A stretch of DNA of 64,000 bases from Bacillota bacterium (GCA_021850485.1 JAJZLY010000008.1:113305-177304); one strand, 5' to 3'. Positions 1 through 64,000 are shown, counted from the first letter of the stretch. Numbers and translations: made by a program. The notes: generated by a model from the sequence alone, not told the origin.

Positions 1-144
<144 letters not shown>

Positions 145-184
145 TCAGTGCACTTCCAGCGACGGCTTCCACCTGACTGGGACT

Positions 185-2094
<1,910 letters not shown>

Positions 2095-2946
2095 TTACTC
2101 TAGAGCAGCTGCTCCGCCGACGATTTCGGCGATCTCACTGGTGATCGCCGCCTGTCTGGCCCGGTTGCGCAACAGCACCAGCGACCGGATCAAATCGCCG
2201 GCGTTGCGGGTGGCGTTGTCCATCGCCAGCATGCGAGCGGCGTGCTCTGCCGCCTTGGCATCGACCAAGGCCGAGTAGATCACGCCGTTCACGTAGGCGG
2301 GCAAAAGCCCTGCCAACACCCGATCCTCGTCCGGCTCAAACAGCGGCGGCACATGACTGGTGGTCGTCTCAGTCTGGGGCGGTATCACCGGCAACAGCCG
2401 CTGCGCCTTGGGCCGAGACAACACCGAGGATACCGATGCCGCCCACACCAGCTCAACCTGATCGACCGTTCCGGCTAAGAAGGCGTCAGTGGCACTTTGG
2501 CCGATCGCCTCCGCCAGCAGGTAGTCCGGGTTGTCGCCAATCGGCGTGAACTCAGCCAAGATCTCGTCCTGGCGGCGGCGAAAGATGTCGCGGCCCTTCT
2601 TGCCGACCGCCACCAAGACGGCCTCAGCGCCCTGGCGCTGGCCCTCGACCAGCCGCATCACGCCTGAGTTGTAGGGTCCGCACAGGCCGCGATCGGATGT
2701 CAGCACAATGTAACCCCGGCGGTGCACCGGGCGTTCGGTCATCAGCGGGTGGTGCAAGCCGGAGGCGCTTTTGGCCAGTTCTTCAAGCACGTCGCGCAGA
2801 GCCTGGGCATACGGCCGGGCCAGGCTGGCCCGCTCCTGAGCGCGCCGTAGCTTGGCCGCTGACACCAGCTTCATGGCCTGGGTCATCTTGCGCGTGCTCT
2901 CGACGCTCTTGATCCGCCGCCGGATGGCCTTGAGGTTTTCTGCCAC
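2095..2946 (-). CDS. atpG: F1F0 ATP synthase gamma subunit
   Basis: TSDRGLCG and RQAAITSEIAEIVGGA motifs. Confidence 0.98.
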   Translation of the reverse strand: MAENLKAIRRRIKSVESTRKMTQAMKLVSAAKLRRAQERASLARPYAQALRDVLEELAKSASGLHHPLMTERPVHRRGYIVLTSDRGLCGPYNSGVMRLVEGQRQGAEAVLVAVGKKGRDIFRRRQDEILAEFTPIGDNPDYLLAEAIGQSATDAFLAGTVDQVELVWAASVSSVLSRPKAQRLLPVIPPQTETTTSHVPPLFEPDEDRVLAGLLPAYVNGVIYSALVDAKAAEHAARMLAMDNATRNAGDLIRSLVLLRNRARQAAITSEIAEIVGGAAALE

Positions 2947-2948
2947 CT

Positions 2949-4457
2949 TTACCCTCCGAAAAGTTTCTTGAACTCGCCGATGGCGGCCGTGAGTGCGGCG
3001 TCTGTGTCCTTGGAGATCTGCTTTTCGGTCCGGATGGCCGCCAAGATCTCCGGCGCAGAGGACTTCAGGTAAGACAAGAGCCCTTCCTCAAACGGCCCCA
3101 CCTGGTCGATGGCCAAGTCGTCGATCAGGCCGCGCGTACCGGCGAAGATCATGGCCACTTGCTCTTCCACCGTCTGCGGCCGGTACTGCGGCTGCTTGAG
3201 CAGCTCCACCATGCGCTGACCTCGGCTCAACAAGCGCTGGGTGGCCCGATCCAGGTCGGAGCCGAACTGGGAAAAAGCCTGCAGTTCCCGATATTGGGCG
3301 AGGTCCAGGCGCAACGAGCCGGCCACCTGACGCATCGCCCTGATCTGGGCGTTGCCGCCGACTCGGGAGACGGACACGCCGACGTTGACCGCTGGCCGAA
3401 CGCCGGCGAAGAAGAGGTCGGTCTCCAGGAAGATCTGACCGTCGGTGATCGAGATCACGTTGGTCGGGATGTAGGCGGCGATGTCGCCAGCTTGCGTCTC
3501 AATGATCGGCAAGGCGGTCAAAGACCCGCCGCCCAGTTCGTCGTTCAACTTGGCGGCCCGCTCCAGCAGGCGGGAGTGCAGGTAAAAGACGTCGCCCGGA
3601 AAGGCCTCGCGACCAGGCGGCCGACGCAACAGCAGGCTCATCGCCCGGTAGGCAACGGCGTGCTTGGACAAATCGTCGTAGATGACCAGTGCGTGCTTGC
3701 CCTGGCGCATGAAGAACTCGCCGATGGCGCACCCGGCGTAAGGTGCCAGGTACTGCAACGACGCCGGCTCGGCGGCGGTGGCGGCCACCACGATGGTGTA
3801 GGCGAGCGCCCCGTTTTCCTCCAAGGTGCGCACCACGCTGGCCACGCTGGAGGCCTTTTGGCCGATGGCCACGTAGATGCAGATCATGTCCTGATCCTTC
3901 TGGTTGATGATGGCGTCTAGCACAATCGCCGTCTTGCCAGTGGAGCGGTCCCCGATGATCAGTTCGCGCTGACCGCGTCCGATCGGGATCATGGAGTCGA
4001 TCGCCTTGATCCCGGTCTGCAACGGCTCGAAAACGCTTTTGCGGTCGATCACGCCCGGCGCCGGAGATTCCAGCGCCCAGGTCGCGGTGGTGGCAATCTC
4101 GCCCTTGCCGTCCAAGGGCTCGCCCAAGGCGTTCACCACCCGGCCGACCAGAGCATCCCCCACCGGGATCTCGGCGATCCGGCCGGTGCGGCGCACCACT
4201 TGGCCCTCTTGGATCTCCTGGTCAGCGCCGAGCAACACCACACCCACACTCGCCTCATCGAGGTTGAGGATCATGCCGACGACGCCGCCCTCGAAGGTCA
4301 CCAATTCTCCGGCCATCGCCTTGGTCAGACCGAACACCTGGGCGATGCCGTCGCCGACCGACAGCACGGTGCCGATCTCCTCCACTTCGGAGGTGAGTTG
4401 GTAGTCCTCGATCTCCCGCTTCAAGATGGCGGTGATCTCTTCTGGGTTTACCTTCAT
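2949..4457 (-). CDS. atpA: F1F0 ATP synthase alpha subunit
   Basis: [29 protein letters not shown]. Confidence 0.99.
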
Positions 4458-4472
4458 GTTCTCTCCCTCACT

Positions 4473-5015
4473 TCAGGCCGGTGTCTTTTCTTCGAGCCGC
4501 TGCCTAAGCTTCGTCAACTGCCAGATCAAGGACTGATCCCACACCCGGTCGGAAAACACCACCCGAAATCCACCCACCACAGCCGGGTTGACCTGCACCT
4601 CGAGTTCCACGGTCTGGCCGCTCTCTTCGCCGATGCGCTGGCTTATCGCCGCCAGCTGTTCGGCACTCAACTCGACGGCTGCCTCCACTCGGGCCCGGAC
4701 CACTCCCGCCAGCTGGTCTGAGAGCCGGCAGAAGGCATCTGCCACCGCCACCACTTGGTCGGACCGCCCTTTGGCCAGCAGTAGCTGGAACATGCGCAAC
4801 AGGTGCGCTGACTCCTCACCGCAGGTGGCAGCGATCACGCGCAGCTTGGCACTGTCAGAAACCCTGGGGTTGAGCAGGGCCCGGGCCAGGGCGTCGCTCG
4901 CCTTCACAGAGGCGCTCAGCTGCGCCATGGCTTGGCGGTAACGCTCTACCTCGGCCGGCTCAAGCCCGTTGAGCAGCGCCTGAGCGTACCGGTCGGCTGC
5001 CGAATTGGCGCTCAC
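4473..5015 (-). CDS. atpH: F1F0 ATP synthase delta subunit
   Basis: RYAQAL N-terminus, VNPAVVGG...D.S C-terminus; lies between atpF and atpA. Confidence 0.93.
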   Translation of the reverse strand: MSANSAADRYAQALLNGLEPAEVERYRQAMAQLSASVKASDALARALLNPRVSDSAKLRVIAATCGEESAHLLRMFQLLLAKGRSDQVVAVADAFCRLSDQLAGVVRARVEAAVELSAEQLAAISQRIGEESGQTVELEVQVNPAVVGGFRVVFSDRVWDQSLIWQLTKLRQRLEEKTPA

Positions 5016-5503
5016 TGATCTTTGCCGCCGTGCAACAGGTGCTCCACCAACCGATGCTGTTCGGCCTGGTCCAGCTTGTGCCGCAGCAGCTTCTCGGTGG
5101 CAGACAGGGCCAGCTCGGCCACCTGGGAACTCACGTCGCGCAAGGCGGCGTCCTTTTCCGCTTGGATCTCTTGGCGGGCCGTCTGGATCAGGCGCTCAGA
5201 CTGTTGGCGGGCCTGGGCCAGGAGTTCTTGGCTCTGACTGGAAGCGGCCTTGCGGGCCTCTTCGAGCAGCCGCTGCCCTTGCTCCCGGCTGGCCTTGAGC
5301 TCGGCCTCCAGTTCCACTCTCAGCGCCTCCGCCTGCTGGCGGTCTTTGGCCGCGGCTTCGATCGTCTCCCCAATTCGCTGCTGGCGCTCGGCCAGGGTAC
5401 GGCGAATCAGCGGCAGGGCAAATGGCAGCCGCGACAGCAAGAACAAAAAGACCAGGAATGAGGCAATCTCGGCGATCAGCGTGGGGAGACCGATGCCCAG
5501 CAT
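5012..5503 (-). CDS. atpF: F1F0 ATP synthase subunit b
   Basis: One N-terminal TM helix followed by a long charged coiled coil; operon position. Confidence 0.95.
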   Translation of the reverse strand: MLGIGLPTLIAEIASFLVFLFLLSRLPFALPLIRRTLAERQQRIGETIEAAAKDRQQAEALRVELEAELKASREQGQRLLEEARKAASSQSQELLAQARQQSERLIQTARQEIQAEKDAALRDVSSQVAELALSATEKLLRHKLDQAEQHRLVEHLLHGGKDQ

Positions 5504-5540
5504 CCGGGACCACCTTTCATCTCAAGGCGTGGCGAAGACC

Positions 5541-5783
5541 CTACTTGGTGCCGAGCAAGACGAATCCCATCACCAGGGCGATGATCGGCAACGCCTCGAT
5601 CAGACCGATGAAGATCAAGGTGCGACCGAACAGGGCACCCCAGGCCTCTGGTTGCCGGGCTGCTCCCTCGATCGTCTTGGAGGTGACGATGCCGTCACCG
5701 ATGGCGGCACCGATGGCGGCACCCCCGAAGGCGATACCTGCACCCAACAGGGCCAGGCCTTGGACGAACGCTGTGGAAGTCAA
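5541..5783 (-). CDS. atpE: F1F0 ATP synthase subunit c (H+-type)
   Basis: Hairpin protein with ARQPE loop and the essential Glu in GLIEAL; no Na+-binding ES/T signature. Confidence 0.97.
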   Translation of the reverse strand: MTSTAFVQGLALLGAGIAFGGAAIGAAIGDGIVTSKTIEGAARQPEAWGALFGRTLIFIGLIEALPIIALVMGFVLLGTK

Positions 5784-5823
5784 AAGTCCACCTCCTCTCG
5801 TCGGCTCAGTGGGAAGGAATCAC

Positions 5824-6537
5824 TCAGTGCTCGCCGACCGCTCCCATGGAACCGGCTACGTACGCCAAGGTGAGCACCATGAAGATGAAGGACTGGATCA
5901 GGTCGATGAAGGTATTGAAGGACAGCGCCAGCGTCTGCACCAGGACCGAGCCGATCAGCCCAACCACCGGGCCTAGTCCTGAGATGGCGACCGGGGCCAG
6001 CTGGATGCCCAAGCCGATCAGAATGGTGCCGGCGAAGATGTTGCCGAAAAGACGCAGGGCCAACGTGGCCGGATTCGACAGCGCCTCCAACAGGTTGATC
6101 GGAAAGAGCAAGGCGAACGGCTTGAAGAAACTGGACAGATGGCCGCCCACGCCCCGGTAGTGGATGCCATAGGCGTGGATCAAGATGAAGACGATCAAGG
6201 CCAGGCCAATGGTGGTGTTGGCGTCGGAGGTGGGGGAGAAGAAGAGCGGGAACAACCCGATCAAGTTGGCCATCAGCACGAACATGAACACGGCCACCAG
6301 CAGGTTGTACAGCCGCTGGCGCTGGTGGTCAGCACTCAGCCGGTCATGCAAGAAGCCGGTCACAAACTCGACGATAAACTCGATCAGGTTTTGCACCGCG
6401 CTGGGCACGTCATCCTTGCGATTGCGCGAGGCCACATAGAATAGGATCAAGATCAAGGCCATAGCCAGCCAGGTCCAGATCAAGGTGGTCGAACGCAGGG
6501 CGATGGGCCCGATCATCCACAGGGGCTGTGGTCCCAT
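5824..6537 (-). CDS. atpB: F1F0 ATP synthase subunit a
   Basis: LALRLFGNIFAG and IQSFIF motifs; start moved to ATG 6537 after AAGGAG RBS. Confidence 0.95.
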   Translation of the reverse strand: MGPQPLWMIGPIALRSTTLIWTWLAMALILILFYVASRNRKDDVPSAVQNLIEFIVEFVTGFLHDRLSADHQRQRLYNLLVAVFMFVLMANLIGLFPLFFSPTSDANTTIGLALIVFILIHAYGIHYRGVGGHLSSFFKPFALLFPINLLEALSNPATLALRLFGNIFAGTILIGLGIQLAPVAISGLGPVVGLIGSVLVQTLALSFNTFIDLIQSFIFMVLTLAYVAGSMGAVGEH

Positions 6538-6541
6538 TCGC

Positions 6542-6898
6542 TCACTCCTTCGCGGGCTGGGCGATGCCAATCCAGGACAAAACCTGGCAGACAAAATAAG
6601 CGATCAAGAAGACAGCGGCGGTACCGATACTGAGGTGGGGGCCGAGCACAATCACGGCGAGGGCGACCAGGGCGAAACGCGACGAGGTGTTGAAGGCCAT
6701 CTGCCAAGCGGAGCGCTTGGGAGGCGTACCTCTCAGGCCGCGCAACCGGATTGCCAGCAGTGCCTGTCCGAGGACACTCACGCCGGCTCCAAGGGTGGCC
6801 GCTTCTGCCTGCGATTGGCCTGTGAGAACATACCACAGGCCCACCGAAAAGAGAACTAACCAAGGGCAGATCTTGATCAGCCGCCTGGAGCGGCTCAC
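6542..6898 (-). CDS. atpI: ATP synthase protein I (AtpI-like membrane protein)
   Basis: About 4 TM segments, directly upstream of atpB. Confidence 0.7.
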   Translation of the reverse strand: MSRSRRLIKICPWLVLFSVGLWYVLTGQSQAEAATLGAGVSVLGQALLAIRLRGLRGTPPKRSAWQMAFNTSSRFALVALAVIVLGPHLSIGTAAVFLIAYFVCQVLSWIGIAQPAKE

Positions 6899-7158
6899 CT
6901 GTCGGGTCCGCTTTGGCGCAAGCCGGTGCGGATGGTGACGACTAGGGCGACCGCCATGCCACCCAAAAGCCCGACCACGGTCAGGATATAGCCGGTGCCA
7001 AGGCGCTGGTCCAGCCAGCGGCCCACAAACAGCCCGCCGACCAGGGCCACGGCCCAGGTCACACCCAGCGACATGCCGCTTGCGCCCAAGCCGCCACCAG
7101 CCGGTCTAGACTTGAAAGCCCCCACCTCCTCAGCTTGGGAGGGTCGTCGCCAGATCAA
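6895..7158 (-). CDS. AtpZ/AtpI-family small membrane protein
   Basis: G.F.GRWLD..LGT motif of atp-operon gene 1 proteins. Confidence 0.8.
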   Translation of the reverse strand: MIWRRPSQAEEVGAFKSRPAGGGLGASGMSLGVTWAVALVGGLFVGRWLDQRLGTGYILTVVGLLGGMAVALVVTIRTGLRQSGPDR

Positions 7159-8303
7159 TTCTGGGGTAGCAATCCGGCTATGGCGGGCGAATAGGGAGCA
7201 GGCGGCGCATCGGTCAAGCCCATGGTATGGGCCAGCCCGGCGACCACCCGGCTGGCCGCCCGACCGTCGCCGTAGGGGTTGATGGCGCTCGCCATCTGCT
7301 GGTAGCGGACAGGGTCGGTGAGGAGCACCTGCACGGCCTGGCGCACCTCTTGCCGGCTCGGATCAACCCGCCACACGGTGCCGGCAGCTACTGCCTCTGG
7401 CCGCTCGGTACGCCGACGCACCAGCACCACTGGCACACCCAGCGCCGGAGCCTCTTCCTGGGCGCCTCCGGAGTCAGTGACCAATAAGGTGGCAGACTCC
7501 AGCAGGGAGATCCACTGGGGGTAGCCCGGCGGTTCGATCATCTGCACGCCGCTTCGCCCAGCGAAGGCCGCCGCCAGTGGAGCCTGGACGTTGGGATTGG
7601 GATGGACCGAGATCACCATGCGCAGCCCCGGTCGACTGGACAGCACCTCGGCCAAGCCCGCAAAGACCTCAGCCAATGGCTCGCCGAAGTTCTCCCGGCG
7701 ATGGCACTCCACCACCACCAGAGGTCGATCCGGTGCGCCCTGCCTGCGCCGGGCGATGGTCAACAAGGTATCAATCGCTGTATTGCCGGTGACATAGATG
7801 TGTTGGTCGGCCACGCCTTCCTTGAGCAGGTTCACCCGGGCCTGGGCCGTGGGGGCGAAGTGGGCCTGGGCCAGCTGCGCCACCAGCCGTCGGTTGGCTT
7901 CCTCTGGGAACGGATTGCTGAGGTCTCCGGTGCGTAGACCAGCCTCCACATGCCCGACTGGGATCTGGCGGTAGAAGGCAGCCAGTGCCCCCACCAACGT
8001 GGTCGAGGTGTCACCGTGGACTAGCAGGGCGTCCGGACATTCTGTGGCAAGTGCCTGGTCCAGTCCGGCCAGGGCGCGCACGGCCAACTCGGCCAGGCTC
8101 TGATCCGGCAACATCACATCCAGGTCGACGTCCGGGCTGAGCTGGAAGTGGTCGAGCACCTGATCTAGAAGGGTGCGGTGCTGGCCGGTGGCGATCAAGC
8201 GCACGGCGAAGCGGTGATCCGCCTTCAGGGCAAGCACCACCGGCACCATCTTGACGGCTTCTGGCCGAGTGCCGATCACCACGGCAACCTTCAGCGCCTT
8301 CAC
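7155..8303 (-). CDS. wecB: UDP-N-acetylglucosamine 2-epimerase (non-hydrolysing)
   Basis: GTRPEAVKM, HVEAGLRT, TDSGGAQEE, NPYGDG. Confidence 0.96.
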   Translation of the reverse strand: MKALKVAVVIGTRPEAVKMVPVVLALKADHRFAVRLIATGQHRTLLDQVLDHFQLSPDVDLDVMLPDQSLAELAVRALAGLDQALATECPDALLVHGDTSTTLVGALAAFYRQIPVGHVEAGLRTGDLSNPFPEEANRRLVAQLAQAHFAPTAQARVNLLKEGVADQHIYVTGNTAIDTLLTIARRRQGAPDRPLVVVECHRRENFGEPLAEVFAGLAEVLSSRPGLRMVISVHPNPNVQAPLAAAFAGRSGVQMIEPPGYPQWISLLESATLLVTDSGGAQEEAPALGVPVVLVRRRTERPEAVAAGTVWRVDPSRQEVRQAVQVLLTDPVRYQQMASAINPYGDGRAASRVVAGLAHTMGLTDAPPAPYSPAIAGLLPQN

Positions 8304-9382
8304 GGATTCAGCTCTTGCGGTCGGTCGGCCGGCGCTTCCTCACTCGGCGTCTGGTGGGGTGCTTCGGGCATGGTGAACAGGCCCCAGCGCCTGGCCATCA
8401 ATCCGGTGGCCACAATCACCAAAAGACCGGTGCCTAAGATCAGCTTCGATGGGAAGCGCACCACCAGCACCGCCAGAGCGCCAAACAGAGCGGTGATCAG
8501 ATACAGGCTGATCACCGCCCGGCGCTGGCCGAAGCCGCGCCCGAGCAGGCGGTGGTGGATATGGTCGCGGTCCGCTTGGCCAATAGGCTGGCCCAGCCGG
8601 ACCCGGCGGACGATCGCAAAGCCGGTATCGAAAATGGGCAGCGCCAAAGCGATCAGCGGGGCTGCCAGGGTGAGGGCAGTGGTGTCCTTGACTGACCCGA
8701 TCACCGCAACCGCGGCCAGAGCAAAGCCCAGCAGCCCGGAGCCGACGTCGCCCATGAAGATCTTGGCTGGCCAGAAATTGTAGATCAAAAACGCCCCAGC
8801 CGCCCCCACCACGGCCAGAGCGATCACCGCCACGGCCGCCTCCTGGCGGATCATCGCCACCATGGTCATGGCCCCAGCCACGATCACGGCGATCCCGCTG
8901 GCCAGACCATCCAAACCGTCGATCAGATTGACGATGTTGATCACCGCCACCACCCAGACCACGGTCAACGGGATGCCCAACCAGCCCAGCTGCACACCGG
9001 CGCCAAAGGCCACAAACGGGTTTGTGAGCAAAGAGACGGCTCCGCCCAAGCCGGCAAACACTGCGCCCGCCACCAGTTGGCCTACGAGCTTGAGCTTCCA
9101 GCTCAGCCCCCAGATGTCGTCGATCAGGCCCACTGCCACGATCACCAATCCACCGGCGAAAAAACCGCCGAGCGGCGTACCGAGCGGGATCGCCAACAGA
9201 GCCGACGTGCCCAAGATGGCGATCGCCATCGGCACGCCGCCCAAAGTTGGCACCGGCTGCGGATGGATGTGCCGGCCGCCGGGAGCCTTCAATAATCCCC
9301 AGCGCCGGCTGAGCACGGCCATGATCGGTGTTGCCACCACAGCGACCACAAAGCTGAGGCCAAAGGCCTCGGCCAGAATCAT
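8300..9382 (-). CDS. tagO: Undecaprenyl-phosphate GlcNAc-1-phosphate transferase (TagO/WecA family)
   Basis: GLIDD, NLIDGLDGLA, IFMGDVG, DRDHIHH; multiple TM segments. Confidence 0.92.
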   Translation of the reverse strand: MILAEAFGLSFVVAVVATPIMAVLSRRWGLLKAPGGRHIHPQPVPTLGGVPMAIAILGTSALLAIPLGTPLGGFFAGGLVIVAVGLIDDIWGLSWKLKLVGQLVAGAVFAGLGGAVSLLTNPFVAFGAGVQLGWLGIPLTVVWVVAVINIVNLIDGLDGLASGIAVIVAGAMTMVAMIRQEAAVAVIALAVVGAAGAFLIYNFWPAKIFMGDVGSGLLGFALAAVAVIGSVKDTTALTLAAPLIALALPIFDTGFAIVRRVRLGQPIGQADRDHIHHRLLGRGFGQRRAVISLYLITALFGALAVLVVRFPSKLILGTGLLVIVATGLMARRWGLFTMPEAPHQTPSEEAPADRPQELNP

Positions 9383-9442
9383 GCGCTGGCCCTCACGGCC
9401 GCCGGGCGCACCGGCAGTCGGGCGGTCGGTCGGGTCAGGCCA

Positions 9443-9778
9443 CTAGCCGTCAAGCGCTGCATCTGCCTCCAGATATCCCTTTCGACGCAACTTGTCGAGG
9501 TGGGCCTGGCGCATCTCGGCCACATCCATACCATAGTCCTTCTCCAACACGAACATCATGGTCACCGCGGTCTGGGCAACGTCCAGCAGTTCGGCGGCCA
9601 CGTGGGTCAAAGCGGCGTCTTCGCTCCAGCGCTGGCGTTCGCCAGAGAGCCCGCGCACCTTGCCGATGGCAGCGCCGAGCTCGCCGGCCTCCTCCATCAA
9701 TTTGAGCGCCGTCGACTCGAGCGTCGGCACCAGTCCATTCAACCGGGGCAGTTCAAGCCCCTTGTGATCCGTCCCCAC
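9443..9778 (-). CDS. MazG-like NTP pyrophosphohydrolase
   Basis: KLMEEAGEL...ELLDV all-alpha NTP-PPase signature. Confidence 0.8.
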   Translation of the reverse strand: MGTDHKGLELPRLNGLVPTLESTALKLMEEAGELGAAIGKVRGLSGERQRWSEDAALTHVAAELLDVAQTAVTMMFVLEKDYGMDVAEMRQAHLDKLRRKGYLEADAALDG

Positions 9779-10259
9779 TGCCTAGGTCAGCCTCCTCCTG
9801 GATCTCATAGCCGCCGTCCGGCCGCGCCTCAGCGCGCAGCAGATGAATACCGGCCTCTTGCAGAATACGAGCCGAGTGCCGGTCCGGATAGGGGGCCAGA
9901 TAGACCACCCGCTCAACCCCAGCCTGGATCATGGCCTTGGCGCAGGTAACACAGGGGAAGTCGGTGGTGTAGACGCTGGCCCCTTTTGAGCTGACACCCT
10001 CCCAGGCGCACTGGATGATGGCGTTGAGCTCGGCATGAACCGCCCGCACACAGTGCCCGTCCTCCATCAAACAGCCCACGTCGTCGCAGTGCGCCGCACC
10101 GCGCACCGCCCCATTGTACCCGGTGGCGATCAGGCGTTGGTTCTTGACCATCGCCGCCCCCACCCGACGGCGCGGGCAGGTGGAGCGACCGGCGACCAAG
10201 CGCGCCATGTCGACATAGTAGTCTTCCCAGCTAGGGCGCCGTCCGCGATTTTCTACCAT
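9753..10259 (-). CDS. dCMP deaminase (ComEB family)
   Basis: RSTC, HAELNA and PCVTC zinc-deaminase motifs. Confidence 0.93.
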   Translation of the reverse strand: MVENRGRRPSWEDYYVDMARLVAGRSTCPRRRVGAAMVKNQRLIATGYNGAVRGAAHCDDVGCLMEDGHCVRAVHAELNAIIQCAWEGVSSKGASVYTTDFPCVTCAKAMIQAGVERVVYLAPYPDRHSARILQEAGIHLLRAEARPDGGYEIQEEADLGSGDGSQGA

Positions 10260-10813
10260 GTCAACTCCCGGGGCCGCTCGTGGGCAGCGCGGTCACCGCC
10301 GATCAGCTTTGGCCGTGCGAAGGCGGCGGTCAACACCGCTACCCCTACCGTCTTCTGAGCCAGGCGCACCGGCGTTGCCACCGGGCGGATGTGCATGCCG
10401 ACCAGTGTTTGTCCGATGTCCAGGCCGCCGTCGGCGCAAACGGCTTCCACCAGCTGCCGGCCGGGGTCGAACAACATGGCGGCACAGGCCACGGCACCAC
10501 CGGCTCCGGGCAGCGGAAAGGCATGCACCTGGGTCAGGGCGGCCGCCTGCACCCGTCCGGCGGTCACCACCAGGGCGCGATTTAAGTGTTCGCAGCACTG
10601 GTACGCCAGCTCTATGCCGCTCTTGGCCGCCCCCTCTTCCAGCGCCGAGACCAATTCCTTGCCTAGCTCCAGAGATGAGGCGGTGCCGATCGGCTGGCCC
10701 GCCACTTCCGAGGTGGAGCAGCCAACCACCACCAGTGCCCCAGGCTCCAATCCGGCCGCCTGCACCAGTTGCGCCAGCGCCTCCTTGGCCTGCTGGCCCA
10801 CGCTCACGGCCAC
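10253..10813 (-). CDS. ywlG: YwlG / TIGR01440-family protein
   Basis: GCSTSEV, QCCEHLNRAL, DIGQTLVGMH, RPKLIGG; syntenic after rpiB. Confidence 0.92.
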   Translation of the reverse strand: MAVSVGQQAKEALAQLVQAAGLEPGALVVVGCSTSEVAGQPIGTASSLELGKELVSALEEGAAKSGIELAYQCCEHLNRALVVTAGRVQAAALTQVHAFPLPGAGGAVACAAMLFDPGRQLVEAVCADGGLDIGQTLVGMHIRPVATPVRLAQKTVGVAVLTAAFARPKLIGGDRAAHERPRELTW

Positions 10814-11679
10814 TTATGCCCTTCCAGGGCACCGATCTCGGCGATGCGTCTAGCGTGACGGCCGCCTTCAAACTCTGTGTGCAAGAACTCACGCAGAGCG
10901 TCTTCTGCGACCACCGGGCCGATCAACCGCTCGCCAAAGCAGATCACATTGGCGTTGTTGTGCGCCCGGGCCAGATGCGCCGAACTGACGTCAAAGACTA
11001 CGGCGGCGCGCACGCCGGGCAGTTTGTTGGCGGCGATCGACATGCCGATGCCGGTGCCGCAGACCAAGAGGCCGACCTGGGCACGACCTTGTCCGACCAG
11101 CGCAGCCACCACTTCAGCGAAGTTCGGATAGTCCACCGAAGTGGCGTCATGGGTGCCGACGTCCAGCACGGGGGTCGGCAGCTGCGCCAACAGGCGGTCT
11201 TTCATCTGGTAGCCGGCGTGGTCGGCTCCGGCGACAGCCTGGTAGCGGGGTCCCACCTGCTGCGTGGCAAGGCCGCTGTCGATCAGTTTGGAGATGTGCG
11301 TCATGGTGGCCTGATAGACCCGGTCGCTGGAGCCAATCGGATCCTCGACGTCCTCGCCGCTACCAGCCCATTCGCCCAGCGTCCGGACCCAGTCCTTGGC
11401 CCAAGGATAGCGCCGGATCAACTCTAGCTTTTGGCCGCGGGTCATGGCCAGCACCCAGTCCGCCCACACCATCCGCTCTACCGACGGCTCTTGGCTCGCA
11501 TGTTCTGGCACGGCCAGGCCTGCCCCGGCCAGTGCCCGCCGGGCTCCCTCTGAGATGGCGGAACCAGCAGTGGCGGCCACACCCGCCGAGTCTGCCTCCA
11601 CCCCTGGGTGGGCCCCAGCCAACGCCTCCGCCATCGGGCTGCGGCAGATGTTGCCGGTACAGACGAACAGTAGTCGCAC
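10804..11679 (-). CDS. rpiB: Fusion of low-molecular-weight protein phosphatase (YwlE-like) and ribose-5-phosphate isomerase B
   Basis: N-half CTGNICRS...DP; C-half ADHAG, CGTGIG, HNNAN, FEGGRH; one continuous ORF. Confidence 0.92.
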   Translation of the reverse strand: MRLLFVCTGNICRSPMAEALAGAHPGVEADSAGVAATAGSAISEGARRALAGAGLAVPEHASQEPSVERMVWADWVLAMTRGQKLELIRRYPWAKDWVRTLGEWAGSGEDVEDPIGSSDRVYQATMTHISKLIDSGLATQQVGPRYQAVAGADHAGYQMKDRLLAQLPTPVLDVGTHDATSVDYPNFAEVVAALVGQGRAQVGLLVCGTGIGMSIAANKLPGVRAAVVFDVSSAHLARAHNNANVICFGERLIGPVVAEDALREFLHTEFEGGRHARRIAEIGALEGHKWP

Positions 11680-11681
11680 GG

Positions 11682-12680
11682 TCAGTCCCCCTTACCCAGA
11701 TCCACTGATGGCAGCTGGCCGGCGATGCGAAAGACGCCGCCAGCCGCCCGCCACAGTCGGTCGCGAATGGCGTGTCCGATGCCCTCAGCTGGCGGTGCGG
11801 CAACCACCAAGACGGTCGCCTTGGTCTCTAATTCTCGCATCGCCGCGAACAGCCCTGTCGCCATCGCCGCGCTGCTGGCAAAGCACCGTCCTGGCCACTT
11901 GGTCGGGCGTCGGTCGCCTACCCACACCAGCGCCGGCACCTCGCCCGCTTGCGCCAAGACCAGGGCCCACTCGTCGATCACCTGGGCCGCCGACTGATTC
12001 GGCCCGTCTACCAGCACCACCACCGGTATCGCCGGGCGGTAGTGCCGATAGCGGGTGCCAGGCGATGGCGCATGGCTGTCGCCAGCAGCGGTGGCCAACA
12101 CCCCATATGCGGCCAGCGCCTCTGGCGAGATGGCGCCGGGGCGCAAGATCACCGGCACCTTCGCACTCAGGTCGACCACGGTGGACTCCAGGCCAACCGT
12201 GGTCGGCCCCCCGTCCAAAATCAGCCCTACCAGCCCGGCCAGCTCGGCTGCGACATGTTGGGCGGTGGTGGGGCTCGGCCGGCCAGACAGGTTGGCCGAT
12301 GGAGCGGCCAACGGCCGCTCACTTAGGGCGATCAACTGGCGGGCCACCGGATGGGCCGGCGCCCTCAAGGCGATGGTGCCGCCGCCTTGGCGGGAGCGCA
12401 CCACCAGAGTGATCGGCCCCGGCCAAAAGGCCTCGGCCAGCCGCTGGCCCAAGGGGCCCAGATCACCCAACGCAGACGCCTGCGCCGCATCCAGGACATG
12501 AACAATCAACGGGTTGTCAGCTGGCCGCCGCTTGACGGCGAAGATGCTGGTGCAGGCAGCCACGTCCAAGGCGTTGGCCGCCAGGCCGTAGACCGTCTCG
12601 GTCGGCATGCCAACCAGCCGTCCGGCCCGGATCAACCCGGCCGCCAGGGCCAGTGCCTGGGCGGTGGGAGCTGCCACCAC
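11682..12680 (-). CDS. sua5: L-threonylcarbamoyladenylate synthase (Sua5/YwlC)
   Basis: PTETVYGL, KRRPADNPLIVH, APSANLSG, SPG..YRHY; start approximate, placed just after the prmC stop. Confidence 0.92.
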   Translation of the reverse strand: MVAAPTAQALALAAGLIRAGRLVGMPTETVYGLAANALDVAACTSIFAVKRRPADNPLIVHVLDAAQASALGDLGPLGQRLAEAFWPGPITLVVRSRQGGGTIALRAPAHPVARQLIALSERPLAAPSANLSGRPSPTTAQHVAAELAGLVGLILDGGPTTVGLESTVVDLSAKVPVILRPGAISPEALAAYGVLATAAGDSHAPSPGTRYRHYRPAIPVVVLVDGPNQSAAQVIDEWALVLAQAGEVPALVWVGDRRPTKWPGRCFASSAAMATGLFAAMRELETKATVLVVAAPPAEGIGHAIRDRLWRAAGGVFRIAGQLPSVDLGKGD

Positions 12681-12685
12681 TGACG

Positions 12686-13501
12686 CTAGGCGCTCTTGCG
12701 TAACACCACCACCCGCGGGTGGCCGGCCAAGTCGCTGTGCACGCTGGCCGTGGCCTGCAGCACAGCGGCCGCGAGGGCCGCCACCGCCTTGGCCTGACCC
12801 GCCCCCACCTCCAGCAGCAGCTGGCCGCCCGGTGCCAAGGTCTCCGCTGCCTGGGCGATCAGGCGCCGGAGATGGCTGAGTCCATCGGCTCCACTCCACA
12901 CGGCGTCTGGCGGCTCACGGTGCACCTCTTGGTCGACGGCCTGACCCCGACCGACATATGGCAAATTGGCCACGACCAAGGACATCTGCAGATGGCGCAT
13001 GCGCACTGGGGTCAGCAGGTCCCCCCACCACCAGTGTACCGCCGGCGCCAGCCGCTCGCCGTTTTCGCGGGCGATCTCCAGGGCTGGCCGCGACCGGTCG
13101 GTGCCGACCACCTGCCAATTCGGGTGCAGGCGGCTGAGTCCGATGGCCAATGCGCCCGAGCCAGTGCCCACGTCGACCGCCCACGCTCCTGGTTTCAGGA
13201 CGATCTGCTCGCTCAGCTCCAAGAGCAGTTCGCTCTCCGGCCTCGGACACAGCACGCTCGGGCTAACCGTGAGTTCCATGTCCCAGAAGGCGGCCCGTCG
13301 GCGCAGGTAGGCCAGCGGCCAGCCTTGAGACCGGCGGCGGATCAACTGGCGGCAGAGCTGGACTTGGGGCCAGGTCAGTACTCGCTGGCGATCGCGACTC
13401 GGCCCGAAGCCGGCCTCGGCCAAGACGTGGCCGACAATCAGGCGGGCGTCGCGCACCGCCACCCGGTGACTGGCCTCTGCGATCATCGCCTGACTGGTCA
13501 C
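12686..13501 (-). CDS. prmC: Release factor glutamine methyltransferase
   Basis: PRPESE, DVGTGSG, NLPY (variant of NPPY); follows prfA. Confidence 0.92.
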
Positions 13502-14577
13502 TGCACGGCCGCCTCATCCTCAAATCGGTTCAAGCTGTCGATCAGCTCGGTCAGATCGCCGTCTAACACCTCGGCCAAGTGGTAGAGGGTGAGGCCGATG
13601 CGATGGTCTGTGACCCGGCCCTGAGGGAAATTGTAGGTGCGGATCCGCTCGCTGCGGTCGCCGGTGCCGACCTGGCTCTTGCGGGTAGAGGCCGTCGCTT
13701 CCTGCTGCGCCGACGACGCCTGCTCGAACAGCCTGGCCCGCAGGACCCGCATCGCCTTGTCCCGGTTTTTGTGCTGGGAGCGCTCGTCCTGGCAGGTCAC
13801 GACCATGCCGGTGGGCAGGTGCACGATGCGGATCGCGGAGTCGGTCTTGTTCACGTGCTGACCGCCAGCGCCAGACGCCCGGTGGCTCTCGATGCGTAAC
13901 TCCTCTGGCCGGATCACAATCTCCACCTCTCCCGGCTCCGCCAGCACCGCCACCGTCGCGGTCGAGGTGTGGATGCGACCTTGGGCCTCTGTTTCCGGGA
14001 CCCGCTGCACCCGGTGGACGCCGCTCTCGTGGCGCAGCTGGTGGAAGGTGCCGCGGCCCTTGACCGACAAAATGCCCTCGCGCACGCCACCGATCTGATT
14101 TTCCGCCAGTTCCAACACCTCGTAGCGCCAGCCCTGGCGTTCGGCGAAGCGGCTGTACATGCGCAGCAAATCGGCTGCGAACAGGGCGGCCTCGTCGCCG
14201 CCGGTGCCGGCCCGTACCTCCATGATCACATCGTGGTTCTCCCTGCGGTCGGCCGGCATCATCAGCGCCCGCCACTGAGCCTCAGCGGCTCTAAGCGCCA
14301 CGCTGAGCCGGGCGGACTCCTCTTGGGCCAGCTCGGCCAGTTCCAGGTCGCTGCCATCGGCGGCCAGTTGCTCCGCCTCGGCCAGGCCCTGGCGCAAGTC
14401 GGCAAGCGTGTCCCACAGGGCGATCTGTTCGGAGATCTCAGCCAGCTCGCGGCCAAGCTGGGCCGTTTGGTCCTGGTCATCCCAGGCCCCCGGCTGGCCC
14501 AGGGTGTGTTCGATCTCGGCTCGTCTGGCCCGCAGGGCCTCGATCCGCTCGGAAAACGGTACGCCGGTCTCGTTCAC
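13498..14577 (-). CDS. prfA: Peptide chain release factor 1
   Basis: GGQ motif, PET specificity tripeptide, [17 protein letters not shown]. Confidence 0.98.
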
Positions 14578-14647
14578 GGCCGCTCCCTCCCCTCAGGGAC
14601 GCGAAGGGAGGACGCCCGAAAGGACGTCCTCCGGGTAGGCGGTGCGG

Positions 14648-14845
14648 CTAAAGACCGTACTTTTTCTTGAACTTCTCCACCCGGCCGGCTGCGTCCAGAA
14701 TCTTCTGGGTGCCGGTGAAGACCGGATGGCAGGCGGCGCACACGTCGACCCGGATGTTCGCTTTGGTGGAGCCCACATTGTAGACCGCGCCGCAAGCGCA
14801 GGTGATGGTGGTCTTCTGATAACTGGGATGGATTCCGGCCTTCAC
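14648..14845 (-). CDS. rpmE: 50S ribosomal protein L31 (zinc-binding type)
   Basis: MKAGIHP, CACG...CAACHP, GRVEKF. Confidence 0.97.
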
Positions 14846-14922
14846 GGGGTCTCACCTCATCTTGAAATTTCGGTGCAAGGGGCATTGTACCACACCAGGC
14901 CCAGATGCCGGTCACGTCTTGC

Positions 14923-15852
14923 CTAGGCTTGTGTCGATGGGTAGCGGGAGTGGATGCGGCGTACGGTTTGGGCGTTGCCGTCGATCACCAGTGAGTGCAC
15001 CCAGATCGACTGCCCGACCACCGTGGGCCGGTCCAGCTGCCAGCCGCCGGTCACGGAGGTGGCGCAAAAGACGCCGTGCCTGCTGACCACGTCCTTGACG
15101 GCGAGCACCCGACCGGGCTTGAGCCCCAGGCTGGCCATCGCCGCCAGGTCGTCTTTGCCTTCGGGCAGCAGCCGCCCCTCAAAGACACCACCCAGGGCGG
15201 CGATGGCGACCGCTGCCAGCACGCCCTCGGGGGCGCCGCCCGAGCCCAGCACCAAGTCGACGTCGCTGCCGTCAATCGCCGCCAGCACCGACGGCATCAC
15301 ATCTCCGTCTGAGATCAAGCGCAGTCTGGCCCCGGCCCGCAGCACGCCCTCCATCAGGCTCAGGTGGCGGTCGCGATCGAGCATCACCACCACCACCTGC
15401 GACACGTCCTTGCCCAGGCCGCGGGCGACCTCGGCCACCATCTCCTCCACCGGCTGGTCGAGGGACAGGCGGCCGCGGCAGGCAGGCGGCCCAGCCAGTC
15501 GCTGCATCATCATGTCAGGCGCCTCGAGCAGGCTCTGCGGCGGGCCGGCGGCAATCACACAGACTGCTCCGGGCTGGTTTTTGGCTGTGAGGTTGGTGCC
15601 CTCCAGGGGGTCGACGGCGATATCCATCCGCCGCCTGCCCCGGCCCACTTCCTCACCCCGATAAAGCATCGGCGCTTCGTCCATCTCGCCCTCGCCGATC
15701 ACCACCCGGCCCCGGATCGGAGCCTTGCCTAGCACTTGGCGCAGTGTGCTGACGGCGGCTTGGTCGGCTGCCACCTTGTCCCGCTTGCCGACCAGCGGCC
15801 AGACCGCGATCGCCGCCTGCTCGGTGGCTGCCAGCAGATCCTCGGCGATCAT
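14923..15852 (-). CDS. glpX: Fructose-1,6-bisphosphatase class II
   Basis: VIGEGEMDEAPML, DPLEGT, DGDV, GGAPEGV. Confidence 0.95.
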   Translation of the reverse strand: MIAEDLLAATEQAAIAVWPLVGKRDKVAADQAAVSTLRQVLGKAPIRGRVVIGEGEMDEAPMLYRGEEVGRGRRRMDIAVDPLEGTNLTAKNQPGAVCVIAAGPPQSLLEAPDMMMQRLAGPPACRGRLSLDQPVEEMVAEVARGLGKDVSQVVVVMLDRDRHLSLMEGVLRAGARLRLISDGDVMPSVLAAIDGSDVDLVLGSGGAPEGVLAAVAIAALGGVFEGRLLPEGKDDLAAMASLGLKPGRVLAVKDVVSRHGVFCATSVTGGWQLDRPTVVGQSIWVHSLVIDGNAQTVRRIHSRYPSTQA

Positions 15853-16511
15853 GTCTGCGGGTTGGCCTGCTTCCAGTCGGAGAGAAACTTCTCGATGCCG
15901 GCATCGGTCAGCGGGTGGCGAAACAGCTGCTTGAGCACGGAAAACGGGCAGGTGGCGATGTCGGAACCGGCCAGGGCTGCCCGTTCGATGTGCACCGGAT
16001 GGCGGATGGAGGCGGCGATGATCTCAGCCCGCCGCTGCTCTGGCATGAAGCTGTAGTCAAACACATCGCGGATGGTTTGGACCAACTGGATGCCGTCTTG
16101 GCCGATGTCGTCCAGGCGGCCGACAAACGGCGACACGTAGCGGGCCCCGGCCAACGACGCCATCAGGGCCTGGTTGGCCGTGAAGATCAAGGTGACGTTG
16201 GTGTCGATGCCAAGCGCGGTCAAGGCGGCGCAGGCCGCCAACCCTGCTGGCGTGATCGGCAATTTGACCACCACATTCTCGTCCAGGTCAGCGAGTCTCT
16301 TGCCCTGTTCCACCATCGCCGGCGCCTCGGTGGCGGTCACCTCGGCCGAGACCGGCGCTTGCACCACCTGGCAGATGTCGCGCACCCGTTGGTGAAAGTC
16401 TGCTCCCTCTTTGGCCACCAGGCTGGGGTTGGTGGTGACGCCGGAGATGATGCCCCAGGAATGGGCCTCTCGAATTTCGTCCAAGTTGGCCGAGTCGATG
16501 AACAACCGCAT
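15849..16511 (-). CDS. tal: Transaldolase (short FSA/TalC family)
   Basis: GVTTNPS, Schiff-base Lys in VVVKLP; SAEV and SPFVGR favour transaldolase over FSA. Confidence 0.9.
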   Translation of the reverse strand: MRLFIDSANLDEIREAHSWGIISGVTTNPSLVAKEGADFHQRVRDICQVVQAPVSAEVTATEAPAMVEQGKRLADLDENVVVKLPITPAGLAACAALTALGIDTNVTLIFTANQALMASLAGARYVSPFVGRLDDIGQDGIQLVQTIRDVFDYSFMPEQRRAEIIAASIRHPVHIERAALAGSDIATCPFSVLKQLFRHPLTDAGIEKFLSDWKQANPQT

Positions 16512-16515
16512 GCGC

Positions 16516-16971
16516 TCACCCTTCCTTTCCGGGATCTGCGATCGGGTCGGAATCAACCATCCGGCGGCCCCTTTGGCCAGCCCCCAAACTGCCGCCGACC
16601 AGGCCGACCACGCCGGCGAACAATGCGGTCAGCAGCACCGCGAGCAAGACCGCTGTCAGCTTCGCCCCACCGCTGAGCAGAATCCTGGTCGGGGCGATCA
16701 CGTAGAGTTCAGGAACGGCCGTCAGCAGTGCGAAGAAAGCTCCGGCGAGCACACCGGCCAGGGCGCCCCACACCGCCGACCCACTTTGGCGGCCAAGTCG
16801 CCAGCCGAGCCAGCCGAAGACCGCCAGTCCCGCCAGCGGCTGTGCGGCGCTGAGCACGCCGACCCAGTTGCCGGGGAAGGCCGAAGTCAATAGGGTGAGT
16901 GCCCATGATGCCATGGCCAGCAGCAGGCCAGTGAACAGAGCGATCCGAACCACCAGTCGCAAGCCTGCCAT
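16516..16971 (-). CDS. Hypothetical membrane protein (about 4 TM)
   Basis: Hydrophobic ORF with AAGGAG RBS, co-oriented with tal. Confidence 0.7.
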   Translation of the reverse strand: MAGLRLVVRIALFTGLLLAMASWALTLLTSAFPGNWVGVLSAAQPLAGLAVFGWLGWRLGRQSGSAVWGALAGVLAGAFFALLTAVPELYVIAPTRILLSGGAKLTAVLLAVLLTALFAGVVGLVGGSLGAGQRGRRMVDSDPIADPGKEG

Positions 16972-17065
16972 CTCCTTAAAGTGCGCTCCGGTTCAGCGGT
17001 TCGCTTCCTGCGGTTGAGGCTATGCGATAATGAGGCCCGACACAAGCCAGCGAAGGGGCAAGGCC

Positions 17066-18676
17066 GTGTCTCGGAACCAAGCGACCAAGACAGCCCTGGT
17101 ATCGGCGGCAGCCCTCGTTGGCTCCGCCCTATTCGTATCCCGCATCCTTGGGTTCTTCCGCAACTCGGTGATCGCGGCCTTGTTCGGCCAAAACAACATC
17201 ACCGACGCCTACAACACAGCCTATCTGTTCCCAGACACCCTGTATCTGATCTTGATCGGCGGTGCCGTGTCCTCGGCCTTCATTCCGGTGATCGCCCGCT
17301 ACATCCACGAGCAGCAGGAAGATGAGGCCTGGCGGGTGGTCTCGATCGCCTTCTCGGTGACCCTGGTCGGGATGTCCGCCATCATCCTGCTCGGCCTGAT
17401 CTTCGCTCCGGTCTTCGTCAAGCTGATCGCCCCCGGTTTCGGACCGGCCAAGTTCGCCTTCACCGTCATGCTCACCCGGATCACCATCTTGGCCATCTTA
17501 TTTCACAGCCTGAACGGGGTGCTGATCGGCACCGAGTTCTCGTACAACACCTTCTTGGCCACATCCATCGGGCCGCTGGTGTACAACACCACGATCATCG
17601 TGATGGGCGTGACATTGGCTCCGCGCCTGGGCATCGTAGCCTTCGCCTGGGCCACCGTGGTCGGTGCCTTCTTGAATTTCCTGATCCAGCTGTGGGGCAC
17701 CTGGCGGCTCAAACCCAAGTTCACCTGGTCTTTGGACATCCGCCACCCGGGTGTGCGGCGGATTGGCCGCCTGATGCTGCCGGTGATGATCGGGCTGTCC
17801 ATCGCCCAGATCAACTTGCTGTTCAACCAGATCTTCTTGGCCTCGCTGTTGCCAGGCGGCACCATCAACGCCCTGGTGATCAGTTCGCGGATCATGCTGG
17901 TGCCGATCCTGGTCGCCACGTCGATCGGCATCGCCCTGCTGCCCAGTCTGACCAGGGAGGCGGTGCGCCAGGACCATGACGCCTTTCGCGGCTTGTTCAC
18001 CGAGGCGATGCGGGCGGTCTTCTTCGTGTCCATTCCGGCCTCTGTCGCTCTGATCATTCTGGCCCACCCGCTGATCCGCATCTTGTTCCAACACGGTGCC
18101 TTCACCGACGAAGCCACGACCGTGACGGCCGGGGCGCTGCTGTTTTACTCCATCGGCATCGTCGGCTACGGCACCTATGAGATCATCAGCCGGGCCTTTT
18201 TTGCGATGGAGGACACCACTACTCCGTTGAAGACCGGGCTGGTCAGCGTCGGCATCGGGTTGGTATTGAACCTGATCCTGATCCGGCTGTTTTCCTTTCG
18301 CGGCCTGGCCTTGGCCTTTTCACTGACCGGCTTTTTGAACGCCGGCATCTTACTGTGGGCCCTGCGCCGGCGGATGGGCCGGCTGGGCGGGCTGAGGCTG
18401 TGGGACGCCACCTGGCGGACGTCGCTCGCCACCTTGGCGATGGCGGCGGTGTTGCTGACCGGTGGGTTGGCCATCGCCCACAATGTGGTGATCGGACCGC
18501 CGATCGTGGCCGACCTGATCCAGTTGCTAGTCCCGATTGCGATCGGCATGACCGCCTTCGTGGCGGTCGCCCGCTGGCTGAAGATGCCCGAGTTGTCCTT
18601 GGTCTTTGGCATCGTGCGCAGGAGGCTGCGGCCCGGCCACGCCCGCGCTACAGCCGATCAGGGCGGACCGCAGTAG
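17066..18676 (+). CDS. murJ: Lipid II flippase MurJ (MviN family)
   Basis: SRILGFFR, AFIPV, FQHGAFT, RAFFAMEDTTTP; many TM segments; start 17030 or 17066. Confidence 0.93.
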   Translation: MSRNQATKTALVSAAALVGSALFVSRILGFFRNSVIAALFGQNNITDAYNTAYLFPDTLYLILIGGAVSSAFIPVIARYIHEQQEDEAWRVVSIAFSVTLVGMSAIILLGLIFAPVFVKLIAPGFGPAKFAFTVMLTRITILAILFHSLNGVLIGTEFSYNTFLATSIGPLVYNTTIIVMGVTLAPRLGIVAFAWATVVGAFLNFLIQLWGTWRLKPKFTWSLDIRHPGVRRIGRLMLPVMIGLSIAQINLLFNQIFLASLLPGGTINALVISSRIMLVPILVATSIGIALLPSLTREAVRQDHDAFRGLFTEAMRAVFFVSIPASVALIILAHPLIRILFQHGAFTDEATTVTAGALLFYSIGIVGYGTYEIISRAFFAMEDTTTPLKTGLVSVGIGLVLNLILIRLFSFRGLALAFSLTGFLNAGILLWALRRRMGRLGGLRLWDATWRTSLATLAMAAVLLTGGLAIAHNVVIGPPIVADLIQLLVPIAIGMTAFVAVARWLKMPELSLVFGIVRRRLRPGHARATADQGGPQ

Positions 18677-18722
18677 GCGCTGGGACCCGGGTGCCAACGC
18701 CAGCCAGGATTCTGGCGCTCCC

Positions 18723-19130
18723 TTACTCCGGAGCAGCTGCGCCTGCCGCCAGCAGATGGCGGTCGAAGGAAAAAACTCTCCGTTGCGCCAGTGCGGCTAT
18801 CAGCAGGGCGTCAACCCAGTCCACAGTCGTGCCGGCATAGATCTGCAACGCCTGCAGCACACCCGGCAGATCATCGATCTCAATGCCGGTCATGGTCAGA
18901 AACTGACTGAGGACACGGGTGATGTCAGTTCTGGCCAGGCCCAGCCCATGGGGTGAAGCGGCGACGTAGACCACCTCGGCCAAAATGGCTGGATGGACCT
19001 GGACGCGCAACTCGCCCAGTTGCGCCCGTTCGAACAACGCCTCAGCCGCCCGGGCTTGTCCTTCCGGACGGCCGTCCAAGAAGCGCAGGATCACATTGGC
19101 GTCCATTAAGCAGACCTCAGCTGTCTTCAC
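18723..19130 (-). CDS. PIN-domain (VapC) toxin
   Basis: DANVILR...LAEVVY...DWVDA...SFD PIN acidic residues; overlaps the upstream antitoxin. Confidence 0.88.
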   Translation of the reverse strand: MKTAEVCLMDANVILRFLDGRPEGQARAAEALFERAQLGELRVQVHPAILAEVVYVAASPHGLGLARTDITRVLSQFLTMTGIEIDDLPGVLQALQIYAGTTVDWVDALLIAALAQRRVFSFDRHLLAAGAAAPE

Positions 19131-19383
19131 GCAGGCTCTCCCTGTAGGCATCGGCCAGTTCTCGCTGGCGGGTCTGACGCAGCGCATCCAAGCTCGGCTG
19201 CGCCAGCGCAGACTGAAACGCGCCTCTCAGCTGCGATGGTGTCATCGACGGAACCGCGACCAGGTGTACCGACTGTGCCGTCAGGTCAAACCCGATGCGG
19301 TCTCCGGGCAAAACCCCCAGCGCCTCTCGCACCGCCTTCGGAATGTTGACTTGGCCGTTGGCGCTAACCTTGGCAGTGATCAT
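19117..19383 (-). CDS. AbrB/MazE/SpoVT-family antitoxin
   Basis: KVSANGQVNIPKAVREALGVLPGD. Confidence 0.9.
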   Translation of the reverse strand: MITAKVSANGQVNIPKAVREALGVLPGDRIGFDLTAQSVHLVAVPSMTPSQLRGAFQSALAQPSLDALRQTRQRELADAYRESLREDS

Positions 19384-19572
19384 CCGTGGCGTGCCTCCCC
19401 GCTCTTTATCCTACTGACTATACTTTATTCTCTTTGCAGAACTTTGTGTAGGGCAGACCGTCTTGCGGCCGGCGACGCGCCGAACAAAACCCGGCCATGC
19501 GGGCCCGGTGGGGGCGCCGGAGTGCGGGTCCAGGCGCATCAAGCGCAGACAGGCACCACCCAGGGCCGAGGG

Positions 19573-19749
19573 TCAGCCGAGCAACTGATTGGGCGTCAGG
19601 ATGCGGGCGATTTCGTCGTCGATCAGATTGATCTTGCGATACGCCTCGTTGCGGTCATTGGGTTTGAGCTCAGCTGCTCGCCGGCGCAGAGTCTCCTTCT
19701 TCCGCTCCAACTCTGCCACCCGAGCCTGAATGTCTAGCGGAAAGTTCAT
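19573..19749 (-). CDS. Small charged coiled-coil protein (58 aa)
   Basis: GGAGG RBS before ATG 19749; MNFPLDIQARVAELERKKETLRRR... Confidence 0.6.
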   Translation of the reverse strand: MNFPLDIQARVAELERKKETLRRRAAELKPNDRNEAYRKINLIDDEIARILTPNQLLG

Positions 19750-19829
19750 CGCTCTGCCTCCCTGGCGTTCGTTTGCGGTGCCATCGTGTTGAGTCCACCT
19801 TAGACTGCCGAAGCGCTTGAGACAAGGCG

Positions 19830-20663
19830 TCACTTGCCTTGCTCGAGAGCCAGGGCTGCTGCCTGCGCGTGCGGGTCCGCCACCGGCGACAGCACGCCGG
19901 TCAATTCCGCTGACCAGGCTCTAGCCACGTCGGCTGGCACCACCAGCCACTGGTCGCCGCTCGTGAAGTGCAAGACGGCGCCTGGCACCACCTCGGCGCT
20001 CACGGCCGGACCCTCGCCCCACAGCCGCACCTCTGCGATCAAGGTGCTCCAAGGCAACGTGCCCGTGGTGTTGGCCCACACGCTTTCGGCGAAAAGCGGT
20101 GCCTTCAGCCATTGGCCGGCACTGCCCACCTGCGCCAAAAGCGCCACCGTGCTGGCCACGGCGGCGGAACTGCCGGATCCCGCTGCCACCTGCCAGCTGG
20201 CTACCACCTGGGCACCGCTCTCGGCCGTGGTGCCGACGCGCACGCCGCCCAACTGGTCGATCTCGGACGCCAGCGCCGGCAGAGGCATCACGGCGACCGG
20301 CACAGATGGCAGGCGGACTAATGCAGCGACCGTCTCGGCCAGCAGGCGGGTGCCACCGAAGGTATAGGCTCGGCCGATCTGCTGTGCCCCATAGCCGCTG
20401 AGCGTGACCCGGGTATCCGGCGGGATGATCAGCACGCTGGTGCGCCCGGCCTGATGGTTGACCAGCAACAAGACGGCGGCCACCTGGACCACGCCACTTG
20501 GCCCTGGCGCCGGCAGCGTGCCGACCACCAGCACGGTGGGCGGCAGTGCAACTTTGGGCAGGTGGCTCAGTACAATCAGGCCGCGGTGGATGGCAAACCC
20601 GGCGATCAGCATGATCACGGTCCCGATCAAAAGCCCCCGGCCCTGGCGGCGGCGCCGGCTCAT
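19830..20663 (-). CDS. LytR-CpsA-Psr (LCP)-like protein with degenerate active site
   Basis: Basic N-terminus plus TM; VLVVG, SVLIIPPDTRV, AYTFGG..L..TV..L, IDQLGGV.V resemble LCP; ATGA overlap with the upstream gene. Confidence 0.75.
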   Translation of the reverse strand: MSRRRRQGRGLLIGTVIMLIAGFAIHRGLIVLSHLPKVALPPTVLVVGTLPAPGPSGVVQVAAVLLLVNHQAGRTSVLIIPPDTRVTLSGYGAQQIGRAYTFGGTRLLAETVAALVRLPSVPVAVMPLPALASEIDQLGGVRVGTTAESGAQVVASWQVAAGSGSSAAVASTVALLAQVGSAGQWLKAPLFAESVWANTTGTLPWSTLIAEVRLWGEGPAVSAEVVPGAVLHFTSGDQWLVVPADVARAWSAELTGVLSPVADPHAQAAALALEQGK

Positions 20664-21208
20664 CGCTCCACCGCAGCCAAGGCTGCGAGCGCAGCACCAA
20701 GATCCGGGCCCACACCCACCTCGGCAAGCGTGCACTGGGCCACGGTGGTGGTGATCAGATCCAGTCGAGACAAGGGCGCCACCACCGCCAGGCGAAGCGG
20801 TACCACCTCTTGACCGTATTCCCGGTAGCGCCACCACTTGTGGCGGAGCACGGTGCCAGACTCTGTGCCCAGGTCCACCTCCACAGCCACTGGCATACCG
20901 CCCAGGTGGAGCAAGGCGTCCGGGTCGAGACTACGCGCACCGCCCGCTGGCGACCGATAGGGCAGGCGTGGCTCCACCGTCACCGCTTCGGGCGGGTGGC
21001 CGAGCGCCACCATGTCGACCAGCAGCTGGGCCACAGCCAGCTGATGCGCGAGCAGCCGGGGCAGGGGACCGCGACACCACAGCCGATGCGATCTCCGATA
21101 GGTGAAGCCAGCCCTCTTCAGGTCCTGGCAAGAGGGGGCCCACCGCCCCAATTTGCGCCTTTGGCCAGCGCTGATCAGCCCCAGTGCGGCCACTGCCTCA
21201 GGCACCAC
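20660..21208 (-). CDS. Replication-relaxation (Replic_Relax) family nuclease
   Basis: LAHQLAVAQ, PDALL and VEVDLGTES..L..K..RY motifs. Confidence 0.78.
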   Translation of the reverse strand: MVPEAVAALGLISAGQRRKLGRWAPSCQDLKRAGFTYRRSHRLWCRGPLPRLLAHQLAVAQLLVDMVALGHPPEAVTVEPRLPYRSPAGGARSLDPDALLHLGGMPVAVEVDLGTESGTVLRHKWWRYREYGQEVVPLRLAVVAPLSRLDLITTTVAQCTLAEVGVGPDLGAALAALAAVER

Positions 21209-22736
21209 GGGGTGTCGGCAACCTCACCAGCCGGGGGTCGAGCAGGCGGCCAGCCAATACCACCTGGACCAAGGCCAACCCACGCGGCAGTTGATGCACC
21301 AGTTCGGGCCGGAATTTGGGCTCCATGACCAGGGTGCGGCCTTTCACCAAGCCAGCGGCGTCCTCGGTTACCCGCACCCCCATCTTGGCTCCCAGCGTGT
21401 CCTTCAGGCGGAGCAGGTCCTCTCCCGACACGCCGCCCAACAGCACCCGGTTGCGACAGTTGGCCAGCACCGACTGGGTGAGGGATTCCGGCAATTGGCC
21501 CAAGTTCTGATGCGCCAGCACAGCGCCTACCTGATCCTGGCGGGCCAGCTCGAGGAACTGGGCGAAGGAGCTGGTGGCGAAGGTCTGAAACTCGTCCACA
21601 TACAAAAAGTGTGGCGCCCCCTTGGCCCGACCCAAGACAGCTTGCTGCAATCTGGCCAGGATATAGGCGCCGAACAGCCTGCCGGCATCACCCAGCTGGC
21701 CGGCTGGCAAGGACACCACCAGCACCTCGCCGGCGGCCAAGATGCGATCCAACGGCAAGGCTTCGCTGCCGCTCATCATCCGGCTGACCTCTGGGTGATC
21801 GGCCAGCGACTGCAAGGCGTTTCTCAGGCCCAAGGTGTACTCCCGTTGCGCCTTCACCGTCCACTGGGCGTACTCGCGCCGAAAGTAGGCCTTGACCGCC
21901 GGATCGGCGCAGCGCACCAGGACCTGACGGCGGACGTCTTCTTCCGCCAAAAACGCCTGCAAATCCGCCAAACCGGCGTGTTCATCAGGCACTGCCTTCA
22001 CGGCCAGCACCGCCTGGCGCAGCAAGGTGCGACCCAGCGTGCGAAAGAAGCTGTCCGTGCTGGGAAAGAGCTTGTCCACAGCTTCCACCATCGCCCCAGC
22101 GGCCTGGTCGGGCTCGCCGGCCAGCGGGTTGAATGTGTCGGCAAAGCCCGGGCCCAGGGCGTAGACCGCTCTCCCCAGCCGCCTGGCTTCGGCTGCAGTT
22201 GCGGCCGCCAGGTCGCCCTTCGGGTCGATCACGGTGATCCCCACTGGCCGTCTCAGGTCCTGGCGGATGAGCGGTTGCAGCACACTTGCGGTCTTGCCCG
22301 AGCCGGTCGGTCCCAGGACATGCAGGTGCAGATAGCGGTCGTCCCGGGAAATCAGCACGCGGCTGCGCATCCAGCCACTGGTGCCAATCACCGCCGGATA
22401 GTCTTGATCCACTACGAAGCGGCTGCGCACCGACTGCCAGATCCACAGGGCCACCGAAACCTCGGCCAAAAAAGAGGCCGCAAGCCACCAGCCACCGGCG
22501 GCCTGTACCCCGGACAGCACCGGGACCACGACCCCGCCGAATAAGAACAAGATGCCAAGTCCATAGCGCAGGTGGAGCGAGCGGGCCAGTGGTGAACGCC
22601 AAAAACCGACCACCGCCACGGTGCCGAAGATCAGTGCCAGCTGCCACGGCCAGGGCTGGCTGTACGCCAAGATCAAGTTGACGAATCCCAGTCCGATCGC
22701 CCACGGGCCGATGAGGCGGGCCGTCAGGCTCTTAAT
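21198..22736 (-). CDS. VirD4/TraD/TrwB-like membrane ATPase (type IV coupling-protein family)
   Basis: N-terminal TMs, Walker A GPTGSGKT, IDPKGDL, Walker B FLYVDEFQ, LAHQNLGQL; reading frame is open back to 22748 and the start codon is anomalous. Confidence 0.88.
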   Translation of the reverse strand: MKSLTARLIGPWAIGLGFVNLILAYSQPWPWQLALIFGTVAVVGFWRSPLARSLHLRYGLGILFLFGGVVVPVLSGVQAAGGWWLAASFLAEVSVALWIWQSVRSRFVVDQDYPAVIGTSGWMRSRVLISRDDRYLHLHVLGPTGSGKTASVLQPLIRQDLRRPVGITVIDPKGDLAAATAAEARRLGRAVYALGPGFADTFNPLAGEPDQAAGAMVEAVDKLFPSTDSFFRTLGRTLLRQAVLAVKAVPDEHAGLADLQAFLAEEDVRRQVLVRCADPAVKAYFRREYAQWTVKAQREYTLGLRNALQSLADHPEVSRMMSGSEALPLDRILAAGEVLVVSLPAGQLGDAGRLFGAYILARLQQAVLGRAKGAPHFLYVDEFQTFATSSFAQFLELARQDQVGAVLAHQNLGQLPESLTQSVLANCRNRVLLGGVSGEDLLRLKDTLGAKMGVRVTEDAAGLVKGRTLVMEPKFRPELVHQLPRGLALVQVVLAGRLLDPRLVRLPTPRGA

Positions 22737-22748
22737 GCATGTTCCCTC

Positions 22749-24998
22749 CTAGTGCCGGATCTTCACCCGGGCGTCTTGGGCTGGTTCCAAGACGCTGGCA
22801 CCGGCTGCCGCCAGGGCGTCGCGCTCCCAGGGATGACAGGTCAGCACCACCACCTGGCGATGGGCAGAAATCTCCGCCAGTGCCGTGACCAAACGGGCGT
22901 GGCGCTCGGGGTCGAGGTGGGCGGCGGGCTCGTCGACGATCAGGGGCACGGTTTCATCGGCAAACACCAGTTCGCAAAGGGCCAGCCGCAGGCTCAGGTA
23001 GGCCAGGTCCTGGGTGCCTTGGGACAACTCCTCAGGCGCGCGCAGGGCGATTTCTCCGGGCCCCGAGATGCGGGGATCGCCACTGTCTTGCAGTGTGGCC
23101 TGATTGTACCGCCCGCCGCTCAGCCGCTCCAGCCACCTGCCCATCCGGGCCGCCAGCTCCGGTCCCATCTGGCGGTGAAACTCGGCGCCGACCTCACTCA
23201 GCACCAGTTGGGCCAGGGCGAGGGCCTGGCGTTCGTGCTGCCGGCGGCCGACCAGGGCATCTGCCCGCCGAAAGGCGGCCTCCAGCTCAGGCAACTCGGT
23301 CGGTTCGCCCAACCGCCGGCGCAGGGCTTGGGCCAGGGCCTGACTGGTCACCTGACTGGCCTGCAGGGCGGCCTCCAGGCGCTGCACCTCGCGGTCTTGG
23401 GCGGCCAGGTCTCCCGCCTCGGCCGTGTCTGCCCCGTCTTGCCAGGCGACCAGCGTCGACTCAGGCAGATCGAGCAGCCGATTGTGGGCCTGCCTGGCGG
23501 CCACCAGCTGTTGTTGCAGTTCGCCCAAGCGGTTGCGTTTGGCCGCCAGTTCGCCGAGGTCTGTGCCCTCGCCCAGTCCCGCCATCAGGCGGGCCAGATC
23601 CGCCTCGGTTCGATTCGCCTGCTCGAGTCGAGTCTGGGCCGACGCCTCCAGCCGATCTGCCTCTGCCGCCCACTCCTGCTGCGCCAGCTGCTGTTGGCGC
23701 CAGCTTGCCCAGGCGGCTTCTACGCGCCGCACCAGCTCCAAGCTCAGCACTGACTCGCCAGCCTCTTGGGCCAGGGCAGACCGCCGGCTGGAGTCGCCGT
23801 GGGCGGCGCGCTTCAGCCGCAGCGCCAAGACGCAAGCTGCTATTGCAGCCACGAGCGCTACGCCGCCAGCCGCTGGCTGACCCGTGGCGAACAGGGCGGC
23901 CGCTGCTACCACCAGCACACCACTCGCCAGCCAAGGCCACCAGGTGACCTTTTGGCTCTGAACCGGCTGGCTCTTGTTCATCTCCTGCCACGCCCGGTCC
24001 ACCCAGTCGGCGGCGATGGTCGGCGCTGGGCTAGCGGCCGCCGCCTGCGCACGCAGGGCCTCAGCGCGCTCCATCTCCTGGTGGGCGCTCGTTTGCGCGG
24101 CGGTGATCGCTTCTTTGAGGCCGCGTGCCGCCTGCGGGTCGACCTGGGCCAAGGCCGCCAGCGGCTTGATCTCTTGCTCCAACCGCTCGATCTGGGCGCT
24201 GCTTTCGGCAAGTTCGGCGATCCGGCGCTGCGCCGTCCAGCGCCGGATGGCCGCCTGCTGGCGTCTCGCCTGCGCCAGGGCCTCGGTCTGCGCCAGAGCT
24301 GCCTGCTCTGCAGCCTGCTGGGCCGCTTGGTCGACCAGCGTGCTCTGGCGGCGCTCGGTCAGCACCCGGATTTCATCCTCCAGTCGCTGGCGGCTGGCGA
24401 TGGCCTGACCGATCTTGGTCTGGCGGGCCTGGTCGGTCTTTCCGACCTCGCCCAGCTGCGTCTCGATCAGCTCCACCGCCCGTTTGACCGACACCGTCTC
24501 ATCGCCACTGCTGGTCAGGTTCGAAGCGCGTTCGTGCAGGGCTTGTGTGTCGATGGCGCCGGTGGGCAGGTCGGAGATCAGGACGCTGGCCCGAAACATC
24601 TGGGCTGAGATCCCCGCCAGCAACTCCAGGGCGACCGCCGCTCGCTCGCCGTTTGGCTGCAGATCCTGGCCGGTGGCCAGGTCGGTGACCCTCAGATCGT
24701 CCTTGCGGCTGGCCAGGCGGCGGACTATGGCCAGACGCTGGCCGCTGGCCAAGACCACGTCCACTGCCACCGTGAAGTCTCCGCCTGCCCACGGCTTCAG
24801 ACGGCTCACTTCAGGCCGGGCCCTGAGTCGGCTTCCATTCGCTTCCTGGGCACCGTACAGGGCGGCAAAAATCACCTCTGCCAGTGTGCTCTTGCCGCTC
24901 TCGTTGGCTCCGTGCACCACGCAAAGATGCTCCGGCAGCGTCAACTCCAGCGTCTCGAACAGCCCGAAGCCACGGGCCCGCACCTTTTCAATAATCAC
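22749..24998 (-). CDS. YhaN/SbcC(Rad50)-like ABC ATPase with coiled coil and central TM hairpin
   Basis: GANESGKST, LSQGT signature, LIVDEP, LTCH; GTG start at 24998 after a GGAGG RBS. Confidence 0.88.
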   Translation of the reverse strand: MIIEKVRARGFGLFETLELTLPEHLCVVHGANESGKSTLAEVIFAALYGAQEANGSRLRARPEVSRLKPWAGGDFTVAVDVVLASGQRLAIVRRLASRKDDLRVTDLATGQDLQPNGERAAVALELLAGISAQMFRASVLISDLPTGAIDTQALHERASNLTSSGDETVSVKRAVELIETQLGEVGKTDQARQTKIGQAIASRQRLEDEIRVLTERRQSTLVDQAAQQAAEQAALAQTEALAQARRQQAAIRRWTAQRRIAELAESSAQIERLEQEIKPLAALAQVDPQAARGLKEAITAAQTSAHQEMERAEALRAQAAAASPAPTIAADWVDRAWQEMNKSQPVQSQKVTWWPWLASGVLVVAAAALFATGQPAAGGVALVAAIAACVLALRLKRAAHGDSSRRSALAQEAGESVLSLELVRRVEAAWASWRQQQLAQQEWAAEADRLEASAQTRLEQANRTEADLARLMAGLGEGTDLGELAAKRNRLGELQQQLVAARQAHNRLLDLPESTLVAWQDGADTAEAGDLAAQDREVQRLEAALQASQVTSQALAQALRRRLGEPTELPELEAAFRRADALVGRRQHERQALALAQLVLSEVGAEFHRQMGPELAARMGRWLERLSGGRYNQATLQDSGDPRISGPGEIALRAPEELSQGTQDLAYLSLRLALCELVFADETVPLIVDEPAAHLDPERHARLVTALAEISAHRQVVVLTCHPWERDALAAAGASVLEPAQDARVKIRH

Positions 24999-26070
24999 TG
25001 GCCCGCCTCCCCTCCAGTGCGGCCAGACCGATGCGCAAGGCATCCGCCAGCAGCTGGCGTTGGGCCTCGTCTGCCTGCTCCATCTGAGCCATGATCCGGC
25101 CAGCGAAGCGCCCGCGCACCGTGAACTGATCGGTGAGATCGACCGGTGGCAGCCGCAGGTCGCGCACCTCGCAGTGCAGCCAGCCGCTGGCGAGCTCTCC
25201 TTGCCAGCGTCCGACCGGCCACCCGTCTTGGGCTGCCGGGCCGACCAGTTCCACCCGCAGCAAAGTCGTCTCCGGGTCCCACTCCCGTATGCGCACCGCG
25301 AGTTCGTCCAGGGCCTGCTGGTCGGTGCGAGCCGCCAGATCGACCGTCATGGTTTCGTACCGGCAGCGGGCCAGTGGTAATGATCGCCACTGCTTTTGCC
25401 GGGTCTTCAGGTCCAGATCCACGACCAGCGCACCGTGCACACCGGGCTCGTCGAAGCCAAGCGGCTCCAGCGACCCAGCATAGGCACCGAGGTCAGCGAT
25501 CGGCATCGGTTTATGGATGTGTCCGACCGCTGCCCAGATGGCGCCCAATTCAGCGAGCCGGGTGCGGGTGAAGGGCGCATAGTCGCTGTCTCCCGGCAAC
25601 TTGTCACAGTCGCCGTGAAAGACCACGATGTCCGGCCTTTGGCCTGAGGGGAAATCTGCCAGCGGGTCGGAAGGTTCGTGTTCGGCCAGAAAGCCGCGGC
25701 CCCAGATGGCGGCATCAGCCACCCTGTGACTTTGCCAGGCGCCGCCAAAAACCACCACGTTGTCCGGTCGCTCCAGCTTCCAGAAGCTGGCTGCCTCCCA
25801 GGGGTCGTGGTTGCCAGGGGCGATCAACACGGGCACAGGAGTGAGCGAGGCCAGCAGGTCGAGCACCCACTTCACCGTGCCAAGCCGGGTGCTGCGCCGC
25901 TCGAACACGTCACCGGGCAGCAACAAGGCATCCGCCTGTAGATCGCGCACCAACTCGATCAACCGCTGGAAGGTTGCGATCTGGTCCTGGCGCCGGCGTT
26001 TGCCCAACTCGTCGTCCAAGGTGGCAAAGGGACTATCCAGATGCATGTCGGAGGCCTGCACAAGGCGCAT
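24988..26070 (-). CDS. YhaO/SbcD(Mre11)-like metallophosphoesterase nuclease
   Basis: SDMHLD, GDVFE, GNHD, FHG, GHIH motifs. Confidence 0.92.
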   Translation of the reverse strand: MRLVQASDMHLDSPFATLDDELGKRRRQDQIATFQRLIELVRDLQADALLLPGDVFERRSTRLGTVKWVLDLLASLTPVPVLIAPGNHDPWEAASFWKLERPDNVVVFGGAWQSHRVADAAIWGRGFLAEHEPSDPLADFPSGQRPDIVVFHGDCDKLPGDSDYAPFTRTRLAELGAIWAAVGHIHKPMPIADLGAYAGSLEPLGFDEPGVHGALVVDLDLKTRQKQWRSLPLARCRYETMTVDLAARTDQQALDELAVRIREWDPETTLLRVELVGPAAQDGWPVGRWQGELASGWLHCEVRDLRLPPVDLTDQFTVRGRFAGRIMAQMEQADEAQRQLLADALRIGLAALEGRRASDY

Positions 26071-26232
26071 CGTATGGGCCCTCGCCCGTCCCTCCGTTTC
26101 GCTCAGGTCAAGTCCGCTGATCTTTCCCCAAGCCAGAGGACGCTACCTGCCGGGCTTGACTCGCCAGAGTGGCTGGCCCACGCTGAAGGCGAATGAGAGC
26201 CTGGCCACGGGCCAGCAGAGGAGGACCGGGCG

Positions 26233-26622
26233 TTGTTCATCCCGATGCTGAAGGCGAAACTGCATCGACTGACCGTGACTCAGGCAGACCTCAACTATGT
26301 GGGCAGTATCACGCTTGACCAGAAGCTTCTGGACGCCTCGGGTATCCGGCCCTATGAGCTCGTGACCATCACCAGCGTCGAAAACGGCACCTTCTGGCAG
26401 ACGTACGTCATCGCCGGCCCCCGCGGGTCGGGCACGGTTTGCCTGAACGGATCGTCTGCCCGCTGGTTCGCGCCTGGCGACACCATCATCGTCATGGCCT
26501 ACAACCAGTACAGTGAAGACGATCTGAAGCACTACCAACCAAAAGTGGTGTACGTGGACGAAAAAAACCAGGTCACCCGAGTCAGTGTCGACGAGACGCC
26601 GTTCACGGTGTTTAAGCCCTAG
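26233..26622 (+). CDS. panD: Aspartate 1-decarboxylase-like pyruvoyl enzyme (PanD family, atypical)
   Basis: K9, H11, G24-S25 cleavage site, T57-Y58, CLNG present; Arg54 replaced by Phe. Confidence 0.85.
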   Translation: MFIPMLKAKLHRLTVTQADLNYVGSITLDQKLLDASGIRPYELVTITSVENGTFWQTYVIAGPRGSGTVCLNGSSARWFAPGDTIIVMAYNQYSEDDLKHYQPKVVYVDEKNQVTRVSVDETPFTVFKP

Positions 26623-26773
26623 GCTCGGCACAGATCAGCCATCAGCGCAAGTCGCATGGTTTGTCCGATGGCACGACGGCAGCGGCGGACCGCCTTTCTG
26701 CGGCACAGAGAGCTGGGTCGCGATGACCCTGTGCCGCTGGGCTCAACGTAGCTCAGTCGCTGACGGCGTCGAG

Positions 26774-27208
26774 CTAGCCCCGTGAGTGATACAGATCGAA
26801 AAAGGCTCTCGGGCTGAGCACCGACACCGCTCCACATAGAGCCACCGGAAAGTGTCGGAGGTTCCCGGTGACCAGCACTGCCGGAGGGGTGACTGCGGCT
26901 GCAACCTCGAGAAACTTGCAGTCTGCAAGGTCCGGGAGCCGCCGGGCCAAGGGCCGGGCAGCTACGGTCAGGGCGTTGTACTCCAATGCCTCCAGCACGA
27001 CGCCAACCAGTGTCTGATCGAAGCGGAATGCCGGCCTACCAAGCACGTCACGGTATTCCAAGAGGATGCGGGCATCCACAGCAATTTGCTGACGGCCGCT
27101 CAGGATGGACCCCAGCAGCATGGCGGGCATGCTATCGGCCTTGAGCAATGCAGACACGATCACGTTGGTGTCAACGACGATGAAGGGGCTCGGCGCCAGA
27201 GACTTCAT
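26774..27208 (-). CDS. PIN-family toxin (PIN_3 type)
   Basis: VVDTNVIVSAL, EY, DLADCKFLE, LVTGNLRHFP. Confidence 0.9.
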   Translation of the reverse strand: MKSLAPSPFIVVDTNVIVSALLKADSMPAMLLGSILSGRQQIAVDARILLEYRDVLGRPAFRFDQTLVGVVLEALEYNALTVAARPLARRLPDLADCKFLEVAAAVTPPAVLVTGNLRHFPVALCGAVSVLSPRAFFDLYHSRG

Positions 27209-27495
27209 TCGGTAATCGGTCGCTCGCGCCGCGCCGCAGCAATCTCGGACAATACCTGCTGATCGTTCATGCGATCCGCGCCCTGGCTCGCACTTCGCGT
27301 CTGCAGTTCAACCATGGCCAAGACCGCACGCGCCTGGCGCTGGGCACGTAGCATCAGGTCAAGCGACTCTGGGGTGACCGCTGTCAGGAGCGCCACCGGC
27401 GTCCCACCTGAGGTGATAACGGCGTCAGCATTGCCCAGGTCTTTCAGAATCTGAGCCGATCGACTCCTCAGGTCACGGATGGTGACAAATCGCAC
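27205..27495 (-). CDS. Phd/YefM-family antitoxin
   Basis: VTIRDLR...VITSGGTPVALL; 4-nt overlap with the toxin. Confidence 0.88.
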   Translation of the reverse strand: MRFVTIRDLRSRSAQILKDLGNADAVITSGGTPVALLTAVTPESLDLMLRAQRQARAVLAMVELQTRSASQGADRMNDQQVLSEIAAARRERPITE

Positions 27496-27759
27496 ACGAA
27501 CACCCCCTGGCATACATTTCGCGACATTATCGTAGCACACTTCTGTTCCGTATCGGCCCGCTTACGCTCCACGTCAGGTTGGCACGAGCGCTACCAAGCG
27601 CGGCGCTGGACCCTAACGACGGCCGACGGCACGCTGCTCATCGAACATGACTCGAAGGAACGTGAAGGAACCCACGGCCCAACTTTTCGAGTCTTAGTTC
27701 ATGATAGAGATTGCACGACCCCTTCACCGTGTCCTCAGTAGAAAGGTCGGTTACACGAA

Positions 27760-29787
27760 ATGAGACCCTGGCAGTGGCGACGATGGCTGAGGTGGTCGGG
27801 CTTGCTGCTGATTTCAGCAGCACTGACCGGTTGTGGGCTTTGGCCGGCGGCCAAGCCGAAGACGCCGCCACCGGCGTCCCCACAGATGACCCAATCGGCC
27901 AAGCCGCCCACGGTGGCAGGTGCCTGGCTGAAAGTCCCGCCCGGCACGGTGCACCCCGGTGAACGGATCACGGTCACCGGATACATGCCCGGTGCCACGC
28001 CGCCTTCCGCCAGCGCAGCGGCCTATAGCAGCGCCACCTTGTGCTTTGGCGGCTGCTCGGCTGGGCTCTTGGAGCAGGCAGTACCGATCCACTGGTCCGC
28101 CAGCATCAAAGATCAGTTCACCATGACTCTGTACGTACCGGCCACCGCCTGGCTCACACCCAGCGGGACGCAGCCACTGGAAGACGGCACCTATCGGCTG
28201 TCTGCCCAGTGCGTGATCAGCGCTCCCGGCTGTGGCACCCGCCCTGGTCAGGTCAGCACCGTGGTGCACCTGGCCTCTGTCAGCTACAAGCCGTGTCCGA
28301 AGACAGCCTGTGGTGAGATCTCCCTGTCGGCCACCAGCGCCGCCCCTGGCAACCTGGTCCACTTCCATGGCTGGGCTCCCCTGAATGAGATCATCGGTAC
28401 GCCCTTTCCCTACAACCTGGTGATGGAGTCGGGCAGCCCGGGCTCACGCTTCGTTGTCACCGTCCCATCCAAGGGTAGCGGTGCCCAGAGCCCAGGCACC
28501 CAGGTGGCATCTGTCCAGCAGGCCCTTAACGGCACGTTTTCTGGTTCCCTGCGCATACCGGCTGTCTTGTCCGGTAGCCAGACCGTGACACCTGGCAGCT
28601 ACACGCTGGCTCTCCAGGCCTCTTTCACTGCAGGCAGCTTCACCGACGTGACCCTTGCCCCGACCGCACTGCAGGTCAGCGCCAATCAGACCTGGGCCAG
28701 CCTCGGCCCGCTGGCGCCGATCGCCGCCACCTGGAGCGCAAACTTGTTTCCTCCGTCTGTGTCAGCGCTGGCCCAGACCTCTAGTCAAATCGTGGCCTGC
28801 GTGAACCAGCAGATTTTGCTCTCCACGGATGGTGGCCAGCACTGGGCGCAGATACCGGATACCGCGGTGATCTCCCTGGCGGCCAAAACGGCGTATCCCC
28901 TGGCGATTGTGCCCGCTGGGACCAATACGGCACCATGCACGTCGGTGCAACTCGACCCTACCCACCCCGACACCATCTACGCCACCTTCGCTGCCGAATC
29001 AGCCCAGTATAAGAGCATTCCGCCCATCTTCACGGTTGGCTATGTGACCACCAATTTGGGTCAGACCTGGCGGGCCGTGCCACCACCCAGCGGCTACAGC
29101 CTGGGCGACTCCGGCGGCTTTCAGGCGGACGGTGCCAAGACCCTGGCCCTGTTCGATAGTTCCAACACCCAAAGCGGCCTGCCGGTCGCTCAGGTGCAAA
29201 CCACAGACGGCGGGCTGATCTGGACTTCCGGTCAGGCCACCTGCCCGGCGCTCGGGCCGTGCTTACGCTTCGGAGCCGCCCCCGCCCAGACCGGCGGCAT
29301 GGGCGTGGGCTACGCCCAGTCCCTGCAATGGTCGGCCAACGGCGGTAGCACCTGGCAGTCTCCGGCCTGGCCGTCCCAGGTCATCTTGAACCAAGGGCCA
29401 AGCCAGCTGGTCGCCCTCAGTTCCAGCCGGGCGCTGTTGCTCTCTGGGGCTTCCCAGTACCCCGTGCGGCTGACCACAGACGGCGGGCGACTGTGGCAAA
29501 ACATCGCCCTTCCGCCGGTTCCAAACGCCCAAAATGGTGCTGCCGGCCTGAGCGACGCTGTGATCTTGCCCAACGGCTCGCTGCTGGCCCAAGATCCGAA
29601 CACGCAGTCCTGGATCTTGTTGCCGGCGGGTCAGAGTGCTTGGTGTACACTCACCGGCCTGCCGTCGGGCCTCGTGTCCCAGCCGACCGTGGTCGGCAGC
29701 CAGCTCTGGTATGTCTCTGAACCGGCAAACGGCGGCCAACAGGCCATCGGTAGCACACCGCTCAGTGCAGTACACTGCGGCGGCTAG
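27760..29787 (+). CDS. Large lipoprotein with Cys-paired N-terminal domain and Asp-box (BNR) beta-propeller
   Basis: Lipobox LTGC; five Asp-box-like repeats (STDGGQHW, TTNLGQTW, TTDGGLIW, SANGGSTW, TTDGGRLW). Confidence 0.8.
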   Translation: MRPWQWRRWLRWSGLLLISAALTGCGLWPAAKPKTPPPASPQMTQSAKPPTVAGAWLKVPPGTVHPGERITVTGYMPGATPPSASAAAYSSATLCFGGCSAGLLEQAVPIHWSASIKDQFTMTLYVPATAWLTPSGTQPLEDGTYRLSAQCVISAPGCGTRPGQVSTVVHLASVSYKPCPKTACGEISLSATSAAPGNLVHFHGWAPLNEIIGTPFPYNLVMESGSPGSRFVVTVPSKGSGAQSPGTQVASVQQALNGTFSGSLRIPAVLSGSQTVTPGSYTLALQASFTAGSFTDVTLAPTALQVSANQTWASLGPLAPIAATWSANLFPPSVSALAQTSSQIVACVNQQILLSTDGGQHWAQIPDTAVISLAAKTAYPLAIVPAGTNTAPCTSVQLDPTHPDTIYATFAAESAQYKSIPPIFTVGYVTTNLGQTWRAVPPPSGYSLGDSGGFQADGAKTLALFDSSNTQSGLPVAQVQTTDGGLIWTSGQATCPALGPCLRFGAAPAQTGGMGVGYAQSLQWSANGGSTWQSPAWPSQVILNQGPSQLVALSSSRALLLSGASQYPVRLTTDGGRLWQNIALPPVPNAQNGAAGLSDAVILPNGSLLAQDPNTQSWILLPAGQSAWCTLTGLPSGLVSQPTVVGSQLWYVSEPANGGQQAIGSTPLSAVHCGG

Positions 29788-29883
29788 TCGCTGGGAAGCG
29801 CCTGGATCGGATGGTCTCCAGGCCGTCTTGAACGGAGCGGCTGGGCACCGCCGCTGCAAGATCAGGGTTGGTACAGGAGCGAA

Positions 29884-30309
29884 TCAGCGGGGAACTGGGC
29901 TGACGGCAACCACCTCGAGCAGGCCAGACAAGCCCGTGAAGTCTTGTGGATTCCTGGTGAACAGCGGGAGTTCCGCCGCCAGAGCGGTGGCGGCGATCAG
30001 CAGATCAAACGCCCGGCGACCAGGAACGGTCCCGCCAGCCGCAGCCACTGCCGCGTACATGCGGGCGTATGCTCTGGCCACATCAGCATCTACCGGCAGC
30101 GGGTCGAAGCTGGCCTCCATCCGCTGCAGCCGGTCCTGGCGCCGGGCCCGCTCCTCAGAACTGTGCGCTGCATGCGGTCCCGCTGCCAATTCAGCCATGG
30201 TGACAGCCGACACGGCCAGTTCCCGAGGCAAGTCGACCGGGTCCAGGTGCTCCAAGTCGATGACGACCGACGTGTCGACCAGCCCGCGCTCGTGGCGCTC
30301 ACTATCCAC
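29884..30309 (-). CDS. VapC toxin
   Basis: LVDTSVVID, TMAEL, FDLLIAATA, TRNPQDF. Confidence 0.92.
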   Translation of the reverse strand: MDSERHERGLVDTSVVIDLEHLDPVDLPRELAVSAVTMAELAAGPHAAHSSEERARRQDRLQRMEASFDPLPVDADVARAYARMYAAVAAAGGTVPGRRAFDLLIAATALAAELPLFTRNPQDFTGLSGLLEVVAVSPVPR

Positions 30310-30556
30310 GGGGCTGAAGGTCCTGGTCGAGATACCTGTCCACATCTAGGCGAAACGTCGTCCAGTCAATCGTCGGCGCGCCCTTAAAGGCGGCCACAAC
30401 CACTTCGGCACTGACGAAGGATCGGCTGCGTATGGGCACTAATTCCCCGACCCCAACTCCGTTGCGGGTGACGATGAACGTCTCGCCGCGGTCGAGGGCG
30501 CGCATGACATCCCCACTGTTGTTGCGCAGTTCGCGCTGGGTCAGTTGTCTCTTCAT
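30302..30556 (-). CDS. Phd/YefM-family (VapB-type) antitoxin
   Basis: QRELRNNSGDVMR...VTRNG..VGELVP. Confidence 0.92.
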   Translation of the reverse strand: MKRQLTQRELRNNSGDVMRALDRGETFIVTRNGVGVGELVPIRSRSFVSAEVVVAAFKGAPTIDWTTFRLDVDRYLDQDLQPRG

Positions 30557-30562
30557 GCCGTC

Positions 30563-30582
30563 ATCGTAGCATGCGTGCTACG
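30563..30582 (-). promoter_or_regulatory. Extended -10 (TGcTACGAT) and palindromic operator of the TA module; probable leaderless start
   Basis: Palindrome CGTAGCA-n4-TGCTACG at 30565-30582; -10 ends 6 nt before the ATG; no RBS. Confidence 0.6.
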
Positions 30583-30671
30583 CCCGGCGCCATCCCACAT
30601 CTACCCAGGCGGTTTGCGAGGGACAGCCACCATGCGGGGGGTTGCGGGCCATGGCCCACCACCAGCCGCAC

Positions 30672-31487
30672 TCAGGCCAAGACCACCCGTTGCACGTGGG
30701 TATAGACGTTCAGCCGATCGCCGCGGATGAAGCCCACCACCGTGATGCCGAGATCCTCGGCCATGGCCAGGGCTAGTTCGGTTGGCGCCGACTTGGACAA
30801 GACGATTGGGATTTGCATCTTGGACACCTTGAGCAAGATCTCAGACGACACCCGACCGCTGAAGGCAACCACCGCCTGGGTGACGTCGCGCCCGTGGATC
30901 ATGGACCAGCCGTAGAGTTTGTCCAGGGCGTTGTGCCGTCCAATGTCGCTTCTCGCCACCCAGATGCCTTCCTCCGGGGTGGCAAAGCAGGCGTTGTGGA
31001 CGCCGCCGGTGGCTCGGAAGACATCGCTCGACTCTTGCAACTTGGCGATCAGGTCTTGAGCCTCCCCCGGTGTCACGGTCAGGTCGGAAGCCACTGCCTT
31101 GGCCGTCCGGTAGTCGTTGTCGAAGTAGATGGCGGCTCGCCCCTTGCCGCAGCAAGACGTGATGTAGCGGCGGGCGAACAGTTTGTCCTTGAGCCCGGCC
31201 GTGTCCACGGCCAACTCGGCTCTGGCATCGCCCGTCTCTGGGTCAAAGCTGATCTGGCGGATCTGATCGAGCGACTGGATCACACCCTCAGACGCCAAAA
31301 AACCGGTGACTAACTCGTCCAGATGGTCCGGGCTCGCCACCAGCGTGACGAACTCCTCGCCGTTCAGATAAAGCGTGAGCGGCCACTCGGTGACCACCTT
31401 GTCTCTGACCCAGGTGCCCTCCGTGCCGCTCAGATGGAACACCATGCGGTCGGTCGTGGTCGGCTGCTGAAAGGAGACCTCGGCCAT
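30672..31487 (-). CDS. fdhD: Formate dehydrogenase accessory sulfurtransferase FdhD
   Basis: TSCCG, TGGVH, DIGRHNALDK, SGRVSSE, SAPT. Confidence 0.95.
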   Translation of the reverse strand: MAEVSFQQPTTTDRMVFHLSGTEGTWVRDKVVTEWPLTLYLNGEEFVTLVASPDHLDELVTGFLASEGVIQSLDQIRQISFDPETGDARAELAVDTAGLKDKLFARRYITSCCGKGRAAIYFDNDYRTAKAVASDLTVTPGEAQDLIAKLQESSDVFRATGGVHNACFATPEEGIWVARSDIGRHNALDKLYGWSMIHGRDVTQAVVAFSGRVSSEILLKVSKMQIPIVLSKSAPTELALAMAEDLGITVVGFIRGDRLNVYTHVQRVVLA

Positions 31488-31572
31488 CTCACTCACCCCC
31501 GTCTGCGCCATTGTCGCGCATCTTACCAGGGCGCACATGGCAGGGGGATTTTCGCTCTGCTAGACTCCAGCC

Positions 31573-32001
31573 ATGATCGTTAAGCGGCCCCGCTCTTTGT
31601 GGCTGTGGGCGCTTTTGGCATTGATCTTGACCCAGCTCAGTCTGTGGCTGGCGGTCTCGGCTCATCTCACCATCCTCGCCAATCACGGCATCAGCTTCGG
31701 CCTGCTGGCGCATACCGGCGTCTTGCCTACCTTGCTGGAGACAGCGGGCGTCGTGGTCGTGTTGCTGGCGGCGCACTGGTGGCCGACCAAGTGGGTGTGG
31801 CCGGAGGCGATCGTCATCGGCGGCGCCATCGGCAACCTCCTGGACCGGCTGGCCTTGGGCGCCGTGCCAGACCCCTTGCACATCGCACCCTACCCGTACA
31901 GTTTCAACCTGGCGGACGTCTTAATCCGCCTTGGCCTCGTCGTCTGGTTGGGCTGGCTGGCCGTGGCGGCGCTCAGGCAGCGAAGCGCTCAGCGCCCCTG
32001 A
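31573..32001 (+). CDS. lspA: Signal peptidase II-like protein
   Basis: NHGISFG, GGAIGNLLDR, V.D, FNLAD. Confidence 0.8.
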   Translation: MIVKRPRSLWLWALLALILTQLSLWLAVSAHLTILANHGISFGLLAHTGVLPTLLETAGVVVVLLAAHWWPTKWVWPEAIVIGGAIGNLLDRLALGAVPDPLHIAPYPYSFNLADVLIRLGLVVWLGWLAVAALRQRSAQRP

Positions 32002-33266
32002 AAATGTGCTTCGTCCGGCTGGCTGGGCATCGGCGTGCGGCCGACGCCGGAAGCGAGCATGGCGAGCGCCACGGCGATGGCGCCACAAGACGCCAGCCAA
32101 AAGGCCGCCCTGACTCCGACGGCGGTGGCGAGCAGACCGGCGCCCAGTGCTCCGACCACGCCCAGCGCACCTGCCACCCAACTCATGGCGCCGTTGACCC
32201 GGCCCAAGAAGCGGTCCGGTGTGATCGCCTGGCGCAGGCTGACCTCGCTGATGTCGTAGACAGTGCCGGCCAAGTCGCCCAGAAACTGGGCCCCGGCCAG
32301 CGCCAGCACAGCCATCAGCCAGACACCCCCGGCCAAGGGCACCAGCAGGCTGAGCAGGGCATAGAGGAGCAGCGACCAGACCAAGGCCCGGCCGACCCCC
32401 AGCCGCCTGGTCAGCGGCGCGAAGAGACTGGCACCCGCCATCGCCCCGACGCCGCCCAGCGTGACCAAGATGCCCATGGTCAGCGGACTGAGTGCCAACA
32501 CCCGCAACACGTAGATCTCATAGAGGGTGCCGAACACGCCGCCCAAAAACAGCTGCAGCCCGCCCGAGGTGAACAGGAACCAGCGCAACACCGGATGGGC
32601 CAGCGCCGCTCTCAAGCCAGAGGCAGCGTCTGGCCTTGCCGTTTCCTCCTGGTTGTCCTGAGGATGGGGCTCGATGCGGCGAATCGTGAGCAAGGTCAGG
32701 GCTGAGAAGAGGTAGGAGACAGCGTCCGCCAAGATGGCCAAGGGCGCCCCCAGGGCCTGCACCAACACCCCCATCAGGGTGGGGCCGGCGATCTCGCCGG
32801 TGGCGTCCGCCACATTGACCAGGGCGTTGCCCTCGGTCAGCCGGCCGCGCCCGACCAGCGACGGCAGATACGCCTGGTCGGCGATGCGGTAGAAGACGGT
32901 GATGGCGCTGACCACCACCGAGACGATCAGCACCTGCCAAAAAAATAGTCTGTGGGCCAGCCAGAGCACCGGGATCGCCATCAGGGCCAGAGCCCGCAAC
33001 AGATCCCCCCAGATCAGCAGCGGCCGCCTGCGGCTGCGATCGGTGAGATTGCCGGCCGCTGGGCTGATCAGGAGTCCGGGCAACATGGTCAAGGCCGCCA
33101 GCCAGGAGAGTTGCAGCGGCGTGGCAGCCAGCACCAGCACCACCGTCACCGGCAGCCCCTCGCGGGTGATGCGCGACCCGATCTCGGACACCACCCGGCC
33201 GATCAGGTAGCGGCGCGCAGAGGGATCTTTCAGCAGCGGTGCTGATCGGGCGCCTTGGTCAGTCAC
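31989..33266 (-). CDS. MFS transporter (DHA3-like)
   Basis: 12 TM, G..TDRSRRRPLLI, ITPDRFLGRV. Confidence 0.9.
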   Translation of the reverse strand: MTDQGARSAPLLKDPSARRYLIGRVVSEIGSRITREGLPVTVVLVLAATPLQLSWLAALTMLPGLLISPAAGNLTDRSRRRPLLIWGDLLRALALMAIPVLWLAHRLFFWQVLIVSVVVSAITVFYRIADQAYLPSLVGRGRLTEGNALVNVADATGEIAGPTLMGVLVQALGAPLAILADAVSYLFSALTLLTIRRIEPHPQDNQEETARPDAASGLRAALAHPVLRWFLFTSGGLQLFLGGVFGTLYEIYVLRVLALSPLTMGILVTLGGVGAMAGASLFAPLTRRLGVGRALVWSLLLYALLSLLVPLAGGVWLMAVLALAGAQFLGDLAGTVYDISEVSLRQAITPDRFLGRVNGAMSWVAGALGVVGALGAGLLATAVGVRAAFWLASCGAIAVALAMLASGVGRTPMPSQPDEAHFQGR

Positions 33267-34183
33267 CGGCGCCAGAGATTTTTCACAAAGAAGCCCAAGT
33301 TGGCAGGGCGCTCCGCCAACCGGCGCATGAAGTACGGGTACCAGTCCGGACCAAACGGCACATAGACCCGCACCTGGTAGCCCTCTGCCACCAGCTGCCG
33401 CTGCAGATCCGGACGGATGCCAAAGAGCATCTGAAACTCGAAGCGGTCGTTCCCAATGCCGTGGCGCTTGGCATAGGCCTGGGCGGAGGCGATCAGGGCT
33501 GGGTCATGGGTGGCCACCGCGGTGAAGCAGCCTGCATCCAGGTGCATCTCGACCAGCCGCTGATAGTTGCGGTCCACGTCGGCCTTTTGGGCGAAGGCCA
33601 TCGGCTCGGCTTCCAAATAGGCACCCTTGACCAGGCGCACGTTGGCGGCCAGCTGGGCCATCTTTCTCAGATCGGCCTCAGACCGCCGCAGGTAGGCCTG
33701 GATCACGATCCCCACCGCCGGGTGTCCCGGCCGCAGCCGGGAGAACAGCTGCACGGTCGCCTCGGTGTGCCGGCTGTCCTCCATGTCGACGCGCACGAAA
33801 CTGCCCTGGGCTTCGGCCCGCTCCACGATCTCTAAGAGGCGGCTCTCAGCGGCCGAGGGGTCCAGGTCCAATCCCAGCTGAGTCAGCTTCAACGACACAT
33901 GGGAATGCAGCCGCTCAGCGGCAATCCGGTCTAAGATCCCTAAATAGGCCGCCTTGGCGCTATCGGCGTAGCTGGCGTCCACCTCACCCTCGCCCAGGCG
34001 GTCCAGCGTCACCTGCAACTGCTGGCGGTTGAGCTCTTGCACCACCGGCACAGTCTCATCCAGGGTGTTCCCCGCCACGAACCGAAAGGCCCCCAGCTTC
34101 GGCCCGTAGCGGTTCACCAGCTCGGCCACGTGTTGACTCTCAGCGGCGGCCAGGATGGCTCGGCGGAGCAAGGGTTGACTCAT
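33263..34183 (-). CDS. putB: Monofunctional proline dehydrogenase
   Basis: SLKLTQLG, VDMED, RLVKGAY, ATHD, YFMRRLAERPAN. Confidence 0.95.
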   Translation of the reverse strand: MSQPLLRRAILAAAESQHVAELVNRYGPKLGAFRFVAGNTLDETVPVVQELNRQQLQVTLDRLGEGEVDASYADSAKAAYLGILDRIAAERLHSHVSLKLTQLGLDLDPSAAESRLLEIVERAEAQGSFVRVDMEDSRHTEATVQLFSRLRPGHPAVGIVIQAYLRRSEADLRKMAQLAANVRLVKGAYLEAEPMAFAQKADVDRNYQRLVEMHLDAGCFTAVATHDPALIASAQAYAKRHGIGNDRFEFQMLFGIRPDLQRQLVAEGYQVRVYVPFGPDWYPYFMRRLAERPANLGFFVKNLWRR

Positions 34184-34539
34184 GCCAGAGGCGGCTGCGT
34201 CGGCACCGAAGTGGTTCCGAAGTGGTCCTCACTGGAGGCCGGCATCAGGACCCGCATCGAGACGACGGCGAAGGCGCCGCCGTCTTCCAGGTGACCCAGT
34301 CCCCTGCCCCACAGCAGCCGCCCGTTGCCGCCCTTGTCCACCATTTTCAGGGCGATGGTCAGGCGCGCCGGCCGAATCACTGGCTTCAGCAGGTCGCACT
34401 CGGCCGCCAGCACCTTAGTGTCTTGGCCAAAGAGATCCACCGCCAGCGGTGCGAACAGAGCCAACACATCGAGCCAAGAGGCCTCACCGGTGCCGGTGAG
34501 CGACACCTCCCGGGTGATCTCGTCGCCGATCGCCACCAT
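34180..34539 (-). CDS. Hypothetical protein, possible hotdog fold
   Basis: AGGAGG RBS, 4-nt overlap with putB; ECDLLKPV pattern reminiscent of hotdog strands. Confidence 0.55.
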   Translation of the reverse strand: MVAIGDEITREVSLTGTGEASWLDVLALFAPLAVDLFGQDTKVLAAECDLLKPVIRPARLTIALKMVDKGGNGRLLWGRGLGHLEDGGAFAVVSMRVLMPASSEDHFGTTSVPTQPPLA

Positions 34540-34692
34540 CTGGGTCGACCCTCCTGTCTGACGCCTTGCCAGGGATACCACGTCCGGGTGCGGTCGCCCT
34601 CTCTCCTAGATTACAATCTAGAGGTGCGTTCTGCCCTAGTTCGCACGGCCGGTCGCAAGTTTTGAACGTCCCCATCCAGGAGGCAACCACCG

Positions 34693-36168
34693 ATGGCCGC
34701 ACGCCAAGTCGATACCACACTACCAAAAGATGTGCCGACCCAGTTGCTGATTGGCGGCAAGTGGCGCCCCGCCCACAGCAGCCAGACGCTGGCGGTGTCC
34801 GATCCGGCCACCGAACAGGTGGTGGCCGAGGTGGCCGACGGCTCGGTCGAAGACGCCCGGCTGGCACTTGAGGCCGCAGTGGTGGCCTTTTCCGGCTTCA
34901 AGAAAACCTCGGCCTATCAGCGCAGCCGCTGGCTGCGGTCTTGGTTTGAGGCCATCTTGGCCCATCGCGATCCGCTGGCTCGGTTGATCACCATCGAAAA
35001 CGGCAAGCCGCTGACCGAGGCGCTGGGCGAGGTGGACTACGCTGCCAGCTTCGTGGAGTGGTTTTCCGAGGAGGCGAAGCGGGTCTATGGCCGCACCATC
35101 CCCGCCACCACCACCGACCGCCGCTTGCTGGCCATCCGCCAGCCGGTAGGCGTGGTGGCGGCCATCACCCCGTGGAATTTTCCGGCTGCCATGATCACGC
35201 GCAAACTGGCGCCGGCGTTGGCCGCTGGCTGTACAGTGGTGCTCAAGCCGGCCTCCCTGACTCCGCTGACCGCCCTCTACCTGGCCAAGTTGTGGCAAGA
35301 GGCGGGCCCACCGGATGGCACCTTGAACGTGATCACCACTTCTCAGGCCTCTGCCGTCGCCGACGCCTGGATGTCCGATCAGCGGCTGCGCAAGGTCACC
35401 TTCACCGGCTCCACCCCGATCGGCCAGGAGCTGATCCGAAAGTCCGCCGACCAGGTGCAGCGGCTGTCTCTGGAGCTGGGCGGGCAGGCACCCTTTGTGG
35501 TGTTCGACGACGCCGACCTCGATCTCACCATCGCCGCCATGCTGGTCAGCAAGTTCCGAAACGGCGGCCAGTCGTGCGTTGCCTCCAATCGCATGCTGGT
35601 GCAGCGCAACATCCTGGCCGCCTTCACCGAACGGGCCACGGCCGCCACGGCTGCCCTGCGCATCGGGCACGGCCTGACGCCTGGGGTGGAGATCGGTCCC
35701 TTGATCGATCGACCCGGGCGACAGAAGGTACTCGATCACATTGCGGACGCCCTGGCCAAGGGCGCCCAGGTGCAGACCGGCGGCCGGGCCTTGGACGGAT
35801 CAGGGTTCTTCGTCCAGCCGACAGTGCTGTCCGGGGTCCAGCCCGGCATGCGGGTGATGGAAGAGGAAACCTTCGGCCCGCTGGTGGCGATCAGCGCCTT
35901 TGACACCGAGGAACAAGGTGTGGCCCTGGCCAACTCGAGCCCATTCGGGCTGGCTGCCTACGCCTTCACCGCCTCCGCCGGACGGGCTTGGCGCGTGGCG
36001 GAACGCTTGGAGTACGGCATCGTCGGGCTGAACGAGGGATTGCCGTCCACCGCCCAGGCGCCGTTTGGCGGCTGGAAACTTTCCGGCATCGGCCGCGAGG
36101 GTGCCAGTGAGGGACTGGACGCCTTCTTAGAAGAAAAATACATCGCCTGGGGCGGCATCGACGCCTGA
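34693..36168 (+). CDS. gabD: NAD(P)-dependent aldehyde dehydrogenase (GabD/SSADH-like)
   Basis: PWNFP, FTGST, ELGG, GQSCV, EETFGP. Confidence 0.88.
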   Translation: MAARQVDTTLPKDVPTQLLIGGKWRPAHSSQTLAVSDPATEQVVAEVADGSVEDARLALEAAVVAFSGFKKTSAYQRSRWLRSWFEAILAHRDPLARLITIENGKPLTEALGEVDYAASFVEWFSEEAKRVYGRTIPATTTDRRLLAIRQPVGVVAAITPWNFPAAMITRKLAPALAAGCTVVLKPASLTPLTALYLAKLWQEAGPPDGTLNVITTSQASAVADAWMSDQRLRKVTFTGSTPIGQELIRKSADQVQRLSLELGGQAPFVVFDDADLDLTIAAMLVSKFRNGGQSCVASNRMLVQRNILAAFTERATAATAALRIGHGLTPGVEIGPLIDRPGRQKVLDHIADALAKGAQVQTGGRALDGSGFFVQPTVLSGVQPGMRVMEEETFGPLVAISAFDTEEQGVALANSSPFGLAAYAFTASAGRAWRVAERLEYGIVGLNEGLPSTAQAPFGGWKLSGIGREGASEGLDAFLEEKYIAWGGIDA

Positions 36169-36189
36169 TTTCCCAGAGCCGGGGACCAT

Positions 36190-36420
36190 GTGTACACCTA
36201 GATCAACTGCCCGATACCCCGTCCAGCCGTCTCGTGCAGGGTTCGGTGCCACCCAGACGATGTGATAGACGCAACTGTGATCGGCAAGATCGCCCATCCG
36301 CTCCGCCTCCGGACTGCCGCTTAGGATGAACTCCGGTTCCGAGCGAAACTGCTCGGAAAAGTGGACGACAGCACATCGGCCAGGCGACCGCCAGCACCTC
36401 TGGCACTCCGGTGCTGGCGG
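36190..36420 (-). mobile_element. Probable IS200/IS605 remnant (decayed TnpA N-terminus and hairpins)
   Basis: ATG 36297 gives MGDLADHSCVYHIVWVAP, resembling the TnpA YHIVW motif; two perfect hairpins at 36337-36358 and 36388-36420. Confidence 0.45.
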
Positions 36421-36505
36421 CAATCGCCACGCTCATGGGGAGAGCCCGGTCGAGGTCCTGCTGGCACAAGACCCGGACCGGTCTGGGCGGGGGCTCGACC
36501 GTCAT
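36412..36505 (-). pseudogene. Truncated ornithine cyclodeaminase/mu-crystallin N-terminus
   Basis: VRVLCQQDLDRALPMSVAIAA matches OCD N-termini; coupled to the upstream gene by a TAATG overlap; similarity ends at the hairpin. Confidence 0.55.
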
Positions 36506-37350
36506 TACCCCAGCTGTCTGCGCATGTACTCCAGCACCCGCCGGTCGATGGCCGCCCCTTCGGGTCGTCGGTCTTCGAAGTTCTCGCGGCTGTGGTAGGC
36601 GGCCAGAGCCTGGTCCAAGGAGCGGCTACCCGTCAGGTCCCCGCTCTTGGTCAGCAGGCCTCGCAACTCCGCATCGAGCTTGGGGTCAATGTCCATCCGG
36701 TCGGCCGGGTCCATCTCCGAAAAGTAGAGCTGGTGCAGGTCCAAGATCCTTTTCAGTTCGGCGATCGGGCTCGGATGGTCGTCCACCCGCAGGTCGACCG
36801 CCCGGTCGTTGAACCCGCTGTAGCCTGCCTCCTTGCGTACCACCAGCAACGCTGCCGATTCCTGGCCGCGGCGGTCGCCGCCGGCTGCCTGACCGGCCTC
36901 CAAGGCGGCCACCAGCCGATAGGCGAAGGGGGCGGTGGACTTTCGAAACGCTTCGGCCATCGCACTGGCCACCGCTGCCCCGGCCAAGATATTGCCTTGG
37001 CAGCTGAAGCCGTCGCCCACGACGTGCCCCGCCCAGTCCATGCACTCGCTACCGGTGTAGGCTGCCGCCCGGCCCGCTTGGTCGACCACCCCTAGCTGGC
37101 GGTGGGCGCGTCCTGCGTCTTCTTCGGTCAGCCGCTGCACGACCTCAGGGGCCGCCATGCCCGCCCGCAGCCACTCCAGGGCGCGCGGGCCATAAGTGGT
37201 ATTGCCCCAGGCCTGGGTGGCAATGGCGCCGGCATCCCAGGCCGCGAAGGGAACCACCGATCCTACCGCCAAGAACTTGGACTGCACTGCCACACCGAAG
37301 CTAGCGGTGGCAAGATCTCGGGCGACAATGGAGAAGGTGCTCGGATGCAC
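36505..37350 (-). CDS. DUF1028 family (Ntn-hydrolase-like) protein
   Basis: TFSIVA, GVAVQSKFLAVG, GGDRRG.ESAA, DLRVDDH. Confidence 0.9.
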   Translation of the reverse strand: MHPSTFSIVARDLATASFGVAVQSKFLAVGSVVPFAAWDAGAIATQAWGNTTYGPRALEWLRAGMAAPEVVQRLTEEDAGRAHRQLGVVDQAGRAAAYTGSECMDWAGHVVGDGFSCQGNILAGAAVASAMAEAFRKSTAPFAYRLVAALEAGQAAGGDRRGQESAALLVVRKEAGYSGFNDRAVDLRVDDHPSPIAELKRILDLHQLYFSEMDPADRMDIDPKLDAELRGLLTKSGDLTGSRSLDQALAAYHSRENFEDRRPEGAAIDRRVLEYMRRQLG

Positions 37351-37454
37351 GTGGCCGCCTCCCATTTGAGATGTCGGTCGCAAACCCGATGTGTGCGCTT
37401 CGCCTTGGTTCTGTGTCTCCCTGCCACTACCAAGTGAAGGAGGACTCGTCCGCC

Positions 37455-38345
37455 ATGAACCCGGAGATCTTGGTGCCGCTGGTCACCCCGTTTCGCTCAG
37501 ACGGCCGACTGGATTTCGATGGCTATGTCGCCAATGTGCATCGGCTCTCCGCCCAGGGGGTGGACGGAGTGGTGCTGATGGGCTCGAGCGGAGAATTCCC
37601 GCACCTCACCCACGGGGAACGCCGCCAACTGATCTCAGAGGTGGCCGCGCAGAGACCGGACCGGTTTCAGGTTTTGGTCCATAGCGGTGGCGGAGCCATG
37701 GCAGACGTCGTCCAGTTGGTGGAAGACACCGTGGCACACGGACTGGACGGGGCGATGGTGATCACGCCCTTTTACTTTCAGCCCCAACTGGACCGGCGGG
37801 CCCTGGTCGCTTATTACCGTCAGTTGATCCAGCTCGGGCCGATCTACCTCTACCACTACCCGCGCTTCACCGGCGTCACGCTGGACAGCGCCACCGTTGG
37901 CGAGCTCGCCCAGGCCGGCCTCAAAGGCATGAAGGATTCGTCCGGCCAAAGTGCGCTCTTCTCCCAGGTGGCGAGTGAGACCAGAGGGCTGGACTTTCGC
38001 CTGTTCACCGGCAGCGGATCAGCCTTTTTGGCTGCAATCGCCCAGGGTGCGGCCGGCGGCATCATGGCGCTGGCCCAGCTAGCCCCCGCCGAGTTGATCG
38101 AACTGCGCCGCTTGGCGTTGGCCGGCGACTGGCCGGCGGCCCGCGTCTTGCAGGACCGCCTAGTGGCCCTTGATCAGGCTACCGGTACCCGTTTTGGCAT
38201 TGCTGGCTTGAAGTGGGCGGCCAAACAGCGGGGCTTGGTCTCCTCCGGGCCCAGGTCGCCCCTGACCGGCCTCGATCCCGCCGCCGAGCAGACACTGGCA
38301 GACATCTTGCAGGCTACGGCGCTGGAACCGCTGCGCTCGGTGTAA
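37455..38345 (+). CDS. DHDPS-family aldolase, 4-hydroxy-2-oxoglutarate aldolase-like
   Basis: GSSGEFPHLT, ITPFYF, GMKDSSG (Schiff-base Lys), RFGIAGLK. Confidence 0.8.
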   Translation: MNPEILVPLVTPFRSDGRLDFDGYVANVHRLSAQGVDGVVLMGSSGEFPHLTHGERRQLISEVAAQRPDRFQVLVHSGGGAMADVVQLVEDTVAHGLDGAMVITPFYFQPQLDRRALVAYYRQLIQLGPIYLYHYPRFTGVTLDSATVGELAQAGLKGMKDSSGQSALFSQVASETRGLDFRLFTGSGSAFLAAIAQGAAGGIMALAQLAPAELIELRRLALAGDWPAARVLQDRLVALDQATGTRFGIAGLKWAAKQRGLVSSGPRSPLTGLDPAAEQTLADILQATALEPLRSV

Positions 38346-39129
38346 CCACCGCCACCGCCACCGCCAGGCGATGGCCGCCCGGGAACGGCGGGCTGACCAA
38401 CCACACCGTGAACTTGCCGCCGCTGAGCGCCTGTGGCCACGTCAGCTGGCCACTGAGGGTGCCCTGCCAGGTCTGGGTTAAGCGCCCTAGGGCATGGCTG
38501 GCGGCGGGCGGTGTCGTGATCCACTGTCCGCCTAGCGGTTGGGCACCGGCTTGTGCCACCACCTGATAGCCGCCTGGCCCGAAATTGCCACCGGTGAGCG
38601 GCGCCGTGCCCTGTACCGTGAAGCTGCCGCCCAGGCTGGGCCGGGCGGGCATGGTCAGACTGGCACATGGGTGGCCCTTGGTGCAGGACAGGTTCGGCAC
38701 CCGGATCAAGAGATTGAACACCGCCTTGGCGTAGCCGTGTACCTGGGCACAGCTACCGCCAGAGGTCAGACAGGTGGCACTCACGGCGTAAGCGCCGGAG
38801 GTCACCGGGTGTGGACCGCTCGCCTCCAGCCAAGGCACGGTCGGAACTTGGAGCCAGGTGGAGAAGGTGGCGTGGTTGGGGCCACCGGCGGTACTCGTGA
38901 CCACGATGCGCAAGCCATGGCTACAGCCGTTCCAGCACAGCACCAGACGGTGGTCTGCAGCGACCTGCACCTGGCCGCCGCTCACCGCCAGCACCGTGCC
39001 CGGCAATCCGGTGCCGGGATTCACCGCCAGCCACGGTCCGGAGGTGGGAGGGATGGAAACACCGTAGACACTGCAACCGGCCAGCACCAGCAGCAGTGGC
39101 AACAGGGCTAGGCGGACCAGTCGGGCCAT
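38314..39129 (-). CDS. Cys-paired lipoprotein, paralog of the N-terminal part of 27760..29787
   Basis: Lipobox LAGC, GGAGG RBS, shared CWNGC/CFGGC and VP..PWL..SG motifs. Confidence 0.75.
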   Translation of the reverse strand: MARLVRLALLPLLLVLAGCSVYGVSIPPTSGPWLAVNPGTGLPGTVLAVSGGQVQVAADHRLVLCWNGCSHGLRIVVTSTAGGPNHATFSTWLQVPTVPWLEASGPHPVTSGAYAVSATCLTSGGSCAQVHGYAKAVFNLLIRVPNLSCTKGHPCASLTMPARPSLGGSFTVQGTAPLTGGNFGPGGYQVVAQAGAQPLGGQWITTPPAASHALGRLTQTWQGTLSGQLTWPQALSGGKFTVWLVSPPFPGGHRLAVAVAVVTPSAAVPAP

Positions 39130-39379
39130 CAGCTTCCCTCCTGTCCGTAGGTGATTGTACCGAAGGCCGCCGCCGCCGACACGGATAAGCCCGAAGAAAT
39201 GGTATCCGACGGTGCGCAGGTCCACGATGAGGGCACCGCGCCATGGCGCCCAGAGGTGGTCGCCGATCGCATCCATAGACGTCGCCGCGCCAGTGGCCGA
39301 TGCGGCTCATCGCCGGACGACGTCGCCAAATTGCCTGCCCTGGCCTCAGGCTCATCCCGTTCTCGGCGCAGGGTAGGTG

Positions 39380-40231
39380 CTAGCGCGCCGTGTCGAAGAG
39401 AGATCGCAGCGCCCACGACAAGTTCAACCACTGCGCCGTCGCGTGATACTCGTCGGCGTGCGTCCGCCGCTCGAGCTCGAGGCTCGGGTAGTGGCGCCGC
39501 TCCAACCGGCTGACCATCAGTGCGACATCGGCCACCATGTCGATCGTATCCGCTTCCGTCTCGGCGTAGGCCGCGGCCCGCTTCTCCTCCGGCAGCCACT
39601 TGGCAGCGTGGAGATCGCCCGCCGGATTTTCCATCGCGCCAATCCCGATGAAAACCCGAGCAGGTAGGTCGTCGTGCGCCGCGGCGTACGCGGCTTCGGT
39701 TTCCAAAATGGCGCGATCTCCCCACCAGTAGGACGGGCTGCCGATGCCGTAGCGGCCAAACACCTGCGGCCGAGTCAACAGGGCCCAGGTCGCAAACAGG
39801 CCCCCGAGCGAGTTGCCGAATAGGGTGTAGTCGGCGGCCGCGACCCGATAGCGCTCAGCCAGGTGCGGCTTGAGCTCGTCAGCCAGGAAGGCGAGGAACG
39901 CCGGCGCCCCACCGCCTCCCTCCTCGCCTGGCACCGGTGTGAGATCGCGCCTCCGCCTCTCGATCGTCTCGCCGAAATACTTGGCCCGATAGCCGATTCC
40001 GACGACCAGCAGAGGTGGAACCTGCTCCAGTCGGTAGAGGCGGGCCATCTCCACCGCAGCGCCATACTGCAGCTGAGCATCCGTAACTACTAGGACGTGT
40101 TGCGGCGGCAGTGGATCGTCCGGCGCCGTACGCGCCACGAAGAGTTTGAACTCGTCGCCGACTTGCTTCGAGGCGAGGTAACTCACCTCGACATCGGCGA
40201 CGACGCTGGTGTCATCGGTAGGACCGGCCAT
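39380..40231 (-). CDS. Alpha/beta hydrolase (IroE/BesA-like esterase)
   Basis: VVGIGY, RRRDLTP, GGAPAFLAF, GNSLGG, SPSYWW. Confidence 0.88.
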   Translation of the reverse strand: MAGPTDDTSVVADVEVSYLASKQVGDEFKLFVARTAPDDPLPPQHVLVVTDAQLQYGAAVEMARLYRLEQVPPLLVVGIGYRAKYFGETIERRRRDLTPVPGEEGGGGAPAFLAFLADELKPHLAERYRVAAADYTLFGNSLGGLFATWALLTRPQVFGRYGIGSPSYWWGDRAILETEAAYAAAHDDLPARVFIGIGAMENPAGDLHAAKWLPEEKRAAAYAETEADTIDMVADVALMVSRLERRHYPSLELERRTHADEYHATAQWLNLSWALRSLFDTAR

Positions 40232-40608
40232 CAGACATCCCTCCCGAAAAACTCGCACGGACTCTCCCGGGCACGGCAAGATCGCCACTACACCGGCCGT
40301 CTGGGCAGGCCCCGAAACTGCCTGTCTGAGGGCAAATGCTCGCACAAATTCGACTCACGGACCGCTCCGGCCTGTGCAGCTGCCCACTGCCAATGACGAA
40401 TCACGGCCGAACACTCGTCGGTTTCAACGTCAGGCCACACCTGCAAGCTTGGTTGCAGGTCTAGCCCGTGGCGGCATCTTCACGGGCGCCTAGCCTAGCC
40501 ATGGATTTGTGGCAACAGCCAACACCGCCAAGCCAGTCCCGGCCACATTCAAAACGGTGGTAAGATATGGAGTCATCACAACGCCAGCACTGTCGAAGGA
40601 GATGTCCG

Positions 40609-40980
40609 ATGCGGCTTTTGCACACACGCCTGCGGGTGGCTGATCTGGACCGATCGATCGCCTTTTACGGCCTACTCGGCATGACGGTCAGGGGGCGTTC
40701 GCAGTCGCCGCGCGGAAACCAACTGGTCTTCTTGCAAGCTCCGGAGGGCGGCTCAGAGATCGAGTTGTGCCGTATCCCGGACGGCCTGCCATTCGCTTTG
40801 CCCGAAGACCTGGTGCACATCGCCTTTCAGTCGCTTGACCTGAAGGCTGACCTCAGCCGCCTCAGCGCCCTCAACGTCAAGGTGACAGAGCCATACACGC
40901 CAACCGGGCACGGTGCGTTGGCCTTCATCGAAGACCCGGACGGATATGAGGTGGAGTTGCTGGAGACAGACCACCGGTGA
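40609..40980 (+). CDS. VOC-family lactoylglutathione lyase-like protein
   Basis: LLHTRLRVADLDRSIAFY, HIAF, FIEDPDGYEVEL. Confidence 0.88.
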   Translation: MRLLHTRLRVADLDRSIAFYGLLGMTVRGRSQSPRGNQLVFLQAPEGGSEIELCRIPDGLPFALPEDLVHIAFQSLDLKADLSRLSALNVKVTEPYTPTGHGALAFIEDPDGYEVELLETDHR

Positions 40981-41744
40981 GCCGGTTCGAGGATGAGCCG
41001 GGCGACATCTTAAAAAAAGTGCGTTTTGGCCGCTCGCTCACAGTCGCTCAGGCGGCCAAACTGGGCGGCCTGACCGCGGACACGCTGGAGCGCCTGGAAT
41101 CGTTGCAGCTGGCGTTTGACCCCAGCCACCTGGCCTTGGCCGAGGGGCTGGGTCTCAACGGTGAAGCCCTGCTGATGCTGGCCGCAGACGAGGGCTTGGA
41201 CGTCGTCTTGCCCACCGATGTGGCTGCCATCCGATCGCCGTGGAGTTCTTGGACCTATGTCTGGTTCGGTCCGGCCGGGGCGGTGGTGATCGACCCGGCA
41301 GTACCCTATCGGGCCCTGGAGCGGCACCTGGGTGGCAACCCGCTGGCCGCCGTCTTCGTCACGCACAGTCATCAGGATCACCTGGCCACCTACGAGATGG
41401 TCGCCCCGCACGCTGCCGCCTGCTATGCCCATCCCGACCTGGCGGCCACGCTCGGCGCCAGTCCGCTGGCCCCTGGCGAGCAGGCAGCCGGGCTGCGCGC
41501 CCTGGCTGCGCCCGGTCATGCCGAAGACGGCTTGGTCCTTTATGGTGACGACTTGGCCTTTACCGGCGATGCACTGTTCGCCCGTTCTGCCGGCCGGGCC
41601 AGAACGGCCGCCGACTTTCGCGATGTGCTGGAGAGTGTGCGCCGGATCTTGGCCCTGCCGCCCGCTACTGTCTTGTTGCCGGGTCACGGGCCACCGACCA
41701 CAGTGGCGCTGGAGCGGCGGCTGAACGCGTTTTACCTGATCTGA
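40977..41744 (+). CDS. Metallo-beta-lactamase-fold hydrolase with N-terminal HTH-like domain
   Basis: THSHQDH, PGH, GDALF, PGHG; N-terminal helix-turn-helix-like segment. Confidence 0.85.
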   Translation: MSRFEDEPGDILKKVRFGRSLTVAQAAKLGGLTADTLERLESLQLAFDPSHLALAEGLGLNGEALLMLAADEGLDVVLPTDVAAIRSPWSSWTYVWFGPAGAVVIDPAVPYRALERHLGGNPLAAVFVTHSHQDHLATYEMVAPHAAACYAHPDLAATLGASPLAPGEQAAGLRALAAPGHAEDGLVLYGDDLAFTGDALFARSAGRARTAADFRDVLESVRRILALPPATVLLPGHGPPTTVALERRLNAFYLI

Positions 41745-41765
41745 GTCTGCCAAGGAGGATGCATC

Positions 41766-42932
41766 GTGGCAGCCGAGACCAAAGACTACTTTCGCACCCA
41801 TCTGCCTACCTATCTGCAGCGGCTGGAAACCATCGTCAACATGGATTCCGGGACCGCCGATCCGGATGATGTGGCTGCCGTGTCGGCGCACTTTTCCGGT
41901 TGGATGGAACAACTTTCTGGCACGGTCGAAGTCTTGCGCCCCAATTCGGCCTACGGCCCCTTCTTGATCGGCCGCTGGCAGGGACATGGTCAGGGCCGGG
42001 TGCTACTGGTCGGGCACCTGGACACGGTCTACAGCCGAGGTGAGGCCGCAAGGCGTCCGTTCACGGTGTCGGGAGGCAGGGCCACCGGCTGCGGCGTGAT
42101 CGATATGAAATCCGGCTGCCTGCTGGCGCTCACGGCCATCCAGGCAATGCGGGATCTGGGGCGTGAGTTTGGCGAACTGGTGTTGGCCCTGACGCCGGAT
42201 GAGGAAGTCGGCTCTCCTGTCTCCCAGCCGCTGCTGGCCCAGCTGGCGCTTGATCAAGACGCCATCTTGGTCCTGGAGCCGGGACGCTCTGGCGGCGGCG
42301 TGGTGGTCGGGCGCAAGGGCGTTGCCGACTACACCATCCGGGCCTTCGGCCACGCCTCTCACGCCGGAGTGGCCCCGCAAGAGGGCCACAGTGCCGTGCT
42401 GGAGTTGTGCCACCAGGCACTCGCCCTGTCCGCCCTAAACGGCCAAGAAGACGGCCTGCAGTTCAACGTCGGCGTATTCTCGGGCGGCAGCCGGCCAAAC
42501 GTCGTTCCGGGCGAGGCCCAGATGGTAGTGGATGTGCGTGCGGCGTCTGACGCTGCCGTCAAGCGGGCGGGCCAGCTCTTCTCCAGCCTGCGCGCCAAAA
42601 CCCCGGGTGTGCGGCTAGAGGTCGAGGGCGGTTTTGCGATGCCGCCGATGGAAACCACAGATCAGATCCGCGCCCTGTTCGCTCTGGCCCAGCGCCAGGC
42701 GCTGGCTATCGGCGAGCAGTTGACTGCCGTCTCCACCGGCGGTGGCTCAGATGCCAACCATCTGGCAGTGTCCGGGAAGCCCGTTTTGGACGGCCTGGGA
42801 CCGGTCGGCGGCGGTGCCCACAGCCCCGAGGAGTTCATGGAAGTGGACTCCGTGGTGACCCGTGGCGCCATCTTGACGGCGCTGCTCAGTCAAATCGGCG
42901 CCCATGGCCGGGCGGCCTTTGCCACCGCCTAA
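41766..42932 (+). CDS. M20 peptidase (carboxypeptidase G2-like)
   Basis: GHLDTV, DMKSG, PDEEVGS, EPGR, AHSPEE. Confidence 0.9.
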   Translation: MAAETKDYFRTHLPTYLQRLETIVNMDSGTADPDDVAAVSAHFSGWMEQLSGTVEVLRPNSAYGPFLIGRWQGHGQGRVLLVGHLDTVYSRGEAARRPFTVSGGRATGCGVIDMKSGCLLALTAIQAMRDLGREFGELVLALTPDEEVGSPVSQPLLAQLALDQDAILVLEPGRSGGGVVVGRKGVADYTIRAFGHASHAGVAPQEGHSAVLELCHQALALSALNGQEDGLQFNVGVFSGGSRPNVVPGEAQMVVDVRAASDAAVKRAGQLFSSLRAKTPGVRLEVEGGFAMPPMETTDQIRALFALAQRQALAIGEQLTAVSTGGGSDANHLAVSGKPVLDGLGPVGGGAHSPEEFMEVDSVVTRGAILTALLSQIGAHGRAAFATA

Positions 42933-42975
42933 CCGGCCGACCTGGGCGGTCAGTCTTTAGCCTGTCCGCCTTGGT

Positions 42976-43004
42976 TTGACAGCGCGCAGTCGGCCCCGTA
43001 TACT
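42976..43004 (+). promoter_or_regulatory. Sigma-A promoter of the iron permease gene
   Basis: TTGACA-17 nt-TATACT. Confidence 0.8.
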
Positions 43005-43091
43005 CGGCGAGAAATCCTGAGTCAATCAGTCACCTTTAGCCAGCGAACCGCCGTCGCCAATCACACGATCACCCGGCTGCAGGAGGGCAAC

Positions 43092-43910
43092 ATGATCGCC
43101 GAGTTCTTGATCTTCTTGCGCGAGGGTCTTGAGGGCTCGATGATCATTTCTATTTTGCTGGCATCGCTGCGCCAGATCGGGCAGCCAGAGCGGGTGCGCG
43201 AGGTTTGGTGGGGCGTGACGGCGGCACTCGTCGTCGCCTTGGGCGGCGGCGTCTTGGCCTATCAGGCACTCCATGCCTACAGCGGCACGCCCCTACAGAC
43301 AGCGTTGGAAGGATCCACCTACCTGGTGGCGGCAGCCGCCCTCACCTATATGACCTTTTGGATGCGCCAGGAGAGCACGCACCTGCGCGGCGACCTCAGT
43401 GCCCAGACCAGCCGGGCAGTCGCCAGCCACAGCCGCTGGGCGATCACCAGTTTGGCTTTCGTCACCGTCGCCAGGGAGGGACTGGAGACCGTGGTGTTCA
43501 GCCTCGCCATCGCCCTGGCGGCGCAGGCCTGGCAGGTGATGGTGGGTGCGGTGATCGGCCTGGTGGTCGCGTTAATGATCAGCCGGGCGATCTATCGCAT
43601 GGGCCTGAGGGTCAACCTGGGCCGCTTTTTCGCGGTGATGGGCAGTCTTTTGATGGTGACCGGCGCCGGACTGCTGGCTGACGCCATCGAAGACTATCAG
43701 CAGCTGGGTTGGCTGCCCGGAGCCCACGCTGGACTGTGGAGCACCAGTCAGTGGCTGCCGGAGCAGAGTTTTTGGGGCGACCTAGCGCACACCTTTGTCG
43801 GCTACGCCGCCACCCCCACCTTCTTGCAACTAGCTGTGTGGGCAGTCTATCTGGCGATTGTCCTGTCCTTCTGGCTAAGCCGGCGGCCGCGGCTGGTCGG
43901 CCCGGCCTGA
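43092..43910 (+). CDS. efeU: FTR1/EfeU-family iron permease
   Basis: Two REGLE motifs, about 7 TM segments. Confidence 0.9.
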   Translation: MIAEFLIFLREGLEGSMIISILLASLRQIGQPERVREVWWGVTAALVVALGGGVLAYQALHAYSGTPLQTALEGSTYLVAAAALTYMTFWMRQESTHLRGDLSAQTSRAVASHSRWAITSLAFVTVAREGLETVVFSLAIALAAQAWQVMVGAVIGLVVALMISRAIYRMGLRVNLGRFFAVMGSLLMVTGAGLLADAIEDYQQLGWLPGAHAGLWSTSQWLPEQSFWGDLAHTFVGYAATPTFLQLAVWAVYLAIVLSFWLSRRPRLVGPA

Positions 43911-43923
43911 GCCCAGCCGGCAC

Positions 43924-45150
43924 TCAGGGGCCAGGCGCCGGGCCCGTCTCACCGGCCGGTCGCACGTTGCGAAAGGCCAGGTAGTAGGTGATCACGTTCA
44001 GGCCCATGAAGAACACCGAGCCGAAGATGGGAATGTCGATCACGCTGTCCATCAAGGCACCGCCAATCGCCGGCGAGATAATGGCGCCGGCCTGCGATGG
44101 CAGCGAACTGTAGGCGGCGATGCGGCTGCGGTAGCGCTCCGCTGCCACCCCCATCACATAGGACTGGCGCGCAGGCATGCCCAGCGAGTTGAGCATCATG
44201 CGCACAGTGTAGGCGGCACCTGCCCACCAGAAGCTGGGCATGAAGATCATGGTGGCCATCGCCACCAGACCGGCCGCCCTAGTCAGGGTGATGGTGCGCA
44301 CGGCGGAGCCCAGATAGGCCGTGAGCCGCGATGATCCCAGATAGGGGACGGCTGAGGCTAGGTTGATGACGGTGTAGAGCAGGCCGATTTCTGCTGGCCC
44401 TACTCCATAGCGACGGTAAAACCAGTAGGTGAGCATCGGCCCCAGGAAACCAAAGCCCAGTCCGTTCAAACCATTGGTCACGGCCAGCCGGCCCAGCAGT
44501 TGGCGAAAACTCAGCGCCTGCGGCGGCTCCGCTGCCGTCTCCACGGCGCTGGGCCGCGCCTCTCGCAGCCCCAGCGCCACCAATACCATGCCAACAGCCA
44601 AGATGGCGCCCACCCAAAACAGCACCCGATAGGCGGGCAACCAGCCCATCCCACCCTGTACCAAGATGGCCGGCACGGCCGCCACCAATGAGCCGGCGGC
44701 ACCGGCCATCACGCCGATGAAGGACAAAATGCCAAAGGCTCCGGTCCGCTCTTCCGGCCGCACGGCGGCTGCCATCAGCGGCTGCTCAGCCGGAAACAGC
44801 GGTCCCCAGGAACCGCCTGAGCCAGCACCACCGCCACGGCCGACACCGCCCAGGCCGCTGGCCAGCACCACCACCAAAAACGACGCCGAACTGGCCATGG
44901 CCGCGCCGCCAGCCACTGCCAGTACCGATAGACCGATGATCACCCGCCGCCGGCCGAAGCGGTCACCGATCGGGCCCACGGCCGCGACCAGCAGCAGGGT
45001 CATCAGGCCGGACAGGGCAAGCGCCAATCCGATCCGGCTGGCGCCGTATCCGGATTGAGCCAGATAGAGCGGGAAGATGACCGTCAAAAATGCGGTGACA
45101 AAACTTCTGAGCGCACGCCCCATGTACAGCCAGCGCAGATTTTGGGCCAT
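43924..45150 (-). CDS. MFS transporter
   Basis: GPIGDRFGRRR motif A, about 12 TM; ATG 45150 with RBS. Confidence 0.88.
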   Translation of the reverse strand: MAQNLRWLYMGRALRSFVTAFLTVIFPLYLAQSGYGASRIGLALALSGLMTLLLVAAVGPIGDRFGRRRVIIGLSVLAVAGGAAMASSASFLVVVLASGLGGVGRGGGAGSGGSWGPLFPAEQPLMAAAVRPEERTGAFGILSFIGVMAGAAGSLVAAVPAILVQGGMGWLPAYRVLFWVGAILAVGMVLVALGLREARPSAVETAAEPPQALSFRQLLGRLAVTNGLNGLGFGFLGPMLTYWFYRRYGVGPAEIGLLYTVINLASAVPYLGSSRLTAYLGSAVRTITLTRAAGLVAMATMIFMPSFWWAGAAYTVRMMLNSLGMPARQSYVMGVAAERYRSRIAAYSSLPSQAGAIISPAIGGALMDSVIDIPIFGSVFFMGLNVITYYLAFRNVRPAGETGPAPGP

Positions 45151-45253
45151 CCGTCGCCCCCTCACGTCGGTCGCTGCCACTAGCGGACTCCAGTGTATCA
45201 GACCAATTTCGCCCCTTGCGCTGGGCAGGACAGGTGCTACCATGAGGGCACCA

Positions 45254-45386
45254 CCTTCAGGGTACGGTGCGGGACCAGTCGGTCCCAATTCCGAATCGGC
45301 GGTAGCCCACATCGGGAAGCCCGCGAGCCGTCAAGGCAGATCCGGTCAAATTCCGGAGCCGACCGTACAGTCGGGATGAAAGAAGG
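45254..45386 (+). ncRNA. FMN riboswitch (RFN element) with an inserted hairpin
   Basis: CTTCAGGG..GGTG, AATTCC, GGCGGTA, AGCCCGCGAGC, GCAGATCCGG..AATTCCGGAGCCGAC..AGTC.GGATG.AAGAAG; upstream of ribD. Confidence 0.93.
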
Positions 45387-45404
45387 GGAACACGCTTGCC
45401 ATGC

Positions 45405-45435
45405 GGCCGGCACCCCTGGGGTGCCGGTTTTGTGT
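45405..45435 (+). terminator. Intrinsic terminator (riboswitch expression platform)
   Basis: CCGGCACCC-CTG-GGGTGCCGG followed by TTTTGTGTT. Confidence 0.8.
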
Positions 45436-45465
45436 TCTGTGAGCAGATGGCGAGGAGGGAGCCCG

Positions 45466-46608
45466 TTGGATCAAGTCGCCTGGATGGCCCGTGCGCTGGA
45501 CCTGGCGGAACTGGGCCGCGGCTTCACCTCCCCCAACCCGCTGGTCGGGTGCGTCGTTGTCAAAGACGGCGAGATCGTAGGCGAGGGCTATCACCGCGGG
45601 GTGGGCTTGCCTCACGCCGAGGCGGAGGCCCTGGCAGCAGCCGGTGAACGGGCCGCTGGCGCCGACTTGTACGTGTCTTTGGAACCGTGCTGTCACTTTG
45701 GGCGCACACCGCCGTGCACGGCTGAGATCATCGGCCATCGGGTGGCGCGGGTGTTTGCCGCCATCGCCGACCCCAACCCCCGCGTGTCGCTGCGTTCCAA
45801 GGCCGAGCTGGAGTCCGCCGGCATCCCGGTCAGCTTCGGACTGTTGGCCGAACAAGCGACCAGCCAAAACGCCGCCTATTTGAAGTGGGTGGATAAGGGG
45901 CTGCCGTTCGTATCCTTGAAATGGGCGATGACGCTAGACGGCAAGGTGGCCTGTCACAGCGGGGACTCCATGTACTTCACCGGCCAAGAGGCGCTGGCCC
46001 GGGCCCATCTGCTGCGCCGGGACGCAGACGCCGTGGCGGTCGGGCTCGGCACCGTCCGCCAGGACGACCCGCAACTGACCGTGCGTCACGTCAGCGGCCG
46101 CTCCCCTGCCCGGGTGGTGTTCGACACCCACCTCGCCTTGCCGGCGACCAGCCGCCTGCTGGCGCCAGGCGGGCCCCCGGTATTCGTGATCGGCTGCGAG
46201 AGCGCCTCCCAAGAGCGCCAGGCGCGGCTCACCGATCTGGGCGCCACCGTGTTGCTGGCGCCTGGCTTCGAGGGCCGGGTCGATCTCCTCTCAGCGCTGC
46301 GCCTGCTCGCCCGTCATGACATCACGAGTCTGCTGGTAGAGGGCGGGCCCACCTTGCACGGCAGCTTCGTCGACCAGCACCTGGCCGATCGCTTTTTCGT
46401 GTTCCTTGCACCTCGTGTGTTCGGCAATCCGAAGGCGCCATCCGCCGTCGGTGGGCTGGGCGTGGATCATCCGCAGGCGGCACCCAGATTGACCCTGGTG
46501 CGGATGGAAGCTTTGGGAGAAGACCTGTTCATCGAGGCCCGACCAGAGGAGGTGGCAGAGCGTGTTCACCGGCATCATCCGGCTGAAAGGACAGCTGTTG
46601 GCCAGTGA
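45466..46608 (+). CDS. ribD: Riboflavin biosynthesis deaminase/reductase
   Basis: PNPLVG, HAE, LEPCCHFGRTPPC, VEGG; TTG start after GGAGG. Confidence 0.95.
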   Translation: MDQVAWMARALDLAELGRGFTSPNPLVGCVVVKDGEIVGEGYHRGVGLPHAEAEALAAAGERAAGADLYVSLEPCCHFGRTPPCTAEIIGHRVARVFAAIADPNPRVSLRSKAELESAGIPVSFGLLAEQATSQNAAYLKWVDKGLPFVSLKWAMTLDGKVACHSGDSMYFTGQEALARAHLLRRDADAVAVGLGTVRQDDPQLTVRHVSGRSPARVVFDTHLALPATSRLLAPGGPPVFVIGCESASQERQARLTDLGATVLLAPGFEGRVDLLSALRLLARHDITSLLVEGGPTLHGSFVDQHLADRFFVFLAPRVFGNPKAPSAVGGLGVDHPQAAPRLTLVRMEALGEDLFIEARPEEVAERVHRHHPAERTAVGQ

Positions 46609-47167
46609 GGTAGGTACGGCTGGTGGCCGCCTGGTGATTGAGGCGCCCGGCCTGCAGCCGCACATCGGCGACTCGGTGGCGGTGGCCGGCGTGTGCCTGA
46701 CCGTCACCGCCTCCCATGGCACGCGCCACCACTTCGACCTGGCTGTGGAGACTCTGGCCCGCACCACGCTGGGCCGCCTGAAGGCCGGCGATGTGGTCAA
46801 CCTCGAGCCGAGCCTGCATCTTGGGGATGCTCTGGATGGCCATCTGGTGATGGGCCACGTGGACGCCACCGCCGAGGTGGTCTCGCTGGCTCCGGAGGGA
46901 GACGGTGCCCGTCTCACCTTGCGCCTGCCGGGGGACATCGCGACGCTCACTGCCGTCAAGGGATCTCTCAGCGTGGACGGCGTGTCCCTGACGGTGGCCG
47001 CATTAGGACCAGGTGAGACAGCTTCGTTCGCCCTCTTGCCGTACACCCTGGCCGAAACCACCCTCGGCCTGCTCAAGCCGGGGATGAGCGTGAATATCGA
47101 GGCCGACGTCATCGCCCGCTATGTAGCCAGGAGTCTGAGTTCAGTCGGAGGAGGCCCCCAGGGATGA
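46562..47167 (+). CDS. ribE: Riboflavin synthase alpha chain
   Basis: MFTGII, GVCLTV, GHLVMGHVD, VNIEAD. Confidence 0.96.
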   Translation: MFTGIIRLKGQLLASEVGTAGGRLVIEAPGLQPHIGDSVAVAGVCLTVTASHGTRHHFDLAVETLARTTLGRLKAGDVVNLEPSLHLGDALDGHLVMGHVDATAEVVSLAPEGDGARLTLRLPGDIATLTAVKGSLSVDGVSLTVAALGPGETASFALLPYTLAETTLGLLKPGMSVNIEADVIARYVARSLSSVGGGPQG

Positions 47168-48360
47168 TCGACATCGACCAGGCAATCGAGAAGATGCGCA
47201 TCGGCGAGATGATGATCGTGGTCGACGACATGGACCGCGAGAACGAGGGCGACCTGGTGCTGGCCGCCGAGTGCGTCACCGCTGAGGCCATCACCTTTAT
47301 GGCCAACCACGGCCGCGGCCTGATCTGCCTGCCGATGACCGCGGAAAAGGCCAGGGCGCTGCAGCTGCCTCCGATGGTTGAGGAGAATCAAGAGCACTGG
47401 CGGACCGCCTTCACAGTTTCGATCGACGCCAAGGAGGGCGTTTCCACCGGCATTTCGGCAAAAGACCGCTGCCGCACCATCCGGGCGGCGGCCCGGGTCA
47501 ATGCCAAGCCGACGGACCTGGTGCGGCCGGGCCACGTGTTCCCCCTGGAGGCGGTTGCGGGCGGTGTCTTGAAGCGAGCTGGCCACACCGAAGCAGCTGT
47601 CGACTTGGCGCGGCTGGCAGGGCTAGAGCCGATGGCGGTGATCTGCGAGATCATCAAGGACGACGGCACCATGGCCCGCATGCCGGATCTGGAGGCATTC
47701 GCCGAGATTCACCATCTGCCGATCGTGTGCATCGCCGATCTGATCGCCTATCGCCGGCGAGGCGAACAGTTGGTCAGACGGCTGGCCGAGACCACACTGC
47801 CCTCTCGCTACGGTTCCTTTCGGGCCGTCGCCTACGAGGACGTGGTCAGCGGCGAGATTCACCTGGCCCTGGTCAAGGGCGATGTCTCGACGCCGGGACC
47901 GGTGCTGACCCGCATGCACTCTGAGTGTCTGACCGGAGATGTGCTGGGATCGCTGCGCTGTGACTGCGGCGAACAGCTGCAGTCGTCCTTGCGGCGGATC
48001 GAGGCAGAGGGCCGGGGGGTGCTCGTCTACCTGCGCCAAGAGGGACGCGGCATCGGGCTGGGCGCCAAGATCCAGGCCTACGCCTTGCAAGAACAGGGCC
48101 TGGATACTGTGGAAGCCAACGAGCGCCTGGGCTTTCCCGCCGACCTGCGCGACTACGGCATCGGCGCCCAAATTCTGACCGACCTGGGCATCCGCGAGCT
48201 GGACCTGATGACCAACAACCCAAAGAAGATCGCCGGTCTGGAGGGACACGGTCTCACCGTGCACCAGCGGGTGGCGATCGAGGTGGCGGCCGGGCCCGAC
48301 AACCGCCACTACCTGGAGACCAAGAAGACCAAGCTCGGCCACATCTTCTCTCAGATCTGA
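47164..48360 (+). CDS. ribBA: Bifunctional DHBP synthase / GTP cyclohydrolase II
   Basis: DRENEGD, RPGHVFPL, RMHSECLTGD..GS.RCDC, QEGRGIG. Confidence 0.97.
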   Translation: MIDIDQAIEKMRIGEMMIVVDDMDRENEGDLVLAAECVTAEAITFMANHGRGLICLPMTAEKARALQLPPMVEENQEHWRTAFTVSIDAKEGVSTGISAKDRCRTIRAAARVNAKPTDLVRPGHVFPLEAVAGGVLKRAGHTEAAVDLARLAGLEPMAVICEIIKDDGTMARMPDLEAFAEIHHLPIVCIADLIAYRRRGEQLVRRLAETTLPSRYGSFRAVAYEDVVSGEIHLALVKGDVSTPGPVLTRMHSECLTGDVLGSLRCDCGEQLQSSLRRIEAEGRGVLVYLRQEGRGIGLGAKIQAYALQEQGLDTVEANERLGFPADLRDYGIGAQILTDLGIRELDLMTNNPKKIAGLEGHGLTVHQRVAIEVAAGPDNRHYLETKKTKLGHIFSQI

Positions 48361-48857
48361 TGCGCACACGAAGCCAGGCGGCGGACGCCTCGATGGCACC
48401 GGTCCGGGGCAAGGTGGCGGTAGTCGCCTCTGCGTTTAACCGGCCGGTGGTCGAGGCCTTGGTGCGGGGGGCCCTGGCAGCCATCGCTGCCAGTGGCGCC
48501 GAACTGGTCGGACCGGTGTGGGTCGCAGGGGCACTTGAACTGCCGCTTGCCTGCCAATGGGTGGTCGAGGCTGCCCAGCCCGTGGCCGTGGTCGCCCTTG
48601 GCTGTGTCATCCGCGGCGAGACCCGCCACTTTGAGCTGGTTTGCGACAATGCAGTCGCTGGCTTGCAGCAGGTTTCCCTGGCCCTCGGTGTTCCCGTTGG
48701 CCAAGGGGTACTGGCCTGCGAGACATTGGATCAGGCCATGGAGCGATCGGTAGAAGGTTCCGCCAACAGCGGCTATCAGGCCGCCGAGGCCGCCCTGGGC
48801 ATGGCCCGGCTTCGCCCGGCAGTGGAGTCGACGATCGGCTCCGTGCGGCGCCGCTGA
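48360..48857 (+). CDS. ribH: 6,7-dimethyl-8-ribityllumazine synthase
   Basis: FN, GALELP, GCVIRGETRHF. Confidence 0.93.
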   Translation: MRTRSQAADASMAPVRGKVAVVASAFNRPVVEALVRGALAAIAASGAELVGPVWVAGALELPLACQWVVEAAQPVAVVALGCVIRGETRHFELVCDNAVAGLQQVSLALGVPVGQGVLACETLDQAMERSVEGSANSGYQAAEAALGMARLRPAVESTIGSVRRR

Positions 48858-48939
48858 AAACTGCCTAGCGGTGCCCTTGGCCCAACTCGGCCAGGGCTGC
48901 GTTGAGGTTGGCTCCACCTGTGGCCACGGCTGCCTCCAT

Positions 48940-48987
48940 CCCCAATAGATAGTGGTTATCTGGTAGAATTATCACTAGATATCGTGG
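48940..48987 (+). promoter_or_regulatory. Tandem NrdR boxes flanking an extended -10
   Basis: CCCCAATAGATAGTGG (48940) and TCACTAGATATCGTGG (48972), 32 nt apart, fit the acaCwAtATaTwGtg consensus; TGgTAGAAT lies between them. Confidence 0.8.
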
Positions 48988-49220
48988 ATTGGTGCTCAGC
49001 GACTAGAGGATTTTCGGGTTCCCCGGTGAAACGCAATCCCTACAGTTTTGGGTGGTCGTTACCGACCATCCGTCTCTATCTCAACGTGAACACCAAAGGG
49101 GGAAGGCTAGCGCTATCTGTCCGGCGCCATCTCAGGCGACCGGCCAGAAATCGACCGCCGCTTTAGGCGCAGAGCTAGGTACTTAGGGTCTGTGATCGAT
49201 GAAAACAGGGGGACACCGCG

Positions 49221-52200
49221 TTGAAGATTGAGAAGGACACCGCCCGCCACGGCCTACACATCGCTCGCCATTACACCCGGGCCGGCGAGAATCCCTACGA
49301 GTCGGTAACCTGGGACAAGCGTCACTCCCGGATTACGAACCCGGATGGGTCGGTGGTGTTCGAACTGCGCGATGTCGAGGTCCCCTCCGACTGGTCGCAA
49401 ATGGCAACCGACATCGTGGTCTCCAAGTACTTCCGCAAGGCCGGGGTGCCGCTGCGCGGCGAAGATGGAGAGGTTGTGCGCGACGAGGCCGGCCAAGCCG
49501 TCCTCGGTTCTGAGACATCGGTCCGTCAGGTGGTTCACCGCCTGGCCGGCACCTGGCGCCACCACGGTGACCTCAACGGCTACTTCAAGAGCGATGCCGA
49601 CGCCCAGGCCTTCTACGACGAGATCGTCTACATGCTGCTGCACCAGATTGCCGCTCCCAACTCCCCGCAGTGGTTCAACACGGGATTGGCCTGGGCGTAC
49701 GGCATCACCGGGCCGGCCCAGGGCCACTGGCGGGTGCCCGCCGAAGGCGGCGAGGCGATCCGGTCAGAAGACGCCTACACCCATCCGCAGACCTCCGCCT
49801 GCTTCATCCAGTCCGTGCGCGACGACCTGGTCGGCGAAGGCGGCATCATGGACTTGTGGACGCGCGAGAGTCGCATCTTTAAGTACGGCTCCGGTACCGG
49901 CACCAATTTCTCAACCATTCGCGGCGAGGGCGAGTCGCTCTCCGGCGGCGGTACCAGCTCAGGGCTGATGTCGTTTTTGCGGATCGGCGACCGGGCTGCC
50001 GGCGCCATCAAGTCAGGCGGCACCACGAGACGGGCGGCCAAGATGGTGGTGGTCAACGCTGACCACCCGGACATCGAGAAGTTCATCAACTGGAAGGTGG
50101 AAGAAGAGCGCAAGGTAGCCGCCCTGCTGGCGGCTGGCTACGACTCGGACTTCAACGGCGAAGCGTACCAGACCGTCAGCGGGCAAAATTCCAATAACTC
50201 GGTACGGGTCACAAACCAGTTCTTGGAGGCGGTGATCACAGACCGGGACTGGGATCTAATCAATCGGACGGACGGGCAGGTAGCCAAGACGCTCAAGGCC
50301 CGCGACCTGTGGCAGAAGATCGCTTCCGCCGCCTGGGCCTGTGCCGACCCCGGACTGCAATACGACTCCACCACCAACGACTGGCACACCTCTCCGCAGA
50401 GCGGCCGCATCAACGCCTCCAATCCGTGCGTGACCGGTGACACTCTGGTCGCCACCTCCTTCGGCTGGCGGCGGATCGATGAACTGGTCGGCGAAGGCGT
50501 GTTCTTGCAGGGTCATCTGGGCAAAGAGCGCTTGGCCCCTCAGGTGTTCCCCACCGGCACCAAGCCGGTGTTCACCCTGACCACCGTCAGCGGCTACCAG
50601 GTGAAACTCACAGCCGATCACAAGGTGGCTACGCAAAATCGCGCCGATGTCCCGGCCAGCGAACTGCGCCGCGGCGATCGTCTGATCTTGTCGGAAGCCG
50701 GATTCGGCCGCACCAGCCTGGCCGACGACCAAGCGGAATTACTGGGCATGGTGGTCGGCGCCGGACGGGTGTGGGGCGAAGAGGGTCAGCGCCAAGTCTA
50801 CCTGCGTCTGGACGGCGAGGACGCCTATGTGCTGCACACATACGCAGACCTGATCAGAGACCCCGAAGAGGACAGCGGCCGCAGCAGCCGGCGCGTTGCC
50901 AACTCCCGACTCAAGCCGTCGCCCTCCCCGATGCAGCAGTTGGCGGCAGTGATGACGAATTACGCCCACTTCGGTCACTCGGAAGAGGACAAGCAGCTCA
51001 CGCCCGAGGTACACGGTCTGGATGCCCAGAGTCTGTCTGCCTTCTTGCGCGGCCTGTTTACCGCAGCCGGCCGGGTGGAGATTCATCGGGCCGGCCCTTC
51101 GCTGGTGCTGGAGGCACCGTCCCGGCAGTTGTTGTCTCAAGTCCAGCTCTTGTTGCTCAACTTCCGCATCAAGAGCAGCCTCGGCGAAGAGAAGAGCGGC
51201 CTTCCGTCTTTGGTCATCGTCGGCGGCTACGTGGCCAATTTCGTCAAGTTCATCGGCCTGATTGACCACAGCGTGACGGCCCAGGATCTGGCCGACTGGG
51301 CAGGTGAGATCCCGTCCGACATCCCGTCTGTGATCACGGACGGTTTTGGCTCGCTGAAGTCTTTGGGTACGGAGCCTGTCTTCGACCTGACCGAGCCGAT
51401 CGATCACCACTTTTCCGCCAATGGACTGTGGGTGCACAACTGCTCGGAGTATTTGTTCTTGGACAACAGCGCCTGCAATCTGGCGTCTGTGAACCTGCTC
51501 ACCTTCCGCGACGCCACAAGTGGCCGCTTCGATGTTACGGCCTACCGGCACGCCGTGCGGCTTTGGACTATCGTGCTGGAAGTGGCCGTGCTGATGAGTC
51601 AGTTCCCCTCTCGGGAGATCGCCGAAATCAGTTACAAGTTCCGCACGCTGGGACTGGGCTACGCCAATTTGGGCGCCCTGTTGATGGTCGATGGACTGCC
51701 CTATGACTCACCCGGAGCTCGAGCCGTAGCCGGTGCCTTGACCGCCATCATGACCGGCGAGTCCTATGCCACATCGGCCGAAATGGCCGAGCAGTTGGGC
51801 GCCTTCGCCGGCTTCGCCGAAAACCGTGAGGACATGCTGCGGGTGATCCGCAACCACCGGCGGGCAGCCTATAACGCACCGCCCGAAGAGTACGAACAAC
51901 TGGGCGTGCTGCCAGTTGCCATTGATGCCGAGTTTTGCCCCGACGACCTGTTGAAGGCGGCACGCGAGGCCTGGGACCGGGCTCTGTCACTGGGTGAGAC
52001 CCATGGCTATCGCAACGCCCAGGTCACCTTGCTGGCACCGACCGGCACCATCGGGCTTCTGATGGACTGTGACACCACCGGCGTGGAGCCGGACTTCTCA
52101 GTCGTCAAGTTCAAGAAGCTGGCTGGCGGCGGTTACTTCAAGATCGCCAATCAGTCGATCCGCCCGGCGCTCAGCCGCCTCGGCTACAGCGACCGGCAGG

Positions 52201-53429
52201 TCGAGGACATCTTGCGCTATGTGATGGGCACCTTGAGCCTGAAGGATGCTCCGGTGATCAGTCGCGACAACCTGAAAACCCGCGGGCTGGACGAGGACGA
52301 GGTACGCAAGATCGAGACTGCTCTGCCCAGCGTGTTCGAATTTGACCAGGCCTTTGCCGGCTGGGTGCTCGGCCCTGACAGCATGCAGCGGCTGAATTTG
52401 CCGCAGACCGCTTCTGGCCAAGACGTCCTTCTGGCCCTCGGATACAAGCAGGCAGAGATCGCTCAGGCAGCGGTCGTCGTCTGCGGCCAGATGACGCTGG
52501 AGGGCGCCCCCCACCTGAAGGAAGAAGATCTGGCCGTGTTCGACTGTGCCAATCCCTGCGGCAAGATCGGTACCCGCTACATCGCCCCCATGGGCCACGT
52601 CCGGATGATGGGTGCGGTCCAGCCGTTTTTGTCCGGCGGCATCTCCAAGACCATCAACATGCCCAACGATGCCACCATTGAGGATGTGCAAACCGCCTAC
52701 CTGGAGAGCTGGAAATTAGGTCTGAAGGCGATCGCCATCTACCGGGACGGTTCTAAGCTGTCCCAGCCGCTGAACTCTCGTGGCACCGACAACGGCGATG
52801 GCGACGAGGCAGCACAAGAGGGTACGCCGATGCCGCGGCGCCGGCCCCTGCCGGCCAAGCGCCACGGCTTCACCCAAGAGGCCAGGGTCGGTGGGCACAA
52901 GGTGTACCTGCGCACCGGCGAATACCAAGACGGCACCTTGGGCGAGATCTTCATCGACATGCACAAGGAGGGCGCTGCCTTCCGCAGTCTGATCAACTGC
53001 TTCGCCATCGCCGTCTCCAAGGGACTGCAATACGGCGTGCCGCTGAGTGAGTTCGTCGACACCTTCATCTTCACCCGATTCGAGCCCCAAGGCATCGTAG
53101 AGGGCCATCCCAACGTCAAGATGTCTACCTCGGTGGTCGACTACATCTTCCGAGTTCTGGGCATGGAGTATCTGGGCCGCACCGATTTCGTCCAGGTCAA
53201 GCCGATCGACGACGAGGGGACGGCCGCTGCCCAGCCGATCGCCATCCAGAGCGCTCCGGTGAAACGGGTGGCCGCTGAACCGACGGTGTCACCACGAAAC
53301 GCCCTCGACGAGCAACTCTCCCAGATGCTCGGCGATGCCCCCATCTGCGAGATCTGCGGACACATCACGATTCGTAACGGCGCCTGCTACAAGTGCCTGA
53401 ACTGCGGGAACACCCTGGGCTGCTCTTAG
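49221..53429 (+). CDS. nrdJ: Class II (adenosylcobalamin-dependent) ribonucleotide reductase, intein-containing
   Basis: [16 protein letters not shown]|CSE catalytic loop split by the intein, LAPTGTI, C-terminal CEICG..CLNCG. Confidence 0.95.
50427..51440 (+). mobile_element. Intein (338 aa) with LAGLIDADG domain at the RNR catalytic-Cys site
   Basis: Block A CVTGDT, block B LTADH, block F VFDLT, C-terminal HN followed by extein Cys; removal restores NASNP-CSEY. Confidence 0.95.
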
Positions 53430-53513
53430 GTCCGCTGCGCTAGGCGTTTCAGCCGAGCCCCCAACGCCGCACGCACCATTCTTGCCAGCACCAGCGGACC
53501 AGGAGGCGATCTC

Positions 53514-53666
53514 ATGCAGCGTCGACCCTCCAGCGGCAAACGGACCAGCCGTCCGGTCGCCAGCTTGGCCTCCAAGGTGGGCCGCGCTGATCGCTTTCCT
53601 GGTGCAGCCAAGCCGTCCGCTGCCAGCGCACCGAACCAACGGCCCAAGCGGCGCAAGAAGAAGTAA
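53514..53666 (+). CDS. Small highly basic protein (50 aa), not in the ORF track
   Basis: AGGAGG RBS 7 nt before ATG; MQRRPSSGKR...RPKRRKKK; followed by a terminator-like hairpin. Confidence 0.55.
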   Translation: MQRRPSSGKRTSRPVASLASKVGRADRFPGAAKPSAASAPNQRPKRRKKK

Positions 53667-53683
53667 CAGGCGAAGCGTGCCTG

Positions 53684-53718
53684 GGCACCGCCTGGAGATA
53701 CCAGGCGGTGCCATTTCT
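53684..53718 (+). terminator. Intrinsic terminator-like hairpin
   Basis: Perfect 12-bp stem GGCACCGCCTGG-AGATA-CCAGGCGGTGCC then ATTTCT. Confidence 0.7.
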
Positions 53719-53737
53719 GCACTCTTAGACGGCTGAC

Positions 53738-55492
53738 ATGGCCCAGGTAGATGTCCATACTTTGGTCATGATCAGATTGCTCCACTTCTTGCGACCGTTT
53801 CGCAGCCTGGTGGCGTTGGTCCTGGCGCTCACCTTTGTTCAGACCACGGCCACTTTGTACCTGCCAACGCTGACCTCGAACATCGTCGACACCGGCGTGG
53901 TCAAGGGCAATGTGCCGTACATCATTCAGATCGGCGCCCTGATGCTGGCCATCACGCTGCTGGGCGCAGCCGCCGCCGCCTTGTCCAGCCTCTTCGGTTC
54001 GCGCGCCACAGCCGGGTTCGGCCAGCGGCTGAGAAGCGCTGTCTTCTCCCACGTTCAGCAGTTCACGCTGCGCGGCTTCGACCAGATCGGCACTTCATCT
54101 TTGATCGTGCGCACCACCAACGACGTGATGCAGGTGCAGCAGCTGATCAACATGATGCTGAGCATGATGGTGATGGCACCTTTGACCGCCATCGGCGGCA
54201 TCGTGCTGGCGCTTTACACAGACGCCCGCCTGGCCGTGATCGCCTTCTTGGCCATTCCCGTGCTGGGCCTCGCCATCTACCTGCTAATGCGCAGGGGGCT
54301 TGGCCTGTTCAGCACCATGCAGGTCAAAGTCGACCGTCTGAATCTGGTGCTGCGCGAGAACCTGACCGGCGTGCGCGTGATCCGCGCCTTCGACCGGGTC
54401 CCATTTGAGGTGGATCGCTTCGATCAGGGCAACCGCAGCCTGACCGACACTTCGGTGTCCGTGTTCCGCCTGATGGCCCTGTTGATGCCGACCGTGATGC
54501 TGGTGATGAACCTGGCGGTGGTGGCAGTGGTCTGGTTTGGCGGCATCGAGATCGGCGCTGGCACTTTGCAGGTGGGCCAGCTGATGGCGCTGATCCAGTA
54601 TGTGATGCAGATCATGTTCGCCGTGATGATGGTGTCGATGATGGCCTTCATGATCCCCAGGGGCCAGGCGTCGGCCAACCGCATCAACGAGGTGCTGGAC
54701 ATCGCCCCGGACATCACCGACCCCGCCGCCCCCCAGCCTGCGGCCCCTGGCGGCCGCCTAGCGTTCGAGCACGTCACCTTCCACTACCCGGGTGCTGAAC
54801 AGCCTGCCCTCTGTGACATCTCGTTCGTGGCCACTCCTGGTCAGACGGTGGCGATCATCGGTGGCACCGGCGCCGGCAAGTCCACGCTGCTGAACTTGAT
54901 CCCCCGTTTTTACGACGTGACCTCAGGCGCCATCACCCTGGACGGCGTGGACGTGCGCACCATCACCCAGGCGGATCTGCGCGCTCAGATTGGCTATGTC
55001 CCCGCCCAGGCCGTGCTGTTTTCCGGTTCGGTCTTGGACAACTTGCGCTACGGCGACATGGACGCTTCGGAAGAAACCGCCACGGCGGCGCTGTCCACCG
55101 CCCAGGCAGACGAGTTCGTGGCCGAAATGGACGGCGGAGTGGCGGCCGAGTTGACTCAGGGCGGCGCCAACTTGTCGGGCGGTCAAAAACAACGCCTCTC
55201 GATCGCCCGTGCTCTGGTGCGCCAGGTCCCGCTCTACTTATTCGACGACTGCTTCTCGGCACTCGACTACCGGACCGACGCAGCCTTGCGCCAAGCCCTG
55301 CGCCAGCGGGTGAGCGGTGCCACGGTGCTGATCGTCGCCCAGCGGGTCAGCACGGTCATGGACGCCGACCAGATCTTGGTGATCGATGACGGCCGTCTGG
55401 TCGGAGCGGGCACCCATCGCCAGTTGATGGCCAACTCAGAGGTCTATCGCGAGATCGTCAACTCCCAGCTGCTGCCGGAGGAGATCGCGTGA
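53738..55492 (+). CDS. Heterodimeric ABC exporter subunit (TM287-like)
   Basis: TMD plus NBD; GGTGAGKST, LSGGQKQR, degenerate FDD and AQR; start 53738 or 53768. Confidence 0.93.
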   Translation: MAQVDVHTLVMIRLLHFLRPFRSLVALVLALTFVQTTATLYLPTLTSNIVDTGVVKGNVPYIIQIGALMLAITLLGAAAAALSSLFGSRATAGFGQRLRSAVFSHVQQFTLRGFDQIGTSSLIVRTTNDVMQVQQLINMMLSMMVMAPLTAIGGIVLALYTDARLAVIAFLAIPVLGLAIYLLMRRGLGLFSTMQVKVDRLNLVLRENLTGVRVIRAFDRVPFEVDRFDQGNRSLTDTSVSVFRLMALLMPTVMLVMNLAVVAVVWFGGIEIGAGTLQVGQLMALIQYVMQIMFAVMMVSMMAFMIPRGQASANRINEVLDIAPDITDPAAPQPAAPGGRLAFEHVTFHYPGAEQPALCDISFVATPGQTVAIIGGTGAGKSTLLNLIPRFYDVTSGAITLDGVDVRTITQADLRAQIGYVPAQAVLFSGSVLDNLRYGDMDASEETATAALSTAQADEFVAEMDGGVAAELTQGGANLSGGQKQRLSIARALVRQVPLYLFDDCFSALDYRTDAALRQALRQRVSGATVLIVAQRVSTVMDADQILVIDDGRLVGAGTHRQLMANSEVYREIVNSQLLPEEIA

Positions 55493-57378
55493 GCGCCAAC
55501 CGCCCGCTGCCGCAAGGGCGGCGCGGCTTCATGGGCGGCGGACCGATGGGCATGGGCATGCCGGTAGAGCGGCCGAAAAATGCCAAGGCGACCTTGTTTC
55601 GCTTGCTCGGCTATCTGAAGCCACACCGCCTGGCGCTATCTGCGGTGGCGCTGACAGCCGTGGCCAGCACAGTGTTCAGCATCCTCACGCCCAAGATCCT
55701 GGGCAACATCACCACCGATCTCTTCTCGGGCGTCCTCCGACGGCTGCGCGGCCTGCCCGGCGGCGGCATCAACTTCACGCAGGTGTGGGATCTGCTGGCG
55801 CTCTTGGTTGGCTTGTACGTGTTCAGCGCCGTCTTCAGCTGGCTGATGCAGTACACGATGGCCGGCGTCGCCCAGCGCACGGTCTACGGCATCCGCCAGC
55901 AGGTGATGGGCAAGCTGGGCCGGCTGCCGGTCAACTTTTTTGACACCCACCCGCACGGTGAGATCTTGAGCCGTTTCGTCAACGACTTCGACAACATCAG
56001 CACCACCTTGCAGCAGAGCCTGACCCAGGCGATCACGGCGGCCATCACCTTCGTCGGCGTGGTGGTGATGATGCTGACCATCAGCCCGCTGATGACGCTG
56101 GTGGTGGTGGCCACCTTGCCGCTTAGCTTCCTGATCACCCGAGCCATCGCCATGCGCTCGCAAGGCTACTTCTTATCCCGCCAGCGCCGACTGGGCGAAC
56201 TGAACGGCCACGTCGAGGAGATGTATACCGGCCATCTGATCATCAAGGCATACGGCCACGAACAGCGGGCTCTCAACACATTCGAGGCGATCAACGCCGA
56301 GCTCTACGAGTCGACCTGGCGGGCGCAGTTCATCACCGGCATCATCATGCCGGCGATGAACGCCATCGGTAACCTGGGCTACGTGCTGGTCAGTGTGGTG
56401 GGTGGCATCTTGGTCACCCAGGGCACGCTGCAGATCGGCGACATCTTGGCCTTCATCCAATACGCCCGCCAGTTTTCGCAGCCGATCACCCAGCTGTCCA
56501 GCATCTCCAACGTCATCCAGTCTGCACTGGCGTCTTCCGAGCGGGTCTTTGAGATCTTGGACCAACCTGAAGAGCAGTCGGCCGCCGCCTCAGATACCCC
56601 AGATCGGCCAGCGCGCGGCGACGTGTCTTTTGCTGATGTGGGCTTTTCCTATCTGCCCAGCCGGCCCTTGATCGACCACCTGACCATCAGCGTGCACAGC
56701 GGCCAAAAGGTGGCCATCGTGGGACCAACCGGTGCCGGCAAGACCACTTTGGTCAATTTGCTGATGCGCTTTTACGATATTGACCAGGGCCAGATCACCG
56801 TGGACGGCCGCGACGTTTCTCGCATCGGCCGCAGCCAACTGCGCCGCCAATTTGGAATGGTGTTGCAAGACACCTGGCTGTTCAACGGCACCATCCGCCA
56901 AAACATTGCCTACGGGCATCCCGGCGCCACCGACGCTGAAGTGGAGTCGGCGGCTCAGGCAGCCCACGCCGACCATTTCATCCGCACCTTGCCGGACGGC
57001 TACGACACCGTGCTGAACGAAGAGGGCTCTAACATCTCCCAGGGCCAGCGCCAGCTCTTGACCATCGCCCGTGCCTTCGTCGCCAATCCACCGATTTTGA
57101 TCCTGGACGAGGCCACCTCCAGTGTCGACACCCGCACCGAGATCGCCATCCAGCGCGCCATGCTCAACCTGATGAGAGGCCGTACCAGCTTTGTGATTGC
57201 CCACCGCCTCTCCACCATTCGCAACGCCGACTTGATCTTGGTCATGAACCACGGCCAGGTGGTGGAGCAGGGCCAGCATGACGACCTGCTGCAGCGGGGC
57301 GGACTCTATGCTGAGCTCTATCACAGCCAGTTCTCGCTGCAACAGCCCATCGGCGACCTGGGGCCCGCTCTGCCCTGA
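55489..57378 (+). CDS. Heterodimeric ABC exporter subunit (TM288-like)
   Basis: GPTGAGKT, ISQGQRQ, LDEATS, IAHRL. Confidence 0.93.
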   Translation: MSANRPLPQGRRGFMGGGPMGMGMPVERPKNAKATLFRLLGYLKPHRLALSAVALTAVASTVFSILTPKILGNITTDLFSGVLRRLRGLPGGGINFTQVWDLLALLVGLYVFSAVFSWLMQYTMAGVAQRTVYGIRQQVMGKLGRLPVNFFDTHPHGEILSRFVNDFDNISTTLQQSLTQAITAAITFVGVVVMMLTISPLMTLVVVATLPLSFLITRAIAMRSQGYFLSRQRRLGELNGHVEEMYTGHLIIKAYGHEQRALNTFEAINAELYESTWRAQFITGIIMPAMNAIGNLGYVLVSVVGGILVTQGTLQIGDILAFIQYARQFSQPITQLSSISNVIQSALASSERVFEILDQPEEQSAAASDTPDRPARGDVSFADVGFSYLPSRPLIDHLTISVHSGQKVAIVGPTGAGKTTLVNLLMRFYDIDQGQITVDGRDVSRIGRSQLRRQFGMVLQDTWLFNGTIRQNIAYGHPGATDAEVESAAQAAHADHFIRTLPDGYDTVLNEEGSNISQGQRQLLTIARAFVANPPILILDEATSSVDTRTEIAIQRAMLNLMRGRTSFVIAHRLSTIRNADLILVMNHGQVVEQGQHDDLLQRGGLYAELYHSQFSLQQPIGDLGPALP

Positions 57379-57447
57379 GCACTGCCGCTTACGGGCGGTT
57401 GCATCCGAGCTAGCGAGAGGGCCTACAATGGAGCAGGAGATGGTTAC

Positions 57448-59040
57448 ATGATCCATGACATCATGCACGGTCATCTGCTCTCAGAGGTCGGCGAAGGCTG
57501 GCGTCCGGCTCGCCCGGAGCGGGTGATCCGGGGCACCATCGTCTTCTTGCCGGCGGCGCCGGCCGCTGTGGAGGCGGCCATCTCCCGGCAGGCCGCCGGG
57601 GAACCGCCGCTGAGCAAGGCTGCGGTCGACCAGCTGATGGCGCCTGCACACGCTGCGGTTCAGCGCACACTCGCCTATCTGGAGCGGTCCGGATTGAAGG
57701 TGTCGAACTGGGCCTTCCCTGGCCTGACCGCCGACTTCACGGGACCAGTACGGGCCGTCGAGCGGGCCTTTTCCTGCGGCATGCTGGAGGCCAGCCGAGA
57801 CGGCCTCACCCTGTACCGCAACCGCGGCGAGCCGCAGTTGCCGCCGACGTTGGCCGCCACTGTGCTGGCTGTCATCGGTCTGGAGTCCCTGACCCGGGCT
57901 AAGCCGGCCTTTCGCTGGCCCTTCCAGCACCCGTTTCCAGCGAATGCTGGCCGCGGATTTTATCCGGACGACATCATCAGCGCCTACAACCTGCCAGACA
58001 CCTTATCTGGTGAGGGCCAGCGCTTGGTGCTGATGGAATTTTCCAGCGGCTTCAACCCTGGCGATCTAAACGCCTTTTGGGACCAGCATCGGATCATGCG
58101 GCCTACCGTCCAAGTCGTGTCGGTGGATGGTACTGCCAACGACGGCGGCGTCGCACCCCAAGATGCGGAGTGCACGCTGGACCTGGAGTGGGCCGGAGCG
58201 ATCGCCCCTGGTGCCGAGTTGGTGGTGATGCAGTCGTCATCGGGCACCTCCGATCTATCCTTCGCCCGCTCCATGCTGATGGCGCTGGACCAGGTCTATG
58301 GACTCGACCCGTTGCCCGGTGCTGTTTCCATTTCCTACGGTGACGCCGAGAGCCACTTCCCCAAGCGGGCGCTGATGGCATGGGATCTGCTGGTCAGCCG
58401 CCTGAGCCTGGCCGGATGCACCGTCTTGGCCGCCTCCGGCGATCGCGGCGCCTATGGGGAGGCCGGCCCCGGCCGGCCCTATCCGCATGTCGACGCCCCG
58501 GCCAGCTTGCCACACCTGGTGGCCGTCGGCGGTACCACCTTGACCCTGACCGCCGACTTGCAACGCAAGACCGAAACCGGTTGGTCGGACACCAATAATA
58601 ATGGCGCCTCCGGCGGCGGCGTCAGTTTGATGTTCCCCCGCCCGACCTGGCAGGAAAGCGTCAACGTTCCGCTCAACCCGGTCGGCCGCTATGGGCGCGG
58701 CGTACCGGATGTGGCGCTCAACGCCGATCCGGACACCGGCTACGCCATCACCTTTCAGGGCCAGCGCACGGTGATCGGTGGCACCTCGGCCAGCACTCCG
58801 ATCACGGCCGGCTTGATCACCTTGATCAATGAGGCCCGGGCCCAGGCCGGCCGGGGTCCTGTTGGATTTGTGACACCGCGCCTTTACAAGTTGGGACCTT
58901 CTGCCGCATTTCACGACATCTTAGATGGCAACAACTCCATTCCCGGCGTGAGCGGCTACCGCTGCGGCCCGGGTTGGGATGCGGTCACCGGCTGGGGTTC
59001 AGTCGACGGCGGTCGCCTGCTGGACGCCCTGCTCAACTGA
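57448..59040 (+). CDS. S53 sedolisin/kumamolisin-family acid protease with prodomain
   Basis: Triad ECTLD / GGTSAS, oxyanion ASGD, Ca-site GWDAVTGWG. Confidence 0.93.
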   Translation: MIHDIMHGHLLSEVGEGWRPARPERVIRGTIVFLPAAPAAVEAAISRQAAGEPPLSKAAVDQLMAPAHAAVQRTLAYLERSGLKVSNWAFPGLTADFTGPVRAVERAFSCGMLEASRDGLTLYRNRGEPQLPPTLAATVLAVIGLESLTRAKPAFRWPFQHPFPANAGRGFYPDDIISAYNLPDTLSGEGQRLVLMEFSSGFNPGDLNAFWDQHRIMRPTVQVVSVDGTANDGGVAPQDAECTLDLEWAGAIAPGAELVVMQSSSGTSDLSFARSMLMALDQVYGLDPLPGAVSISYGDAESHFPKRALMAWDLLVSRLSLAGCTVLAASGDRGAYGEAGPGRPYPHVDAPASLPHLVAVGGTTLTLTADLQRKTETGWSDTNNNGASGGGVSLMFPRPTWQESVNVPLNPVGRYGRGVPDVALNADPDTGYAITFQGQRTVIGGTSASTPITAGLITLINEARAQAGRGPVGFVTPRLYKLGPSAAFHDILDGNNSIPGVSGYRCGPGWDAVTGWGSVDGGRLLDALLN

Positions 59041-59067
59041 TTTCCAGACAGAGCTCAAGGAGGTAGC

Positions 59068-60075
59068 ATGACGCGCCCTTTTCGCCTGGCCGAAGCGGCC
59101 TTGCTGGTGGCTCTGTTGGCCCTAAGTGCGTGCGGCAGTGCAGCACCGAGCGCTAGGGCCAAGGTCTCCGCCAAGACTCCTGTGGCGACGACGGTCAAGC
59201 AGCCGACGGCTGCAACTGCCACAGCGGCCGGCAAGCCCACCTTTGTCGGCGGCCAGGGCGGTGTGTACTACCAGAACATGGTGGTCGTGCTGACCTGGCA
59301 CGCCATCGCTCAGACCGGTGTGTACGACACCATCTCGGTTTCGGCATTTCAAGGGCAGATGGCAGCGCTGGCGGCGGACGGCTTTCATCCGATCTCAGCC
59401 GCTCAGTTCAGCGCCTTTTTGCTGTCCAGTCAAGCGATTCCAGACAATGCCGTGCTCCTCACCTTCGACAACGGTGTGGAAGACGTCTACACCTTGGGTT
59501 TTCCCATCTTGCAGCACTTCCACTTCCCGTCTGTGATGTTCCCGGTGCTGGGCCGCACCAATGTGCTGAGCGGCTACTTCACGTCGGCCCAAATCACGGC
59601 GCTGGCCAAGAGCGGCCTGGTCACGATCGGTTCGCACACCTACGCCCAGCACATCGGTGTAGCGGTCGGACCGCATCAGGCTGCGCCGGCGGATGTGATG
59701 CCCGCCTGGAACGGGGTGAGCACCGAGAGTGCGGCCCAGTTTCAATCGTCCATCGCCAACGACGCCGCCTTGGCCCAGGCAGCGATCGTCAAGTGGACCG
59801 GGCGGGCTGAGCCCTATTTTTCTGATCCCTTCGGCCAGTACACCCCGACGCTGATCGCAGCCTTGGCCAAAGCTGGCTTCACCCAAGATTTCACCACTCT
59901 CGGCTGGGCGGTGGTGCCCGGTGCACCCGCCGATCGCATCCCGCGCATCAATGTGGGCACTGGCTCTTCCAGCGCAGCCTCGATGGTTGGCGCCATCTTG
60001 CAAGTCGCTCGCCTCACCGCCGCCGATCCGACTTGGCATCCGCCGCTCAGCCATGTGGTGATCTGGCACACCTAG
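59068..60075 (+). CDS. Polysaccharide deacetylase lipoprotein (CE4, IcaB/PgaB-like)
   Basis: Lipobox LSAC, LTWH, LTFDNG, SHTYAQH, PFG, IPRINV. Confidence 0.85.
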   Translation: MTRPFRLAEAALLVALLALSACGSAAPSARAKVSAKTPVATTVKQPTAATATAAGKPTFVGGQGGVYYQNMVVVLTWHAIAQTGVYDTISVSAFQGQMAALAADGFHPISAAQFSAFLLSSQAIPDNAVLLTFDNGVEDVYTLGFPILQHFHFPSVMFPVLGRTNVLSGYFTSAQITALAKSGLVTIGSHTYAQHIGVAVGPHQAAPADVMPAWNGVSTESAAQFQSSIANDAALAQAAIVKWTGRAEPYFSDPFGQYTPTLIAALAKAGFTQDFTTLGWAVVPGAPADRIPRINVGTGSSSAASMVGAILQVARLTAADPTWHPPLSHVVIWHT

Positions 60076-60200
60076 GCAGGGGCAGCCTGGAGCCAGCGGC
60101 CTGCGGTCGCCTTGACAGGCCTGACCCCCAGCGGCTAACAATCTGAAGGGCCATCTTGTTTTGGCACGCACATCTTGAACCCACCGGAAGGACGGATCTG

Positions 60201-60869
60201 ATGTCCAAGCCTACCCAGCTATGGGTTGGCGGTTTAGCCGTCATCGCCGTGGCGCTGGTCGCCTTGATCTTGATCTCGCATCGGCCCGCCGCTGTTCCTG
60301 CCCCTGGCAAGCCGCCAACGACGGCTAGTGCAGTCGGTCCCAGCCAGAAGGCCTTTACGGCCAAACTGGAGGCCCTGGCCAAGGCCAATAACCCGCTGGG
60401 CGCTGAGCCGACCGCCCAGGAGTTCACCAATCAGACCACGATCCCGGCGTATGCACCGACCGCCAAGACAGCTGCCGCCTACGCCACTGTGGCTCCCCAG
60501 ATGCTGCAAGGTGAGTACCAGGCTGCGCCGCTGATGACGGAGACCTGGGCCGCTTCGGTGCTCGTGCCCTCCGCCTATATCGCCAAGATGGAGCAGGTTC
60601 CGCTCACCCTGGTGCCGGTCAATAGCAAAACACCCTGGCAGGCTGTCCAGGTCACCTACGGTGCCGCCAACAGCACCGCCACAGTGGTGATGATGATGGA
60701 GGCCTCGGAGTACCACAGCGGCACCCTGATCGGATCAGGACTTTACGCTGCGGTGGAAGTATCCCTGGTGCACAGCACCAGCGGCTGGAAGGTGTCTGCC
60801 GTCAGCGCCTATACGGCCAGTCAGGCCCAGAGTCTGTACCAGCAATACGGGCAATACTACAAGCCCTAG
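60201..60869 (+). CDS. Membrane-anchored secreted hypothetical protein
   Basis: N-terminal TM, Pro/Ala/Thr linker, C-terminal V.L....GWKV ending. Confidence 0.7.
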   Translation: MSKPTQLWVGGLAVIAVALVALILISHRPAAVPAPGKPPTTASAVGPSQKAFTAKLEALAKANNPLGAEPTAQEFTNQTTIPAYAPTAKTAAAYATVAPQMLQGEYQAAPLMTETWAASVLVPSAYIAKMEQVPLTLVPVNSKTPWQAVQVTYGAANSTATVVMMMEASEYHSGTLIGSGLYAAVEVSLVHSTSGWKVSAVSAYTASQAQSLYQQYGQYYKP

Positions 60870-60894
60870 CCGCCAGCAATCTGCGCTCCGCTGA

Positions 60895-61455
60895 TCAGAG
60901 CTGGCCCTGCAGCCAGCGCAGCACGCTCAGAGCGTGGCGATCCGGGGGGAAGACCGGGTAAAAGACATGTTCGACCACGCCGTCTCGGATGACCAGGGTC
61001 AGCCGCCGGATCAAGATCATCTGGTCCACCTCGAACAGCGGCAGCCACAGGGCCCTAGCCAAGCGCAACTGATGGTCGCTGAGCAGTTGAAAGGGCAGCT
61101 GTAGGCGGCTTACCGCCTCTTCTTGATAGGCGCGCTCCTGGCTGCTCAGGCCAAAGACGCGGACATTGGCCTGAGTGAACTGGGCGAAGGCCGCGGCAAA
61201 ACCCAGCGACTCCGGCGTGCAGCCCCTGGCACCAGCAATAGAATCCCACCCCGTGGGCAGCGGCTGACCTGGCTGGCCGGTGCGCGGATAGACGTAGACC
61301 ACGCTGCGCCCGGCCAGGGCGGACAGGTCGATGGTTCCGCCGCCGGTAGCGTCCAGGGCGATCGGCGGCAACACACTTCCGTCCAGATGCCGGCAGGCGC
61401 CATCGTCTTGCGGCACGGGCAGCCCGTCTGGCAGGCGGCTGGGGTCATCGAACAT
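60895..61455 (-). CDS. Peroxiredoxin (BCP/AhpC-TSA family)
   Basis: YPRTG..., GARGCTPE, RRLTLVI, FYPVFPP. Confidence 0.9.
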   Translation of the reverse strand: MFDDPSRLPDGLPVPQDDGACRHLDGSVLPPIALDATGGGTIDLSALAGRSVVYVYPRTGQPGQPLPTGWDSIAGARGCTPESLGFAAAFAQFTQANVRVFGLSSQERAYQEEAVSRLQLPFQLLSDHQLRLARALWLPLFEVDQMILIRRLTLVIRDGVVEHVFYPVFPPDRHALSVLRWLQGQL

Positions 61456-61458
61456 GCG

Positions 61459-62754
61459 CTAGCCTCCTCGCCTGGTCGCCCTGGCCGGCGCTTGGTCAGC
61501 CGTAACCAGTCCCAACTTCACGGCCCACCACTTGGTCGTCGGCACCTGGACCAGCATGGTGACGACCAAAACCACTGTGGTCAGTGCTCCCACCTCCGAG
61601 GCGCCAGGAACCCGGTCCACGATCAATAAGCTGGCCAGTGCGGCCGCCATCACACCGGTCTCCCGCACCCAGGAGGCAAACCACAACTCAGCCGGCCGCC
61701 AGCGGGCCCAGCTATCTGGCCACAAGGTGACCCACACCACCAGCGGCCGCAGCACCACGATCATCCCTGCGGCCACGGCCAATCCCACCCAGCCGGCCTG
61801 GGCGAACGCCGCCGGTACCACCTCGGCGCCGAGCAGGCCGAACAGCAAGATGCGGACCACCGTGCCCAGATGCCAGAGAAAGGTCTGGTGCTCAGCTTGA
61901 TGCGTCCGCTTGGGGGCGAGGCCCAGGATGTGGGCGTTGCCGCTGACCATGCCGGCGGCGAAGGCAGCAATGAAGCCGCTACCTCCGATCGCCACCGCCG
62001 CCAGGTAGGCCAGAGCCATGGTGGGCAGGGCCGAAACCACCGCCTCCTCCCGCTCGTTCCACACCGCCAGCCTTTGTCCCTCAGCCACCCCCCACTGCAC
62101 CAGGCCGCCGATGCCCAGCCCTGCCACGGCGCCCAGCACCAAAAGCCGGACGGCGCTCAGTCCGGTCGATGCCCAGCCAACGGCTGCCCCGGTGCTGGCG
62201 GCGACGATCAGCACGACGAGCAGGGCACTCATGGCGTCATTGAGAGCCGCCTCGCCGATCAGCAGCTGGGCGAGACGGGCTGGCAGTTTGAGGCGGGCAA
62301 ACAGCGGCACGATGGTGGCCGGGTCGGTGGAGGCCACCACCGCCCCCAACAGCGCCGCCGCCACCCAGGGCACGCCCAGTAGCCAGACGGCCAAGAGAGC
62401 CACTCCCAGGGCGGTCAGCACGGTGCCGACGACGGCCAGCAAAGCTACGCTCTGCCAGATCCGCTGCAAGACCCGCCACTGCACCGCCCGGCCGCCCTCG
62501 TACAACATGAACACAGCGCCGCCGGTGACGATCAGAGAGCTCACACCCAAATTGCCGCTGAGTTGCACCAGCCCGCCCACCTGCGGGCCGAGCAAGAATC
62601 CGGCTACCATGAACCACAACAGGTCGGGCACGCCGCTCCAGCGAGCCAGCGGCAACGCCACTAACCCTGCCGCCAGCAGCAGGGCAAGGCTCTGAAAGAC
62701 GAGAAGATGCTGGCCCACCACAGCCCTCCTTGAGATCCAGGATTCCGGATCCAT
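61459..62754 (-). CDS. Cation:proton antiporter (CPA1/NhaP family)
   Basis: ASTDPA, GEAALND, about 12 TM. Confidence 0.9.
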   Translation of the reverse strand: MDPESWISRRAVVGQHLLVFQSLALLLAAGLVALPLARWSGVPDLLWFMVAGFLLGPQVGGLVQLSGNLGVSSLIVTGGAVFMLYEGGRAVQWRVLQRIWQSVALLAVVGTVLTALGVALLAVWLLGVPWVAAALLGAVVASTDPATIVPLFARLKLPARLAQLLIGEAALNDAMSALLVVLIVAASTGAAVGWASTGLSAVRLLVLGAVAGLGIGGLVQWGVAEGQRLAVWNEREEAVVSALPTMALAYLAAVAIGGSGFIAAFAAGMVSGNAHILGLAPKRTHQAEHQTFLWHLGTVVRILLFGLLGAEVVPAAFAQAGWVGLAVAAGMIVVLRPLVVWVTLWPDSWARWRPAELWFASWVRETGVMAAALASLLIVDRVPGASEVGALTTVVLVVTMLVQVPTTKWWAVKLGLVTADQAPARATRRGG

Positions 62755-62791
62755 GCGCTCCGCCCTTCCCGGTCCGTAGCGGGAGGATCAA

Positions 62792-63466
62792 ATGGGGATT
62801 TTGTTCGACCTGGCCCCCAGGCCGTCTCTGGCCGAATCGTTCGTGGCTGAAGAGCAGCTCGCCCTCTCGGCCTCTCCCCAGCTAAGGCTTTGGACCCACG
62901 GCCGCGCCTTGGTGGCCGGGTCCCGAGACGGCAGGCTGCCGGACTTCGAGCGGGCCCGGAGCGCATATTGCCAGCAGGGCTGGGAGATGCACCTGCGCAC
63001 TTCCGGCGGCGGCTTGGTCGTGCTGGACGAGGGAGTTCTCAATGTGTCGCTGGCCTGGCGTCAAGAGGCGCTCCCCAGCCTTGAAGCCGGCTACGCCACC
63101 ATGCGCCAGGTGCTGTCTGTGGCGCTTGGCCGCCTGGGCGTCGATGCTGTGGCAAGCGGCGAGGTGGCGGGGAGCCTATGCCCCGGCCGCAGCGACCTGT
63201 CGATCGACAACCGCAAGCTGGCCGGCATCTCGCAACGCCGCAGGCGCCAGTTTTTGCTGGTCCATGCCTTTGTGCTGGTATCTGGGCGCGCCGACGACCG
63301 GATCACGACGGGGCGATCCTTCTATCAGCTGGCCGGTGGCCGGCCAGAGCTGGTTGTCTCGGGCACGATGTGTACGGTGAGCGAGGCCACGGGCCAGCCT
63401 GTGCCCGTCGAGTCCTTGGCCGCACAGGTGGCAGAGGCAGCTCAGGGTGCAGTTTTGGGCCTGTGA
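62792..63466 (+). CDS. Lipoate-protein ligase family, LipL-like amidotransferase
   Basis: RTSGGGLV, CPG..DL, KLAGISQRR. Confidence 0.8.
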   Translation: MGILFDLAPRPSLAESFVAEEQLALSASPQLRLWTHGRALVAGSRDGRLPDFERARSAYCQQGWEMHLRTSGGGLVVLDEGVLNVSLAWRQEALPSLEAGYATMRQVLSVALGRLGVDAVASGEVAGSLCPGRSDLSIDNRKLAGISQRRRRQFLLVHAFVLVSGRADDRITTGRSFYQLAGGRPELVVSGTMCTVSEATGQPVPVESLAAQVAEAAQGAVLGL

Positions 63467-63550
63467 CCCTAGTTTCTCGCGACACCACCGCGCCTGAAAA
63501 ACTGGAAACGGCCGGCCCATGCTCAGGGCGCCAGTGTCGGCTATGAGGCC

Positions 63551-63584
63551 GCCGAGCCGGGCAGCTTGAGCGACCCGGCTCGGC
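63551..63584. terminator. Hairpin between convergent genes
   Basis: GCCGAGCCGGG / CCCGGCTCGGC 11-bp stem. Confidence 0.5.
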
Positions 63585-63602
63585 AACTGCGGTGGCTGGG
63601 TT

Positions 63603-64000
63603 CTAGGGGTGATTGTAGGCAGAGATGGCGGCAGCCAGCTCGGCGACGTCCGGCACGCCGAGGCCGGTGGTTGGGTCCCAGCCAGCAGACGCCGAATAGC
63701 CCCAGTTGTTGCCGCTGGAGATGTCCCTAAAGCCACTGACCGTTCCACCAGACGGTGGCAGATGATAGAAGACGTCGGTGGCCAGGCCGATCGGAGCACC
63801 AGTAGCCTGATCCAACAGGGCGGTGATGCCCGCCCACTGCGGGGCTGCAAACGAGGTGCCGCCCCAGCCGTTCGACCACGGATCTGTGCTGTTCGAGTAC
63901 ACCGATGACGAGTCGTAAATGGCGTAGCCGGTGAACGGGTCAGCATTCAGGGCCACATCGGGGAGTCCGCGCTGGCCGGTCGACTGGAATCCATTTTGCC
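63603..64000 (-). CDS. S53 peptidase, C-terminal part; runs off the window end
   Basis: RGLPDVALNADP, GGTSFAAP, GWDPTTGLG. Confidence 0.9.
   Translation of the reverse strand, partial: QNGFQSTGQRGLPDVALNADPFTGYAIYDSSSVYSNSTDPWSNGWGGTSFAAPQWAGITALLDQATGAPIGLATDVFYHLPPSGGTVSGFRDISSGNNWGYSASAGWDPTTGLGVPDVAELAAAISAYNHP

Follow-up and report, generated by a model that had tools for sequence, protein, structure and literature searches.

A chromosomal coupling ATPase and MOBC-type relaxase pair forms the core of a probable composite operon with SbcE/SbcF-like genes in one Bacillota genus

Results

The stretch of DNA analysed here (the window) comprises 64,000 nucleotides of a Bacillota genome (GCA_021850485.1, JAJZLY010000008.1:113305-177304). 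Within positions 19573-26070, a check of the sequence located six minus-strand open reading frames (ORFs), namely five larger genes with overlapping or abutting junctions and a 58-aa ORF after them (Table 1), with coordinates, junctions and gene identities as an earlier note on this DNA had described them. Overlaps of 11 nt join the SbcD gene to the SbcC gene and the VirD4 gene to the Replic_Relax (RelRx) gene, and the end of RelRx and the start of LCP have an ATGA in common. Directly after the SbcC TAG the VirD4 reading frame continues in frame, with a Shine-Dalgarno sequence sitting over that stop codon; this abutment recurs in G002 (TAG) and in G001 (TAA, with two extra codons), and all three members of the genus retain the junction even with a 6-nt indel. 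The first canonical VirD4 start is a TTG at 22676, but the residues before it show conservation and the start in relatives is at the corresponding position, so that, as judged from the sequence, the ATT at 22736 is the probable start. The gene string is tightly packed and, from its junctions, probably co-translated. Three PIN-domain toxin genes flank the cluster, one of them paired with a MazE-type antitoxin gene.

Table 1 Features of the cluster, in positions of the window
Feature	Position	Strand	Details
SbcD/YhaO (SbcF)-like Mre11-family nuclease	24988..26070	-	360 aa; Metallophos E 2.9e-13
SbcC/YhaN (SbcE)-like SMC-type ATPase with central transmembrane hairpin	22749..24998	-	749 aa; GTG start
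Short, predicted membrane-anchored VirD4/TrwB-type coupling ATPase	21198..22736 (frame open from 22748)	-	about 510 aa
Replic_Relax (MOBC-type, PD-(D/E)XK) nuclease	20660..21208	-	182 aa; PF13814 E 3.5e-12
LCP-fold membrane protein, pseudoenzyme	19830..20663	-	277 aa; partial PF03816 match E 5e-7
58-aa ORF, family unassigned by profile searches	19573..19749	-	80 nt 3' of LCP stop; GGGAGG before start
SbcC stop / VirD4 start junction	22734..22760	-	AGGAGG over TAG, ATT 8 nt downstream, SbcC frame

All five phosphoesterase motifs (DMH8, GDVF53, GNHD86, FHG151 and GHIH183) are present in SbcD, which has 29% identity to the YhaO-like protein paired with a 1058-aa YhaN in G007, a genome of the sister family f4. 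SbcC, the sole gene of its kind in the source genome, matches the Pfam families AAA_23, SMC_N and AAA_27 (31.9 bits for AAA_27 against a cut-off of 22) and carries Walker A (GANESGKS30), signature (SQGT659) and Walker B (LIVDE686) motifs. A motif search of its 749 residues gave no CxxC hook, and a hydrophobic hairpin lies at residues ~351-393, as it does in the 1058-aa YhaN of G007 and G008. An Mre11-type phosphoesterase beside a hook-less SMC-like ATPase with a hydrophobic centre corresponds to the defining features of SbcE/SbcF (YhaN/YhaO), as listed in an account of that pair (PMC2811018). In G007 and G008, the pair (YhaO of 434-438 aa; YhaN with the transmembrane hairpin) is encoded on a different contig from virD4, and G003 and G004 gave no match with the query used.

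The ATPase encoded next matches T4SS-DNA_transf (E 6.3e-9), TraG-D_C and TrwB_AAD_bind in Pfam, and its Walker A (GPTGSGKT142) and Walker B (FLYVDEF377) motifs are both invariant in 16 relatives. Its AlphaFold2 (AF2) model (pLDDT 84.6) has N-terminal helices at residues 2-26, 31-47, 57-74 and 82-107, which together with the hydrophobic segments predict an N-terminal membrane anchor, followed by the fold of a type IV coupling protein (T4CP), in which a RecA-like domain with Walker A/B is combined with an all-alpha domain. The top Foldseek matches of the model are Cag-beta (8dol) and TrwB (1e9s), with TM-scores normalised to the target of 0.66-0.71; it aligns with TrwB-deltaN70 over 402-429 columns, and also with Cag-beta and DotL, and HerA entries rank below these coupling proteins. 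As modelled, the ATPase is a coupling protein of the TrwB/Cag-beta type.

RelRx matches PF13814, the family of MOBC relaxases (PMC5357655, PMC12857230), with 47.2 bits against a curated cut-off of 25.3, the match covering only profile positions 90-176 of 191. Residues H55, D97, E110, D112 and K124 are the same in all 17 clade members compared. Its AF2 model (pLDDT 94.3) resembles the PD-(D/E)XK nucleases AF1548, Bax1, BstEII, XisH and NucS over residues ~52-182 (VIA Z 8.1-9.4); Foldseek matches are weak (best E 2.6e-3), and since no MOBC structure is among the matches of either search, the structural comparison is limited to the fold. Where a MOBC relaxase would have its N-terminal winged-helix DNA-binding domain, only 47 residues precede the core, modelled as short helices and strands, and relatives in family f4 carry about 50 residues more. 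From profile, invariant residues and modelled fold, RelRx has the catalytic core of a PD-(D/E)XK relaxase of the MOBC type and is not NurA. Relaxase genes usually adjoin the gene of their coupling ATPase (PMC3357382); among 74 ORFs downstream of T4CP relatives at 80 loci, 28 encode Replic_Relax proteins, nine serine recombinases and six NlpC/P60 hydrolases.

The LCP protein matches PF03816 with 30.4 bits over profile positions 5-97 of 150, and about 24 alignment columns of its second half are missing. In LCP proteins, Asp and Arg residues of the N-terminal motifs bind pyrophosphate and Mg. We aligned the protein with TagU (6uf6), the LCP of G003 and the second LCP of the source genome: the motifs GxDxR, RxD and PRD are replaced by GTLPA, VQVA and PPD, and the charged residues are present in TagU and in the G003 LCP, whose gene adjoins virD4. 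This agrees with the description of a dead LCP in the earlier note; a canonical LCP is encoded elsewhere in the source genome. An LCP gene adjoins virD4 only in f1 and G003. The 58-aa ORF is 77% identical in G001 and 82% in G002 (partial, at a contig end), is absent from all other loci examined and gave no Pfam, NCBIfam, PADLOC or PHROG match.

The short VirD4 family occurs in 57 of the 210 genomes of the class, spread over ten families (f1-f4, f10, f22, f36, f47, f50 and f51). In a T4CP tree, the short copies from all 18 sampled genomes cluster together (SH-aLRT 99) and branch as these genomes do in the RpoB tree, and a longer copy in G049 groups with a conventional T4CP. The grouping with a complete ICE that the earlier note had considered was not observed. 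RelRx lies directly downstream of VirD4 in 25 of the 29 genomes examined and apart from it in four (G004, G032, G112 and G114). The chromosomal neighbourhood of the pair is common to f1 and f4: in G007 and G008, virD4 lies 14-21 kb from the orthologues of MurJ and Sua5, which flank virD4 in the window too (between-family identity 43% for VirD4, 53-55% for MurJ and 41-46% for Sua5). The cluster is situated in the core chromosome. All five larger genes are under purifying selection, with dN/dS of 0.18 for SbcD (against G002), 0.28 for SbcC, 0.13 for VirD4, 0.22 for RelRx and 0.25 for LCP, next to 0.08-0.27 for a comparison set of three chromosomal genes beyond SbcD, all of these values being approximate because dS is 0.64-0.97, close to saturation; neutral evolution of the last three genes, another possibility raised earlier, is not what we observed.

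ComEC is absent from all 57 genomes with the short T4CP and present in 131 of the 153 others of the class, a pattern consistent with a single evolutionary event.

The two-gene architecture is that of known MOBC relaxase and VirD4 modules (PMC5357655; CloDF13 mobC, PMC3357382), and the pair might accordingly still mobilise DNA, nicking a chromosomal oriT-like site and coupling the DNA to the type IV channel of visiting elements, so that chromosomal DNA or the pair itself would be moved in trans, like CloDF13 and streptococcal IMEs. G004 has a second T4CP match less than 4 kb from a second Replic_Relax match on the same contig, and G010 has a second Replic_Relax match, from which it follows that conjugative or mobilisable elements probably circulate in the order. 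Against this reading, Pfam scans of the 67 window ORFs gave no integrase, excisionase, Rep, VirB4 or wall hydrolase, in line with the earlier note, and a search of 19000-26700, which takes in the cluster and its flanks, revealed no conserved array of oriT-like repeats; the sole resolvase match in the source genome is a 194-aa frame on another contig. VirB4 (PF03135) was not detected in the source genome (0/1; 97% complete), where AAA_10 gave sub-threshold P-loop matches only, the match of 23 bits falling on a frame that also bears the genome's FtsK match; AAA_10 exceeds its cut-off, marginally, in one of 15 genomes of the order. By these two profiles, the source genome and the element lack a VirB4-containing channel with which VirD4 could work. 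A shared f1/f4 neighbourhood and a species-like tree are also not expected of a selfish element across ten families, and we judge continued mobilisation to be improbable. An integrative mobilisable or conjugative element was rejected on the grounds of a window free of integrases, occurrence in 57 genomes of ten families and congruence with RpoB in 18 genomes.

PADLOC assigned SbcC to mad3 (E 1.8e-21) and VirD4 to mad8 (E 1.1e-19), both components of MADS, and HerA-SIR2 antiphage complexes are among the structural neighbours of the VirD4 model. Together with the flanking toxin genes, these matches would suit a defence role of the pair or the whole cluster, likened to HerA-nuclease and SMC-nuclease systems, in which a membrane-anchored ATPase of the FtsK/HerA superfamily would sense or capture incoming DNA and activate or feed the PD-(D/E)XK nuclease. 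However, the mad profiles are generic fold profiles, since PDB entries aligned with HHpred served to construct them (bioRxiv 10.1101/2023.03.30.534895); RelRx, LCP and SbcD have no PADLOC match, and the cluster is without methylase, kinase or specificity subunit. MADS itself, whose operon of eight genes includes a methylase, a kinase and a specificity subunit, was rejected as an identification of these six genes, whose matches to it are confined to mad3 and mad8. Defence islands are typically patchy in distribution, unlike a gene that is spread over ten families and 57 genomes and whose tree agrees with the species tree in the 18 sampled, and a defence function appears very unlikely.

All six genes occur in the same order in 3/3 genomes of the genus and nowhere else among the genomes examined, and linkage of virD4 to SbcD/SbcC is likewise confined to the genus. 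The order thus extends beyond the source genome, but because the full order is unique to the genus, the doubt that the earlier note attached to an order found in this genome only applies in spirit. A genus-restricted, integrated and membrane-tethered machine for DNA-end processing and translocation could be imagined, in which SbcEF as one nuclease would be joined by another nuclease, a hexameric motor and a scaffold that faces the wall, as an envelope-located counterpart of Mre11-Rad50-HerA-NurA. The conserved order with its overlapping or abutting junctions, the survival of the in-frame SbcC/VirD4 junction through a 6-nt indel, purifying selection on all genes tested and membrane segments in SbcC, VirD4 and LCP speak for such a machine, as do results on B. 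subtilis SbcE/SbcF, which act in break repair and, in competent cells, are found with the DNA-uptake machinery at the pole (PMC2811018). It is countered by the absence of the linkage outside the genus, with yhaON on another contig in f4 and unmatched in G003 and G004, by an ATPase that is TrwB-like, with HerA ranking lower, and by a nuclease of the MOBC family rather than NurA. In addition, the source genome is reduced (1.6 Mb, compared with 2.0-3.5 Mb elsewhere in the order), and such reduction favours the fusion of operons that have no function in common. Overall, we consider a single machine of six parts doubtful.

Discussion

The cluster is a composite operon whose core is a coupling ATPase and a MOBC relaxase, by origin a classical mobilisation pair of coupling protein and relaxase. 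The explanation that we regard as probable is that this core is a domesticated module for nicking and pumping DNA, present across the clade and secondarily co-expressed with SbcEF in one genus. The ancestor of a large Bacillota clade would have captured, on its chromosome, the DNA-processing half of a mobilisable element, and the pair would have been kept since as host genes; the genomes tested yielded no secretion channel, and the vicinity of the pair no integrase. The small PD-(D/E)XK protein may bind and nick or cut DNA and pass it, perhaps in a complex, to the membrane-anchored ATPase, a presumed hexamer that would thread it through the cytoplasmic membrane or along it. The pair has been fused, in this one genus, between a membrane-tethered SbcE/SbcF double-strand-break nuclease on its upstream side and, on its downstream side, a catalytically dead paralogue of LCP followed by the 58-aa protein; owing to this genus-specific fusion, all six genes are probably on one transcript.

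The most likely role of such a module would be export or cell-to-cell transfer of chromosomal DNA without a type IV secretion channel, where 'export' is a guess because no channel through the wall was found. Co-expression with SbcEF would be a secondary refinement at the level of the genus, trimming or protecting DNA ends. Several observations tell against this explanation. The intimacy of the SbcC-VirD4 junction, in its shared frame, its Shine-Dalgarno sequence over the stop codon and its retention in 3/3 genomes, argues that in this genus the link to SbcEF is functional and not an accident of genome shrinkage; RelRx lies apart from VirD4 in four of 29 genomes, and an LCP gene adjoins virD4 in f1 and G003 only. 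The alternative given in the earlier note, that a mobilisation module had been domesticated and had landed behind yhaON, comes near to these data, except that the module is ancient and clade-wide and that it was yhaON that joined the module. The families of an ATPase and a nicking enzyme that normally send plasmids into other cells are now conserved chromosomal genes in an uncultured, heat-loving Bacillota clade, and only this genus unites the pair with a membrane-tethered DNA-break repair nuclease in a single operon.

Modules of MOBC relaxase and VirD4, such as CloDF13 MobC/MobB, pAD1 TraX and streptococcal IME_Class_8, show the same two families, order and tight coupling (PMC5357655, PMC12857230). 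Shared with them are a PF02534/PF10412 ATPase, anchored in the membrane at its N terminus, and after it a PF13814 relaxase whose PD-(D/E)XK core conserves acidic and lysine residues. In contrast to these modules, the pair described here belongs to the chromosome and has been passed on vertically through ten families. The window shows neither an integrase of the serine or tyrosine type nor repeats recognisable as an oriT, and a T4SS was not found in the genome. The ATPase has about 500 aa, where conventional T4CPs of Bacillota that are nearest to it have about 700-750 aa, and the putative DNA-binding region at the N terminus of the relaxase is short, leaving the first 90 profile positions of the Pfam family unmatched.

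As in B. subtilis SbcE/SbcF (PMC2811018), a Metallophos nuclease gene lies directly upstream of that for a hook-less AAA_27 SMC-like ATPase with a hydrophobic centre. Here, unlike in B. subtilis, the SbcC gene is followed in frame by a T4CP gene; SbcC has 749 aa compared with 1058 aa in sister families, and the head domains are about 30% identical to the YhaO/YhaN orthologues there.

In archaea, the genes for Mre11, Rad50, HerA and NurA stand together in an operon. The cluster likewise brings together, in one string, a nuclease of the Mre11 type, an ATPase of the Rad50 type, a presumed hexameric ATPase of the FtsK/HerA superfamily and one more nuclease, and the bacterial analogue proposed in the earlier note holds as regards the packed string, its conservation in the genus, selection and the core-chromosomal setting. 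It does not hold for the motor, which is of the TrwB type, membrane-anchored and structurally closer to T4CPs than to HerA, nor for the second nuclease, a MOBC-type PD-(D/E)XK protein; moreover, confinement of the four-gene linkage to one genus indicates a recent fusion and not an inherited system, and membership in the archaeal system was rejected on these three counts.

Conjugation-derived genes outside conjugative elements, with a non-conjugative role proposed, are also described for Patescibacteria, in which a chromosomal, relaxase-less T4SS keeps VirB4 and channel parts with the relaxase mostly absent (PMC12102498), and for phage 0305phi8-36, whose 'DNA translocation operon' encodes a MobC-like relaxase and a coupling ATPase without a membrane anchor (PMC3357382). 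Here, the half that is kept is the opposite of that in Patescibacteria, namely relaxase and T4CP, with no VirB4 found in the genome, and the ATPase, unlike that of the phage, is membrane-anchored. By analogy, Streptomyces TraB, an FtsK-like hexamer at the membrane that passes DNA from cell to cell and needs no T4SS, may serve as a precedent for channel-independent transfer in monoderms, with the difference that TraB is plasmid-borne and moves double-stranded DNA without a relaxase.

A cluster of overlapping genes in the core chromosome

The cluster lies in a genome of 1.61 Mb (97% complete, 33 contigs, ~65% G+C), and the window around it (contig positions 113305–177304) is core chromosome, carrying the ATP synthase operon, Sua5, PrmC, RF1, GlpX, Tal and MurJ, together with PanD (divergent from sbcD), FdhD, riboflavin genes and a ribonucleotide reductase. 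The earlier note had described a run of overlapping or abutting genes, and its junctions were confirmed on the sequence as written: 11-nt overlaps join the SbcD and SbcC genes, and the genes of the VirD4-type coupling ATPase (T4CP) and the Replic_Relax nuclease (RelRx), while RelRx and LCP share a common ATGA. Its statement that the window lacks an integrase, Rep, VirB4 and a wall hydrolase also held, none being found among the 67 ORFs scanned.

Genes of the cluster and flanking toxin pairs
Feature	Position	Strand	Remarks
SbcD-like gene	24988-26070	minus	
SbcC/YhaN-like gene	22749-24998	minus	GTG start
VirD4-like gene	21198-22736	minus	frame open from 22748
Replic_Relax gene	20660-21208	minus	
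LCP-like gene	19830-20663	minus	
58-aa ORF	19573-19749	minus	80 nt past LCP stop, GGGAGG ahead
PIN-domain toxin gene and small upstream partner	18723-19383	minus	pair also in G001, a genome of the same genus
PIN-domain toxin gene and small upstream partner	26774-27540	minus	
PIN-domain toxin gene and small upstream partner	29884-30556	minus	

Judged by their motifs, the enzymes of the cluster look intact, with the phosphoesterase motifs DMH, GDVF, GNHD, FHG and GHIH in SbcD, GPTGSGKT and FLYVDEF in the T4CP, and Walker A, signature motif and Walker B in SbcC, in which the CxxC hook is absent and residues 351–393 form a hydrophobic hairpin. The 58-aa ORF gave no match above chance level in the Atlas search. 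Between 19000 and 26700, promoter-like sites numbered 0 (0.4 expected from shuffles) and terminator-like sites 4 (4.3 expected from shuffles); a hairpin with UUUUGUU after the small ORF (~19485–19531) was discarded as a terminator, its folding being no better than shuffles (z 1.41). A 162-aa minus-strand ORF (26143–26631) was likewise dropped as a gene, being the shadow of plus-strand panD (26233–26622, Asp_decarbox E 5.6e-46).

The three PIN toxin pairs flank the cluster, and one of their partners matches a MazE-type antitoxin. A 675-aa plus-strand ORF (27760–29787) found no match in Pfam, PADLOC or PHROG; its identity to the G002 counterpart, from the third genome of the genus, is 69%, with a dN/dS of 0.24. 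Further along the plus strand (49221–53429) lies a B12-dependent ribonucleotide reductase of 1402 aa; its similarity to a solved enzyme of 925 aa falls into three separate stretches, so that it probably carries large insertions, possibly inteins. This ORF had been considered as a tree marker before it proved to be the reductase, and RpoB was taken instead.

The VirD4–Replic_Relax pair originates from a mobilisable element

Passages in the published literature identify PF13814 as the MOBC relaxase family (CloDF13 MobC, pAD1 TraX), describe its members as PD-(D/E)XK enzymes bearing a winged helix at the N-terminus, and report that in streptococcal IMEs the PF13814 relaxase comes with a VirD4-type coupling protein (PMC5357655, PMC12857230, PMC3424549, PMC3357382). 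We examined 80 loci of ATPase relatives with our own script and a Pfam scan; the downstream ORF, retrievable in 74 of them, was a Replic_Relax gene in 28, a serine recombinase in 9 and an NlpC/P60 hydrolase in 6. An initial local RelRx profile had been too narrow (3/80 loci), and the Pfam scan and a broader profile were used in its place. The AF2 model of the ATPase (pLDDT 84.6) has four N-terminal helices, and its top structural matches are Cag-beta and TrwB (402–429 aligned columns, TM normalised to target 0.66–0.71) and DotL, ahead of DndH-C and HerA. For RelRx (pLDDT 94.3) no close solved relative was found; its top structural matches are PD-(D/E)XK nucleases (VIA Z 8.1–9.4), and H55, D97, E110, D112 and K124 are invariant across 17 clade members. 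The PF13814 identity, the adjacency to the ATPase and the folds thus make the pair, by origin, that half of a mobilisable element which processes DNA. This origin agrees with what the earlier note had given as the alternative to its Mre11-Rad50-HerA-NurA-like system, namely a domesticated mobilisation module behind yhaON.

The pair is kept as chromosomal genes of a ten-family clade

The ATPase, present as one copy in the genome under study, was found by single-sequence search in all 15 genomes of the order, and PF13814 in 14 of these, the exception being G011, a genome 82% complete. Across the class, a profile of 16 family members (E <= 1e-60) matched in 62 of 210 genomes. Of these, 57 carry the short T4CP family (score >= 416 bits, or a partial match at a contig end), spread over families f1–f4, f10, f22, f36, f47, f50 and f51, and the other five (G049, G101, G191, G207 and G208) a longer type scoring 272–299 bits. 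A tree of 19 copies and 4 conventional T4CPs places the 18 short copies in a single group (SH-aLRT 99) and the G049 copy with a conventional T4CP (support 100). Within the short group the branching follows that of an RpoB tree built from 58 genomes, from which G012, G013 and G043 were left out for a missing or partial central RpoB stretch; the trees are mostly quick single-marker searches and the genomes mostly metagenome bins. Several genomes of family f10 are assembled in one to three contigs.

Of the 29 genomes examined, 25 carry RelRx immediately behind the ATPase (f1 3/3, f2 1/1, f3 0/1, f4 7/7, f10 9/9, f22 0/1, f47 0/2, f50 4/4, f51 1/1). Orthologues of MurJ and Sua5, which both flank virD4 in the window, also lie 14–21 kb from it on the same contig in two f4 genomes, G007 and G008, with between-family identities of 53–55% for MurJ and 41–46% for Sua5, beside 43% for VirD4. 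Nei-Gojobori comparison of our genome with G002 (own script) gave approximate dN/dS values, at dS 0.64–0.97 and hence near saturation, of 0.18 for SbcD, 0.28 for SbcC, 0.13 for VirD4, 0.22 for RelRx and 0.25 for LCP, next to 0.08–0.27 for three chromosomal genes beyond SbcD. Outside the genus, virD4-relRx often adjoins minC (loci L022, L025 and L042, from f4 and a further Bacillota bin), and in f4 it lies near a large SLH-domain S-layer gene; MinC_C had no match in our genome.

These comparisons show that an intact coupling ATPase and an intact PD-(D/E)XK relaxase-type protein, encoded by overlapping genes, have been kept in the core chromosome for as long as a ten-family clade has existed. 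The pair does not act like a mobile element. One rival is that it is a module still mobilising DNA via visiting T4SSs; related mobile versions of the pair probably still circulate in the lineage. On the other side, VirB4 (PF03135) was not found in this genome, where AAA_10 matched only as a P-loop hit of 23 bits, in the frame bearing the FtsK match as well, and the sole resolvase match, a frame of 194 aa, is on a different contig. No oriT-like repeat array was found at the cluster, where repeats are short and two-copy only. Two other genomes of the order carry further copies: on G004:C56 a second T4CP match (frame ~1200 aa) lies <4 kb from a second Replic_Relax match, and G010:C127 holds a second Replic_Relax match.

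SbcDC was joined to the pair recently

The link of SbcDC to virD4 is recent. With the window SbcC as the query, strong matches came up within the genus only (G001 and G002) and none at all in G003 and G004; seven of ten f4 genomes gave weak head-domain matches, in proteins of ~1060 aa. In G007 and G008 these proteins are YhaN-type, with an AAA_27 match and a transmembrane hairpin at residues ~450–495, and each gene follows a 434–438-aa Metallophos gene, both pairs lying on contigs other than that of virD4 and sharing 29–31% identity with the window proteins over the head domains. Such a YhaN-type pair fits the description of B. subtilis SbcE/SbcF, in which an SMC-like protein has no CxxC, carries a hydrophobic central domain and is encoded beside an SbcD-like gene, and which takes part in break repair and in transformation (PMC2811018).

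The full order SbcD-SbcC-VirD4-RelRx-LCP-small ORF was seen in each of the three genomes of the genus and nowhere else among those examined. A rival reading is that, in this genus, the six genes make up one truly integrated machine. Genomes of the genus measure 1.5–1.6 Mb, compared with 2.0–3.5 Mb in the rest of the order. Recent as the link is, the way SbcC meets the T4CP stands out. The T4CP frame carries on the SbcC frame directly past the stop in all three genomes (TAG, TAG, TAA), with AGGAGG sitting over the SbcC stop codon; the residues ahead of the first canonical start are conserved, G001 differing by 6 nt, in frame. The T4CP start is probably the ATT at 22736, and relatives start at the equivalent position. 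In our genome and G002 the junction (22734–22760, minus) is also overlapped by a mini-ORF of three codons (ATG/TTG CAT TAA), and 24 codons pass without a canonical start, which suggests either an ATT start or termination-reinitiation.

The LCP protein has lost its motif charges

Our genome holds a canonical LCP elsewhere (106 bits) and the divergent window copy (32 bits). Charged residues of the LCP N-terminal motifs have a catalytic role. Alignment with TagU (6uf6), the second LCP of the same genome and the LCP behind virD4-relRx in G003 showed that the charged residues of three such motifs are missing from the window LCP and from its orthologue in G002, the changes in the window copy being GxDxR to GTLPA, RxD to VQVA and PRD to PPD, and that both miss ~24 alignment columns of the second half. 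The window LCP shares 27% identity with the G003 neighbour as against 21% with its own paralogue, so the order virD4-relRx-LCP may predate the genus. The dead LCP has genes for a UDP-GlcNAc 2-epimerase and a GT4 (TagO/WecA-like) enzyme (7155–9382, minus) at a distance of 10 kb, and MurJ at 1.2 kb, and wall-polymer genes are thus concentrated in the neighbourhood.

ComEC and the short T4CP were not found together

ComEC (PF03772) was found in 131 of the 210 genomes of the class, and in none of the 15 that make up the order. All 131 belong to the 153 genomes without a short T4CP, leaving, by subtraction, 22 with neither gene; the 57 genomes with a short T4CP all lack ComEC, and none has both. 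DprA (PF02481) was found in 0/15 genomes of the order and 36/61 relatives, being present in genome G032 and weakly matched in G047. The T4CP-positive rows of the RpoB tree form a 15-row group (SH-aLRT 90) and a weakly placed pair, and a tree uniting all 17 has a higher likelihood (p-AU 0.67), so that a single ancestral event can explain the whole pattern. The exclusion carries no statistical weight on its own.

Discussion

Coupling ATPases and relaxases are usually taken as markers of mobile elements; here they behave as a core gene pair of a clade, and must therefore serve a host function. With no integrase in the window and no VirB4 found in the genome, automatic 'mobilome' calls would be wrong in these genomes. 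Word searches of the open-access literature found no description of a vertically inherited chromosomal T4CP-MOBC pair, which offers a clean case for testing what a relaxase and a motor do alone.

The fusion to SbcEF in the genus, the absence of ComEC in the clade and that of DprA in the order suggest a function in DNA repair or unconventional DNA exchange. Mechanistically, the nuclease would nick or cut DNA and pass it to a membrane-anchored ATPase hexamer, which would thread it at the membrane, and the SbcEF fusion, as a genus-level addition, would process DNA ends. Among possible functions, we favour export or cell-to-cell transfer that would proceed without a type IV channel, and for DNA transfer of this kind TraB of Streptomyces is an analogue. 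A defence system is a rival reading; membership in MADS, for which PADLOC mad3 and mad8 profiles had matched, was rejected, the profiles being generic and derived from HHpred-PDB alignments.

From the exact mutual exclusion of ComEC and the short T4CP in 210 genomes comes a bolder reading, which we consider improbable: that the clade swapped the near-universal ComEC/DprA transformation route for a minimal channel-free DNA translocation device. Made up of a coupling ATPase that has been domesticated and a MOBC nickase, the device would carry chromosomal DNA outwards, inwards or from one cell to another, and in this genus membrane-tethered SbcEF would be its end-processing unit and the dead LCP its wall-side scaffold.
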